Source of the DNA: Anaeramoeba ignava BMAN
Lineage: Eukaryota > Protista > Anaeramoebae
Direction of reading: 5' to 3'
DNA: 64,000 nucleotides
Assembly (NCBI GenBank): GCA_028826165.1
Contig: JAPDFW010000104.1
Span: forward strand, 162,985 to 226,984
Positions 1 through 64,000 of the stretch are shown here, in pieces; within the stretch, counting starts at the first letter, position 1; the number at the start of each line of letters is the position of its first letter. The notes beneath the pieces were generated by a model, which did no database searches, was not told where the DNA came from, and worked only from the letters and a program-made list of their open reading frames with translations. Made by a program: the position numbers and the translations under genes.

Positions 1-1405
1 AATATAAGATAATATTGAAATAAATTGGAATGAAAACAATTCCATAATTCCATTTGATTGTTCCATCAATTCTTAATCCTAAAAATATCAAGAAGATGAT
101 ACACAAAAACAGAAACTCAACATAATCTTCCAATCTTTGAATTTTGCATCAGTAGATTTGATCAAGAAGAGAATAGAAAAAATTATAGAAATAAAGAGAA
201 AAAGAAAAGGAATAAAAATAATAATCCAAGAACACTTAATAAAATTATCAACTCTTAATCCAATTAAAATACATTCAACCACAAATTCAATCAAAAAAAA
301 ATAAAACCTCAAAAAAAAAATCTTCACTTCTTTTTGAGGGTATATCTGTTTGAATAAGTTTGTCCGAATCAATAAAATCCATTCTATTAAATCGAGAATA
401 AGAAAACCAAATAAAGGAACAAAAAAAGCAAAATTTAAACCAGTTAATGTATAGAACCCTTCATTAATTTTGAGGGGGATTAAAAAAAAATATATTGTCA
501 ATCCCAAAAAAAAGCAACCGAGGGTAGGGGTTGTAAGATGATTATCGCGGAATTTGTGATAAGATTGGAATTTTTCTCTTCTTGGTGCATATTTAATCTG
601 ATTTTGGATTTTGATTCGTTCTTTCAAAAGAAGATGTTGAATTTTTCTTGCTTTTTCAATCATTTCTTCTTTTGGATTTTCTAATAATTTAATATATTTA
701 ATTCTTTCTTCTTCTGTTGAATTAAACACTGGTTTTCTTTCATTTGAATTTTCATCTTTCATTGTGGAATCATCAATTTTATTATTATTGAAATATTTTT
801 TCAATCTTTTTTCTCTTTCTTGATTTAATTTTTGGAAATGAGTTTGACTTAAATTTGGGAAATCTAAACTTTGATTTTGAATTTGAATATCATCAATTTC
901 ATTAATAAGTGGAGTTTGAAATCCTAAAATTTCATATTTTCTTTCATCAAAATTAAATTTCAATTTAAAATAATCAAAAATAAAAAAAATTTGATAAGAT
1001 TTAGCAATTTTTATCCATGTTTGTTTATCATTAAAAATATCTTGAAAATATCTGCAAGTTAATCCTAAATTAGTAAATGCTCCAGGAGATAAATATTCAC
1101 AAATCATTAATAAAACTAATTAAGGAAAAAAATTAGGAAAAAAGGAAAAAATTAAAAAAAAAGGAAAATAAAATTATTTTACTTTCTGTAGGAAGTTGAT
1201 TAAGTATTAAATTTTCTTTTTCTGGTGGAATTTTTTGATTTTTTGTTGAATTTAAATAATTTCCTTTTTTTAATAATTCAAAATCACTTTTTTCAATTTT
1301 CATTGCTCCTTTTTGTTTATAAATTTTTGTTTTAAAAGGAGAATTATCTATTTCAACCCATTTTTTTTCTTTTGTTCCTGAACTAAAAAAATGTAAAGGA
1401 TTCAT
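1..1405 (-). CDS. F-box protein with C-terminal TMEM185-like multi-pass membrane region (3' end runs off the window)
   Basis: Splicing the GT-AG intron 1116-1182 gives LNQLPTEILLMICEYLSPGAFTNLGLTCRYF (F-box). The C-terminus has repeated LGLR(V/I)D..I..(S/N)(W/Y)..(I/V)FIP hydrophobic hairpins. A frameshift near 105 continues as IFLGLRIDGTIKWNYGIVFIPIY. Confidence 0.75.
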
Positions 1406-1440
1406 TTTTAATTATTAATAAAAAATCAAAAGGAAAAAAA

Positions 1441-1472
1441 TGAAAACAGGAAAAAATTTTTTCCTGTTTTCA
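1441..1472. promoter_or_regulatory. Perfect 32-bp palindrome in a 99-bp bidirectional promoter
   Basis: TGAAAACAGGAAAAAA|TTTTTTCCTGTTTTCA lies between divergent ATGs at 1405(-) and 1505(+). Confidence 0.6.
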
Positions 1473-1504
1473 AAATTTCATTTTTTTTGCTTTTTTTTTT
1501 TAAA

Positions 1505-2938
1505 ATGGAAAATTATTTAAATTTAGAAAAACTTTCAAATGATTTAAAAAATTTATTTCAAAATCAAAATCAAAATGAAAATGGAAATTATTTTGATTTT
1601 GAAATAAATTGTGAACAAAATCAAATTTCATTTAAAACTCATAAATCAATTCTTTCTTCAAGAAGTCAATATTTTAAATCTCTTTTTAAATCAAAAATGA
1701 AAGAATATCAAGAAAATAAATTAATTCTAAAAGATGTTTCAAGTTCAATTTTATTCCCAATTTTGAAATATTTATATTCAGGAAAAATTGAAATTAATTT
1801 AGAAAATGCAATAGAAATTTTAATTTTTTCATCAAAATATTTAATTGATGAATTAATTGAAATTTGTTTAAATTTTATCAAAAATAATTTACAAATTGAA
1901 ACTATTGTTGATGTTCTTAAATTATCTGAATCAATGAACTTAAATGAATTATTAGATTATTCTTATAAATTTATTTCTGAAAATTTTGAAAAATTTATCA
2001 AAACTTCATTTTTTCTTGAACTTGAAGAAAATCATTTAAATTCAATATTATCAAAAGAAGATATTTCAACAAATGAATTTGAACTTTTCCAATCAATAAT
2101 AAAATGGAGAAAACATAAATCAAATGATAATCAAATTTCAAATATTATTATTGAAAAAATCAGATTCATTGATTTTTCAAAAGAAGAACTTGAAAATACT
2201 TTGAAAGAAGATTTAATTCCAAATAAAATTTCTGAAAAATTAATTCAATTACAAAAACTTCAAAAACAAAATGATGAAAAAGAATTAGAACAATTTATTG
2301 AAAAAGAAAAAGAAAATTCATTAATTTTTCAACCAAGATTTAAGTTTGATTCATCAATGGTTCAAGAAAAAGAACAAATAAAGAAATTAAAAGAATGGAT
2401 AAATGATAATGGATTCTTTTCCAAAATGAAAAAAGGATTTTCAGCCAAAAGAGATGGATTTTCTTCTTATAAATGGCATTCTAAATGTGATAATAAAGGG
2501 AAAACATTAGTTATTATCAAAACAATAAAAAACTTCATTTTTGGAGGATTTACTTCAGTTGGATTCACAAACAATAAATTAGAATGGAGAGAAGAAGATA
2601 GAAACACTGATCAAGGATTTATTTATGATGAAAATGCATTTATTTTTTCATTAAGAAATGATACAAATGATAGAAAACCTGAGAAATTTTCAATTCAAAA
2701 AGGAGAAGAAAAATTTGCAATTAAATATCATCCAATTTATAATCCTGCTTTTGGAAAATATGGACCTGGAAAAGCTGATTTTTGTTTATATTCAGATTTA
2801 AACGGTTTTTATTCAAATTTTGGATCTGTTTATAATTTACCTGATGGAATTGAATATGAATCAAATGAAGCAAAAAGTTATTTAGCTGGTTCTTATGGTG
2901 ATTGGGAAGTTGATGAACTTGAAACTTATTTCATTTAA
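1505..2938 (+). CDS. BTB-BACK-TLDc protein
   Basis: BTB motif DFEI..FKTHKSILSSRSQYFKSLF..ILKYLYSG; TLDc motifs AKRDGFS..WHSKCDNKGKTLVIIKT..FIFGGFT and terminal VDELETY. True ATG at 1505. Confidence 0.9.
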   Translation: MENYLNLEKLSNDLKNLFQNQNQNENGNYFDFEINCEQNQISFKTHKSILSSRSQYFKSLFKSKMKEYQENKLILKDVSSSILFPILKYLYSGKIEINLENAIEILIFSSKYLIDELIEICLNFIKNNLQIETIVDVLKLSESMNLNELLDYSYKFISENFEKFIKTSFFLELEENHLNSILSKEDISTNEFELFQSIIKWRKHKSNDNQISNIIIEKIRFIDFSKEELENTLKEDLIPNKISEKLIQLQKLQKQNDEKELEQFIEKEKENSLIFQPRFKFDSSMVQEKEQIKKLKEWINDNGFFSKMKKGFSAKRDGFSSYKWHSKCDNKGKTLVIIKTIKNFIFGGFTSVGFTNNKLEWREEDRNTDQGFIYDENAFIFSLRNDTNDRKPEKFSIQKGEEKFAIKYHPIYNPAFGKYGPGKADFCLYSDLNGFYSNFGSVYNLPDGIEYESNEAKSYLAGSYGDWEVDELETYFI

Positions 2939-3062
2939 AACATTTGAAACATTTTTCAAACAAAAAAATAAATAACATCAAAGTCAAATTAATCAAATAA
3001 AAAAAAAAGAAGAAGATAAAAATCAAAATTTAAATTTTCATTTTTATCTTTTTAAAAAAAAA

Positions 3063-5919
3063 ATGGATAAAAATTTAAATCAAAATAAAATTAAAATTGG
3101 ACCAAAAACATTAACAACACTTCAATTATCAATTCCAAATAAAGAAAAAATTGATTTAAATACATTTATTGAAATTACTTCAAAAAAAACAAATTTATCA
3201 AAAAATGAAGCAAAAAAATTATTTTTTGAAGTTGATTTAGATGGAGATAATATTATAAATTGGGATGAATTTGTTAATAATTTTGTATTTTCTGAAAATT
3301 TAAATGAAGAATCAAATTCTGAAATTTATTTACTTAAAAAATTTGGAAATGAAATTGAAAATGAAAATGAAAATGAAAATGAAAAAATTAGTTCACTTTG
3401 TTTTCTAAATCATCAAAATAAATACATTTCAACAGGAAATAATGGGATTATCAAGTTATGGTCATCTTCTTCTTTGGAATGTGTTAAATCAATTCAAGTT
3501 AATCAAAATAATACAATGTTAACTGATTCTTGTAAAATTGAAAATGACGATCTTATCGCTATAAGTTCATGTGCTAGAAAAATTCATTTATATCATTTAC
3601 CTTCTTTTGATTTTATTGATGAAATTGTTGATATTCCAAATATTCCTCTTTGTCTTCATTCTTGGTCAAATTATCAAGATAAATTTCTTTCTTTTGGAGA
3701 TGAAAAAGGTCAAAGTAATTTTTTATTTTAAAAAATTTAATTAATTTTCAATTTAAAAACTAATTTAAATTTTATTTAAAGTTTTTATTATGAAAAAAAT
3801 GATCAATTCAGAAAAGAAATTTTTCAAAATTAATAATAATAATTCAATAAAACTTATTCCACATAAAGATTGGATTTCACAAATTAAATTATGGGGAAAT
3901 ATTGGAATTTTATCAAGTTCATATGATAAAACATTGAAAATTACAGATATAGAAAATCAATCAGTAATTGAAACACTTGAAGGACATGAAAAAGCATGTT
4001 TTTGTTTTGATACTTGTTCTTCACTTGGATTTATTGCAAGTGGAGGACTTGAACGTTCAATTTTGATTTGGAGTCCTCATATAAATAAACCAACTATGAT
4101 ATTATCAGGTCACACTTCTTCAATTGTTAAATTAATTGTTCTTGAAAATGAAAATTTATTAGCTTCACTTTCTCTTGATAAATCAATTAAATTATGGGAT
4201 ATTAGAAATTTTCAATGTGTTCAAACAATTCAATTTGATTCTTTTCAATTTAATTCAAAAAAGAAGAAATTTACAAAATCAAATTCTTTATCAACTTGTA
4301 TGATTTATGATAATAAAAAAGAACAAATAGTTACTGCTTCAAATAAACTTACTATTTGGAAGGTGAAAAAGAAAAAAACAAAAAAGAAATTTATTAATTT
4401 AATTTTTAATTTTTTATTTTAAATTTAGAAAAATCCAAATCAAAATTTAAAATCAAATTTCTTAAAAAATCAATTTCATCAAGATAAAATTATAAATACA
4501 TTATATAATGAAACATTTCAACAAATTTATTGTATTGATGAAAGAGCAAAAATGAGGTAAAATTTCCCTAAAAAAAGAAAAAATTTAAATTAAATTAATA
4601 AAATAAAAAAGTATTTGGAATATTTTAAATGGAAAAATAGAAAATCAAATTCAAATCCAAATCAAAGAAAAAGTATCAAATGTAATTTTTGATAAATTTA
4701 AAAGAAAATTAATTATTGGTTGTGAGAAAGGATTTCTTTATATTGTTAATCCTTCAAATGGGAAAATAATTTCAAAAGTTCAACAAAAAAACAAAATTCA
4801 AATTAATAAAATATTATATTCATTTCAAAAAGAAACAAATGAAAAACAAATTATAAGTTTTGGATTAAGTAAAGATATTTATATTTGGAAAGAATATGGG
4901 AATGGGTTAATTAAATTTCAATCAAAATTAACTCATAAATATGATGATATTTGTTCAGTTTGTTTATGTTTTCCAAATTTAATTATTTCATCTGATTGGA
5001 AAGGGAATATTTTCATTTGGAATTTAAATACTTTTCAACTTTATGATTCTTTTCAATATTTCTCAAATTTAAATATTCAATTACTTCAATTTCTTGATTC
5101 AATTAATTCATTAATAATTATTGGGAAATTTGGTTTAATAATTTGGTCTTTAGATTTAAAAAAGATTTTATTTGATTATTATAATGAAGAAAATGAAGAA
5201 AAAAATTTAATTTCTTTCACTTCAATTTGTTTAGATGATTCTCAATCATTATTATTATTAGGAGATTCAAATGGAATAATTAGTATTTGGGAAATTATTA
5301 ATAACAATAAGAAGAATATTCAATTATTATTAAAAAATTTTTGGCAAATTGAAAATGAAAATGAAAATGAAAATGAAAATGAAATTATTGGATTAAGTTT
5401 TATTCAAATTTCAAATCAAAAATTCATTTTATCAAATTCAAATTTTAATGTTTATATTTGGAATTTAAATGGAATTTGTTTAGGAAAAATTGGAAATGAA
5501 GAAAAAAATTGGAATTTATTTTCAAATCAATCAAAAAAAGAAAAAGAAAAAGAAGAAAAAGAAAAGAAATTATCTTCTTTATCTTTTTATTTAAATTTCC
5601 TAAATAATCAATCAAAAAAAGAAAAAGAAAAGAAAAAAGAAAAGAAGAAGAAAAAGAAAAAGAAAATTCAAATTATGAAAAAGAAGATGAAAAAGAAAAA
5701 AATTATTTTAAATCAAAACCTTTTTCAGAAATATTAAAAAAATTAAAAAAAGAAATTGATAAATTTGAAAATGAAAGAATTATTAATGAAAAAAATGAAG
5801 AAATAAATTTAAAAAAGAAGAAAAAACAAAAATTAATAATAAGAAGAAAAAAAGAAAAAAAAGATTTAAATTTTTCTTATCAATCATATAGAAATTTAAG
5901 AATTCAAAATTTGAATTAA
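3063..5919 (+). CDS. EF-hand + WD40 repeat protein (WDR49/WDR64/EFCAB8-like), multi-exon
   Basis: EF-hand DLDGDNIINWDEF followed by GH...WD repeats (LSGHTSSIV..LSLDKSIKLWDIR). Introns at about 3715-3781, 4363-4428 and 4557-4611. Confidence 0.75.
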
Positions 5920-5984
5920 ATTCAATTCAAATCAATTTTAAATAAAGATTTAGAATAAAAAATATAAATATTTTTATATTTTTT

Positions 5985-8900
5985 TTAATCACTTTCATCT
6001 TCATCTTCATCTTCATCTTCATCTGTTTCAAGAATATTATCATCATCATCATCTTCATCATCTTCATCACTTTTTTTATCATTATATTCTTGATCTTCCT
6101 CACTTTCATCACTTTTAACAAGAAAATTATTAAGTTCACTTTCACTTTCATCTTCATCTTCATCTTCATCTTCATCTTCATCTTCATCAGTTTCTTCATT
6201 ACTTTTAATTTCATCTCCTTCACTTTCTTCATCTTCATCTTCATCTTCATCTTCATCTTCATCTTCATCTTCATCTTCATCTTCACTTTCTTCATCACTT
6301 TCAGATTCAATTTCTTTCTCTTTCTCTTTTTCTTTTTCTTTTTCTTCTTCATTTTCATTTTCATTTTCAATTTCCATTTCTTTTTCTTTCTTATTTTCTT
6401 TCTTATCTTCTTTCTTATCTTCTTTCTTATTTTCTTTCTTATCTTCTTTCTTATTTGATTTTGATTTATTATGTCTTGATTTTTTTGTTTTATGATGTGA
6501 ATTTTTCTTCTTTTTTCTTTTTTTTCTTCTTTTTTTCTTTTCAATTACTTCAGTATTATAAAATTCTGTAGGAACCATTTGTGACATTAAAATATGTCCA
6601 TCTAATGTTTTATGTTCTAATTTGGAAACTTTTAATCTTCTTTCAACCATTGAATTTAATTTAGAAACTTTGGAAACAAACATATCTAAATGTTTTTTAA
6701 TTTGAGGAATAATTTTTAATGTTTGTTTTTCTCCTTTAATTTTATGATGATCACATAAACTTTGTAAATATATATTTTGTGATTGAAATGTTTTAAGAAT
6801 TTCTGTAATTTTGGTTTCTTGTGCAACAAAATGTTGTTGAAATAATCTCATTGCTTTTAATACAAATGTTTGAATAAAAGCTTTACTTCCTTTTAAAACA
6901 GTAGTATGAACTCCTTTTAAATTAGCAAATCTTGATGTATTATCTAATATTTTTGTAAAATATTCAACACATTTTCCAATTAATTCAAGTCTGTTATCAA
7001 TAATATAAACTGCATTTTTTGTTGGGATTAATTTGATTATCATTTTGTTTAATTCTTCCAAAATATATTTTAAATAGGTTGTATATGTTTGTGCTTTTAA
7101 TGTTCCAATATTAAATGGTTCTTTTCCCATTTCTTCAATTATTTTATTGATAATTTCAAATATATTTTCGTTTGCTAATTCAAATATTATTTTGATCATT
7201 TTCCCAAGTTGAATAGAACGTATTGTTGATTTAAATCCTGATTTAGCTTCATCCCAATTTTTTTCAATAAATTTAAAAATGATTTGACTAATTTCTTTTG
7301 AAATTTCTTTGTTATTTTTGTATAAATGAGTGATAGTAAATAATAAATCTGCAAAATTTGAAGAAATTGAAAATGTTTGAATAAGAGAAAAGAATTTTTC
7401 TGATTTAAAAAATGAAATATCTAATGGAATATTTTCATTTAAATTTATATTCATTTCATTTGTATTTTCATTTTCATTTGTATTTTCATTTTCATTTTCA
7501 TTTGTATTTTCATTTGAATTTTCATTTTCATTTGTATTTTCATTTAAATTTCATTTTCATTTGTATTTTCATTTAAATTTAAATTAGATTTTCTTAATGA
7601 ATCTCGAATTCTTTGTTTTGTTTGTAAATATTCTGGATCATTAATATTTTTCCCAAATGCAATTGAATAATAAAATTCAAAAATTAAAAAATCTCTTTCT
7701 TCTTTACTTAAATTCCCACTTTTTAAAATATTTGTTGAAATTTGAAGAATTGTTGTTGCACAACTTTGATATTTTTTAAATTTTTCAATTTCTGTTGAAT
7801 CATTTTCTTCATTTTCTTCATTTGATTTGAAAATTTCATAACTTTTACTTAATAAATCTCGAAGATGGATATAAACATTTGGCATACTTTCAATTATAAT
7901 TTTGATAATTTCTTGTTTTGGGATTCTTTCCATAAAAGAAAATGAATTTTTTTGATAAATTGAAAGTTGATCATTTCCTTTTAAATAATCTGGTTTTTTC
8001 ATAAAAAACATTAATTTTGGAGGGAAAATTATTTTGGTTTTGTTTTGTAAATCATTTAATAAAAATTCTAATTCTTCAATATTTAAATCATTATTTTTTG
8101 GATTTTCTTTGATTTGAGATGAATGTTTCATAACAAATAAAGCTTGTGGAGTGATTTCTCTATAATATTGAGAAATTACATTAATCATTTTTGGTGTTGG
8201 ATTTTTCTTGGAATCTTTCTTGGAATCTTGACTTTCATTTGATTGAGTATTATTTAAATTTAAATTTGTAAAATCATAAAATAATTGTAATTCAAATCCT
8301 AAATATTGTTCTAAACATCTTTTTAAAAATGATTGTAATTTCAAAACTTTTCCAAGTTGAAATCGAATGTTTTTAACTAAATAAATATTTGTGGAAACAT
8401 TTTCACTTGAATAAATATTAATAATTTCTCTAAATAAATTAATTGCATGGAAAAGTGAAATACAAACTATTGTTTTTTCTCCATTTTTTAAATTATAAAA
8501 AGTGTTTATAATATTTTCTGAAGGAAGTTGTATTGTTAAATTTTCCAATTTTTCTGCAATAAATGATTTTTCATTTTCTGAATAAAATAAAGAATTATAA
8601 ATTCTAATTAAAGAAGGAATAGTAAATAATTCAATTTGTTTTTGTTTATCTCCTGTTGTTAAATTAAATAGGATTGGATAAATTAATTTTGTTTTTTTTT
8701 CTTTTGTAAATTCATTTGAATCCCATAAACTGTAATCTTTTAAAAGATTTGATTCTGATTCTGAATCTTTTTTACACATTTTATTCAACTTGGATTCTGA
8801 AACTAGAATATTGGAAAATTCTTGATTGATTAAGGAAATGATATTTGAATAAATATCTTTTTCATTTCTTTCGTTTGAATTATCATTATTGTGAAGAATA

Positions 8901-10699
8901 TTAATTTTTTTGTTTTTGAATAAAAAGGAAATTTCATCAAATAAAAAAGATTGAATAAGTTTTTCTAATCTTGGCGCATTAATAATAATATCAAATGTTG
9001 AATTAATTTGATTTTTTGGAGATGAAAATAATTGACTATTTAAACTGTGATTATTATTATTATTGTTGTTATTATCTAATATAATTTCTTTTGAAAGTTG
9101 TTCAAGAAGAGAACATCCACATAATATTCCATTTAATTTATCTTCAAGTTTTGGACTATTAACTTTTTTACGAAGAACCATTTGGATTTCATCTTGTAAA
9201 CTTTTATCAACATTTTTTGAAGATGTTAAAATACCTAATACTTGAAATGTTTTACGAATTTGATTTTGATTCATTTCTGATAACGGAAGGAAAATTGCTT
9301 GAATAAGAAGTGAAAATTTAGCAAGTTCATCTGGTAAAGAAATTGAAATTTCAACTAATGTATTAATTGCATGATCAACTTCTTTTTCAACTTGAGATGA
9401 AATGTGAGTTAAAATTGATGAAACAACTTCTTGTTTAAGAAAATAATCATCAAAAAATGAAAAGCAAAGAAAATAAAGTTGTTGAGCAAATTTGGCAATA
9501 ATATCAATTTGGTTTCTAAGAAATAATTCTGCTAAAGAGATTATACTTGTGAAATCATCTATTAATGTGCAATTAATTTTACTAAACATTTCTTGAAGTT
9601 TTTCTGAATTGATAATTTTCTTCTTGATTAAATTTTTGATAATTCTGATAACTTCTTGTTTTTTATCAATTCTAAGTTCTGAAATTATGATTAATAACCA
9701 AATGTGAATAATATTGAGTTTTTCTGAAGATTTGATGTTTTTGATAGATTTTAAGAAAAGATCTGAAAGCTTTTTATTGCTTCTAGCTCCAATTCTAACT
9801 TGTTCAAGAATTTCCTTAATATTTTTAGAAATTTTATCATCTTGGATAATATTTTTCTTTTCTAAATTTTGGATATTTTTAGTTGATGTGATTAAAGTTA
9901 ATTTTGCATCAATTTTGTTAATCAAATCCATTAATAATTTTTCAAAATTAGCATCTTTTAAACCACTTGAAGAATGTAATAAAAAATGAATAACAATAGG
10001 AAGTTCTGAAATATCCATTGAATCAATAAGCATAACAGCTCTTGATTTCCAGTTCTCAACAACTTCTTCTGAAAGATTAAAATTGGATAAAGCTTGAAAC
10101 ACTGAAACACCAACTTGAGGGTTTTTAGTCATTAAATTATCAAGTCTTTGTTCAGCAACAAAATGTTGAGAATCTTCAATAATTTTAGGAAGATTATTAA
10201 TAACAATTTTTTGAATATCAAGAGGAAAATTTGAGATTTTATCAAAAATTAATTGGGAATATTTTTGAGGATTAAATATTTGAGGAAGCCAAACAAATTG
10301 GTTAATTATTAAATCAAAAAAAACTGAAGCTTCTTTTTTTTCCATTTCTTCATAAATATATTCAAGTTGAGAAAATAAAAGTTCTGTTAAAGGAATTTGT
10401 AATTCATTTAATTGAAGCATTATTCTTAAAATACTTTGTTGAGTAATTGCAAAATGGTTTATATTTGTTTCAGTTGTTATAACTGGAAGAAGTATTTTTT
10501 GGAAAGTTTTTCTTTTTGAAATTATTTCTTCTATTTTTTCAATAATTTCATTTATAAAATTTTTTGTTTGATTTAATTTTGTTTTTAACGTATTTGTAAA
10601 TTGTGTTTCATTTTTTATTTGAATTCCATTTTCTTTAATTTTAATTCCTAAAATATTAAAGATATTATTTGAATTTTTTTGAGATTGTTTTTGTGTCAT
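5985..10699 (-). CDS. FANCD2: Fanconi anemia group D2 protein homolog (one frameshift in an N/E repeat at ~7540)
   Basis: IINQFVWL..KIVINNLPKIIEDSQH, KQEVVSSILTHISS, QDEIQMVLRKKVNS (the monoubiquitinated Lys region) and QSLCDHHK..IPQIKKHLDMFV match FANCD2 motifs. Acidic tail. Confidence 0.9.
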
Positions 10700-10884
10700 T
10701 TTATTTTTATTTTTTATTTTTTATTTTTTAAAAGAGAAAAATGAAAAATTAAAATAAATAAAAAATTTTTTTTTCTTTTTATATTGATTTATTTTTTTTT
10801 TCTTATTAAAAATTTAATAATTAAATCAATTTAAATTATTCAATTTAAAAATTTATTTTAAATTATAAAAATAAACAATTATTT

Positions 10885-12325
10885 TTATTCAAAAATATTT
10901 AATTTCCAATTTATTTTTCAATTTCTCTAAATAATTTATTTTTAAAAATTTTTATATTAAATTTAATTATATATTTATTAATTTTTATTTCCAATTTTTT
11001 ATTTAATTTAATTAAAATATTTTTATTTTTATTTATTAAAAATATTTAATTTCCAATTTATTTTTCAATTTATCTTAAATAATTTATTTATAAAAATGTT
11101 TATATTAAATTTAATTATATATTTATTAATAATTTTATTTTCAAATTTTTATTTAATTTAATTAAAATATTTTTTATTCCACTTTTTATTTAAAAATATT
11201 TAATTTTTAATTTATTTTTCAATTCATCTTAAATAATTTATTTATAAAAATGTTTATATTAAATTTATTTATATATTTATTAATAATTTTATTTTCAATT
11301 TTTATTTAATTTAATTAAAAATATTTTTATTCCACTTTTTTATTTAAAAAATATTTAATTTCAAATTTATTTTTCATTTTTAAATAATTTATTTCTAAAA
11401 ATGTTTATATTAAATTTAATTATATATTTATTAATAATTTTATTTCCAAATTTTTATTTAATTTAATTAAAATATTTTTATTCCACTTTTTATTTATTAA
11501 AAATATTTAATTTCAATTTATTTTTTCATTTTATCTTAAATAATTTATTTATAAAAATATTTATATTAAATTTAATTTATATATTTATTAATAATTTTAT
11601 TTTCAATTTTTATTTAATTTAATTTAAAATATTTTTATTCCACTTTTTATTTATTTAAAAATATTTAATTTCCAATTTATTTTTCATTTTTAAATAATTT
11701 ATTTATAAAAATGTTTATATTAAATTTAATTATATATTTATTAATAATTTTATTTTCAATTTTTATTTAATTTAATTAAAATATTTTTATTCCACTTTTT
11801 ATTTATTTAAAAATATTTAATTTTTAATTTATTTTTTTCATTTTCTCTTAAATAATTTATTTTAAAAATGTTTATATTAAATTTAATTATATATTTATTA
11901 ATAATTTTATTTTCCAATTTTTATTAAATTTAATTAAAATATTTTTATTCCACTTTTTATTTATTTAAAAATATTTAATTTTTAATTTATTTTTCATTTT
12001 TCCTTATTTTTATTTATAAAAATGTTTTATATTAAATTTAATTAAATATTTATTAATAATTTTATTTTCAATTTTTTATTTAATTTAATTTAAATATTTT
12101 TTATTCCACTTTTTATTTATTTAAAAAATATTTAATTTTTAATTTATTTTTTTCAATTTATCTTAAATAATTTATTTCTAAAAAATATTTATATTAAATT
12201 TATTTATATATTTATTAATAATTTTATTTTCAATTTTTTATTTAATTTAATAAAAATATTTTTTATTCCACTTTTTATTTATTTAAAAAATATTTAATTT
12301 CCAATTTATTTTTTTCATTTTTTTC
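10885..12325. repeat. AT-rich tandem array, ~155-bp unit x ~9
   Basis: AAAAATATTTAATT recurs about every 147-162 bp. TTATTCCACTTTTT and A(T)GTTTATATTAAATTTAAT occur in most units. Confidence 0.9.
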
Positions 12326-12394
12326 CTTTTCATTTTTCCTTTTTCATTTCTTTTCCTTTATTTTTTCTTTTTCATTTTTATTTTCTTTTGATAA

Positions 12395-13227
12395 ATGGAA
12401 ATTAAAATTTTAAATTTAATTTTTTTAATCTTAATAATATCAATAACAATATCAAAATCAATAACTTGTAAAGAATCAACACCATTTAATTCACCTTCTA
12501 ATTCACCTACACCAACACCTACACCAACACCAACACCTAACACCAACACCTACACCTTCTAATTCACCATCTAATTCACCTACACCAACACCAACACCTA
12601 CACCTTCTAATTCACCATCTAATTCACCAACACCAACACCTTCATCAACACCTAAACCTTCATATACACCTTCACCTTCTAATTCACCTACACCCTCTAA
12701 TTCACCAACACCAACACCAACACCTTCACACCACATCAACACCTTCATCTACACCAACACCTAAACCTTCATATACACCTTCACCTTCTAATTCACCTTC
12801 TAATTCACCAACACCTTCACCAACACCTAAACCTTCTAATTCACCTACACCTACACCTAAACCTTCATATACACCAACACCTACACCAACACCAACACCT
12901 ACACCTTCATATACACCTTCACCTTCTTCATCTACATCCAAAACAGCAGCATTAAGTGGAAAAGTAATTGTTGGGACAATAGTTGTTGTTGTAATTTTAT
13001 TAATTTTATTTTGGATTTTTATTTTGATTAAAAGAAAAAAAGCAAGATATTTTGTTCCTATTGGAACTATTAATGAAACACTTTTTGAAAGTTTTTCTGA
13101 TGATGGTTTTGAACAAGATAGTGATTCTAAAAAAAAATATGATGATATTAATAATGATAATGAAAATGAAAGAAATTATAGTGGATCTGAATCAAGTGAA
13201 TTTAAAAATCGATTTTCAAATTTTTAA
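12395..13227 (+). CDS. Pro/Thr/Ser-rich (mucin-like) type-I membrane protein, paralog A1 (frameshifts inside the PT repeats)
   Basis: Signal [19 protein letters not shown], then (PT/SPSN/PKPSY)n, [23 protein letters not shown], tail [24 protein letters not shown]. Close paralog of 14118-14528. Confidence 0.75.
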
Positions 13228-13361
13228 ATTTTTTCAAAAAAAGAAGCATAATTTGTTATTTTTTGTTCTTTATTTCTTTAAAAGAATTTAATTAAATTTA
13301 AAATAAAATCATTAATTATTATTATTATAAATGAAATCAATCCAATTATAATATAAAATTT

Positions 13362-13770
13362 TTTTCAATTTCTCTTAAATAATTTATTTCTAAAAAATAT
13401 TTATATTAAATTTAATTATATATTTATTAATAATTTTATTTTCAAATTTTTTATTTAATTTAATTAAAATATTTTTTATTCCACTTTTTATTTATTCTAA
13501 AAAATATTTAATTTTTAATTTATTTTTTTCATTTTTTTCTTAAATAATTTATTTTTAAAAATATTTATATTAAATTTATTTAAATATTTATTAATAATTC
13601 TATTTTCAATTTTTTATTTAATTTAATTAAAATATTTTTTATTCCACTTTTTATTTATTTAAAAAATATTTAATTTTTAATTTATTTTTTTCATTTTTTT
13701 CCTTATTTTTATTTATAAAAAATGTTTATATTAAATTTAATTTTATATTTATTAATAATTTTATTTTCCA
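13362..13770. repeat. Further ~2.5 units of the 155-bp array, merging into the start of the gene at 13722
   Basis: Same unit as 10885-12325. Confidence 0.85.
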
Positions 13771-14006
13771 CTTGTAATGAATTTGAAAGTAAAATTAAAA
13801 AAAAATATCCAACAATTACACCAACAATTTCACCATCAATTCTTCCATCAATTTCTCCAACAAATTCTTCAAAAGAACTTATAAGTGAAAAAACTATTAT
13901 TGGAACAGTAATAGGAACAATATCTTTAATAATTTTATGTTTTATTGGATATATAATTATTAAAAGAAAAAAAGAAAAAGAAGAAGAAAATGAAAATTTG
14001 AAATGA
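13722..14006 (+). CDS. Small type-I membrane protein with P/T/S stalk (divergent paralog B)
   Basis: Signal peptide, PTITPTISPS stalk, TM TIIGTVIGTISLIILCFIGYIII, basic stop-transfer KRKK. Confidence 0.75.
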   Translation: MFILNLILYLLIILFSTCNEFESKIKKKYPTITPTISPSILPSISPTNSSKELISEKTIIGTVIGTISLIILCFIGYIIIKRKKEKEEENENLK

Positions 14007-14117
14007 AAAAAAAAAGTAGAATTAGGGAAAATAATATTTTGGATTGAATTAAGAAAATTATAATTTAATTTTTCATTTTTCATTTTTCATTTTTTTCATT
14101 TTTTTATTTTTTATTAA

Positions 14118-14528
14118 ATGAAAATTAAAATTTTAAATTTAATTTTTTTAATCTTAATAATAATAACAATAAATTGTAAAGAAATAAAAGAAACACCAAC
14201 ACCAACACCTTCAATATCACCTTCACCTTCAATATCACCATCACCTTCTTCATCTACATCTAAAACAACAGCTCTAAGTGGAAAAGCACTTCTTGGAACA
14301 ATACTTGGTGTTGTAATTTTATTAATTTTATTTTGGATTGCTTATGTTGTTGTTAAAAAAAAGAAAGAAAAATATTTTGTTCCTGTTGGATCTATTAATG
14401 AACCTATTTTTGAAAGTTTTTCTGATGATGGTTTTGAACAAGATGGTGATTCTAAAAAAAAATCTCAAGGTTCTGATGATGATGAAAAAACTTATAGTGA
14501 ATCTGAATCAAATGAATTTAAAAATTAA
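14118..14528 (+). CDS. Small Pro/Thr/Ser-rich type-I membrane protein, paralog A2
   Basis: Intact ORF: signal, TPTPTPSISPSP stalk, TM, acidic tail nearly identical to A1. Confidence 0.85.
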   Translation: MKIKILNLIFLILIIITINCKEIKETPTPTPSISPSPSISPSPSSSTSKTTALSGKALLGTILGVVILLILFWIAYVVVKKKKEKYFVPVGSINEPIFESFSDDGFEQDGDSKKKSQGSDDDEKTYSESESNEFKN

Positions 14529-14602
14529 TTTTAAAATTTTTTTTGATTTAATTTTGATTTTTTAAAAAAAGAAAATAGTTTGTTATTTTTGTTCTTATTT
14601 CT

Positions 14603-16027
14603 TTATTTCTTTATTTCTTTAAGGAATTTAATTAAATTTAAAATAAAACCATTAATTATTATTAGTATAAATGAAATCAATCCAATTATAATATAAAATT
14701 TTTTCATTTTTTCTTTTCCATTTTTTTCATTTAAATTTTCAATTTTCGGAATAGAATCAATTTGGAAAGAATATTGGTAAATATTTGTAGTAAAATAACC
14801 AGTTTTTTCTGCATAAAAAAAAATAGAAATTTGAATTGAATTTAATTGATTATTTTCAATTTTAATTGATTTTTGATATTTTTCAAAACTTGAATTATCC
14901 AATGAATAAAAAATATTAGAATTATCAACTGCAGAATAAAGCGATATAACAGCAATTCCTGAATATTTTTTTTGATCAGGAATTGTAAAAAGTGGTGAAA
15001 GAGTTGGTAAAATAACATAAAAAAATTCAACAACTTCACTTGAATTACAACAAATTTGTTCACTTTCTGGATTTGGATCACCTTTAAAACCTTGAACAAA
15101 GACTGAATAATTTGTCATAACACCATTTACACATTCAATTAAAGGAGGGTTATCTGGATCAAAAGGGATTGATTGATTCATTTCTTTGTTAAAAGAATAA
15201 CGAATCAAAGAATTTTCAATTTCTGTTGAAAAATTCAATAACAATTTTTCTTGATAGAAACCACTTGGATTAGAAGATGTTGGTGTATCCACTTTTATTC
15301 TAACTTTTACTTGCAATTCTACAATATCAGAATCAATCATATCAATATGTGAACCATAAAAAGTTAAATTTGCTTTGATTGATCCAAAAATATATCATTT
15401 TCAAATAATTTAAAATTTAAATCAGTTGAATTATTATAATTCAATAGAAACATAATATTTGTATTCAATGTTTTGCAGTCCAAAATTACTTTAAGTCCAT
15501 TAGATAATTGAGTAAAATTATAAGTTATTTGATCCACTTTTTTTTTGATAATAAAATTTTTTGATATAAAATCACTTGGAATAAAATTTGAATCATTTGA
15601 AAAAGTTCTAAATGAAAAATAAATTTGAGTATTTATTGGATTTGATATGTTTAAAATTGAATTATTTTCAATTTCTTGATTATAAAATGAAGGAATTTTA
15701 TTGTGAATTGAAGAATTTGTAAAATGAATTGAACTTGAATTTAAATTTAAATTTGAATAATTATTTTCAATTTGAATTTGAATTAAAACATAATCAATAT
15801 AAATATTTGATTGATAATGAGTTGATGAATCAATTATAATATTTGGTTTTGGAAGAATTTGTAAACAATCTAATAAAAAATTTAAATTTAAAAAGAAAAT
15901 TAATTTTTGATCAATTTGATCAGAAAAAAATTTAATTTTAATTTTAATTTTTACTTGATTTTAAAAAGAAAAAATTAATTAATAAAATTAAATTAAAAAA
16001 AATAATTAATAAGTTTTCTTTTATCAT
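14603..16027 (-). CDS. Type-I surface protein with Fn3-associated/CHB_HEX_C-like repeats (intron ~15870-15954; frameshifts)
   Basis: Repeats of P..S..SG.Y...L.L......IRYS (KVDTPTSSNPSGFY..LIRYSF; PLFT..YSG..ISLYS..IFYSLD). C-terminal TM; hydrophobic N-terminus near 16027. Confidence 0.6.
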
Positions 16028-16125
16028 TTTAAATTTGTAATTAAAAAAAAAAGAAAGAAAAAAATGAAGAAAGAAAAAACAAAATTCCAAAAAAAAAAAA
16101 TTTTTTTCTTCTTTTCTTTTTTTTT

Positions 16126-17287
16126 TTAATCTTGTTTAAAATTATTATATAAATCTAAAATTAAATTTGTCATAATTTGTTGAGTTGATTCAGGAAGATC
16201 TTCATCAATACTTTTTCCAGGAATACCTGAATATATTTCAAATGGAGATATAACTGTATTTGGAGGAATAATAGTATTATCTAATATTTGACAACAATCA
16301 CTTAAAATAGCTCCTCTTCCCTTTTTAATTTTAATTTTAATTTTATAAATGAATTTTAATTTTAATTTTAATTTTAATTTTAATTTTAATTTTAATTTTA
16401 ATTTTAATTTTAATTTTAATTTTAATTTTAATTTTATTAATGAATTTTAATTTTAATTTTAATTTTAATTTTAATTTTAATTTTAATTTTAATTTTAATT
16501 TTAATTTTAATTTAAATTTTAATTTTAATTTTAATTTTAATTTAAATTTTAATTTTAAATTTAATTTTAATTTTTTAATTTTAATAAATTTTAATTTTAA
16601 TTTAATTTAATTTTAATTTTAATTTTAATTTTAATTTTAATTTTAATTTTAATTTTAATTTTAATTTTAATTTTAATTTTAATTTTAATTTTAATTTTAT
16701 AAATGAATTTTAATTTTAATTTTAATTTTAATTTTAATTTTAATTTTAATTTTAATTTTAATTTTAATTTTAATTTTAATTTTAATTTTAATTTTAATTT
16801 TAATTTTAATTTTAATTTTAATTTTAATTTTAATTTTAATTTTAATTTTAAATTTTAATTTTAATTTTAATTTTATAAATGAATTTTAATATAAATTGTA
16901 AATTAAATTGTAAATGAATTTGTAAAATGAATAAGCTACAATAACACAATTTTTTCCAATAGAAACAAAAGAACCAATTTGAGCAGCAGAAATAACAGAA
17001 TTTTCTTGAATCCAAACAAAATTACCAAAAGAAACAGAATAATAAGTAAGACCTGATTTAGATTTTGCAAAAGGAGGATGAATAACAACATTTTCATCAA
17101 TAATACAAAAATTTCCCAATTTAATTTGTGCTAAATCTCCTCTTAAAATTGCTCCTTTTTTTACTATACAACTTCCTGCTGCATTAATAAATTGTGCTCC
17201 ATATAATTTTGATTCTTTTGATAATATTGTTCCTGTTGATGTTTTAAATAATACTTCTTTTGGATAAAATACTTCTTCAACTTCCAT
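16126..17287 (-). CDS. DCTN5: Dynactin subunit 5 (p25); exons 16940-17287 and 16126-16320
   Basis: Hexapeptide beta-helix ILRGDLA.IKLGNFC..AAQIGSFVSIGKNCVI|GRGAILSDCCQILDNTIIPP..DLPESTQ. GT-AG intron 16321-16939. Confidence 0.92.
16321..16890. repeat. (TTTTAA)n microsatellite with ATAAATGAAT interruptions, filling the DCTN5 intron
   Basis: Direct reading. Confidence 0.95.
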
Positions 17288-17399
17288 TTTAAAAAAATGA
17301 AAAAAATGAAAAAAAATTTAAACACTTTTTTTATTAAAAAATTCAATAATAATAAAAAATATTTTTAATTTAATTTTATAAATGAATTTTGAATCGAAA

Positions 17400-20300
17400 T
17401 TAAAAATATAATATGATTGGTATCTTTAAATTCTTCTTTAAATCAATTATTATAGAAATTAAAATATCTTCTAATTCAATCCTTTTCTTTTTACTAGAAA
17501 TTAATTTTAATATTGAAACTTGCTTTTTACTTATATATTTCAAAACTTGAATATTAGAATTACTTGGGATAACTATCATTTTAAATTCCATTTCACATAA
17601 TATTATCAAATATAAAATTTCTGTTATTGATAAAAGTTCAGAAAATGGAACAACAATAACTGCAAATTCTTCTTCTTCTTTAATTTGTTTTTTAATTAAA
17701 TCTTTAAATTCTTTTTTATCAACTTTAAATTCTTTTGCATCAATTGATACCATAAATTTCATCTTTTTAAATGTTGGAAAAAAGAAAATCCCATTTTTTT
17801 TCATAATTTCTTTTGTTGTTTCTTCTTTACTTCCAAATTCATTGATATGATATAAAAATTCTTGAAAACATCCAATTTGAATTTCTTTGTTTTTTGTTTT
17901 TTCTTTTGATTTCTTAACTGAATGAACAACAAAATATTTGGGTTGTTTTAATTTTATGTTTTTCTTTAAAATAGCTTCATAAACATCAGAATTTTGATCA
18001 ATTGATTTTTGAATTCTTCGATTTCTGTAAATTTCTTGAATTTGTTCATTTGTAAAATTCCATATTGAAAATACTCTTGTTATAAAAAATTCGTAAATAG
18101 TTTCCCACGGTATAACTTGAATCCATTTACTGCAAACAAGAATATTGATATCTTCTTCTTTTTCCATTTGATTTCTTCTTAAAACTTCCTCCATAAGTTT
18201 GCTTATTGATGAAAATTGTTCTTTAAAATTTATTAAATCTTCATATTTATTTTCTAAATTAGATTCTCCAATTCCTGTTATAATTGATTCAAGTAATTTG
18301 ATTTGTTCTTCTTTTAAAATTTCAATTTTTCCTTGATTTTTTATAATCTTGTTTTCTTTCTCTTCGTTAATTTTTGCTGATATTTCATTATCATCATCAA
18401 TTAGAAAATCGTTTAAATCATCATCATCATCACTATCAGAAAGTGTAATTTTCCCATTAAAACTTTGATCAAAATCAAAATCATCTTCAGATTTGTGTTT
18501 TTTCATTTCTTCAACTTCTTTTTGTATTAATTTGCTTCCAAATCTTGTTATACTTTTAATTCCAAGAACTGGAACATATCCAATCAATAAATCATCAACT
18601 AACAATAAAAACACAATTTGTTTCAATTTTGGTTGAATTTGGGTTAAAATGGAATAGGAAAATAATGGTGATATTTTTTCATATTCTTGATCATCTTTTG
18701 CTTTTTCAATATCTTCATGTTCATTCAAAAATTTATTCAAATAAAAATTTGGTGTTCTTAATAATTCTGTTATTTTAACAAGTTGATTCAACAATAATTT
18801 GTTGCTTTCAATAATTTCTTCATTGCTTTGATTCCCAAGTAATTGATTTGCTTTGTTTACTTTGATTCCATATAATAATCTCCATATTGTTTCAGAAACA
18901 TTTGTGGAAACATTTCCAAATTCATTTGTTTTTCACTTGAGAAATCTGATGAAATATTTGTTTCATCATCTTGAAGCATCATAGAATCATATGATAATTT
19001 TCTTGGACTTTGGAATGAAAATCTACTTTTCATTTTCTCAAGTTTTTCTTTTGAAATTTTTTTGTTTTTCTTGGTGTTTTTTTGTTCTTTAATATTGAAA
19101 TCAATATCAAAAATTTCTGAAGTAAGTTCTTTGCGATATTCATGAATACTTCTTTCTTTGGCAATATAAACTTCTAATTGAAATGATATATATGAATCAA
19201 TAACGAGAATATTATTTGATATCATTTCTGCTTCCATACAGAATAAAAATCGAATCATTCTTTTGATTATTCTGTATAATTTGCCAAGAACACAAAATGG
19301 AACATTTGTTGTTAGAAAATTATCATTTCCATTCATAAAAAGATTGAAAAATAAATTTCTGCATTCAATCCAAAACTCTTTTGCTAATTTGGTGTTTTTT
19401 TGTAAATATTTCAATTCTGCTAAACTTAAATATGATCTTAAAACTAAAAATGGAAGGAAAAATTTGGTGGAAATTTCAATACTTTGAACTGCATAACCTT
19501 CTATTAATCCAAGTGTTATTTTATTTTTTTTGGGAATTCCTTCAGTTGGAATAGTTTTTTTTTGTTTGAGATTTGCATCATTATCATCATCATCACCAAT
19601 AATTAATTCTTCAGATAAATTACTTTTTTGTGTTCTTTCTTTTTCTTCATATTTACTTTTAATATCCAAATTTAATACATAATTTAAATCTTCTCCAAAA
19701 ATTGCTACATTTGGGAAAATATATTCCAATAATATTTCTGAAATTTTATTGCATGATTTCCCAATTAAAAATTGATTTCCGGTTTTTTTGTTATAGAAAT
19801 TAGATTTTTGGAATGAATTAAATGCTTTGCAAACAATTTCTTTGCGATTATTAAATAATGTTTTTTCTTTTGCAGTTTTTGGTATAAATTCATCAAATTT
19901 GGTTAATTTTTCTCTTGGGAAACTAATTTCCACTTTCAATGGGAATTGTTGATGATATGAATTTGTAAATAATTTTTCATATATTTTGCCTTTAATAAGA
20001 TGATATTTGCCAAGTGTTGCAATATTATCTTTTGAAAGAAGTTTAATTCCTGAATCAATCCAAAACAATGCATCTCCAAAATTTCTGTTTTTGTAATTCA
20101 TTCTTGCAGATAATTCAATATATTTTTGTCGATTTCTCATTTGATTATATTTAAATGAATTTGTTCTAACTCTTTATAAATGGTCTGAAAACTGGTTCAT
20201 TTTCTGTAAATTCATCTGAATTAAATTCAAATGGATTTGGGTTTTTATTTTCATTTTTCATTTCATAATATTTGCTAATTTCTTGTTGAACAGTAACTAA

Positions 20301-23300
20301 TTTTGGATTTCTAACATGACCTGTTGAATAAGTTCTACTCATTCTTCTTTCTTTTTTTAATTTGTTATAATTTTCATCAAAAACATTATTAATAGAACTT
20401 TTATTTCGATAACTTTCAAAATTATTTGGATTTTCAATTTTGGAAATTTCTTCATTTTCATATTCTTTTAAACATTCAATTCCTTCATTAAACCATCCTT
20501 TTTTCATATAAACTTTGGCAAGAAGAATAAATGTATCTGATTTAAGTGCAATAGGTAAAGAAATGCTTGTTAAAAATCTCAGCAATGTAATCGCTTTTTC
20601 AATTTCAAGTCCTTTCAAAAGAATTTCTGAAAGAGTAAGTTGTAAACTAACATATTGTGAATTTAATTGTTTGAAACTGTTTGATTTTGATACTTCAAAA
20701 TTAAGAAATGTTGATACTTCTTGAACAAGTTGTTTGGCTTGTTGGAATTCTCCAAGTAAAACAAGAATTTTAGTCATAACTTCACATACAAAAACAACTT
20801 CATTAACTTTCTTTTCTTTTCTCATTCCTCTTAATATTTGATAATAATATTTCAATGAGTTTTTCAAATCGTTATTTTCATAACAAATTACTGCCATTTT
20901 ATTAAGTAATCGTGAATATTTTGTTTTATCAATAACTTTGAGTATTTCTAATGCATTTTCAAGTGCTAATAATGCATATTTATATTTTGAATTCACAAGT
21001 AATGAATCTGCAAATACCATAAGTGAATTAGCTCCAAATTCTGAAATTATTGGATTTAAAATCATTGATCTGTAAAAATTTTGTTGTTGATTTTCATTGT
21101 TACTTTTCTTTATACTTCTTTTTGAAGCAAATCTTTTTCTTGTTGATTCTGTTGATTTATAATTTTCTGTAATTTTATTCCCAATTTTCTCAAATATCAT
21201 AATAACTTCCATAAGTATTTGATCTGCTTTATGGAAATGTTCTGAATTTAAATAATAAATTCCTATTGTGTATCCTAATTTAATTCTCATAATTGCTTCT
21301 TTATAATCATATAATGATAATTTCATGCAAATTCCAAGTAATTTTTGCATTCTATATTCTTCATTTATTGCAATTTTTTTATTGATCGATTTCATAATTT
21401 GAATCCAATTTACATCTGCACTAATTAAATTCATATCAGCATTAAAAATTTTCAAATGTAATTGGTGAAATGAAGTTAATTGTTAATTGTAAATCAGCTA
21501 AAAGCATTTCCTTTTAACCAAATAACTTTTTATTTTTAAAATTAATATAAAATTTATTTCTTAAATTTTTAAAATTAATTACTTTCTTTTTCATTTTTCT
21601 TTTTCAGGATTTTCATTTAATATAATTTTTGATTCTTTATAAATTGAACATATTCTTCAATTATTGATTGATATCCAATATCTTGAATTTCATCAAAATT
21701 ATGTGAATTATATTCATTAAGAATAAGATCAAAAACTAATAAATTTGAATTTGGATGAATATTTTGAACTTTTTGAAGTAAATCTAGAAATGAAGAAGCT
21801 GAATCTGTAGTTGTTGCATATTTTCTTAATAAATTAATAGATATATCAAATAAATTAATAGATTCAAATTCTGTTAAATCTTTTGTTAATTCATAATATT
21901 CAAAAAATTTCTTAATAACTTCATTTGCTTCATTTATTTTCTTTTCATAAACAAGCATTTCTACAATTTCAACATATAAAAATCCTGATTCTTGATTAAT
22001 CTAAATTTTTTGAAAAATAAATTTAAATTATTATTTATTAAAAAACACAAATAATAAATAACTAACTTCTTTTATATTTTTAATAAAATCTTGAGTATTA
22101 ATTTTTTGAATTTCATTGTAATTTTCATTCCATTTTGTTAAAAAATCTTTAACTAAATTTTTCATCCAAATATTAAATGTTTCATTTGTAAACATTTTTC
22201 TAATTTTGCCCATAAAGACATTATAATAGGTGGTCTTTGATATTTAACAACATAAATAAATGATTTAATTTGATTTATAATTTTCCATTTATCTGGAAAT
22301 TTTTGATTATTTTCATCATCTTCAAGCTTATTTTTAAAAATTTAAATTATTAATAAATTTTTAATAAATTATTTAAATTATTTTTACAATTTTTAATAAA
22401 TTTCCTAATTTCATTGAATGATTATCATTTATATTTTCATTATTTTCAGCTTTAGATATTTCTTCATCCCAATCACTTTCATTCATTCACTTTCACTTTT
22501 ACTTTCTATTATAATTTCTGTAGTTTTTCTTTTCAACTAAAATTTAAATTCAAATTTTTAATTTCATTTTCTTTTAATTTTTGATTTTTGATTTTTTATT
22601 TAATACTTCATTTTGTTCTTCTTCAATTTTTCAAGTAATTTTTCTGATCTTTGAGTATAAGAAATTTTATTACAAAATTTAGAATATCTAATTGATAATT
22701 CAAGGAAATTTTTGATAATAATTGATGAGAAGGATTTTTGAAATTGAAGAAAAGAATTAGCAATATAATAACAATTTTTGGAATAAAATAAATAATCTTT
22801 CTTTTCAAATAATGAAGAGAATTCTCTTGTATTTAATTTGACTGTATATTTTCTAAAATCGAATTTTTGTTTTATTTTGTTTTGATTGTTTAAGATTTCC
22901 TAATAAACTTCTTTTGAGTTTTTCCTTTTAAATATTTTTGATTTTGAATGAGTTTTTATGCTTTTTCAAAATTATTCAAAGCTTCATTATATTTTCTTTG
23001 ATTTTGTTGAATAATTCCATTTCTAATTCAATATAACCTTTTAATTTCAATTTATCATGTAAAATTTGCTGATTCAATTGCAATTTGAAGTAATTCAAAT
23101 GATTCATCAAATAATTTTTCCTTAATAATTGTGAATATTTGATTCTATTTTTAATTTCCAAATTAATACAAAGTTCTTTCATTCTGTTTAAATGTATTTT
23201 ATTTTTAGGATTATTATTTAAATTTTTCTCTATAATTTGTTGAATATTTGCCAATAATTCAATTGATTTTTTAAATAATTCTTCTGCTTTTTGATAATCT

Positions 23301-24254
23301 TTATTTTTTTTAGATAAAATTCCATTTTCATAATTTTGTTTTGCATCTTCAAATTTAATCTATTTATTTTAAAAAATTTTAATTTGAAAAAATTTTGAAT
23401 TTAATTTTAATATAAATAAAAAATACTCTTATTTTGGATTTTTTTATTGTTGGTCTATGTTTTCTTTTTGTTATTTTTTGTTCAATAACTGCTTTTGGTT
23501 CTATTTTTATTTTCAATTTTAAATTAATTTTCTTAATTTTTTAATTTTTTTAATTTTTTAAATTTTACCTGGTAATATTTCAATTAATTCTTTTAAAATT
23601 TTAAATTTAATTTGAACTGTTGATATAAAAGACTTAATTGCTTTTTAAATTAAATTCTTTTTAAATAAAAATAAATTAATTAAATTTTTAAAAGGTTTTT
23701 AAATAAAAATTCCAAACTTTCTATATTATTTTGATTTTGAGAATGAGCTTGTTTAAATTTTTGTTTTTATTTAAATTATTATTATTTAATTCTTTATTTG
23801 ATTCTTTATCAGATCCAAAATCAAAATCATCATCCCAATATTCTTCTTTATCAGCAGTATTAGCAGAAACTCCAACAATTGAGTATTTTATTAGGGATTA
23901 AATGATTGATGTTTTATTTTTAAAGTTTGATTTTTTTGATTTTTAATTTGATTTTAATTTTGATTTTTGATTTTGATTTTGATTTTGATTTTTGATTTTG
24001 ATTTTTGATTTTGATTTTGATTTTGATTTTTAATTTTGATTTTCAATTTGATTTTGATTTTGATTTTGATTTTGATTTTTTTGATTTTGATTTTGATTTT
24101 TTGATTTTGATTTTGATTTTGATTTTGATTTTGATTTTCAATTTGATTTTCATCATCTGATTCTAAATTAAGATCAAAAAGAATCAAAAAGAATCTTCTT
24201 CTGCATAAAGTTTTAATTTATTTTTAACGTTTCTTGACTTAATTTATTTGTCAT
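17400..24254 (-). CDS. Very large multi-exon helical-repeat (TPR-like) protein with a C-terminal CHAT/separase-like motif; fragmented by frameshifts
   Basis: Co-oriented ORF pieces 17400-18794, 18857-20140, 20166-21455 and upstream fragments, joined by frameshifts and short introns. TPR-like helices (LLAKVYMKKGWFNEGIECL); motif LVCSKWIQVIPWE..ITRVFS. ATG at 24254. Confidence 0.55.
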
Positions 24255-24309
24255 TAAAAATAAAAATTAAATAAAAAGAAAAATGAAAAATGAAAAATTT
24301 CATTTTTTT

Positions 24310-26499
24310 TTAAACGAAATTAATATTCATTTTATTTTTGTTCTGATTCAATAAATTCTTTTTTGCTAAATCACTTGGTAATTCTTTTATTGCTCTCCAA
24401 TAAATTGTACTTGATGATTTAAATTGATTTTGTTTCTTTTCAAATTCAATAAAATCTTGCCAAATTTTCCAATTATTTTTACCAAATTTTTCAATTAATT
24501 CTTGATATATTTTTCTTATATATTCTTCTTTTTCTTTTTCTTTTTCATCTTTTGTTTTTGTATTTTTCAAGAGAAATACATTCTTTTAAAAATTTATTCC
24601 ATTTCCTGGTAAATTAATAATTTTCTTAACTTCTTTTCTTGCTTCTTTGATTTTAAAATTGAAATATAACCATCTTATTATTATTATTTTAATTTCTTCA
24701 ATTTCATTAATAATTTTAATTGAATATAAAAATGAATTGAAATATTCCCAAAATATCTTAATTATTTTTCTTTTTGGAAATTCAATTGAAATCATTAATT
24801 TGAAAAATATTTTCCATAAAATTGCTTCAGATTCTTCATTTTCTTTTATAGAAATATTTTTATTGTTTGATATAAAATATCAATAAGTTTTTCTTTGTAA
24901 TTTTGATTTTCTTTTGATTTGAATAGAAAAGGATAATTTGGATCAATTAAATATAATTTAGAAATTAATTGAATGTATTTTTGCTAACTTGAATTGTAAT
25001 TTCAAATTTATTTTGGTTTGAAATTGCTTCTTCAATAATTTCAACTGCTTTTTAATATTTCTTGATGATAAAAAGAAATCAATAACTTCAAGAAGTAAAT
25101 TTGAATCAATTTTGTTTAATGATTGGAAAGCTTTTTGTAATAAACGTTTGGAAATTGTTTAAAATAGAATTGATTAATTCATTGTTTGTAATTTTTGTAA
25201 CAGAAAGAATCTTTTTATGGAATAAAATGTAATATTTCCAAATTTCTAATGAATTGTTTTTTTCAAGTATTTTTTGATAATTTTCTTTTGCAAATTCGAA
25301 TGATTTTTTAAATTCATTTTCATTTTGTAATTTTTTCAATATAATCTCATCAAAATATCTTTCAGAAATCAACATGAATTGTTTTGGTAAATTTGGGAAA
25401 TCATTTTGAATACTTTGATAAATTTCATCAATTAATGAATCTGAATTAGAGAAAGTTCTTGATATTGGGATAAAATCAGCTCTAAATTGAATATCATTTG
25501 AGATTTTTTCAATAGCATTTTTGAATATAATTTTTGGAATTGCAAAATTAAGGAAATTTTTTAATTGTTGAGAATGTTTTTGAGGTTTTAAAGAATTATT
25601 ATCTAAATTAAGGATATTTTCATCATCTTTTTGTAAAGCATTTTCAATTTCATTTTTTCATTTTCAATTTGATTTTGATTTTGATTTTGATTTTCATTTT
25701 GATTTTTTTTTTCATTTTTGATTTTTGATTTTGATTTTCATTTTCATTTTCATTTTCATTTTCATTTTCATTTTCATTTTCATTTTCATTTTCATTTTCA
25801 TTTTCATTTTCATTTTCATTTTCATTTTCATTTTCATTTTCATTTTCATTTTCATTTAATCTTTTACTCATTTGATCAACATAAATACATTCCATTCTAA
25901 AATATTCATGCCATAATTTTTTTGAATTTGGAATTGTTTTCAAAGCACGTTGAAGAATTTTTCTTGAAGTATTCATGTTTAAATTATTTTCAAATTCAAA
26001 ACTAGCAGATAAAATCCAAAGATCTTCATTTTCTGGATGAAATTGAAGAGAATTTGCATAAATTTGACTTATTTTCTTATTATTATTAATTTTTTTGCAA
26101 TATTGAATAAATTGAAGAACAAATCTAAGATCATTTGGAAATCTTTTTAATAGCTCTTTTGAAATAAATTATAAATTTTTCTATTTATTTATTTAAATTA
26201 ATTTTTATTTTAATTTTTAATTTAAAATTTTTAATTTATTTTTTCTACTTTCAAAATCATATTGAGATTTCTTTTTAATTTGTGATCTTTCTTTTAATCT
26301 TTTTCTTTTAAAATTTCTAAATTCATTTCATATATTGAATATAATAAAGAAAATCTATTTTTGATTTTTCTTGTAATTTGATATTCAAATTTTTCTTTTT
26401 ATTAAAAATTTTTAAAATTTCTTCTTTATTAAAAATTCTCTTTTCTAAATATTCAAGTTCAGGAACCATTTCTTCTAATTTTTGAATAATTTCTGCCAT
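24310..26499 (-). CDS. UTP6: U3 snoRNA-associated protein 6 (HAT repeats); frameshifts in this assembly
   Basis: MAEIIQKLEEMVPELEYLE.., RFPNDLRF..QFHPENEDLWILSASFEFENNLNMNTSRKILQRALK..LWHEYFRMEC. Confidence 0.85.
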
Positions 26500-26630
26500 T
26501 TTCTATTTTCTATTTTCTATTTTCTATTTTATTTATTTAAAAGAAAAATGAAAAATTTTTAATTTTTCTTTTTCATTTTTCTTTTTAAAATTTTTTAAAT
26601 TTTCTTTATTAATTAATAATAATAATAATA

Positions 26631-29600
26631 ATGAGAAGATTCTTATTCCTTTTAATAACGCTTATCAAAAACAATTAGTTCAAAATTATAAAAAAATAAA
26701 AACAAAAGAAAATCAACAAAAACAACAAACAACTTCAAATTCAACAAACAACAACAACAAAAATTGAAGAAAAACTTATAATTGAAAAAGAATGAAAATT
26801 TCTTTTTGAAGATCTTGATAAAAATATGAAAAATTAAAAGAAAAATTATATTCAATTTACAAAAGAACAAAATCAATCAAAAATTATCAAAATTTAAAGA
26901 AATTAATTTATTATTTTATTATTGTTTTTCTTATAATTCACTTTCCAAATACAAAATTAAATCAGTAAAAATTAAAAATAAAAATTTTAATTTATATTTA
27001 TATTTAAATTTATTTTAATTTAGGTTTGTTATCAATCTCAATTTTCAAATATTTTATCACAAAGAATTTCTTCAATTTTTCAAATTTCTTTTCTATTCAA
27101 AATCCATCTCAAATCAATTCTATTGAATTAATGAATTTTATTTTTAAAACAAAGAGAAGAAAATATTGTTGAATTACTTTCAAATATTTTATATATAAAT
27201 CTCAAAATTGATAAAAACAAAATATTCATTTCTGATAAAATTATTGAAAAGTTTCTTAAATTAATAGAAATAATATCAAACTTTGATAAACTTGTTTTTG
27301 ATTATGATAATTTAAATTCAGAAGATGATATTTTTATTGATAATTCAAAAGAAGAAGTTGATGATGATTTTATAAATTTGGAAAATCAAATTGGAGATTT
27401 AAATAATAATGAAAATCAAGAAATTGATGTTGAACCTATTACAGAAATAAATATTGGAGAGGAAATTATTTATATTAATCTTGAAAATGAAAATTTATTG
27501 AATAAAAAAGAATCACCTAAAAATCAATTAAAATCTATTGATTATTCAACATCTCTTTATAACGATATGAAAGGTAAATTTATTTTATTTATTTTATTTA
27601 AATTTATTTTAATTTATTTAAATTTATTTTATTTATTTTATTTAAATTTATTTTAATTTATTTAAATTTATTTTATTTAAATTTATTTTATTTAAATTTA
27701 TTTTATTTAAATTTATTTTATTTAAATTATTTAAATATATTTTATTTAAATTATTTTAATTTATTTTTATAATTTTAGGTCAAAAACTCTTTTCAAAAAT
27801 TACACATTTAATTTTGGAAATTGAATTGAAATTATGTTCTTCAAATGATATTATTCAATATTTACTTCAACAAAATGCTTTGAAACCTTTTTTTGATTTA
27901 TTATTACAATTCAAAACTAATCAAAATGAAGGAAAAAGAAATTTTTTGATTCAATACATTTCAATAATTCAAAAACTTATCCAAAACAAGAATTTTAATT
28001 TAAAATTAATTAAATTTATTGAAGTTGAGAAAATTATTCAAGAAATTCTTAATCATTTAAATTCAACAAAAATCAGTTGAAATTACAAATGTTTTTATTA
28101 TTTGCATCCTTTTTACAAATTTTAATAATTCTTTTTCTTTAACAAGTTCTTTATATGATATATTTAACAAGAACAATGGATATTCAATTTTATTAACATC
28201 AATTAATCAAGTTTTCAAAAATGAAAAGTTCCATTTAAATTACATTTCAAATATGCTTTATTATTTAAAAGAACTTGTTTTTGAAATTGAAAAAGTGGAA
28301 AGCAAAAATATTAAAAACGAACAAGTTTCAAATGAATTTAAAATTACAAATATTGATGCTTTTTAGAATATTACAAAAAGTTTTCTTTAATAATTTAGAT
28401 TCAGTAAAAGTTGGATTACTTTCTTTGTATTTTAAGTATTATTGTTGATATTATTAATGAGAACCTTATAATTATTATTTAGTTCATTCAGAAACTATTG
28501 AACAATTTTTGAAAATTTAGATTTTTTGATCAAGAATTACAAGTAAAAAATTAAAAATAAAAATAAAATTAAAATTAAAATTAATTAAAAATAAATTTTA
28601 GATTATTATACTCAGTATTTTTACAACATTAGCTAAAAAGAAGCAAGAAATTCCACAAAGTGATGTTGAAGAATTAATTGGATTTATTCAAGAAAAACAT
28701 TCAGCAAAAACATTTGAAGTTATATTAAATCTTTTTAATGATTTAATGAAAATTGATCCAAAATATAAATCAATTTTATCTAAAGCCAAATTAATTGATG
28801 TTAATATTTATCATTGTAAAAGATTATTATCGATTTTCGAACAAAATTTACAAGATAATTTACAAGATAATTTACAAGATAATTTACAAGATAATTTACA
28901 AGATAAAGAAGAAGATTTAATTATATTTGAAGATGAAAATTTAAATGAAAATTCAAATCAAAATTCAAATCAAAATTCAAATCAAAATTCAAATCAAAAT
29001 TTAAATGAAAATTCAAATCAAAATTCAAATCAAAATTTAAATCAAAATTCAAATCAAAATTTAAATCAAAATTCAAATCAAAATTTAAATCAAAATTCAA
29101 ATGAAAATTCAAATCAAAATTTAAATCAAAATTCAAATCAAAATTTAAATGAAAATTCAAATCAAAATTTAAATCAAAATTCAAATCGAAATTCAAATCA
29201 AAATTTAAATCAAAATTCAAATCAAAATTCAAATCAAAATTTAAATCAAAAATTAAATTCGATTCACAATTATTCAACTCTTTAATGAGAAATATGGATA
29301 ACTTATTATATTACTTCCTGAAAAATATTGATACTTTCTTAAATTTAAATGGAAAAGAATTCTTATTTGAAGTTATCAATTATGAACAACTTAGTTCTCA
29401 AACTCTTAAACTTTTTCAAAAATTATTCTTAGTGATTATGAAGAAAAGGAAATATTTATAGAGAATTATTTGATTTTGCGAAATCTAAAAAGATATGAAA
29501 ACTTAAAAATGACAACTGAATTTATTATTATTACTTCTTCAATTTTCAAAAGAAAAACTTTAAATTCCAAAAAATTTTTGTGAAAATGAAGGATTTAAAT

Positions 29601-32600
29601 ATTTCTTTCTTGATTTAATTTCATACAATTTCAAAAATACCAAATATCGAATCTTATGATTTACGTTTATAAACTCAACTTTTAAATTAATAATAGCATT
29701 ATCAAAATCAAAACACAGAAAAATTTATCAAAAACAAATATTACCACTTTTTACCTAAATCAATTTTACAAGCAAGAACATTAACTAATGAACAAATATC
29801 AAATTTAACAAATCTTCTTTTATCGCTTTCATTTGAAGATTTAACATCATTTCAAGATAAAGAATCAAATCAACAAATCATAATATCTCATTATCAACCA
29901 ATTTCAGCTTGTCTTGTTTTAATATCTAAATTACCACAAGAAAACAAATTGATTTCTTTCAAAAATTCAATATTTAACATTAAAAACACATTAAAAAAAC
30001 ATTAGAAAAATTGGAAAAGCTCAAACTTGTATCATCATTTTCAAAAATTTCATTCAATTTAATTAGACAACCATCTAATTTTAGAACCATTTTATTCCAA
30101 ATTATCCAAAATGTTCAACCATATTGTTCATCAATTTCAAGTTTAAAAACATTTCATTTCATTTCTTTCCAAAACCAAATGAACTCAAAATTATTATTGG
30201 AATACTTCGATATAATCAGAAAGGGAAACACACCAAGATTTTTACAATTTATGAGAGAATCAGGATACGGGGGAATATTTTGATTGATTCATTAAATCCT
30301 AAACTTTGCCACCACAAAGAAAATGGATATACTTTTTCATGTTGGATATATTTTTGATTATAACAAAAAGAAAAATGAAAGATAAATATTCACATCAAAT
30401 CCGAATCTTTTTCATTACAAAAATCAAGATAAACAAATCGTAAAATATCAGGATTTATTACGTGAAAATTTTATCTTAGAATATCAATTCAAACATTTGC
30501 ATGTTTTGATAAATTCAATTTCGAACAAAAGAAAATGGTATCATTTGATTTTAACACATTCAATATTCAAGAATATCACAAAGTATTGCAATTATATGTT
30601 AATGGATGTTTTGTCAAGAATGTAAAGCACCTGCTATCCTTCATCTTCAATATTACCTTTTTAAAATGCATTTTTGGAACTTTATCAAGACAAAAACAAC
30701 CTTTATGATTTAATGTGGAGAATATCACAAATTTACATTCAAACAAAACACAATTTCACCCTTTGATGCAAACAACACTTTATCTTATGGAATCAAATTT
30801 TTATCATGGATCTTTTTGGATAATTCAATTCTTCCCAAATTATCATTTGAATTTAAATTCAGATTGTTTCAATCAACTCAACAAAAATTCAGAGAGATTA
30901 AAAACAATTTTGGTTATTTGATTTTCACCTCTTTCTTCCATTGAAAAAGAAAATATATTTTATTTGCATTTGATGCTTATCATTGTGAAAAAAGAAAATT
31001 AAAAAAGAAAAAGATGTTCTTATTAATCTTTCAGATAACCAAGAAACAGGAGATATGTTATATTATTCTTGCAGAAAATGTAACTTTTTACAGTGAGAAA
31101 TGGATTTATTTTTCAATTCCATGATATTAATTCACTTTCCAAATGTTTTTGTTTTTTTTATTTGAAAACGCCAAAGATGAAAATGAATTAACACATTACA
31201 TTTTTATTATTTAACGAATTGGTGAAAATCAAACGCAATAAATTTCAATCAATCTATTGAATTTGATTCATTAAATTTATTCCATTATGCACTTAAAAAC
31301 AAACGCAAAAAATATTTTGTATTGATAATATTCAATTATTATTTTGAATTAATTTTGCATTAAAAAGTAAAAATCGATAATCCAAATTCAAATATTGTTG
31401 TAATTCATCTTGCAATTTTAAAAACACTTGAAAAATGTTTTTTTATTCAATTCAAAGAAGAAGTTCAAAAACCATTTTCAGTTAACATTGATTCCTTAAT
31501 TTTCCCAAATCCCAAATCTATTTTCAATATTGAACAATTATCAAAAATTTAATTTAATGTTATTTGGATTTAATTGATACTGAAACAAATAAATTTGTTG
31601 TTTGTGAATATTTGTATTTGATTTGATTCAAAAAATTATTACATCAATGAATCGTCTGAATCAAAAAGAAGAAATTAGAAATTATAAAATTTTATTGCAA
31701 TAAATACTGGAAATACAAGCCAAAAACCAAAAACCAAAATTGAAGAATTAACAAGAAAAGAAGTAAGATCAATTTATTTATTATTAAATGTTGTTTTTGA
31801 AATTTTGCACGAATTGATTAAAAACTCAAAAGAAAACCAGAAATGAAATGAAATTACATTTAATGTGTTTTGAATTGATTGAAGGATTATTGCTTTTGAA
31901 TCAACAAAACCAATACTCCAATAATATTACTAATATTTTTGAAATATTCAATCAATTCTCTTATTGGAAAATAACAATCTAAACAAATTTATAAATAATA
32001 ATTCATCAATGAAGAAAATTGTGTTTAAAAAATTCAAAAATTTCTTTGAAATATTCAGCAATTTATTATTGATTTTCTTGTTTTATTTTTGTATTCCAAA
32101 CAATGAAATTATTCAAAAGACAAAGAATTTGATGATGAAGTTAGATCTTTAAATTTGAAAAACTTAAAAAAAAATCAAATTTGAAAACTAAACAAATCAA
32201 AAATTTATTCAAAACTTCATTTATTCAAATTTTAAACACTTTTATCAGAAAATTATATTAGAACATTATTTAGAAATTGAAATTTTTAAAAACAAATGAT
32301 ATTAATGATAATCAAGAAAAAGAAATAAAAACCAATTAAAGGAAAATGATTTTCATTTCAAAGTTATAAATGAAAAAAAACTTTAAATTTTTCAAAAAGT
32401 TTTAAATTATTCAAGTAGGCTCAAAAAGAATATTGTAGAAAAAACAGTTTCTCCAATTTTATTCATTTCAATTCCATTAATATCTTCTCATTTTATCAAT
32501 TTAAAAATGAAAATGAAAAAGAAAAATATTTTATTCAAAAATGGGGAATTATAAATCAGAAGATTTTACAACATAGTATTATAATTCAAACTCTTGAAGA

Positions 32601-35600
32601 AACACAACAAAATAAATTCCTTTTTAACAGTTATTTATGAATTATTTAATTCAAAACAAATTTACAAAAGAAATACGAAATGAAATTCTTTACTATTTGA
32701 TTCAGAAACTTCAAAAATGATGAAAAATATCAATTTATCAAAAACAATCAATTTTTGATAAACTTATTCAATTCATTTCTTTTATTAGTCAGAAAAGGAT
32801 TTTTAGAAGAAAAAAAAATGTATTAATATTGATTTATTTGTTTGTTTACTTAAAATTATCATTCAAAAAAAAGGAAATAAGAATATTAAACAAATTCAAA
32901 ACAAAAAGTAATAGTAAAATTAAAGGGAGATCCAAAATATATATCAAAAGTGAATTAAAACAACAAAATTTTGGACAAGATGAATTACTTGCCAGAAATT
33001 TATCAAAAAACTCATTCTCTGCTTTTAATTTCAAGTTTTAATTCCATTATTAATTTTGGACAAAATCATTAATTTAAATCAAGGATAAGTTTATGATTTT
33101 TCAAATATTGAAAATAATGATAAATTAATTCTAATAATCAAGAAGATAATTGAACACATTAAATTATTATCAATTTACAAAATTCCTATTCAAGATTTTC
33201 TTTCATCATTTTGTTATTTTATGTTGGATTTTTACTTAGTGATATTAAAAATTTCCAAAATTCTAAAATTATTTGGGAAAAATTATTTCAAACATTCTAA
33301 AAACAAATTCAAACATTATTTTGTTTTAAAAACATCAAAAACAACAGAAAATTTATTTGATAATTTTTCAACATCTTTTGATGATTCAAATAAATTGAAA
33401 CAATTTATTGAAGAATATCAAGAAAAATTAGAGAAACAAGAGAAATTAATCAAAAACCAGGATTTGAAAAAATTAAAACAAAGAATTCAAAAAGAACAAG
33501 AAGTTATTATTAAAATTAATCAAATCCAAATCCAAAATTTAAATCAAAATGAAAATTTAAATCAAATCCAAAATTTTATATCAATTCAAAATTTAATTCA
33601 AAAGATAAAACAAGAAAACAAAAACAAATTTATCAAAATTATAAATTATACATTTCATGGAAAAAAAAGAAAAATTTTCATTTTGAAAGAACTATTTTTC
33701 AAAATGTAAAAAGCATTTGGAATTGAAAAACCACATTACAAATATAGATAAGAATGAAGGACCAGAAAAGAACAAGAAGTAAATTAATACCAATATTCCC
33801 AAGATTTCCGAAACAAGATGAATTGAAAAATTGGAAAATAATTTTCAAAGAAATGATGAAGAAGAAATTAAACAAAACAAAAGATAGAAAAATGATACAA
33901 GTTATGAGAGTATCAGAATTTATTATTTATAAATCGAGATTACTTTTATCACAAACAAAATGTATTTTGTTGATTATTCCAAAATTTAGAATCAAAATAT
34001 TAATGAAAATTTAATTCAAATCAAATTCAAAATGAAAATGAAAATGATGAAAAAAGAAACATCATTTAATTCATTATTATTTATCAAATCTTGAAAATTA
34101 CATCGTAAAATTCGATATTTTTGCATTAAATTTAATGATATTATCAAAATACTTCCAAAATTTATTCAAAATAAAAAATATCATTTGAAATATTTACTTT
34201 AAGAGGAAAAACAATTTATTTAGTTTTTGAAGAAAATGATTTTGATTCAATTTATCAAATGATTTGTCAAATGGTTTCTAAATGTAAATCAAAATCAAAT
34301 CAAAAAACAAATCAAAAACAAATTCTATTGAAAATATCCAAAAATTAACAGATATAAAATTGATACTGAAAAATGGAGAAATGGAATGATAACAAATTAT
34401 AAATATTTAATGCAAATTAATACTTTATTAGGAAGATCTTACAATGATCTTTCACAATATTTTATCTTTCCAATAATTTTCAAAAATTATAATTCTTTAG
34501 AAATTGATTTAAATAATCGTCAAAAGTTATGTTAATTTAAAAAAATCAAATGAAGAAGAAATTGAGTAAAAATATTTTAAATTTAAATTTAAATTTAAAT
34601 TATATCTATTAATTTTAATTTAAATTTTTAGTTCAAAAATTACACAAAAATTAAGTATTAAATCTTTTGATTAGAATTTTCCCAAATGTTTTCAGATATT
34701 CTTTTAATCAATTCCAAAAATTATTTAAATCAATTCCTAATTATTTTACACAAGAAAAAGAAATTAAATGGAATAATTCCAAATTTTATAATTTTCCAGA
34801 ATTTTTACAAAATATAAATCAATAAAAATTTCCAAATCAAAAGAAAATTTAATTAGAATGCTGAATTACCTAAATGAGTGGAAATAATTCAATTGAATTT
34901 ATTAAAACGAATCGAAAAGGATTAGAAAAACAAAAATAATATGTTCCAAAAATTTGTAATTGGATTGATAAATATATTGAAGAAATTAACAAAACAAGAA
35001 TAAATTCCCAAAAATGATAAATATAGAAAAACATAAAAACGAAGAATAAAACAATACAATCCAGAATTTTATTCATTCCCAAAATTTTTAGATAGTAAAA
35101 GTAATTTTCAACATGGAAAAGCTATTTATCAAATACAGAGAATTGAGAATCAAGTAGCATTTGCACAATTTCAACAAACAATTTTCCCACAAAATTTAAA
35201 CATCATTTACAAATGGAATTATTCAGATCAAACACTTAGAACTTATGATATCAAAGAAAAGAAAACAGTTTTTATTCAAGAACAAATTCACAATGACAAA
35301 ATTACATCATTAGCAATATGTGGAGATATTATTGTTACAGGAGGAGGAGATTGTTGTGTAAATGTATGGAAATTTGAACATCAATCAAAACCATTGATAT
35401 TGTTATCTAGATTAACAGGACATACCAAGAAAATTACAAGTTTGGCAATTTCAAAAGCTCATTCAATAATTGTTTCAGGTTCAAAAGATTTAACTTGTCA
35501 TATTTGGGATCTTAAAAGATTGAGATATATTCGATATTTATATGAATTACAACATCATCCTGAATTTATTCAAATTAATGAAATTAGTGGAGAAATTGTT

Positions 35601-36200
35601 GTTTGTTCTTTTTCAAGAATTGTTGTTTGGAATTTGAATGGAAATTTAATTGGAAAATCAAAACCAATGGATAATTTATCACAAAAAATAACATCATTAG
35701 GAATGAGTAATAAATCTCAATTTTGTGATGAACATGTTTATTTAACAGGACATTATGATGGAGTTGTTCGTTTTTGGAAACCAACTTATAATAATAATAA
35801 TTTTAATAATAATTTTATTCAAAATGATACAAATCAAACAATGAGTGTTTTTTGGGAATTAGTTTGTTCAGATTCACCAATTACAGCTTTTATCAGTTTC
35901 AAAAGTAATAAATATCTTTATACTGGAAATTCTAAAGGGAAAATTATTGAATGGAGTCTTCCTGATAAAAAATATGAACAAAAAGTTTTTGATTTCCAAA
36001 GTTTTAAAAATTGTTCAATTTGTGGAATTGAATTTAATTCACAAGTTTTAAAACATCAATGTAAATCATGTCAAAAAGCTGTTTGTGCTAAATGTAGTAA
36101 TCATAAACAAGAATTAATTGATTTAAATATTTTCACAAAAAGTTAGAATATGTGATGAATGTTATGAAGAAAAGAAAAAGAACAATTTTAAATTGAAATT
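26631..36200 (+). CDS. BEACH-WD40-FYVE protein (WDFY3/neurobeachin-like), heavily frameshifted
   Basis: ConA-like GYTFSCWI and KWYHL; GPERTR-like motif at ~33760; BEACH start KWRNGMITNYKYLMQINTLLGRSYNDLSQY at ~34370; WD40 LTGHTKKIT..VSGSKDLTCHIWD; FYVE C..C..F...KHQCKSC...C..CS..RICDEC. Confidence 0.8.
28845..29255 (+). repeat. Coding 12-bp minisatellites (NLQD)n and (N[S/L]N[Q/E])n
   Basis: AATTTACAAGAT x5, then AATT(C/T)AAAT(C/G)AA x~26. Confidence 0.9.
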
Positions 36201-36271
36201 TTTCTTTCTTTTTATTAAAAAGAAATTTGAAATTTGAAATTTGAAAATTGAATTTGAATTTGAATTTGAAC

Positions 36272-37757
36272 TTAATCTTTCACAATAGGATTTCCATAAT
36301 AACACCATTTTTGAATTCCAATATTATTGATTCCTCTAACTAAATTAAAAATCCACCATATTTTTATTCCATTGACTTCCCCAACTAAAAATTAAAATAA
36401 AAAATTAAAAAAATTAATTTTTAAATTAAAAAAAATTAAAAAAAACCTATTTCTAATAATCCAATAATCAAGATTTGATTCATCATCATGTCCCCAACCA
36501 ACAACAGAAATCCAATGTTCAAGTGAATTAGCACCAGTTTTATCATAAAATATTTCATCTCCTTGATCCCAATTATCTAATGCTTCTGGACAAGCAATTC
36601 CACAAACAATAGGACTTTTTAATTTAAATTTTAAATTAAAATTAAAATTTTTTTCTTTTAATATTTTTTGACACTTTTTTCTTCACCTTTTTTCTTAATT
36701 TAATTTTAAATTTAATAAATATAAAATACCCATTTTTATAAATTTCATTCATCATTTCTTCTTCTCCATTTAATTGACCCCAATCTGAAATATAATATTT
36801 TGTAGGATTTTCAATAACTGTACAATTTTTATTAAATCCAAAGCATTGTTTGCAAGTATTAATTGGTGTACATTCTTTATCAATAGCTTGATAAGGAGAA
36901 CCTTTATTATAAATAATTTATTTTTATTATTATTTTTATTATTATTTTTATTATTTTTTATTTTTTACAAGTTTCATCTACAATTCCGTTTTTTTGAATC
37001 CAAGGCATTAAAAGCCAAACATATCCTCCATAACAAGTTCCTACACTTGGTGCACAATTTAAAAGATGTTGTGGACTTAAATAAATATCTGGTTCTGTAT
37101 TATTTCTTTTTGATCTTTTTACATTTATTTTTATTTTAAAATTTTTATCCGATTTTTATTTATTTTTATTTAAAATTTTTGATTTATTTTAAATTGATTT
37201 TAATTTTTATTTTTATTTTTATTTTACTTTTAATTCGATCATTTAAAGAACTTGTTGTACTTTTATTTTTTTTTATAAATAATTTTATAAATTATTTTTT
37301 TTTATAATTTTTATAATTATTTTTTATATAATTTTACCTAAATGCCCAACATGATCCACACTAAAATAATATAATATAAAAATAAATAATTAAAATTAAA
37401 TCATTTTTAAATTTTTAAAAAGAAATAATTTTGGTTCTTTTGGAAATAATTATTAAATTACATACTAAAAATTAATAAGATTTTTATTATTATTAAATAA
37501 AATTTAAATAAAGGAAATTAAAGTAAAAAACTAAAATAAATATTTTTACTTGAGGGAGATGCTAATTTTAAAGTTTAAAATTTTGAAAAAAAAATTAATA
37601 AATTTTTTATTTAAATTTTTTTTTTTTTATTTATTTTAAATACTTGTTGTCTTATTGCTGTTAAATATGAAATTCCATTAATGTTTCTCCAATCAAAATT
37701 TACTGGAAGTGAAAAAATAATTGAAAATAAACAAAAATATAATAAAAAATTGATCAT
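36272..37757 (-). CDS. CTSZ: Cathepsin Z/X-like papain-family cysteine protease, ~9 exons including 12-nt and 3-nt microexons
   Basis: Spliced translation LPVNFDWRNING..IRQQ|HLPQ|Y|CGSCWAFS|TTSSLNDRIK..LSPQHLLNC..GIVDETC..EIYKNGPIVCGI..LEHWISVVGWG..YWIIRNSWG. The HxP mini-loop before the catalytic Cys is diagnostic of cathepsin X. Confidence 0.88.
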
Positions 37758-37866
37758 TTTCTTTTAAAATTTTTTTAAAAATGAAAAAAATGATTTTTTT
37801 TAATTTTTTTTTTCATTTTTTTTTCTTTTTTAAAAAATTAAACAATTTTAAAATAAAAAAATAAAA

Positions 37867-39615
37867 ATGAATGAAATTATATTTATTGGTCAAAATCTAA
37901 ATCCAATTCTTATAAAAAATGAACCAGATAAAATAATAAAACCAATTCAATTTAAATTTGAAAATGAAAATGAAAAACAAATTAAACAAATTTCATCAGG
38001 AAGATTTTCAACAATTTTCCTTTTTGAAAATGGAAAAGCAATAGAATATTTAAATGAAAATGATTTAAATGAAAATCCTGAAAAAATCCAAATTGAAGAA
38101 AATATTCAAAAAGTAACTGTTGGTGTTAAAAATGAAGCTATTTTAACAAAAGAAGGAAATGTATTTGCAAAAGGATATGATATTAATTCAAAAAATCCAA
38201 ATCAATTTATCAATATTTCATCATTAATTGAAGATACAAATGATAGAATAATTCAAGATTTCATTTGTAGTGCTCATTCAATTTATTTATTAACTTCAAA
38301 TCAAAATGTTTATGGAATTGCTTCAAATTATTATGGTCAACTTGGTTTTAATTCTAAAAAAATTAAAGAAACAGAAAAACCAATTTTAATGATGAAAAAT
38401 GTTTCTAAAATATTTTCAGGAAATACTTCAAATTTTCTTTTTCTTTTAAATTCAAATCAAGAATTATTTACATCTGGATCTAATCTTTATGGTCAACTTG
38501 GATTAAGAAAATCAAGAAAAGAAAAAATCCAAAAATTAACCAAAATTCAAAATATTCCAAAAGGTAAAATAATTGATATTCAAACTGGAAATTTTCATTC
38601 AATAATGTTGATTGAAATTGAAAATCTAAAAAGAAAACTTTATTCATGTGGAGATCGTCGATATAATGGACTTGATACAAAGAAGAATACTTATGAATTT
38701 ACTGAAATCAAATCACCTTTATTTGAAAATGATGATAATATTCTTGAAATTGCAGTTGGTGGTTATCATACTTTAATTTTAACTTCTAATTCAATTTTAA
38801 TAGGATTTGGAAGTAATTCTCATGGTGAATTAGGAATTGGAGATATAATAAATCAAAAAATTCCAATTCAAATTAAACTTCCTAAATTAAGATTTAATGA
38901 AAATATTTCTAATTATCATATTTCTTGTGGTAATTTCCATAGTTCATTTCTTTATTATTCTCCTTTCCTTTCTTCTTTTTCCAATCTTGAAGAAGATTTG
39001 ATAAAATTATTTGAAAGAAAAGAATTTTGTGATATTTTATTTAAAACCAAAAATGGAGAAATAATTGAAGCTCATAAATTAATATTGAAATATAGATTAA
39101 AAGATCAAAATCAAAATGAAAAACTTCAAGAAATTATTTCAAAAAAATCAATTAAAGAATCAAATCAAATATTTGAAATGATTTATTCAAACATAATAAT
39201 AAATCCAAAATTATATTCTGAAATTAAAGAAATTATAAATTCAAATGAAAAAATTGAAGAAACAATGAAAAGAATTTATTTAAATGAAAATGAAAAAGAT
39301 TTTATTATTGAAAGAAAAGAAAAACAATATAAATTTCCAAAATTAATATTAATAATGAGAAGTGAATTATATCGAGGAATGTTTTTATCTGTAACAAATG
39401 ATACTTCAAATAAAGTTACAGATTATAGTGAATTAAGTAATAAATCATTTCAAATATTTGAATATTGGATTTATTCAAATCAAATTAAAGAAGGAATTCA
39501 AATTACAAAAGAAATAATTAATGAATTAGAAAGAGGAATTGATTATTTTCAATTAAATCAAACAAATCCAAATTTATTTGATTTATTAATTAAGAAATTT
39601 AAAAATCAAAAATAA
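37867..39615 (+). CDS. RCC1-like beta-propeller + tandem BTB protein (paralog A, no CaaX)
   Basis: G.N.YGQLG and IAVGGYHTLIL RCC1 repeats; BTB-like FCDILF..AHKLILKYR and KDFII..KLILIMRSELYRGMF..FEYWIYSN. Confidence 0.9.
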   Translation: MNEIIFIGQNLNPILIKNEPDKIIKPIQFKFENENEKQIKQISSGRFSTIFLFENGKAIEYLNENDLNENPEKIQIEENIQKVTVGVKNEAILTKEGNVFAKGYDINSKNPNQFINISSLIEDTNDRIIQDFICSAHSIYLLTSNQNVYGIASNYYGQLGFNSKKIKETEKPILMMKNVSKIFSGNTSNFLFLLNSNQELFTSGSNLYGQLGLRKSRKEKIQKLTKIQNIPKGKIIDIQTGNFHSIMLIEIENLKRKLYSCGDRRYNGLDTKKNTYEFTEIKSPLFENDDNILEIAVGGYHTLILTSNSILIGFGSNSHGELGIGDIINQKIPIQIKLPKLRFNENISNYHISCGNFHSSFLYYSPFLSSFSNLEEDLIKLFERKEFCDILFKTKNGEIIEAHKLILKYRLKDQNQNEKLQEIISKKSIKESNQIFEMIYSNIIINPKLYSEIKEIINSNEKIEETMKRIYLNENEKDFIIERKEKQYKFPKLILIMRSELYRGMFLSVTNDTSNKVTDYSELSNKSFQIFEYWIYSNQIKEGIQITKEIINELERGIDYFQLNQTNPNLFDLLIKKFKNQK

Positions 39616-39649
39616 AAAATAAATTCTTTTTCTTTTTTCTTTTGATAAT

Positions 39650-40800
39650 TCAAAATTAAGTTATTCCAGTTTATATTTTCAATTTCTAACTTGGAATAAT
39701 TGATCTATCTGTTTCTTTAATTGATAATGAAGAAGGATTTGTTTATTATGTTAATCTTGGATCAAGTTCAAATTCTTAATTTTTTTAAATTTGATATTAA
39801 AACTTGTTGATTATCTTAACTAGGAAATTACTTATGCTAAATGTTGAGTTATTTTTATTATATCAATCCAAAATTTGTTTTGATTGATGAACATAATCAG
39901 ATAAGTTATGTTTTGTTTAATAATTATAATGAATTGATCAGTAAAATTAATCTCACCTCATTTGAGATTATTGATTATCTAATTCTCAATTCTAATAGTG
40001 AAATTTATTATGGAGAAATTGATTCAACAAATTAATTTGCTTAATTTTTCATGGATAATTATTGATTTCTTAAATTGGATTTATCAACTTTCTTAATTAA
40101 TAACAAAAAATTCATTTATTCAAATGTAACTGTTGATACAACCATATTTAATAAAGAAAATCAAATTCTTTATTGCATTTTATAATTATTCAAATGTAAA
40201 TTATTCAATTATTAAAATTACTTGTTCTGATTTGCAAATAATTGATACTTTGATTTTAACTCAAACACAAAAATTAAAAACTTTTTGATTAATTATTCAA
40301 ACCAATATTTTTATGCTTTGATTTCTGATTATAGTTATGTTGGCACATGTTATCATCTTGATAAAATTGATTTATCAAATTTTATTGATATTGGATTTTC
40401 AAATTTAACATATTTTTATGTTAAAACAATGTTTATTGATGAAATTCATCAATTCTTCTATTTTTCCATATTCAAATCTTAATCAAATTTTTAGAATCAA
40501 TTTAACTAATTTGGAAATTATTAATGATTATTTAGAAGTTTTAGTATTTCTTTCATTTCTTTCATTAATAATTGAATCAATTAATACTTGGGGATATTTT
40601 TTCACAAATTTCCAAAATTCACAAACAAGAAATTATGAAATCAAATTATTCAAAATTTAAATAACTTCAAATCATTTACTTTCTACAAAAATATTTGATG
40701 AATATTTTTGAATATTTCATATAATTCATTAAAAAGTTTTGAATATTTTACAAATTCTTATCAATATCCAACTCCTTCTTCTTCAAATGGAAAAATTTTC
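39650..40800 (+). pseudogene. Decayed fragment of a repeat-containing (propeller-like) extracellular protein
   Basis: Short co-oriented ORFs with a recurring unit (LID..NQ..Y....KI[N/D]L..F.IID.L), broken by stops and frameshifts and ending in YPTPSSS. Confidence 0.45.
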
Positions 40801-40804
40801 TTCT

Positions 40805-41195
40805 CAATTTTAATTTTAATTTTAATTTTAATTTTAATTTTGATTTTGATTTTTGAATTTGATTTTGAATTTAATTTTAATTTTGATTTTGATTTTGATT
40901 TTAATTTTAATTTTGATTTTGATTTTTGAATTTAATTTTGATTTTAATTTTAAATTTTAATTTTAATTTTGATTTTAATTTTGATTTTAATTTTAATTTT
41001 GATTTTGATTTTAATTTTAATTTTGATTTTGATTTTAATTTTAATTTTAATTATAATTTTAATTTTGATTTTAATTTGATTTTGATTTTAATTTTAATTT
41101 TAATTTTAATTTTAATTTTGATTTTAATTTTGATTTTGATTTTGATTTTAATTTTGATTTTAATTTTGATTTTGATTTTGATTTTAATTTTGATT
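40805..41195. repeat. (TTTTAA/TTTTGA)n hexamer microsatellite
   Basis: Direct reading. Confidence 0.95.
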
Positions 41196-41390
41196 TTTCA
41201 TTCTCTTTTTTTGATTTCTCTTTTTCAAATTAAAAAATCAAAAATTAAATTTTTTATTTCATTTTTTTTAAATTAAAAAAAGAATAAGAAGAATTTATTT
41301 TTTAATTAATAAATTTGAAATAAATTTGAATTTGTTTGATTTAATTGAAAATAATTAATTTCTCTTTTAATTTAATTGATTATTTCTTGT

Positions 41391-43343
41391 TTAAAAAATT
41401 AAACAATTTTTTTCTTTTTTTTGATTTTGATTTTGAATGTAATTTTGATTATTAAATTTTTTAATTAATAAATCAAATAAATTTGGATTTGTTTGATTTA
41501 ATTGAAAATAATCAATTCCAATTTGAATTTCATTAATAATTTCTTGTGTAATTTGGATTTCATCTTTAATTTGATTTGAATAAATCCAATATTCAAATAT
41601 TTGAAATGATTTATTACTTAATTCACTATAATCTGTAACTTTATTAGAAGTATCTTTTGTTACAGATAAAAACATTCCTCGATATAATTCACTTCTCATT
41701 ATTAATATTAATTTTGGAAATTTATATTGTTTTTCTTTTCTTTCAATTATAAAATCTTTTTCATTTAAATAAATTCTTTTCATTGTTTCTTCAATTTTTT
41801 CATTTGAATTTATAATTTCTTTAATTTCAGAATATAATTTTGGATTTATTTTAGAATTGTTTGAATAAATCATTTCAAATATTTGATTTGATTCTTTAAT
41901 TGATTTTTTTGAAATAATTTCTTGAAGTTTTTCAATTTGATTTTGATTTTGATTTAATCTATATTTCAATATTAATTTATGAGCTTCAATTATTTCTCCA
42001 TTTTCTGTTTTAAATGAACTATCACAAAATTCTTTTCTTCTAAATAATTTTATCAAATCTTCTTCAAGATTGGAAAAAGAAAGAGAAGAATAATAAAGAA
42101 ATGAATTGTTTTCACCACAAGAAATATGATAATTAGAAATATCTTCATTAAATCTTAATTTAGGAAGTTCAATTTGAATTGGAATTAGTTGATATTCTGT
42201 ATCTCCAGTTCCTAATTGACCATAAGAATTACCTCCGAATCCTATCAATTTTGAATTAGAAGTTAAAATCAAAGTATGATAACTTCCAACAGAAAAATCA
42301 AGAATATTATCATCTTTAAATAAAGATAATTTGATTTCAGTAAATTCATAAGTATCTTCATTTTTGCCAAGTCCATTAAATCCGTTATGACCACATGAAT
42401 AAAGTTTTCTTTTTGGATTTTCATTTTCATTTTCATTTTCATTTTCAATCAACATTATTGAATGCCAATATCCACATTGAATATCAATTATTTTGCCTTT
42501 TGGAATATTTTGAATTTTGGTTAATTTATTGATTTCTATTTCATTTCTTGATTCTCCTAATCCAAGTTGACCATATCCGTTATCACCACATCCAAATAAT
42601 TCTTGATTTGAATTTAAAAGAAAAACAAAATATGAAGAATTTCCTGAAAATATTTTAGAAACATTTTTCATCATTAAAATTGGTTTTTCTGTTTTTGGAA
42701 GGATTTGATAATCAAAACCAAGTTGACTATTGTTATTTAATCCAATTCCATAAACATTTTGATTTGAAGTTAATAAGTAAATTGAATTAGCTCCAGAAAC
42801 AATATCTTGAATTATTCTATCATTTTTATCTTCAATTAATGATGAAATATTGATAAATTCATTTGAATTATTTGGATTAATATCTATTCCTTTGGCAAAT
42901 AAATTTCCTTCTATTGTTAAAATAGCTACATTTTGAGAACCAATAGTTACTTTTTGAATATTTTCTTCAATTTGGATTTTTTCAGGATCAGGTGAATATT
43001 CTTTTTTATCGATCAAGTACTTAATTGATTTATCATCTTCAACAAGAGAAATTATTTGTGAATTTATTGTTGGAATTTGATCAAGTTGATTTTCATTTTG
43101 ATTTAGATTTTCAATTTTAATTTCATTTTTGGAAAGTTTTGATTTTTCATCTTCTTTTAAATATTCTATTGCTTTTCCATTTTTAAAAAGGAAAATTGTT
43201 GAAATGTTTCCTGATAAAATTTGTTTAATTTGTTTTTCATTTTCATTTTCAAATTTAAATTGAATTGGTTTTATTATTTTATTTGGTTTATTTTTTATAA
43301 GTTTTGGGTTTTCATTTAAACCAAAAAATAAAATTTCATTCAT
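41391..43343 (-). CDS. RCC1-like + tandem BTB protein (paralog B), C-terminal CaaX CLIF
   Basis: Near-identical scaffold to paralog A; ends KKEKNCLIF*. Confidence 0.9.
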   Translation of the reverse strand: MNEILFFGLNENPKLIKNKPNKIIKPIQFKFENENEKQIKQILSGNISTIFLFKNGKAIEYLKEDEKSKLSKNEIKIENLNQNENQLDQIPTINSQIISLVEDDKSIKYLIDKKEYSPDPEKIQIEENIQKVTIGSQNVAILTIEGNLFAKGIDINPNNSNEFINISSLIEDKNDRIIQDIVSGANSIYLLTSNQNVYGIGLNNNSQLGFDYQILPKTEKPILMMKNVSKIFSGNSSYFVFLLNSNQELFGCGDNGYGQLGLGESRNEIEINKLTKIQNIPKGKIIDIQCGYWHSIMLIENENENENENPKRKLYSCGHNGFNGLGKNEDTYEFTEIKLSLFKDDNILDFSVGSYHTLILTSNSKLIGFGGNSYGQLGTGDTEYQLIPIQIELPKLRFNEDISNYHISCGENNSFLYYSSLSFSNLEEDLIKLFRRKEFCDSSFKTENGEIIEAHKLILKYRLNQNQNQIEKLQEIISKKSIKESNQIFEMIYSNNSKINPKLYSEIKEIINSNEKIEETMKRIYLNEKDFIIERKEKQYKFPKLILIMRSELYRGMFLSVTKDTSNKVTDYSELSNKSFQIFEYWIYSNQIKDEIQITQEIINEIQIGIDYFQLNQTNPNLFDLLIKKFNNQNYIQNQNQKKEKNCLIF

Positions 43344-43543
43344 TTTTAAATTTGATGAAAGAAAAAAAATGAAAAAAAAATGAAAAAAAAATTTTTTTTT
43401 CTTTTCAAAAAATTTTTTCGCATTTTGATTATTTTTTAAAATTTTTTAAATTTCTTAATTAATAAATTTGAAATAAATTTGAATTTGTTTGATTTAATTG
43501 AAAATAGTTAATTTCTCTTTTAATTTAATTGATTATTTCTTGT

Positions 43544-45359
43544 TTAAAAAATTAAACAATTTTTTTCTTTTTTTTGATTTTGATTTTGAATGTAATTTTG
43601 ATTATTAAATTTTTTAATTAATAAATCAAATAAATTTGGATTTGTTTCATTTAATTGAAAATAATCAATTCCAATTTGAATTTCATTAATGATTTCTTTT
43701 GTAATTTGAATTTCATCTTTAATTTGATTTGAATAAATCCAATATTCAAATATTTGAAATGATTTATTACTTAATTCACTATAATCTGTAACTTTATTTG
43801 AATTATCTTTTGTTACAGATAAAAACATTCCTCGATATAATTCACTTCTCATTATTAATATTAATTTAGGAAATTTATATTGTTTTTCTTTTCTTTCAAT
43901 TATAAAATCTTTTTCATTTTCATTTTCATTTAAATAAATTCTTTTCATTGTTTCTTCAATCATTTCATTTGAATTTATAATTTCTTTAATTTCAAAATAT
44001 AATATTGGATTTATTATTCTGTTTGAATAAATCATTTCAAATATTTGATTTGATTCTTTAATTGATTTTTTTGAAATAATTTCTTTAAGTTTTTCAATTT
44101 GATTTTCATTTTGATTTAATCTATATTTCAATATTAATTTATGAGCTTCAATTATTTCTCCATTTTTTGGTTTTAAATGAAATATCACAAAATTCTTTTC
44201 TTCTAAATAATTTTATCAAATCTTCTTCAAGATTGGAAAAAGAAGAAAGGAAAGGAGAATAATAAAGAAATGAATTGTTTTCACCACAAGAAATATGATA
44301 ATTAGAAATATTTTCATTAAATCTTAATTTAGGAAGTTTAATTTGAATTGGAAATGATTGATATTCTGTATCTCCAGTTCCTAATTGACCATAAGAATTA
44401 CCTCCAAATCCTATTAATTTTGAATTGGAAGTTAACATCAAAGTATGATAACTTCCAACAGAAAAATCAAGAATATTATCATCATTTTCAAATAAAGATA
44501 ATTTGATTTCAGTAAATTCATAAGTATCTTCATTTTTGCCAAGTCCATTAAATTGATAATTTCCACATGAATAAAATTTTCTTTTTGGATTTTCATTTTC
44601 ATTTTCATTTTCAATCAACATTATTGAAAAATTAAATCCAGTTTGAATATCAATTATTTTGCCTTTTGGAATATTTTGGATTTTGGTTAATTTTTGGATT
44701 ATTGCTTCTGTTATTGATTCTCCTAATCCAAGTTGAAAATAAAAATTATTTCCAGATCCAAATAATTCTTGATTTGAATTTAAAAGAAAAACATGATTTG
44801 AAGAATTTCCTGAAAATATTTTAGAAACATTTTTCATCATTAAAATTGGTTTTTTTGTTTCTTTAAGTGTTTTAAAATCAAAACCAAGTTGACCAAAATA
44901 ATTTAAACCAATTCCATAAACATTTTGATTTGAAGTTAATAAGTAAATTGAACTATTTCCAGAAACAATATCTTGAATTATTCTATCATTTTTATCTTCA
45001 ATTAATGATGAAATATTGATAAATTCATTTGGATTATTTGGATTAATATCTTTTCCTTTGGCAAATAAATTTCCTTCTTTTGTTAAAATAGCTACATTTC
45101 GAGAACCAATAGTTACTTTTTGAATATTTTCTTCAATTTGGATTTTTTCAGGATTTTGATTTAAATATTCTATTGCTTTTCCATTTTTAAAAAGGAAAAT
45201 TATTGAAATGTTTCCTGATAAAATTTGTTTAATTTGTTTTTCATTTTCATTTTCATTTTCATTTTCAAATTTAAATTGAATTGGTTTTGTTATTTTATTT
45301 GGTTTATTTTTGATAAGAATTGGAAATTGATTTAAACCAAAAAATAAACAATCATTCAT
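43544..45359 (-). CDS. RCC1-like + tandem BTB protein (paralog C), CaaX CLIF; single frameshift in a homopolymer at ~44165
   Basis: ORFs 44148-45359 and 43544-44188 join at FKTK/NGEIIEAH, as in paralogs A and B. Confidence 0.88.
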
Positions 45360-45402
45360 TTTTGAAAAAAGAAAAAAATGATTTTTGTTTGTTTTTTCAA
45401 AA

Positions 45403-47286
45403 TTAATTTTTCTTTAATCTTTCATCTTCTTTTTCAATAAGTCCAAATTTTTTTGCTAATTTAACTTTAAATTTCTTGTGATATTTAATATAATTTTCAG
45501 GAGGAAATTGATATTTTTTAATTTGATCTTTTTGTTCTTGATCTAAATAATTTTTAAATTGAGGATCTTTTTTGAATTTTTGGAAATTTTTACCAATTTG
45601 AATCATACAAAATTCTTCAAGAATTTGAGCATTACATTGACTTGAAACATTTAAAGCAAAAACAAGCATATCTTCATGAAGATTTTCCATTAAATCCTTT
45701 TGACATAATTGATGAAGTCTTGGAATTTGGAAATAATCACAAATAATAAGAAGTTCCAACATAATTTTATTAGCTTGAATAATTTGTTTTGTATTTCCAG
45801 TTTGTTTTGCTGTGATTACATTTGGTGGCAAGAATCTATCTGAATAAATATATTCAATAACAAGTAAAAAGGAATCAAAACTAATATCAGAAAGTAATAT
45901 TTCTTCTTTCTTTTTTTCCATCATTTCATTTCGAAGAACTAATTGAAAATATTCACATCTTTGTGAAAGAATTGGTGAATGAACAAAGAATCTTCTTTCT
46001 CTTGCTTTTTCATCTTCTTTGATTATAATTCTGAAATCACTAAATGGTGATTTTCTAAGAAGCATTGCAAATCGATTTGACATTGTTATAATTTCATTTG
46101 AAAGTAATTCTGAAATTTGATTTTCCAAATCTGAAATTTGCGTTAATATTTCTTTCTCATTTTCTTTTTTTTCTTTCAATTTATCTTGCAAATCCAAAAT
46201 TGAAATGCTCTTATTCATAATATTTTTCAAACTATCAATTTTGAAAATTTGTGAAATTGAAAGTAAATCATTTGATAATTTAACACTTTTTTTCACTTCT
46301 TCATCAATAATTGCTGAATATAAAAATCTTATCATTGAATAAAAAGATTGAATTGAGAAATATTCAGTTGAAAGAGTAAGTATTTCTCCTTTATTTTCAA
46401 TCAATTTCAAATTAACGCTGTTGCAAGTTTGTTGAATTTCTTCAAGTTTATTTTCTTTTAATCCTCTGAAAATTTTACCAAATGTAAAACATCTTGAAGC
46501 AAGAATAGCTTGATGAGCATCAAATGATGAATAACCTTGATTATTTGAATTATCAAAAAAACTAAATTTAACATCAGTATTGATTTTATCTTGGAAAATC
46601 TTATCATAATCAAATTGTAAAGAGCTTTGTTGAATATCAATAGAAGGAAGAGTAAATTCATCAGGTAATTCACATTCTTTTTTGGGAACTAATAATTTCC
46701 TTAACCATTTCTTTTTCTTTTTTCTTTTTTCCGTTTCAATATAATGATCCCAATTTTTCATCAATTTAGATAATTGAATAACAACTGATTCAACTTGTTC
46801 ATAATTATGGCAATCCAATTCCATAAAAGGTAAATTTCTTTCAATACAAAAAGTTTCAGCTTCTTCTTTTCTAACTTGTCTTTGATCTTCCAAATCAATT
46901 TTATTTCCAACAATAAAAATAGGAACAGAATCTGTATCTTTAACTCTTAAAACATTTTCAATCAAAATTGAAATTTCATCAAAACTTCTTCTACTTGTTA
47001 TTGAATAGATAAAAATAAATCCATCACATAATTGCATTTTTCTTGATGTTGTCCAATATGTAAATTCTTCTTGATCAGTTGTATCAAATATTTCTATTAT
47101 TATTTTTTTCTTATCAATTTCTATTTCTTTTCTGTATGTATCTTCTATTGTTGGATCATTTTCTCCTATAAATATTTGTTGTATAAATTGATATGTAAAA
47201 TTTGTTTTTCCTGAATTTCCATCTCCAAAAATTCCTATTTTATATACTTGTAATTGATTGTTATTATTATTATTTTGTTGTAACAT
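45403..47286 (-). CDS. Ras-like GTPase domain + two BTB domains (RhoBTB-like architecture)
   Basis: GDGNSGKT, DPTIED, DTTDQE, VGNKID; BTB1 TDVKF..AHQAILASRC; BTB2 SDFRI..VHSPILSQRCEYF..VIEYIYSD. Confidence 0.9.
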   Translation of the reverse strand: MLQQNNNNNNQLQVYKIGIFGDGNSGKTNFTYQFIQQIFIGENDPTIEDTYRKEIEIDKKKIIIEIFDTTDQEEFTYWTTSRKMQLCDGFIFIYSITSRRSFDEISILIENVLRVKDTDSVPIFIVGNKIDLEDQRQVRKEEAETFCIERNLPFMELDCHNYEQVESVVIQLSKLMKNWDHYIETEKRKKKKKWLRKLLVPKKECELPDEFTLPSIDIQQSSLQFDYDKIFQDKINTDVKFSFFDNSNNQGYSSFDAHQAILASRCFTFGKIFRGLKENKLEEIQQTCNSVNLKLIENKGEILTLSTEYFSIQSFYSMIRFLYSAIIDEEVKKSVKLSNDLLSISQIFKIDSLKNIMNKSISILDLQDKLKEKKENEKEILTQISDLENQISELLSNEIITMSNRFAMLLRKSPFSDFRIIIKEDEKARERRFFVHSPILSQRCEYFQLVLRNEMMEKKKEEILLSDISFDSFLLVIEYIYSDRFLPPNVITAKQTGNTKQIIQANKIMLELLIICDYFQIPRLHQLCQKDLMENLHEDMLVFALNVSSQCNAQILEEFCMIQIGKNFQKFKKDPQFKNYLDQEQKDQIKKYQFPPENYIKYHKKFKVKLAKKFGLIEKEDERLKKN

Positions 47287-47324
47287 ATTTTTTGAAAAAA
47301 TGAAAAAAATGAAAAAAATGAAAA

Positions 47325-48375
47325 AAATTTTAATTTAATATTTAATTTAAAATTTATTTAAAAATAATAAATAAATTGATTTTACTATTTAATTATAAAT
47401 TAAAATAGATTTATAAATTGATATTTTTAAATAAAAATATTTTTATTAATTTAATAAATTTATTAAATTTTCTAGAATAATTTTAATTTAATATTTAATT
47501 TAAAATAATATTTAAAAATGATTTATAAATTGATTTTATTATTTAATTATAAATTAAAATAGATTTAAAAATTGATATTTTTAAATAAAAATATTTTTAT
47601 TAATTTAATAAATTTATTTAATTTTCTAGAATAATTTTAATTTAATATTTAATTTAAAATAATATTTAAAAATAATAAATAAATTGATTTCACTATTTAA
47701 TTATAAATTAAAATAGATTTAAAAATTAATATTTTTAGATAAAAATATTTTTATTAATTTAATAAATTTATTTAATTTTTAGAATAATTTTAATTTAATA
47801 TTTAATTTAAAATAATATTTAAAAATGATAAATAAATTGATTTCATTATTTAATTATAAATTAAAATAGATTTAGAAATTTATATTTTTAAATAAAAATA
47901 TTTTTATTAATTTAATAAATTTATTTAATTTTTAGAATAATTTAATTTAATATTTAATTTAAATATTATTTAAAAATAATAAATAAATTGATTTTATTAT
48001 TTAATTATAAATTAAAATAAATTTAGAAATTGATATTTTTAAATAAAAATATTTTTATTAATTTAATAAATTTATTTAATTTTCCAGAATAATTTTAATT
48101 TAATATTTAATTTAAAATAATATTTAAAAATAATAAATAAATTGATTTAATTATTTAATTATAAATTAAAATAGATTTAGAAATTTATATTCTTAAATAA
48201 AAATATTTTTATTAATTTAATAAATTTATTTAATTTTCTAGAATAATTTTAATTTAATATTTAATTTAAAAAATAATATTTAAAAATGATTTATAAGTTG
48301 ATTTCATTATTTAATTATAAATTAAAATAGATTTATAAATTGATATTTTTAAATAAAAATATTTTTATTAATTTA
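47325..48375. repeat. AT-rich tandem array, ~153-bp unit x ~7
   Basis: (T/C)AGAATAAT recurs at ~47472, 47627, 47780, 47933, 48086 and 48239. Confidence 0.92.
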
Positions 48376-48589
48376 TTTCAAAAAGGAAATAATAAATTAA
48401 CATAAAATTAACATAAATTCTTTTTTTAAATTAAATTTTAATGAAAAAAATTGATTTAATTTTGATTTAATTTTTTAAATAAAAAAGGAAAAAAATCCAA
48501 ATTTTTTTAATTCATTTTTTTTTTCCGTTTTTTTTTTTCAATTAAATTAAAATAAAATTATTAAATAATAACAAAAAAAATAAAGCAAA

Positions 48590-50512
48590 ATGGATTCAAA
48601 AAGTAATAGTGAAAGTGAAAGTAATAATGAAAATCAATTTGAAAATGAAAATGAAACTGATTCTGAAAATGAATATGAAAATGAAAATGAAAATGAAAAT
48701 CAATTTGAAAATGAAAATGAAAATGAAAATGAAAATGAAAATGAAAATGAAAATGAAAATCAATTTGAAAATCAAAATGAAAATGAAAATGAAAATCAAT
48801 TTGAAAATGAATTTGAAAATGAAAATGAATTTGAAAATGAAAATGAAAATGAAATTGATAATGAATTTGAAAATGAAAATAAATTAAAAAATATAAAACA
48901 AATGAATAAAAATCAACTTTATGAAATGCCATTAGAAGAATATAATAAATTTTTAGTAGATGAATTTCTAGCTCATCAAAAATTAATTTATCAAACACAA
49001 AAAGATTATGATTTTTTCATTTATGCAGGAAAAGAACAAAAGAAAATACTTTGTCATCAATTAACATTAAATTCAAGATCACCATTTATGTATATAAGAA
49101 ATCATAGTCAAAAAAATCCACATTTTTTCTTACCAGATTTTGAACCAGAAATTGTTGAAAAAGTTATTCATTTCATTTATACAGCAGAAATTGAAATTAA
49201 TAATAACAATTTTGAGAAAATTTATCAACTTGCACATTTATTTATACTTACAACTCTTAAAATCAAAATAGAAAAAGAAATTGAAAATTTTATTAAAAAA
49301 CAAACTAAAGACTTTAATCCACTTGAATATTATTTTAAAAGTTGTGATATTGGTTCTCGTTATCTTATGTCTGTTTGCCAAAAATTAATTGGAGATATTG
49401 GTAATTTTATTGAAAAGGATAAATTTGGAACATTAGATGATAAAAATTTTGTTAAGATTATTAAATTGATTTATTCAAGTGATGCAAAGAATAAAACAAA
49501 ATTATTTTTAGATTTGGCAAAAAAATTTAAAGAAAGTTATGAAAAAACAAGAAAAGAAGAAAAAGAAAAACAAGAAAAAGAAGAACAAGAAGAAAAAGAA
49601 GAAGAAGAAAAAGAAGAAGAAAAAAAAGAAAAAAAAGAACGCAAACATGAATCGATACAAAATTTTTTTAGATTTGTTGATGATCTTAAAGAAAATAAGG
49701 GAATTCAACCCGATTTAATTTATAGTTTTGAATTCAATTCATTTTTACCTTTTGAAGTATTAATTACCATTTTGAATAATAAGTTGGTTGATATAAATGA
49801 AATTAATCAAAAAAAAGCTAAACAAATTAAAGAGTTGAATGATAGATTAAATGAAATTAAAAAATCTATTCAAGATGATAAAGAAAAAAAAACATTTCAA
49901 AAAAGTTTAGAAGATTATTTAAATGATAAAACAAAAGGTTGATTTAATTTAAATTATTAAAAAACCAAAAGAAAAAAAAGAGGAATTTATTAATTAAAAT
50001 TAATTAAAATTAATCAAAATAGATACACTTCCATTTGATCAAGTATTAGAGAAAATATCTTTTTATAAACAAGATGAAAGAATTCAAGAAACAGGAATTT
50101 CTGTTTTAAATCAACTTTCTGATAAAATTAATAGTAAAAAATAATTTAAATATTTAAAAAATTTAAAAATTAAAATTTATATTTAAATAGTAAATAAATT
50201 TAGAGATAAGAATTTAAGAGGAATTCCAATTATTTTAGAAGCAATGAAAGGTTTTGAAGATAATGAAAATATTCAAGAAAAATCAATTCTTTATTTAAAT
50301 AAAATCAATTTTGATTTAAGTATTTAATTATAATTTCCAAAAAAATTTAATTTAAAATTTATTTATTTTTATTTATTTTTTAATTAGATGATATACAAGA
50401 ATTTAAAAATATAAATGGAAATCTATCAATTGAAACAGCATTGAATAAGTTTACTAATAATGAAAACATACAAAATTTAGGAAAAAAACTTTTATCAAAA
50501 TTTAATAATTAA
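48590..50512 (+). CDS. BTB protein with N/E-rich N-terminus and C-terminal armadillo-like repeats (3 short 3' introns)
   Basis: BTB YDFFI..CHQLTLNSRSPF..VIHFIYT. Spliced 3' exons RGIPIILEAMKGFEDNENIQEKSI and SIETALNKFTNNENIQNLG. Confidence 0.75.
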
Positions 50513-50558
50513 ATTTTTTTTTCATTTTTTTTCATTTTTTTCATTTTAAAAAAAAGAA

Positions 50559-52268
50559 ATGGATTCAATTAATCAAAAAGAAATTAATTTAAATTTAATT
50601 AAAAATTATCAAAAATTAATAAAATCAAATCAAAATTATTCAGATATTACTCTTAAAATTGGAGAAAATTTAAAAGAATTTAATTGTCATAAATCAATAT
50701 TAAGTTGTCAATCTCCTTTTTTTGATGTTTATTTAAAAGAAAATCAAGTTGAAGAAATTATTTTTAAAGAAATTTCAGAAGAAAATATGAAACAAATTAT
50801 TCAATTTATTTATACAGGAAATATTCAAATAAATGAATTGAATTTAATTGAAATTTTAAATCTTTCAATTAAATTTAAATTAGAATTACTTTATAAATTA
50901 ATTGAAAAATTAATTATTAAAGATTTTAATTTAAATTATTTTTTTGAAATTTTTGGAAAATTTAATAATTTATCAATTAATTTAAAAGAAAAATGTGATA
51001 AATTTATTCAAAATAATTTGAAAATTATATTAGAAAATGAAAAATTTGAAAAATTAAATCAAAAATCAATTTCCAAAATTATTGAAATTATTCAAAAAGA
51101 TTCACAAAAACAAAATGAAATTCCAATTATTACATTAATTAAAAATTTAGAAAAATGGGTTTCAAATAAAGTTGAAAAAGAAAAAGAAAAGAAGAAAATG
51201 ATGAAAACATTTATTGATCAAATTACAATCAAAACAATTCAAAACTTAATCAATATAGATACAATAACAATCCAAAAAATTTCAGAAAATCAAATGATTC
51301 CAAATGAATTCATTTCTTATCTATTTTCTTCAAAAATGCAAAAAGATAAAGATGAAAAAATCAAAAGAATTGAAAAAGAAAAGAAAGAAAAAGATCAACA
51401 AATTGAAGAAATGAGGTTTATTTTCGAACAAGTACAAAGAGAAAAAGAAGAGAAAGAATTTCGAGAATTACAATTAGTTTTAAAAGATATTCAAAAGAAG
51501 AACAGATAAAAAAAAGTAGAACAAATTAGAATAGAAGAAGAACAAAGAATTCAAGAAGAAAAAAGAATTCAAGAAGAAAAAGAAATTCAAAGAAAACAAA
51601 AAGAAAGAGAATACAAAGAATCACAAGAATACAAAGAAATGCAAGAAAAGAGAGAAAATCAAGAAAAAGAAAATCAAGAAATCTTACAAACAGTTTTCAA
51701 AGAATCCAAAATTATTCAAGATACTAATTACATTCAATATTTAAAAGAATGGATACCAAATGATGAATTATTTAAAAAGATGGAACTTGGATTTTCAGCA
51801 ATAAATGATGGATTTTCAAATAAAAAATTTTATTCAAGATGTAAAGGAAAAACAGAATCATTAGCAATTATCAAAACAAGAAATAATTGTATTTTTGGAG
51901 GATTTACTGAAATTGGATTTGTTCCGAAAAAGGGATTTTCTAAAGGATTTAAATCAAATGGGAAATGGGAAGTTGATAAAAATGCATTTATTTTTACATT
52001 GAAAAATCCAACAAATTATCCACCTTCAAAGTTTAATTATCTAAATGGATCATGTATTTATCAAAGTCCAAGTAATACAATTTGGTTTGGAAATGGAGGA
52101 TATATTGGAATTAAAGATTTATCAACAAAAAAAGGTATAAGTGATTTTGGATATCGAGATCAAGGTTTTGAAATGCCTTTAGGAATGAAATATGGAGAAG
52201 AATCTAGGAATTTTTTTGCAGGATCAAAGAGTTGGAATATTGCAGAAGTTGAAGTTTATTTCAATTAA
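50559..52268 (+). CDS. BTB-coiled coil-TLDc protein (in-frame break at 51507-51509)
   Basis: BTB YSDITL..FNCHKSILSCQSPFF; TLDc DGFSNKKFYSRC..IFGGFT..IAEVEVYF. Both ORFs are in the same frame. Confidence 0.85.
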
Positions 52269-52387
52269 AATTTTTTCTTCTTTTTTTTTTTCCTTTTTTT
52301 TTTTTCCTTTTTATCCTTTTTTTTTTGGATTAAAAAAATTTTTTTTTTCCTTTTTTTTTCCTTCATTTTTTTTTTCCTAAATTAAAA

Positions 52388-54100
52388 ATGAAAAGAAAAG
52401 ATATTAGAATTTTTGGATTTAATACTTTTTCAAAAATTCTTAAAAATTCATCTTCAAAAATTAAAAAACCAATCCAAATAAATTTAAAAAAAGAATATCA
52501 AATTAAACAAATAATAGGAAGTGATTCAATATTTGTTCTTTATCAAAATGGCAAAGCAGAAGAATATAAAACAAATTCCAAAAAAAAAATATCAATTAGA
52601 AATGAAAAGATTGAAAAGATATCAACAGGAAACAAAATCATATCAATTCTAACAAATGAAAAAAAAGTTTATTTATCAGGAAATATCATCACTAAATCAG
52701 AAAAACAATCTCAAAATGAATTTATCAATATTTCCAAAAGAATTGAAGATCCTGAAGATCAAAATGTGAATGATGTGATTTGTGGAGCTTTTTCAGTTTA
52801 TTTATTAACCTCAAAAGGAAATGTTTATGGAATTGGAGAAAATGGATTTGGACAACTTGGAAATAATTTAAATGATCAAAAAAAACAAGCAATTTTAATG
52901 ATGAAAGATGTTTCTAAAGTTTTTACAGGAAATTCATCAAGTCATGTTTTTATTTTGAATTCAAAAAAAGAGTTGTTTGGATGTGGGAATAATAGCTATG
53001 GTCAACTTGGATTAGATACATCAATTCAAAAAATTAGTGAACTTACAAAACTTAAAAATATTCCTAAAGGCAAAATAATTGATATTCAATGTGGAAATGC
53101 TCATTCAATAATGCTAATTTCAGGAGAAGATGGGAAAAGAAGAGTTTATTCATGTGGAAATTCAATATCTAATGGGATTTATAATTGTGGTGATATTAAT
53201 TCTTTTACTTTGATTAGATCACCTTTACTTGATAATTTAAATATTGATAGAATTTCAAGTGGGAAAGGACATAGTTTGATATTAACATCAAAAGGGAAAC
53301 TTTTTGCATTTGGGAAAAATGATTTTGGGCAGTTGGGAATTGGGAATAAAAAGAATAAGATTTATCCAGTTGAAATTGAAACTGATAATTTCTGGCTTAA
53401 TGTTTCTAATTATGATATTGGATGTGGATATGAAACATCATTTCTTCATTATTCTTTGATTTCAAATTTAAATGAAGATTTTGTTAATTTTTTTAGAAAT
53501 GGAGAGTTTAGTGATTATTGTTTTGTAACTAAAGATCAGAAGAGGATTCCAGTTCATGATATTATTTTGAGATATAGAATTGGTTCGAGAAATATCACTA
53601 ATCTTAAATTATTAATTCAAAGTAAAGATGAAAAAGAAGCAAAAGAAATATTGGAAATGATTTATGGGAATTATGATATTGATATTGATTCAAAACAAGA
53701 AATGAAGAGATATAAATTTTGGAAAGAAGGATTAAATGAAACAATGAAGAGAATGTATTATGATAAAGAAAGCAAAGATTTCACTATCAAAAGAGGTAAT
53801 AAGAATGTTCTAGTTCATAAATTAGTTTTGATAGCAAGAAGTGAATTATATCGAGGAATGTTTTTATCTGTGACTGAAGATAAATCAAATAAAGTTACAG
53901 ATTATAGTGAATTAAGTGATGAAGCTTTTGAAATTTTGATTTATTATTTATATACAAATGAAATTAAAGATAATGGATTTAAATTGACAAAAGAGATTAG
54001 AAATGAATTAGAAATAGCAATGGATTATTTTCAATTAAATGAATCTGTACCTAATTTAGTTACAATTGCTAATGAATTACATAATCAAAAATATAAATAA
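52388..54100 (+). CDS. RCC1-like + tandem BTB protein (divergent paralog D)
   Basis: Same architecture; shares RSELYRGMFLSVTED.SNKVTDYSELS and DYFQLN with A-C. Confidence 0.9.
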   Translation: MKRKDIRIFGFNTFSKILKNSSSKIKKPIQINLKKEYQIKQIIGSDSIFVLYQNGKAEEYKTNSKKKISIRNEKIEKISTGNKIISILTNEKKVYLSGNIITKSEKQSQNEFINISKRIEDPEDQNVNDVICGAFSVYLLTSKGNVYGIGENGFGQLGNNLNDQKKQAILMMKDVSKVFTGNSSSHVFILNSKKELFGCGNNSYGQLGLDTSIQKISELTKLKNIPKGKIIDIQCGNAHSIMLISGEDGKRRVYSCGNSISNGIYNCGDINSFTLIRSPLLDNLNIDRISSGKGHSLILTSKGKLFAFGKNDFGQLGIGNKKNKIYPVEIETDNFWLNVSNYDIGCGYETSFLHYSLISNLNEDFVNFFRNGEFSDYCFVTKDQKRIPVHDIILRYRIGSRNITNLKLLIQSKDEKEAKEILEMIYGNYDIDIDSKQEMKRYKFWKEGLNETMKRMYYDKESKDFTIKRGNKNVLVHKLVLIARSELYRGMFLSVTEDKSNKVTDYSELSDEAFEILIYYLYTNEIKDNGFKLTKEIRNELEIAMDYFQLNESVPNLVTIANELHNQKYK

Positions 54101-54129
54101 ATCAACTTAAATTTATTTTCAATTTTAAT

Positions 54130-54865
54130 TAATAAATATATTAATAATAAATATAATAAATATATTAATAATAAATATAATAAATATATTAATAATAAAT
54201 ATAATAAATATATTAATAATAAATATAATAAATATATTAATAATAAATATAATAAATATATTAATAATAAATATATTAATAATAAATATAATAAATATAA
54301 TAAAAATATAATATTAATAAATAATAAAATATAAATATAATAAATATAATAATAATAAATATAATAAATATATTAATAATAAATATAATAAATATATTAA
54401 TAATAAATATAATAAATATATTAATAATAAATATAATAAATATAATAATAATAAATATAATATATAAAATATAATAAATAATAAATAATAATATATATAA
54501 TAATAATAAAATAATAAATATATTAATAATAAATAATAAATAAATATAAATAATAACAAATAATAATAAATATAATATAATAAAATATCAAATATAATAT
54601 TAATAAATAAATATAATAAATATAAATTAATAATAAATATAATAAATATATTAATAATAAATATAATAAATATATTAATAATAAATATAATAAATATATT
54701 AATAATAAATATAATAAATATAATAAAAAAAAGTGGAATAAAAGAATTAATTGATTATTTAAATTAAAAAAAAGTGGAATAAATATATTAATAATAAATA
54801 TAATAAATATAATAAATATATTAATAAAAAAAAGTGGAATAAAAGAATTAATTGATTATTTAAAT
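54130..54865. repeat. Almost pure A/T ~24-bp tandem repeat 3' of the tRNA, with three AAAAAAGTGGAATAAA motifs
   Basis: Unit AATAAATATATTAATAATAAATAT. Confidence 0.85.
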
Positions 54866-54907
54866 TAAAATTAAAAAAAATAATAAAAAAAAAAAAATAA
54901 ATAAATA

Positions 54908-54980
54908 CTCCCGAGGCCGGGCTCGAACCGACGACATTTGGATTAAGAGTCCAACGCTCTACCGACTGAGCTACACGGGA
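54908..54980 (-). tRNA. tRNA-Lys (anticodon CTT)
   Basis: TCCCGTGTAGCTCAGTCGGTAGAGCG-TTGGA-CT-CTT-AA-TCCAA-ATGTC-GTCGG-TTCGAGC-CCGGC-CTCGGGAG: 73 nt, A/B boxes, downstream oligo-T. Confidence 0.96.
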
Positions 54981-55152
54981 TATTTTAAATTTAAATTTTA
55001 ATTTATTTTTTTTAATTTAAATTTTTTTTTTAAAAATTACATTATTTATATTAATATTTTAAAATTTATTTTTTTTTAATTTTTTTTAATTTAAATTTAA
55101 ATTGTTTTATTTTTATTTGATTTCTACAACAAATTAATTAAATAATCTTTTC

Positions 55153-58102
55153 TTATTTAATTTCTAAATCATTTTCTTTTAAATTTTCATTATTATCTTC
55201 ATCTAAAATTAAATCATTATCTTCATTTAAATTTTCATTTAAATTTTCATTTAATTTTTCTAAATCATTTTCAATTAAATTTTCTTTTAAAATTTCTGAT
55301 TTTAAATTTATTGTTTTTTGATATTTTTGATAAAATTCAATTATTTGTAATTTTTTTTCTGGCCAACATTTAGATTCTGGTTTTAAAACTTGTATTTTTA
55401 AAGATTCAAGTTCATTTTCTGAAATAAAACTTTTAAAACTAAAATTTGTTTTTGGATTTTTTGAACAAAAAACTTCTTTCCAATTTCCACAACATCCATG
55501 TGAAAAAGGATTTTCTCTTGCTTGATATCTATTTTTGATCTATTTTTTATTAATTTAAATATATTTTTAGATTTAAATATATTTTTAGATTTAAATATAT
55601 TTTTGGATTTAAATATATTTTTAGATTTAAATATATTTTTGGATTTAAATATATTTTTGGAATTTAAATATATTTTAGATTTAAATATATTTTTAGATTT
55701 AAATATATTTTTTGGATTTAAATATATTTAGATTTAAATATATTTTTTATAGATTTATTTATATTTTTTGATTTAAATATATTTTTAGATTTAAATATTA
55801 TTTTTGGATTTAAATATATTTTTGGATTTAAATATATTTTTTGGATTTAAATATATTTTAGATTTAAATATATTTTTAGATTTAAATATATTTTTAGATT
55901 TAAATATATTTTTGGATTTAAATATTTTTTTGGATTTATTTACAAATTCTCGAGTTGTTAAATTTTGAGAAATTAAACCAAAATGAAAAAATGATAAATT
56001 TGTTGTTGGCCAAGCAGTAAAAAGTAAAAATATAGCAAAGATCAATCTATTTTAAAATTGAATATAAAATTGAATATAAAATTGAATATAAAATTAATTT
56101 TGTTTATAAAGAGAAAATAAGTACGTTTCAGGAGCTTTTTTTGTAGCTTCACTAAAAGCATCAAAACCATCAAAATCAGCGAAATTTTTTTTTGTAAGTA
56201 AACTTAATAATACAAGAGAAAAAACGATAATAAAATATTCAGAAAAAGTGATTAAAAAAACAAATAAAGCAAAATAACGATAATTTCTTAAACCAACATC
56301 ACTTCCAACCCAAGGACCTTTTGAATTTGTTTTGAAAACCAAAATCGAAAAAATTTTGGAATTGAATTGATATATTAAATTAAATTGAAAAATGAAAATG
56401 AATTATTAATAATTGATTCCATTTTTTTTAGTTGATTTTTTTCTCTTTTTTTTTTTTTACAATGATGATCAAATTTTTCAACACATTGATCACATCTTCT
56501 ACAATGAGAAGTTCTTGGAGGTCGATAAATATTGCAAGTTTCTTTTCATTTTTAATATTGATTTTTAATATTGATTTTTAGAATTGATTTTTAATATTGA
56601 TTTTGTTGTTGTTTTTTTACCACAATAAAATAAACGATATTTGTCTCCATTAATTTGAACATCTTTTGAAGATGTTGGATAAACAATTTGATTCTTTGAT
56701 TTTGATTTTTGCTATAACAATTGTTTCCAAATTGATTTTGATTTATATTTATATTTAGATTTAGATTTAGATTTAAATTTAGATTTTGATTTATATTTAT
56801 ATTTATATTTATATTTATATTTATATTTATATTTTGATTTAGATTTAGATTTTAGATTTAGATTTAGATTTAGATTTAGATTTAGATTTATATTTATATT
56901 TATATTTATATTTTGATTTAGATTTAGATTTAGATTTAGATTTAGATTTAGATTTAGATTTTAATTTTAATTTTGATTTTGATATTGATATTGATTTATA
57001 TTTAGATTTATATTTATATTTAGATTTAGATTTAGATTTAGATTTAGATATTGATTTATATTTATATTTAGATTTTGATTTATATTTAGATTTAGATTTT
57101 GATTTAGATTTAGATTTAGATTTAGATTTAGATTTAGATTTAGATTTAGATTTAGATTTAGATTTATATTTAGATTTAGATTTAGATTTATATTTATATT
57201 TAGATTTATATTTAGATTTATATTTATATTTTTATATTTTATATTTATATTTATAATTATATTTATATTTATATTTATATTTATATTTATATTTATATTT
57301 ATATTTTTTTATTTATATTTATATTTATATTTATATTTATATTCATATTTAGATTTAGATTTAGATTTAGATTTATATTTATATTTTATATTTTAGATTT
57401 ATATTTAGATTTAGATTTAGATATATATTTAGATTTAGATTTTGATTTAGATTTAGATTTAGATTTTGATTTATATTTAAATTTAGATTTACATTTATAT
57501 TTATATTTATATTTAGATTTAGATTTAGATTTAGATTTAGATTTTGATTTATATTTAGATTTAGATTTTGATTTATATTTAGATTTTGATTTTGATTTTG
57601 ATTTTGATTTTGATTTTGATTTAGATTTAGATTTATATTTAGATTTAGATTTATATTTATATTTTGATTTTGATTTTGATTTTAATTTTGATTTTGATTT
57701 TGATATTGATTTTGATTTAATAATAAAAATGAAAATTACAACAACTTCTGGTAAAGGACATCTTCTAATAATACCAGGATTAACATAAGCAGTTAATAAC
57801 AGAAAGATATTAACCAATAAAAAGAGGATACCAGCAATAATAATAACATAATAAGATAAAAACTCAATAATTTTCAAACCAACAGAAAAAATAAACGCGA
57901 TCATTGGAACATTAAATAAGACAAAAGTAAAGATAAGCATTCTTATATCAGGGCCAGTAGTGCATGAACCGTTGCAACAAAATCTTATACGACTTGGCCA
58001 CACTCGCCAAAGTGCGATTTGAAGTTTTGCTGAATCATCCCTAACTTCCGGCAATAATGTTTTTTTATCTAATAATGATCGAAGTGAATTTTTTTTTTTC
58101 AT
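55153..58102 (-). CDS. DHHC palmitoyl acyltransferase (ZDHHC9/Erf2-like), 6 exons
   Basis: Spliced: [23 protein letters not shown]|[27 protein letters not shown]|[23 protein letters not shown]|IKNRY..NPFSHG..NW. Confidence 0.92.
55545..55935. repeat. 18-bp minisatellite (TTTTT[A/G]GATTTAAATATA)n inside a DHHC intron (55540-55943)
   Basis: About 20 units. Confidence 0.9.
56735..57720. repeat. (TTTAGA/TTTATA/TTTTGA)n hexamer tract filling DHHC intron 1 (56712-57739)
   Basis: Direct reading. Confidence 0.95.
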
Positions 58103-58249
58103 CTTTTTAATTTATTTTTTTTTATTTAATTTGTTTTATTTTCTTTTCTTTTCAAATTAATGTTTCCAAAAAATTTTATTGTTCTAATTTATTTTAAAAA
58201 AATTAATGATTAAAAAAAAAATGAAAATAATTTTTTTGGTTTTTTTCAA

Positions 58250-58930
58250 TTTTATTTTTGATTTTAATTTTAATTTTATAAATGAATTTAGATTTTAATT
58301 TTGATTTTGATTTTAATTTTAATTTTAATTTTAATTTTAATTTTAATTTTAATTTTGATTTTAATTTTAATTTTAATTTTAATTTTGATTTTAATTATAA
58401 TTTGATAAATGAATTTTGATTTTAATTTTAATTTCAATTTTATTTTAGATTTTAATTTTAATTTTAATTTAGATTTTGATTTTAATTTTAATTTTAATTT
58501 TAATTTTAATTTTAATATTAATTTTTAATTTTATTTTTTGATTTTTGATTTAATTTTATTTTTGATTTTAATTTTAATTTTAATTTTAATTTTATAAATG
58601 AATTTTAATTTTAATTTTAATTTCAATTTTATTTTTAATTTTAATTTTAATTTTAATTTTAATTTTATTTTTAATTTTGATTTTAATTTTAATTTTAATT
58701 TTATAAATGAATTTAGATTTTAATTTTGATTTTAATTTTGATTTTGATTTTAATTTTAATTTTAATTTTATAAATGAATTTTGATTTTAATTTCAATTTT
58801 AATTTAATTTTAATTTTAATTTTAATTTTAATTTTAATTTTATAAATGAATTTTAATTTTAATATTAATTTTAAATTTAATTTTAATTTTATAAATGAAT
58901 TTTAATTTTAATATTAATTTTAAATTTGAT
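58250..58930. repeat. Intergenic (TTTTAA)n tract with ATAAATGAAT interruptions
   Basis: Same compound pattern as the DCTN5 intron. Confidence 0.9.
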
Positions 58931-58954
58931 TTTCTTTTCTTTTGTTTTTTGAAA

Positions 58955-64000
<5,046 letters not shown>

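Follow-up and report, generated by a model that had tools for sequence, protein, structure and literature searches.

A three-nucleotide exon very probably encodes a near-invariant active-site tyrosine in a cathepsin X-like gene of the anaerobic protist Anaeramoeba ignava

The 64,000-nt stretch of the A. ignava genome analyzed here (the window) has an average G+C content of ~19% and carries on its minus strand a gene, M0811_11635 in GenBank, for a putative cathepsin X-like cysteine protease. The exons of this gene were used individually, and the spliced product was represented by two proteins, namely P0007, the 259-aa GenBank protein of a near-identical twin gene (M0811_11576), and P0122, a complete 260-aa ORF from the EukProt transcriptome of A. 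ignava (EP01156, a480266_57.p2). In the order of transcription, the features of the gene are the following.

37644..37757, minus strand: exon 1, with the ATG, the signal peptide and the mature N-terminus, up to the oxyanion-hole Gln (…AIRQQ); by translation, residues 1-38 of P0122.
37562..37643, minus strand: intron 1, 82 nt, gt…ag with donor gtattt; from the sequence and exon mapping.
37550..37561, minus strand: exon 2, 12 nt, ag/CATCTCCCTCAA/gtaaaa, encoding HLPQ; residues 39-42 of P0122.
37465..37549, minus strand: intron 2, 85 nt, with a T-run and tag at its 3' end; aligned with the twin (L002) and the paralogue L003.
37462..37464, minus strand: exon 3, the proposed microexon, 3 nt, tttttag/TAT/gtaattt, encoding Tyr (equivalent to Tyr27); corresponds to Tyr43 of P0122.
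37361..37461, minus strand: intron 3, 101 nt, donor gtaattt; from the sequence and alignment.
37338..37360, minus strand: exon 4, 23 nt, ag/TGTGGATCATGTTGGGCATTTAG/gt, encoding CGSCWAF plus 2 nt, with the catalytic Cys; residues 44-50 of P0122.
37228..37259, minus strand: exon 5, 32 nt in the window versus 31 nt in the twin (TTSSLNDRIK).
36969..37114, minus strand: exon 6, with one extra A at ~37110 compared to the twin.
36730..36901, minus strand: exon 7, SPYQAIDKEC…EIYKNG, 100% self-match.
36447..36614, minus strand: exon 8, PIVCGIAC…HWISVVGWG…WIIRN, with the catalytic His and Asn.
36272..36384, minus strand: exon 9, with the stop codon TAA; frame-broken compared to the twin, with a premature stop after …WNKNMVDF.

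Donors across the gene read GTA(A/T) and acceptors are preceded by T-runs, while A+T reaches ~92% in introns 2 and 3. Just past the stop codon (window 36230-36270, minus strand), a short tandem run of caaatt/caaattt is present, and the twin has the same run. Around the active site, the minus strand reads ag/CATCTCCCTCAA/gt at 37561-37550, an 85-nt intron, ag/TAT/gt at 37464-37462, a 101-nt intron, and then ag/TGTGGATCATGTTGG from 37360. An earlier note on this DNA had placed the 12-nt exon, the TAT, the two introns and the CGSCW exon at exactly these positions and with these sequences, and on re-reading all of them were correct. It had also claimed that the 12-nt and 3-nt exons restore the cathepsin X consensus QHxPQYCGSCW, which is borne out by the active-site stretch of P0122, QQHLPQYCGSCW.

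Several comparisons point to a cathepsin X-like cysteine protease as the predicted product. A Peptidase_C1 (papain) domain (PF00112, E 3e-44) spans residues 17-253 of P0122 and is also found in P0121, the GenBank protein of the window copy, and in P0008, the GenBank protein of the paralogue L003. The closest solved relatives of P0122 are procathepsin X (1DEU, 2.4e-59) and cathepsin X (1EF7, 6e-59), followed by dipeptidyl peptidase I (1.6e-37). The three-residue mini-loop insertion with His23 that is found in cathepsin X/Z (QH-x-P-x-Y-CGSCW) is present in P0122, which aligns with 1DEU and 1EF7 with no gaps through the loop (Gln22-His23-(I/L)24-Pro25-Gln26-Tyr27-Cys28-Gly-Ser-Cys31), and the catalytic Cys/His/Asn motifs are shared with the human enzyme as well. 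One difference from human cathepsin X/Z concerns the prodomain, which in the human enzyme comprises 38 residues and is linked to the active site by a disulfide tether (PMC13257197). This propeptide is absent from the A. ignava protein, where exon 1 passes uninterrupted from the signal peptide into VNFDWRNINGISYLTAIRQQ; the alignment of P0122 begins at residue 16, right after the signal peptide, at 1DEU chain residue 35. All six Anaeramoeba cathepsin X-like proteins compared (P0122, P0008, P0001, P0002, P0003, and P0035) lack a propeptide and have a signal peptide followed by the mature N-terminus (LPxxFDWR).

The alignment with 1DEU also shows how the exons are distributed over the active site. 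Exon 1 ends at the equivalent of Gln22 (oxyanion hole), the 12-nt exon supplies His23 together with residues 24-26 of the mini-loop, Tyr27 corresponds to the 3-nt exon, and exon 4 starts at Cys28 and contains the catalytic Cys31. In human cathepsin X, His23 docks the C-terminal carboxylate of the substrate and Ile24-Pro25-Gln26 wall off S2', while the ring of Tyr27 aims at the catalytic Cys and lines and deepens S1 (PMC9712828, PMC13257197). The earlier note had assigned both tiny exons to the active-site loop; this assignment stands for the 12-nt exon, while the residue of the 3-nt exon lies outside the mini-loop proper (PMC9712828). Of 207 homologues, 202 have a loop of five residues with Tyr or Trp as the last one, with HxPx[Y/W] in 200 (198 Tyr, 2 Trp) and MVPLY in two more, and the only length outliers were three GenBank models of A. 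ignava. Besides these three gene models, the residue was missing in none of the 204 remaining homologues.

The three models are wrong in two ways. In P0007 (M0811_11576, the twin) and in P0121 (M0811_11635, the window copy; 224 aa, ending in NMVDF), HLPQ is joined directly to CGSCW and the Tyr is absent. In P0008 (M0811_09329; L003:931-996, contig G000:C80), the donor of exon 2 is read through, so that 13 residues, VCDKFSLINYLKK, are inserted between HLPQ and CGSCW. Two different wrong solutions at one spot are what a missed microexon would produce, and the 13-residue insert is an artefact of gene modelling at this microexon. The expectation in the earlier note that gene finders miss such an exon thus agrees with all three models, two of them lacking the Tyr and the third running through the donor.

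The transcript-derived protein P0122, by comparison, differs from P0007 only in having an additional Tyr, which follows HLPQ and precedes CGSCW (…AIRQQHLPQYCGSCWAF…), and all its residues except Tyr43 map exactly onto the nine exons of the twin. Together with P0007 and P0121, it makes up the 90% cluster to which the GenBank protein of the twin belongs. The evidence from RNA consists of the translation of a transcript assembled de novo; the Tyr is thus seen at the protein level, and its codon may be TAT or TAC. Among the sequencing runs searched, one entry (X24) shared a notable part of the stretch (0.33), the others being at 0.06-0.07, probably through low-complexity sequence. P0122 fits the reading frame of the twin, and it is not assignable to one rather than the other of the two copies. 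As another source of the transcript, a third locus encoding this stretch contiguously was considered and rejected: exon 7 has matches at no more than four loci of the 42.8-Mb assembly, two of them at 100%, and since only these two are identical, no contiguous copy is left from which P0122 could have come. The Tyr exon is included in this one transcript. For L003, neither searches by word nor a cluster look-up gave a transcript-derived protein.

The splice signals around the Tyr codon are canonical, with an AG acceptor and a GT donor directly abutting TAT (tttttag/TAT/gtaattt). AGTATGT is the sole AG-NNN-G[T/C] in the 189-nt interval from exon 2 to exon 4, and the same holds between exons 2 and 4 in each of the window copy (L001), the twin (L002) and the paralogue (L003). 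In composition-preserving shuffles, AG-TAY-GT arose by chance in 0.5% of cases for the 189-nt interval and in 1.6% for the 133-nt interval of L003. Over both strands of the 64-kb window, AGTATGTAA occurred once versus 0.24 expected; TTTAG-NNN-GTAA gave two matches in the window versus 0.63 expected, which was not significant. We also considered whether the Tyr could be gained by shifting a neighbouring donor or acceptor. This was rejected, because CCTCAA is followed directly by G and TGTGGA is preceded directly by TAG, and no shift of either site therefore yields TAY.

L003 (C80:281124-284288) is only 65% identical in protein, and it has the same arrangement, i.e., ag/CATTTACCTCAA/gt, a 66-nt intron, tttttag/TAT/gtaattt, a 64-nt intron, and ag/TGTGGATCT. 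In a three-way alignment of L001, L002, and L003, TTTTTAGTATGTAA forms an invariant island within introns that have otherwise diverged. The microexon is at least as old as the split of the twin pair from L003.

These observations bear directly on the possibility that there is no microexon, i.e., that the 12-nt exon is spliced straight to CGSCW, giving a protein without the Tyr, and that ag/TAT/gt is a chance motif. Both GenBank models of the twin pair (M0811_11576 and M0811_11635) indeed read QQHLPQCGSCW, and the junction is frame-neutral either way. However, P0122 carries the Tyr and is otherwise identical, and the models are not consistent evidence, since P0008 solves the same spot with a 13-residue read-through. 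The RNA-seq reads of the genome paper, which lie behind the annotation, were mapped with HISAT2 (PMC11550330). Furthermore, the Tyr/Trp residue is missing in none of the other 204 family members, and the motif is kept in L003 and is improbable by chance in both intervals (0.005 and 0.016). We consider it very improbable that the motif is a chance occurrence, and conclude with high confidence that the TAT at 37464-37462 constitutes a true internal coding exon, 3 nt long, of the A. ignava cathepsin X-like gene.

The window copy and its twin (C105:55605-58772) lie as inverted copies on the same contig and are ~99% identical over the gene, with 7 substitutions and 23 indel events between them; in 19 of these indels, the deletion is in the window copy. 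Within the coding exons, the differences come down to one substitution, which is synonymous, and four single-base homopolymer changes, these being in the window copy an extra A at ~37230 (exon 5), an extra A at ~37110 (exon 6), and the loss of an A at ~36365 and of a T at ~36351 (exon 9). Each of the four breaks a frame that is kept by the twin and by the transcript, and as a result of these breaks the GenBank model M0811_11635 (P0121) is reduced to 224 aa and skips exon 5. Given these four frame-breaking differences, the window copy is either a young pseudogene or a copy carrying homopolymer errors from the long-read (Nanopore) assembly.

The duplication extends far beyond the gene. An inverted segment of at least 22 kb is shared between window ~25000-48000 and G000:C105:46000-68000, reaching at least 9 kb on both sides of the gene at 92-97% identity; the flank identity for the segment is 92-98%, with 1.8-2.4% substitutions. 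Homology over at least 9 kb on either side indicates a real segmental duplication. The cathepsin gene (~99%) is closer between the copies than the flanks are, which may reflect gene conversion or selection. Elsewhere in the duplication, the twin segment (L010) contains a 1951-aa open frame, which on the window side (~28700-34570, plus strand) is broken into pieces of ~200 aa, with ~215 gap openings over 6.3 kb. Either decay or unpolished assembly could account for these broken frames.

It could be argued that M0811_11635 is a decaying duplicate in which the microexon is a relic, and that the enzyme is made by the twin M0811_11576 only. The single-base changes that break the frame at four places in exons 5, 6, and 9, the truncated 224-aa model, the real and inverted duplication of at least 22 kb with 1.8-2.4% flank substitutions, and the further long ORFs broken on the window side, such as the one of 1951 aa in the twin, would all fit this reading. 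On the other hand, all four differences are in homopolymer length, and 19 of the 23 indels are window-side deletions. An early Nanopore assembly polished with short reads typically retains homopolymer deletions where the short reads multi-map. The present assembly is such an early one, built from Nanopore R9.4/R9.5 data with ABruijn, Racon, Nanopolish, and Pilon (PMC11550330). In addition, the sole substitution in the coding exons is synonymous, for which selection or recent gene conversion is a better fit than decay. We put the chance that the window copy is decaying slightly below even. The existence of the Tyr exon is a separate matter, and for this we retain the genuine 3-nt exon as the preferred reading.

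Comparison of the Anaeramoeba paralogues showed that the position of introns at this spot varies. L004, in the same assembly, is an intronless paralogue in which QQHLPQWCGSCW is encoded contiguously, and it is 100% identical to the NCBI protein M0811_10790; the gene of P0002 is likewise contiguous at the Tyr spot. In the gene of P0003, a single phase-1 intron lies within the Tyr codon (T/gtatgc…acag/AC), and in the gene of P0035, a phase-1 intron lies within the next Cys codon (T/gtaaac…atag/GT). The sites compared were L007:1645-1743, L008:1689-6226, L005:1501-1668, and L004:1285-1330. Across the paralogues, there are thus four intron positions within 7 nt (before, inside, and after the Tyr codon, and inside the next Cys codon), which, as far as can be read from the genes themselves, suggests recurrent intron gain or sliding at the Tyr/Cys spot. 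Repeated gain or shifting of introns at a single place may be how single-codon exons come about. At L007:1730-1743, the 3' end of an A. flamelloides intron reads …taacttaacag, which we take to resemble the branch-site-plus-acceptor motif of other metamonads.

In a maximum-likelihood tree, for which the 13 mis-modelled residues of P0008 were masked by a single X, the Anaeramoeba proteins formed one group (95/96). Within it, the microexon-bearing pair (P0122 and P0008; 99/98) was sister to a group in which L004/P0001 branched next to a pair formed by the A. flamelloides proteins P0002 and P0003.

How could such an exon be spliced? Between them, the 12-nt and 3-nt exons make up the segment from the oxyanion-hole Gln to the catalytic Cys. 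With AG and GT only 3 nt apart, it is implausible that factors of the 3' and the 5' splice site occupy the two sites jointly, and we propose for this reason that the two introns are removed sequentially. Introns 2 and 3 would each probably be recognized by intron definition and removed in sequence; once either of them is out, the splice site that remains would be an ordinary one, beside a longer exon of normal size.

Such an exon could also be a regulated cassette, giving Tyr-plus and Tyr-minus mRNAs, the latter encoding an enzyme with an altered S1 pocket or loop and a distinct specificity. The frame is kept on skipping, a microexon is sterically hard to recognize, and some alternative splicing has been found in most coding microexons of plants (PMC8831610), all of which would be compatible with a cassette. 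However, the Tyr is included in the only transcript-derived ORF, and with no natural homologue lacking the residue, a Tyr-less enzyme would be unprecedented. We therefore regard regulated skipping as unlikely, if somewhat less so than the complete lack of a microexon, and favor an exon that is included in the mRNA.

A crude spacing test was run over the whole assembly and told more than the motif count within the window. TTTTAG-N3-GTAAT occurred 156 times (reversed control, 117), compared to 62 times with N2 spacing (control, 180) and 33 times with N4 spacing (control, 119), so that after normalization the 3-nt spacing is in 4-5-fold excess. Among the 100 N3 matches listed, the triplets TAA and TAG were absent and TGA appeared once. 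Single-codon exons could belong to the ordinary gene structure of A. ignava throughout its genome and be mis-modelled systematically by standard pipelines, with the Tyr exon as the benchmark case, in which the right residue is known beforehand; the chances for and against this appear to us evenly balanced.

The Tyr exon has the advantage of a checkable answer, with a near-invariant residue, a solved enzyme family, a transcript-derived ORF, and three models wrong in two ways, and it can serve as a positive control for other single-codon exons in A. ignava. Three GenBank proteins (KAJ5069404.1, KAJ5069462.1, and KAJ5072883.1) can be corrected at the Tyr site. The exon also shows that an acceptor and a donor 3 nt apart can both be used by the spliceosome in a deep-branching anaerobic protist, and the order of intron removal thereby becomes directly testable. 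In the literature searched, we found no paper combining 'Anaeramoeba' and 'microexon'.

The Tyr exon joins a known class, the coding microexons; its lineage is an unusual one, and the residue that it encodes has a defined function. Animal neuronal microexons depend on SRRM4-type regulators, and we know of no dedicated regulator for the A. ignava microexon. The animal exons (3-27 nt) resemble the A. ignava exon in size class and in the steric difficulty of fitting the factors of the 3' and 5' splice sites so close together (PMC8378409, PMC4317164). They are, however, tissue-regulated cassettes that rely on exon definition and are flanked by long introns, whereas the A. ignava exon has a short intron on either side, belongs to a unicellular organism, and is included in the sole transcript. 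More of its features are shared with the coding microexons of plants (1-15 nt), for which there is ample documentation of misannotated exons of up to 15 nt, down to the 1-nt exons in genes such as APC11 and VPS55 (Yu et al. 2022, PMC8831610). Like these, the A. ignava exon is tiny and internal, is flanked by canonical introns, is conserved among homologues, is mis-modelled by annotations, and occurs alongside gene copies that have no introns (PMC8831610). Unlike them, it is found in an anaerobic protist between introns of ~92% A+T, and it constitutes, on protein-level evidence, a complete codon, that of a near-invariant residue of the active site.

Follow-up and report, generated by a model that had tools for sequence, protein, structure and literature searches.

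Anaeramoeba ignava, an anaerobic metamonad amoeba, carries more than 1,100 copies of genes that encode an RCC1 propeller followed by two BTB domains (RCC1-BTB-BTB); they arose by amplification of a young clade within a family that Anaeramoeba already had. We show that the ligand-binding face of the propeller is under diversifying selection. Every copy combines a constant frame with a selected variable surface, as expected of an intracellular recognition repertoire, and intracellular non-self recognition is the family's most likely job. Four members, genes A to D, lie in the window, i.e., the whole stretch of 64,000 nucleotides that was analyzed:

37867..39615, plus strand: gene A, an intronless RCC1-BTB-BTB gene of the young clade, 582 aa, no CaaX tail
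37867..38961, plus strand: propeller of A, seven RCC1 blades, aa 1-365, carrying 38 hypervariable sites
38980..39603, plus strand: tandem BTB module of A, degenerate BTB1 and BTB2, predicted intramolecular pseudo-dimer, no BACK/3-box
40800..41220, no strand: AT-rich hexamer satellite adjoining the 3' end of B
41391..43343, minus strand: gene B, RCC1-BTB-BTB, 650 aa
43544..45359, minus strand: gene C, RCC1-BTB-BTB, frameshifted, its tail encoding CLIF
52388..54100, plus strand: gene D, an older RCC1-BTB-BTB paralogue, ~48-50% identical to the young clade
36411..46665, no strand: part of a recent inverted duplication, with its partner at ~40.5-57.6 kb of the same contig (C105)

The preliminary description of this DNA named A, B and C as paralogues, which is borne out, except that B (43343 to 41391) and C (45359 to 43544) run on the minus strand. 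Gene B has an insertion of ~50 aa in blade 1 and a C-terminus consisting of a polybasic stretch and the CaaX box CLIF. Gene C is split by one additional A (+1) in the homopolymer run at 44163-44168 and is either a pseudogene or an assembly error; a recent duplicate of it elsewhere on the contig is intact. Gene D branches outside the young clade. The interval 37867-54100 also contains unrelated BTB genes, and the Ras-BTB-BTB gene adjoining C was rejected as a family member.

Pattern searches of the genome returned 1,258 and 1,109 matches (control, 0), so the family has ~1,100-1,260 genomic matches. It makes up roughly 5% of the genome, or ~7-8% of A. ignava genes if most copies are annotated (~14,800 genes by locus-tag count). 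Copies sit in short, AT-rich tandem arrays, most copies being flanked by hexamer repeats like the satellite beside B, and broken copies and fragments occur among the loci. All full-length protein matches whose names we checked are from Anaeramoeba, and EukProt transcriptome entries were seen, among the family matches examined, for old paralogues only. The genome paper, in its main text and the supplements consulted, does not mention the family, and literature searches on Anaeramoeba together with BTB or RCC1 turned up no account of it. From the more than 1,100 copies we read the DNA of 60 loci and used the 54 top-scoring intact genes for codon tests; protein variability was measured in 134 paralogues.

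The N-terminal half is a seven-bladed RCC1-like propeller, with GxxH and GxNxxGQLG motifs, 2+2 closure and Pfam RCC1/RCC1_2 matches above cut-off. AF2 strands and Foldseek matches to RPGR, RCC1 and HERC2 support the assignment, with Foldseek E values of 1e-18 to 1e-23 to the UVR8, RCC1 and RPGR propellers. Among the 134 paralogues, 38 positions have an entropy of at least 2 bits, all within residues 1-365 and none within 366-582, a pattern that chance would hardly produce. These sites belong to, or adjoin, the a-b (GxxH) and c-d (GxNxxG) loops on one face, as assigned from DSSP strand order and the UVR8 alignment, in which the variable GxxH turns align with G-W-R-H on the UVR8 dimer face. The b-c and d-a loops of the opposite face are conserved, with none of 67 positions hypervariable. 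On average, a pair of paralogues is identical at 21% of hypervariable sites, 85% of propeller-scaffold positions and 92% of positions in the BTB half, and the hypervariable signatures of all 134 paralogues differ. In old paralogues the a-b loops are conserved (42%, vs 37% for the scaffold), whereas in young ones they are variable (18% vs 86%). The conserved old clade fits a fixed endogenous ligand.

These results uphold much of what had been claimed from A, B and C. The six loop triplets pointed out there are present at homologous positions (residues 44, 134, 152, 204, 240 and 261 of A), the gain and loss of aromatic residues is reflected in an enrichment of Tyr, Phe, Trp and His at hypervariable sites (29% vs 10%), and the set is indeed diversifying rapidly, with 134 distinct signatures and dN/dS above 1 at variable sites. 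We looked for sites scattered over the structure with dN/dS of 1 or less, and found instead that they cluster on one propeller face. The scaffold, described as nearly identical, is strongly conserved, but really at ~81-87%: residues identical in all three of A, B and C make up 87% of the BTB half, 81% of propeller strands, 75% of other loops and 11% (4/36) of the sites defined as hypervariable family-wide. As for the label "CDR-like," the geometry fits, but neither a somatic nor a templated diversifier was found.

We implemented M8/M8a and an alpha-beta grid in Python, with topologies from FastTree. M8 outperformed M8a by a 2ΔlnL of 961-1,071, with an omega of 4.3-4.8 at 8-10% of sites, and 40 of 41 positively selected sites fall in the propeller. 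The BTB module is constant and under purifying selection (dN/dS ~0.2 for the BTB half). The size of omega is model-dependent, because the gain drops to a 2ΔlnL of 61, and hypervariable codons fit an alpha of ~3-4.5, when synonymous rates are free at each site. Since the family recombines, we did not trust the tree-based result alone and therefore added tree-free simulations, with sites defined from 80 independent proteins. We observed 10.6 amino acids per hypervariable site, against ~3-6 in neutral simulation with free recombination and a calibrated rate. The silent third-base difference is 0.136 at hypervariable sites and 0.093 in the scaffold, whereas neutral hypermutation predicts 0.34-0.43. 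Neutral hypermutation and free recombination are thus rejected as the cause, and at ~35-40 loop codons selection is shown statistically to favor point substitutions at positions 1-2. The inverted duplication served as an internal clock: family coding sequences differ by 1.3-2.8% and unique spacers by 0-0.4%, so the former diverge several-fold faster than adjoining unique DNA.

Recombination acts on a fine scale. Where two paralogues are closely related, 76-83% of the differences between them match alleles already found in other paralogues (13% by chance), and linkage disequilibrium is lost beyond 10 nt. After Bonferroni correction, long conversion tracts are left in just 1-2 of 1,429 pairs, which rules out cassette-scale shuffling as the main route. 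Trees of gene thirds are star-like, and their incongruence is uninformative. Statistically, short-tract gene conversion among paralogues is shown to reshuffle variants and homogenize the scaffold.

Could the variation have arisen without selection for binding? That a dispensable gene was amplified neutrally in a runaway process, its loops simply freed of constraint, is hardly credible and already largely refuted by the selection tests and simulations. The satellite-flanked, AT-rich arrays and the broken copies would suit it, but the simulated diversity falls short of that observed, the opposite-face loops remain conserved and purifying selection acts on the BTB half. Targeted hypermutation or templated diversification (DGR-like, or loop-aimed cassette conversion) is only slightly less improbable. 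It draws on the elevated fitted synonymous rate at hypervariable codons, a silent diversity of 0.167 near them compared to 0.098 far away, and multi-base codon changes in recent pairs. However, DGR-type adenine mutagenesis is rejected, as all bases and codon positions vary, and no reverse transcriptase was found among the window ORFs scanned. In addition, site-specific third bases are retained although the encoded amino acids are many (60 of 80 four-fold codon types), codon 358 keeping C in 27/54 genes against a background of ~3%, and in the youngest pairs few of the differences fall within the loops (3/21 and 2/33).

What had been described as a single BTB half is a constant module, though made of two BTB domains (PF00651, above cut-off). 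A two-domain model (pLDDT 94) matches the tandem BTBs of LZTR1, BTBD7, ABTB1 and RhoBTB3 and superimposes on LZTR1 models with a TM of 0.76-0.77; its best solved-structure matches are 4U2M and 4U2N, tethered BTB dimers of non-CUL3 transcription factors. The pair is modeled as an intramolecular pseudo-dimer. The architecture of a CRL3 adaptor is present, i.e., BTB joined to a candidate substrate-binding propeller, and the genome has at least eight cullin loci, counted at the cullin level irrespective of subtype. In CUL3 adaptors the alpha3-beta4 loop carries a phi-x-E motif, and the 3-box/BACK is needed for tight SPOP-CUL3 binding (PMC3616122). The corresponding position of BTB2 reads V-T-[E 61%/N 34%]-D, with N in A and K in B and C; in ungapped register with the L-K-E of KBTBD4 it reads T-x-D, and V-T-E appears only if shifted by one (82/134). 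RGMFLSV-x-x-D, around the CUL3-contacting loop, is invariant in 134/134 copies. BTB1 is degenerate, without the alpha3-beta4 loop of phi-x-E. The 3-box/BACK is absent: in the model a single helix follows alpha5, with no helical hairpin beyond it, and Pfam BACK gives no match. CaaX boxes end 19% of copies, B included, and the polybasic ones (about one in five copies) are, judging by these tails, probably prenylated to membranes.

Taken whole, our best explanation, held tentatively at just under an even chance, is a diversified propeller repertoire that hands foreign targets to a cullin-RING ligase through the BTB pair. Each cytosolic protein joins the constant tandem-BTB module to a propeller with a diversifying binding face; selection at loop codons and short-tract conversion renew variants while the scaffold stays alike, and a prenylated subset would be anchored at membranes. 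Each propeller may bind a different foreign protein (a bacterial effector or a prey, symbiont or viral protein), which the BTB pair would pass on, most plausibly to CUL3, for ubiquitination. A binder repertoire under diversifying selection is very likely. Given that, a cullin adaptor is fairly probable, a step we infer because the architecture is common to RCBTB1, IBTK and LZTR1 and nematode MATH-BTB/F-box proteins set a precedent; given both, foreign targets are quite likely. It is tempting to go further, to an innate antibody-like repertoire of more than 1,100 propellers, renewed by conversion and selection and partly prenyl-anchored, that sends bacterial or viral proteins to a cullin ligase, its tandem BTB contacting the ligase in a non-canonical way, and that contributes to policing of the symbiosome or phagosome, but this fuller version is doubtful.

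Other partners could take either end of this chain. We consider it unlikely, though worth weighing, that a selected recognition repertoire works without cullin-3, its propellers sequestering or inhibiting foreign proteins (BLIP-II-like) or signaling via another constant partner, and its tandem BTB being a self-paired structural or oligomerization module. The atypical phi-x-E, missing 3-box, degenerate BTB1 and resemblance to 4U2M/4U2N favor this, while the invariant RGMFLSV-x-x-D and the nearest predicted architectures do not, since LZTR1, ABTB1 and RhoBTB3 are CUL3 adaptors. Less probable still is co-evolution with an expanded endogenous family or selfish elements (Rab/Ras GTPases, mobile-element proteins) rather than microbes. 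Small GTPases are ligands of RCC1 propellers and of LZTR1, CaaX tails would place 19% of copies on membranes, and a Ras-BTB-BTB gene adjoins C. The Rab families of Anaeramoeba are expanded (PMC11550330). However, stable self-partners would not usually call for more than 1,100 surfaces that all differ and keep an omega above 1, and a fixed endogenous ligand is already accounted for by the old clade.

Intracellular defense in protists is, to our knowledge, poorly known. Here a single family taking up ~5% of one genome has a clean design of constant frame and variable face with measurable positive selection, and its conserved ancestral clade is a built-in control. Its diversified propellers also offer a naturally occurring library of binders, and with a constant BTB pair one construct suffices to address the CUL3 question. 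The proposed function carries over to metamonads, on another binding fold, a view developed for nematodes, in which cullin adaptors serve as receptors for non-self.

The closest precedent, by analogy, is the F-box and MATH-BTB adaptors of Caenorhabditis, in which selection acts in the substrate-binding and not the cullin-binding domain and foreign-protein degradation has been proposed (PMC4334554). Like these, the A. ignava family is a very large birth-death family, broken copies included, with dN/dS above 1 in the candidate substrate domain and a BTB half under purifying selection. In contrast, its variable module is an RCC1 propeller, its constant module a tandem BTB without BACK and its host a metamonad; gene conversion keeps its scaffold at 85-92% identity, and CaaX tails are found on some copies. 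RCBTB1 (RLD plus two BTB) and IBTK are CUL3 adaptors (PMC4974088; PMC4447969). With RCBTB1/RCBTB2, IBTK and LZTR1, our family shares the order of a propeller (RCC1-like, or Kelch for LZTR1) and then two BTB domains, yet those proteins are conserved and low-copy with CUL3 use shown, whereas the A. ignava copies have an atypical motif and lack the 3-box. RCBTB1/RCBTB2, IBTK and LZTR1 carry BACK elements. In the Podospora HNWD NLRs het-d and het-e, which act in non-self recognition, the propeller undergoes concerted evolution with a few codons per blade diversifying (PMC11761791). The scaffold is likewise kept alike there while interaction-face codons of a beta-propeller diversify, but WD40 repeats are homogenized within a gene, in few paralogues with NACHT and cell-death domains; in A. 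ignava it is more than 1,100 entire genes that are homogenized with one another, the blades differ from each other and an NTPase is lacking. HERC5/HERC6 also combine an RCC1-like domain, there on an E3-type protein, with positive selection and gene conversion, in antiviral defense (PMC7775381). They are, however, single-copy orthologues with a HECT domain and their strongest selection in the spacer, not systematically on a propeller face. UVR8, RCC1 and RPGR have the same fold, and the variable GxxH turns match the GWRHT interface motifs of UVR8; their surfaces, unlike those of A. ignava, are conserved for one partner.

The preliminary description reported hypervariable propeller loops on a constant scaffold, and this observation is genuine for genes A, B and C. 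The RCC1-BTB-BTB genes of the window are:

Gene A, 37867-39615, + strand, RCC1 propeller then BTB
Gene B, 43343-41391, - strand, RCC1 propeller then BTB
Gene C, 45359-43544, - strand, RCC1 propeller then BTB
Gene D, 52388-54100, + strand, RCC1 propeller then BTB

All six loop triplets quoted for A, B and C were found, at homologous positions, and the three genes share residues in only 11% at the hypervariable sites. The scaffold, described as nearly identical, is indeed a shared frame but falls short of that, at 81% identity in strands and 87% in the BTB half. Gene C is split by an apparent frameshift, the A homopolymer at 44163-44168 being one base too long. Gene D is only about 50% identical to the young clade of A, B and C and branches outside it.

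Anaeramoeba ignava is an anaerobic free-living amoeba with a bacterial symbiosome (PMC11550330). The window (19% G+C, with eukaryotic genes and short introns) lies on contig C105, one of 147 in the 42.8-Mb assembly. BTB fusions of various kinds are dense here. One (45403-47286, -) joins a tandem BTB to a Ras-family GTPase in a RhoBTB-like layout and was placed outside the RCC1-BTB family; BTB(-BACK)-TLDc genes lie at 50559-52268 (+), where one in-frame stop codon (51507-51509) interrupts the gene, and at 1487-2938 (+), with a further BTB gene at 48590-49942. Other neighbors include a papain-family cysteine protease gene with introns and cathepsin-like motifs, head-to-head with gene A (36146-37867, -), a C-terminal exon with WD40 and FYVE, probably of a BEACH-domain protein (35037-36146, +), a FANCD2 homologue encoded by two large exons (5985-10699, -) and a tRNA-Lys(CTT) (54908-54980, -).

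The family is greatly expanded. A 24-mer from the second BTB domain has 1,258 genomic matches and one from the propeller scaffold 1,109 (one mismatch permitted; reversed control 0), which at about 1.8 kb per gene amounts to ~5% of the genome. Copies form short tandem arrays, recurring about every 2 kb with AT-rich hexamer satellites in between; in 43 of 60 sampled loci a second copy lies within 1.5 kb. Upstream of the ATGs of these loci, a common pyrimidine-rich motif of repeated TCATTTTTT units stops just before the start codon; this motif appears to resemble the metamonad initiator element. Among the matches listed, all 120 gene A homologues are from A. ignava, and among matches with names the young clade had no close relative in another organism; A. 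flamelloides has a relative at 27% identity. A. ignava also has older, divergent paralogues; transcriptome entries exist for some of them, and some carry fused armadillo repeats. Five family members (P0127, P0128, P0137, P0117 and P0161) show fusions to armadillo repeats or a Rho-type GTPase, or several propellers, and some of these fusions may be gene-model artefacts.

Hypervariability is concentrated on one face of the propeller. Across 134 full-length paralogues, 38 positions reach at least 2 bits, every one in the propeller, with 0 in the BTB half. In the AlphaFold model the propeller has seven blades and closes 2+2, with matches to RPGR, RCC1, HERC2 and UVR8. Thirteen hypervariable sites fall in a-b turns (GxxH) and 15 in c-d loops (GxNxxG); another 8 lie at strand ends next to c-d loops, and the last 2 come after strand c in blades 1 and 2. 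On the opposite face (b-c and d-a loops), 0 of 67 positions are hypervariable. The signature at these sites differs in every protein, and the involvement of aromatic residues, noted earlier, holds across the family, with Tyr/Phe/Trp/His making up 29% of residues there versus 10% in the rest of the propeller. At GxxH, the variable pair lines up with W-R in the GWRHT motifs that make up the dimer interface of UVR8 (PMC4501546). In seven old paralogues the a-b positions are 42% identical (scaffold 37%), whereas in the young clade they are 18% identical (scaffold 86%), so a once-conserved surface has turned variable. We infer that this face binds ligands.

Codon models agree with the rapid diversification proposed earlier. 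For 54 intact genes on two trees, M8 with its omega >1 class was favored over M8a (2ΔlnL of 1,071 and 961), placing 8-10% of sites at omega 4.3-4.8, overwhelmingly in the propeller (40/41, or 44/50, selected sites); the BTB half, with dN/dS about 0.2, is under purifying selection. The gene tree is star-like and linkage is gone beyond 10 nt, and recombination is a potential confounder. A neutral simulation giving each codon its own genealogy, with the rate calibrated on the scaffold, yielded about 3-6 amino acids per site versus 10.6 observed (counts at sites chosen from 80 independent proteins). When synonymous rates are left free, the likelihood gain falls to 61 and variable codons fit an elevated synonymous rate, which makes the magnitude of omega depend on the model. 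Local hypermutation is a second potential confounder, yet a neutral rate yielding 10-11 amino acids produces a third-base difference of 0.34-0.43 at four-fold codons, against 0.136 observed at hypervariable ones and 0.093 in the scaffold; third bases specific to a site survive many amino-acid replacements. Because neutral simulations give too few amino acids and silent differences are too low for hypermutation, positive selection on the hypervariable propeller sites is the best reading.

Close relatives give an indication of how the diversity arises. Of the bases that differ within five close pairs, 76-83% match alleles present in at least two other paralogues; for new point mutations the expected share is 13%. 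Recurrent mutation at hot sites could add to the observed share. A recent inverted segmental duplication relates 36411-54100 of the window to about 40.5-57.6 kb of the same contig, about 150 kb apart; gene D is intact in the window and split in the duplicate, and gene C the reverse. Between duplicates, divergence is 1.3-2.8% in the coding sequences of A, B and C, 0-0.4% in adjoining unique spacers, 0.8% in the Ras-BTB neighbor and 1.6-2.3% in repeat-bearing spacer stretches. Long tracts common to paralogues are rare. Altogether, pre-existing alleles, fast coding divergence and few long tracts indicate that paralogues often exchange short tracts by gene conversion, a process that homogenizes the frame while reshuffling loop variants. 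Mutagenesis of the diversity-generating retroelement type was ruled out, as the variation lacks adenine bias.

The BTB half is a constant module, as first described, but comprises two BTB domains rather than one. Modeled with a diverse alignment, the last 214 residues are predicted to fold as an intramolecular BTB dimer (pLDDT 94). Its nearest PDB structures are tethered BTB dimers, and its nearest predicted structures are LZTR1, BTBD7, ABTB1 and RhoBTB3. RCBTB1 shares the family's layout, an RCC1-like domain then two BTB domains, and has been called a putative CUL3 substrate adaptor, a role demonstrated for IBTK (PMC4974088, PMC4447969). The loop matching the CUL3-contact loop of known adaptors is nearly invariant across the family, reading V-T-[E/N]-D in place of N-L-K-E of KBTBD4. 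The 3-box, required for tight SPOP binding (PMC3616122), is absent after the BTB pair in the model. Given the adaptor-like layout and nearly invariant loop, but an atypical loop reading and no 3-box, CUL3 recruitment by the tandem BTB is no more than plausible. Family function most likely resembles that of a cullin-3 ligase adaptor, though we do not class it as one; the proteins may recruit a cullin, of which the genome has at least 8 loci (subtypes together), to foreign targets.

A further feature, absent from the preliminary description, is found at the C-terminus. In 27 of 142 proteins, including gene B and the gene C tail, a basic stretch is followed by terminal C-x-I-F, a CaaX prenylation signal; cysteine elsewhere in the tail is nearly absent (0.06%). 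These copies would be prenylated, pointing to a subset bound to membranes. A propeller strand occupies the N-terminus in place of a signal peptide, and the proteins are therefore taken to be cytosolic.

In the literature searched, we found no >1,000-copy RCC1-BTB-BTB family in a metamonad, and the family goes unmentioned in the examined main text and supplements of the A. ignava genome paper. The pattern of the repertoire is known from elsewhere. In nematode F-box and MATH-BTB adaptors, positive selection acts on the domain for substrates but not on the one for cullin (PMC4334554), just as positive selection here spares the BTB half. HERC5/6 likewise show selection in the RCC1-like domain (PMC7775381), and the propellers of Podospora HNWD proteins follow a like pattern (PMC11761791).
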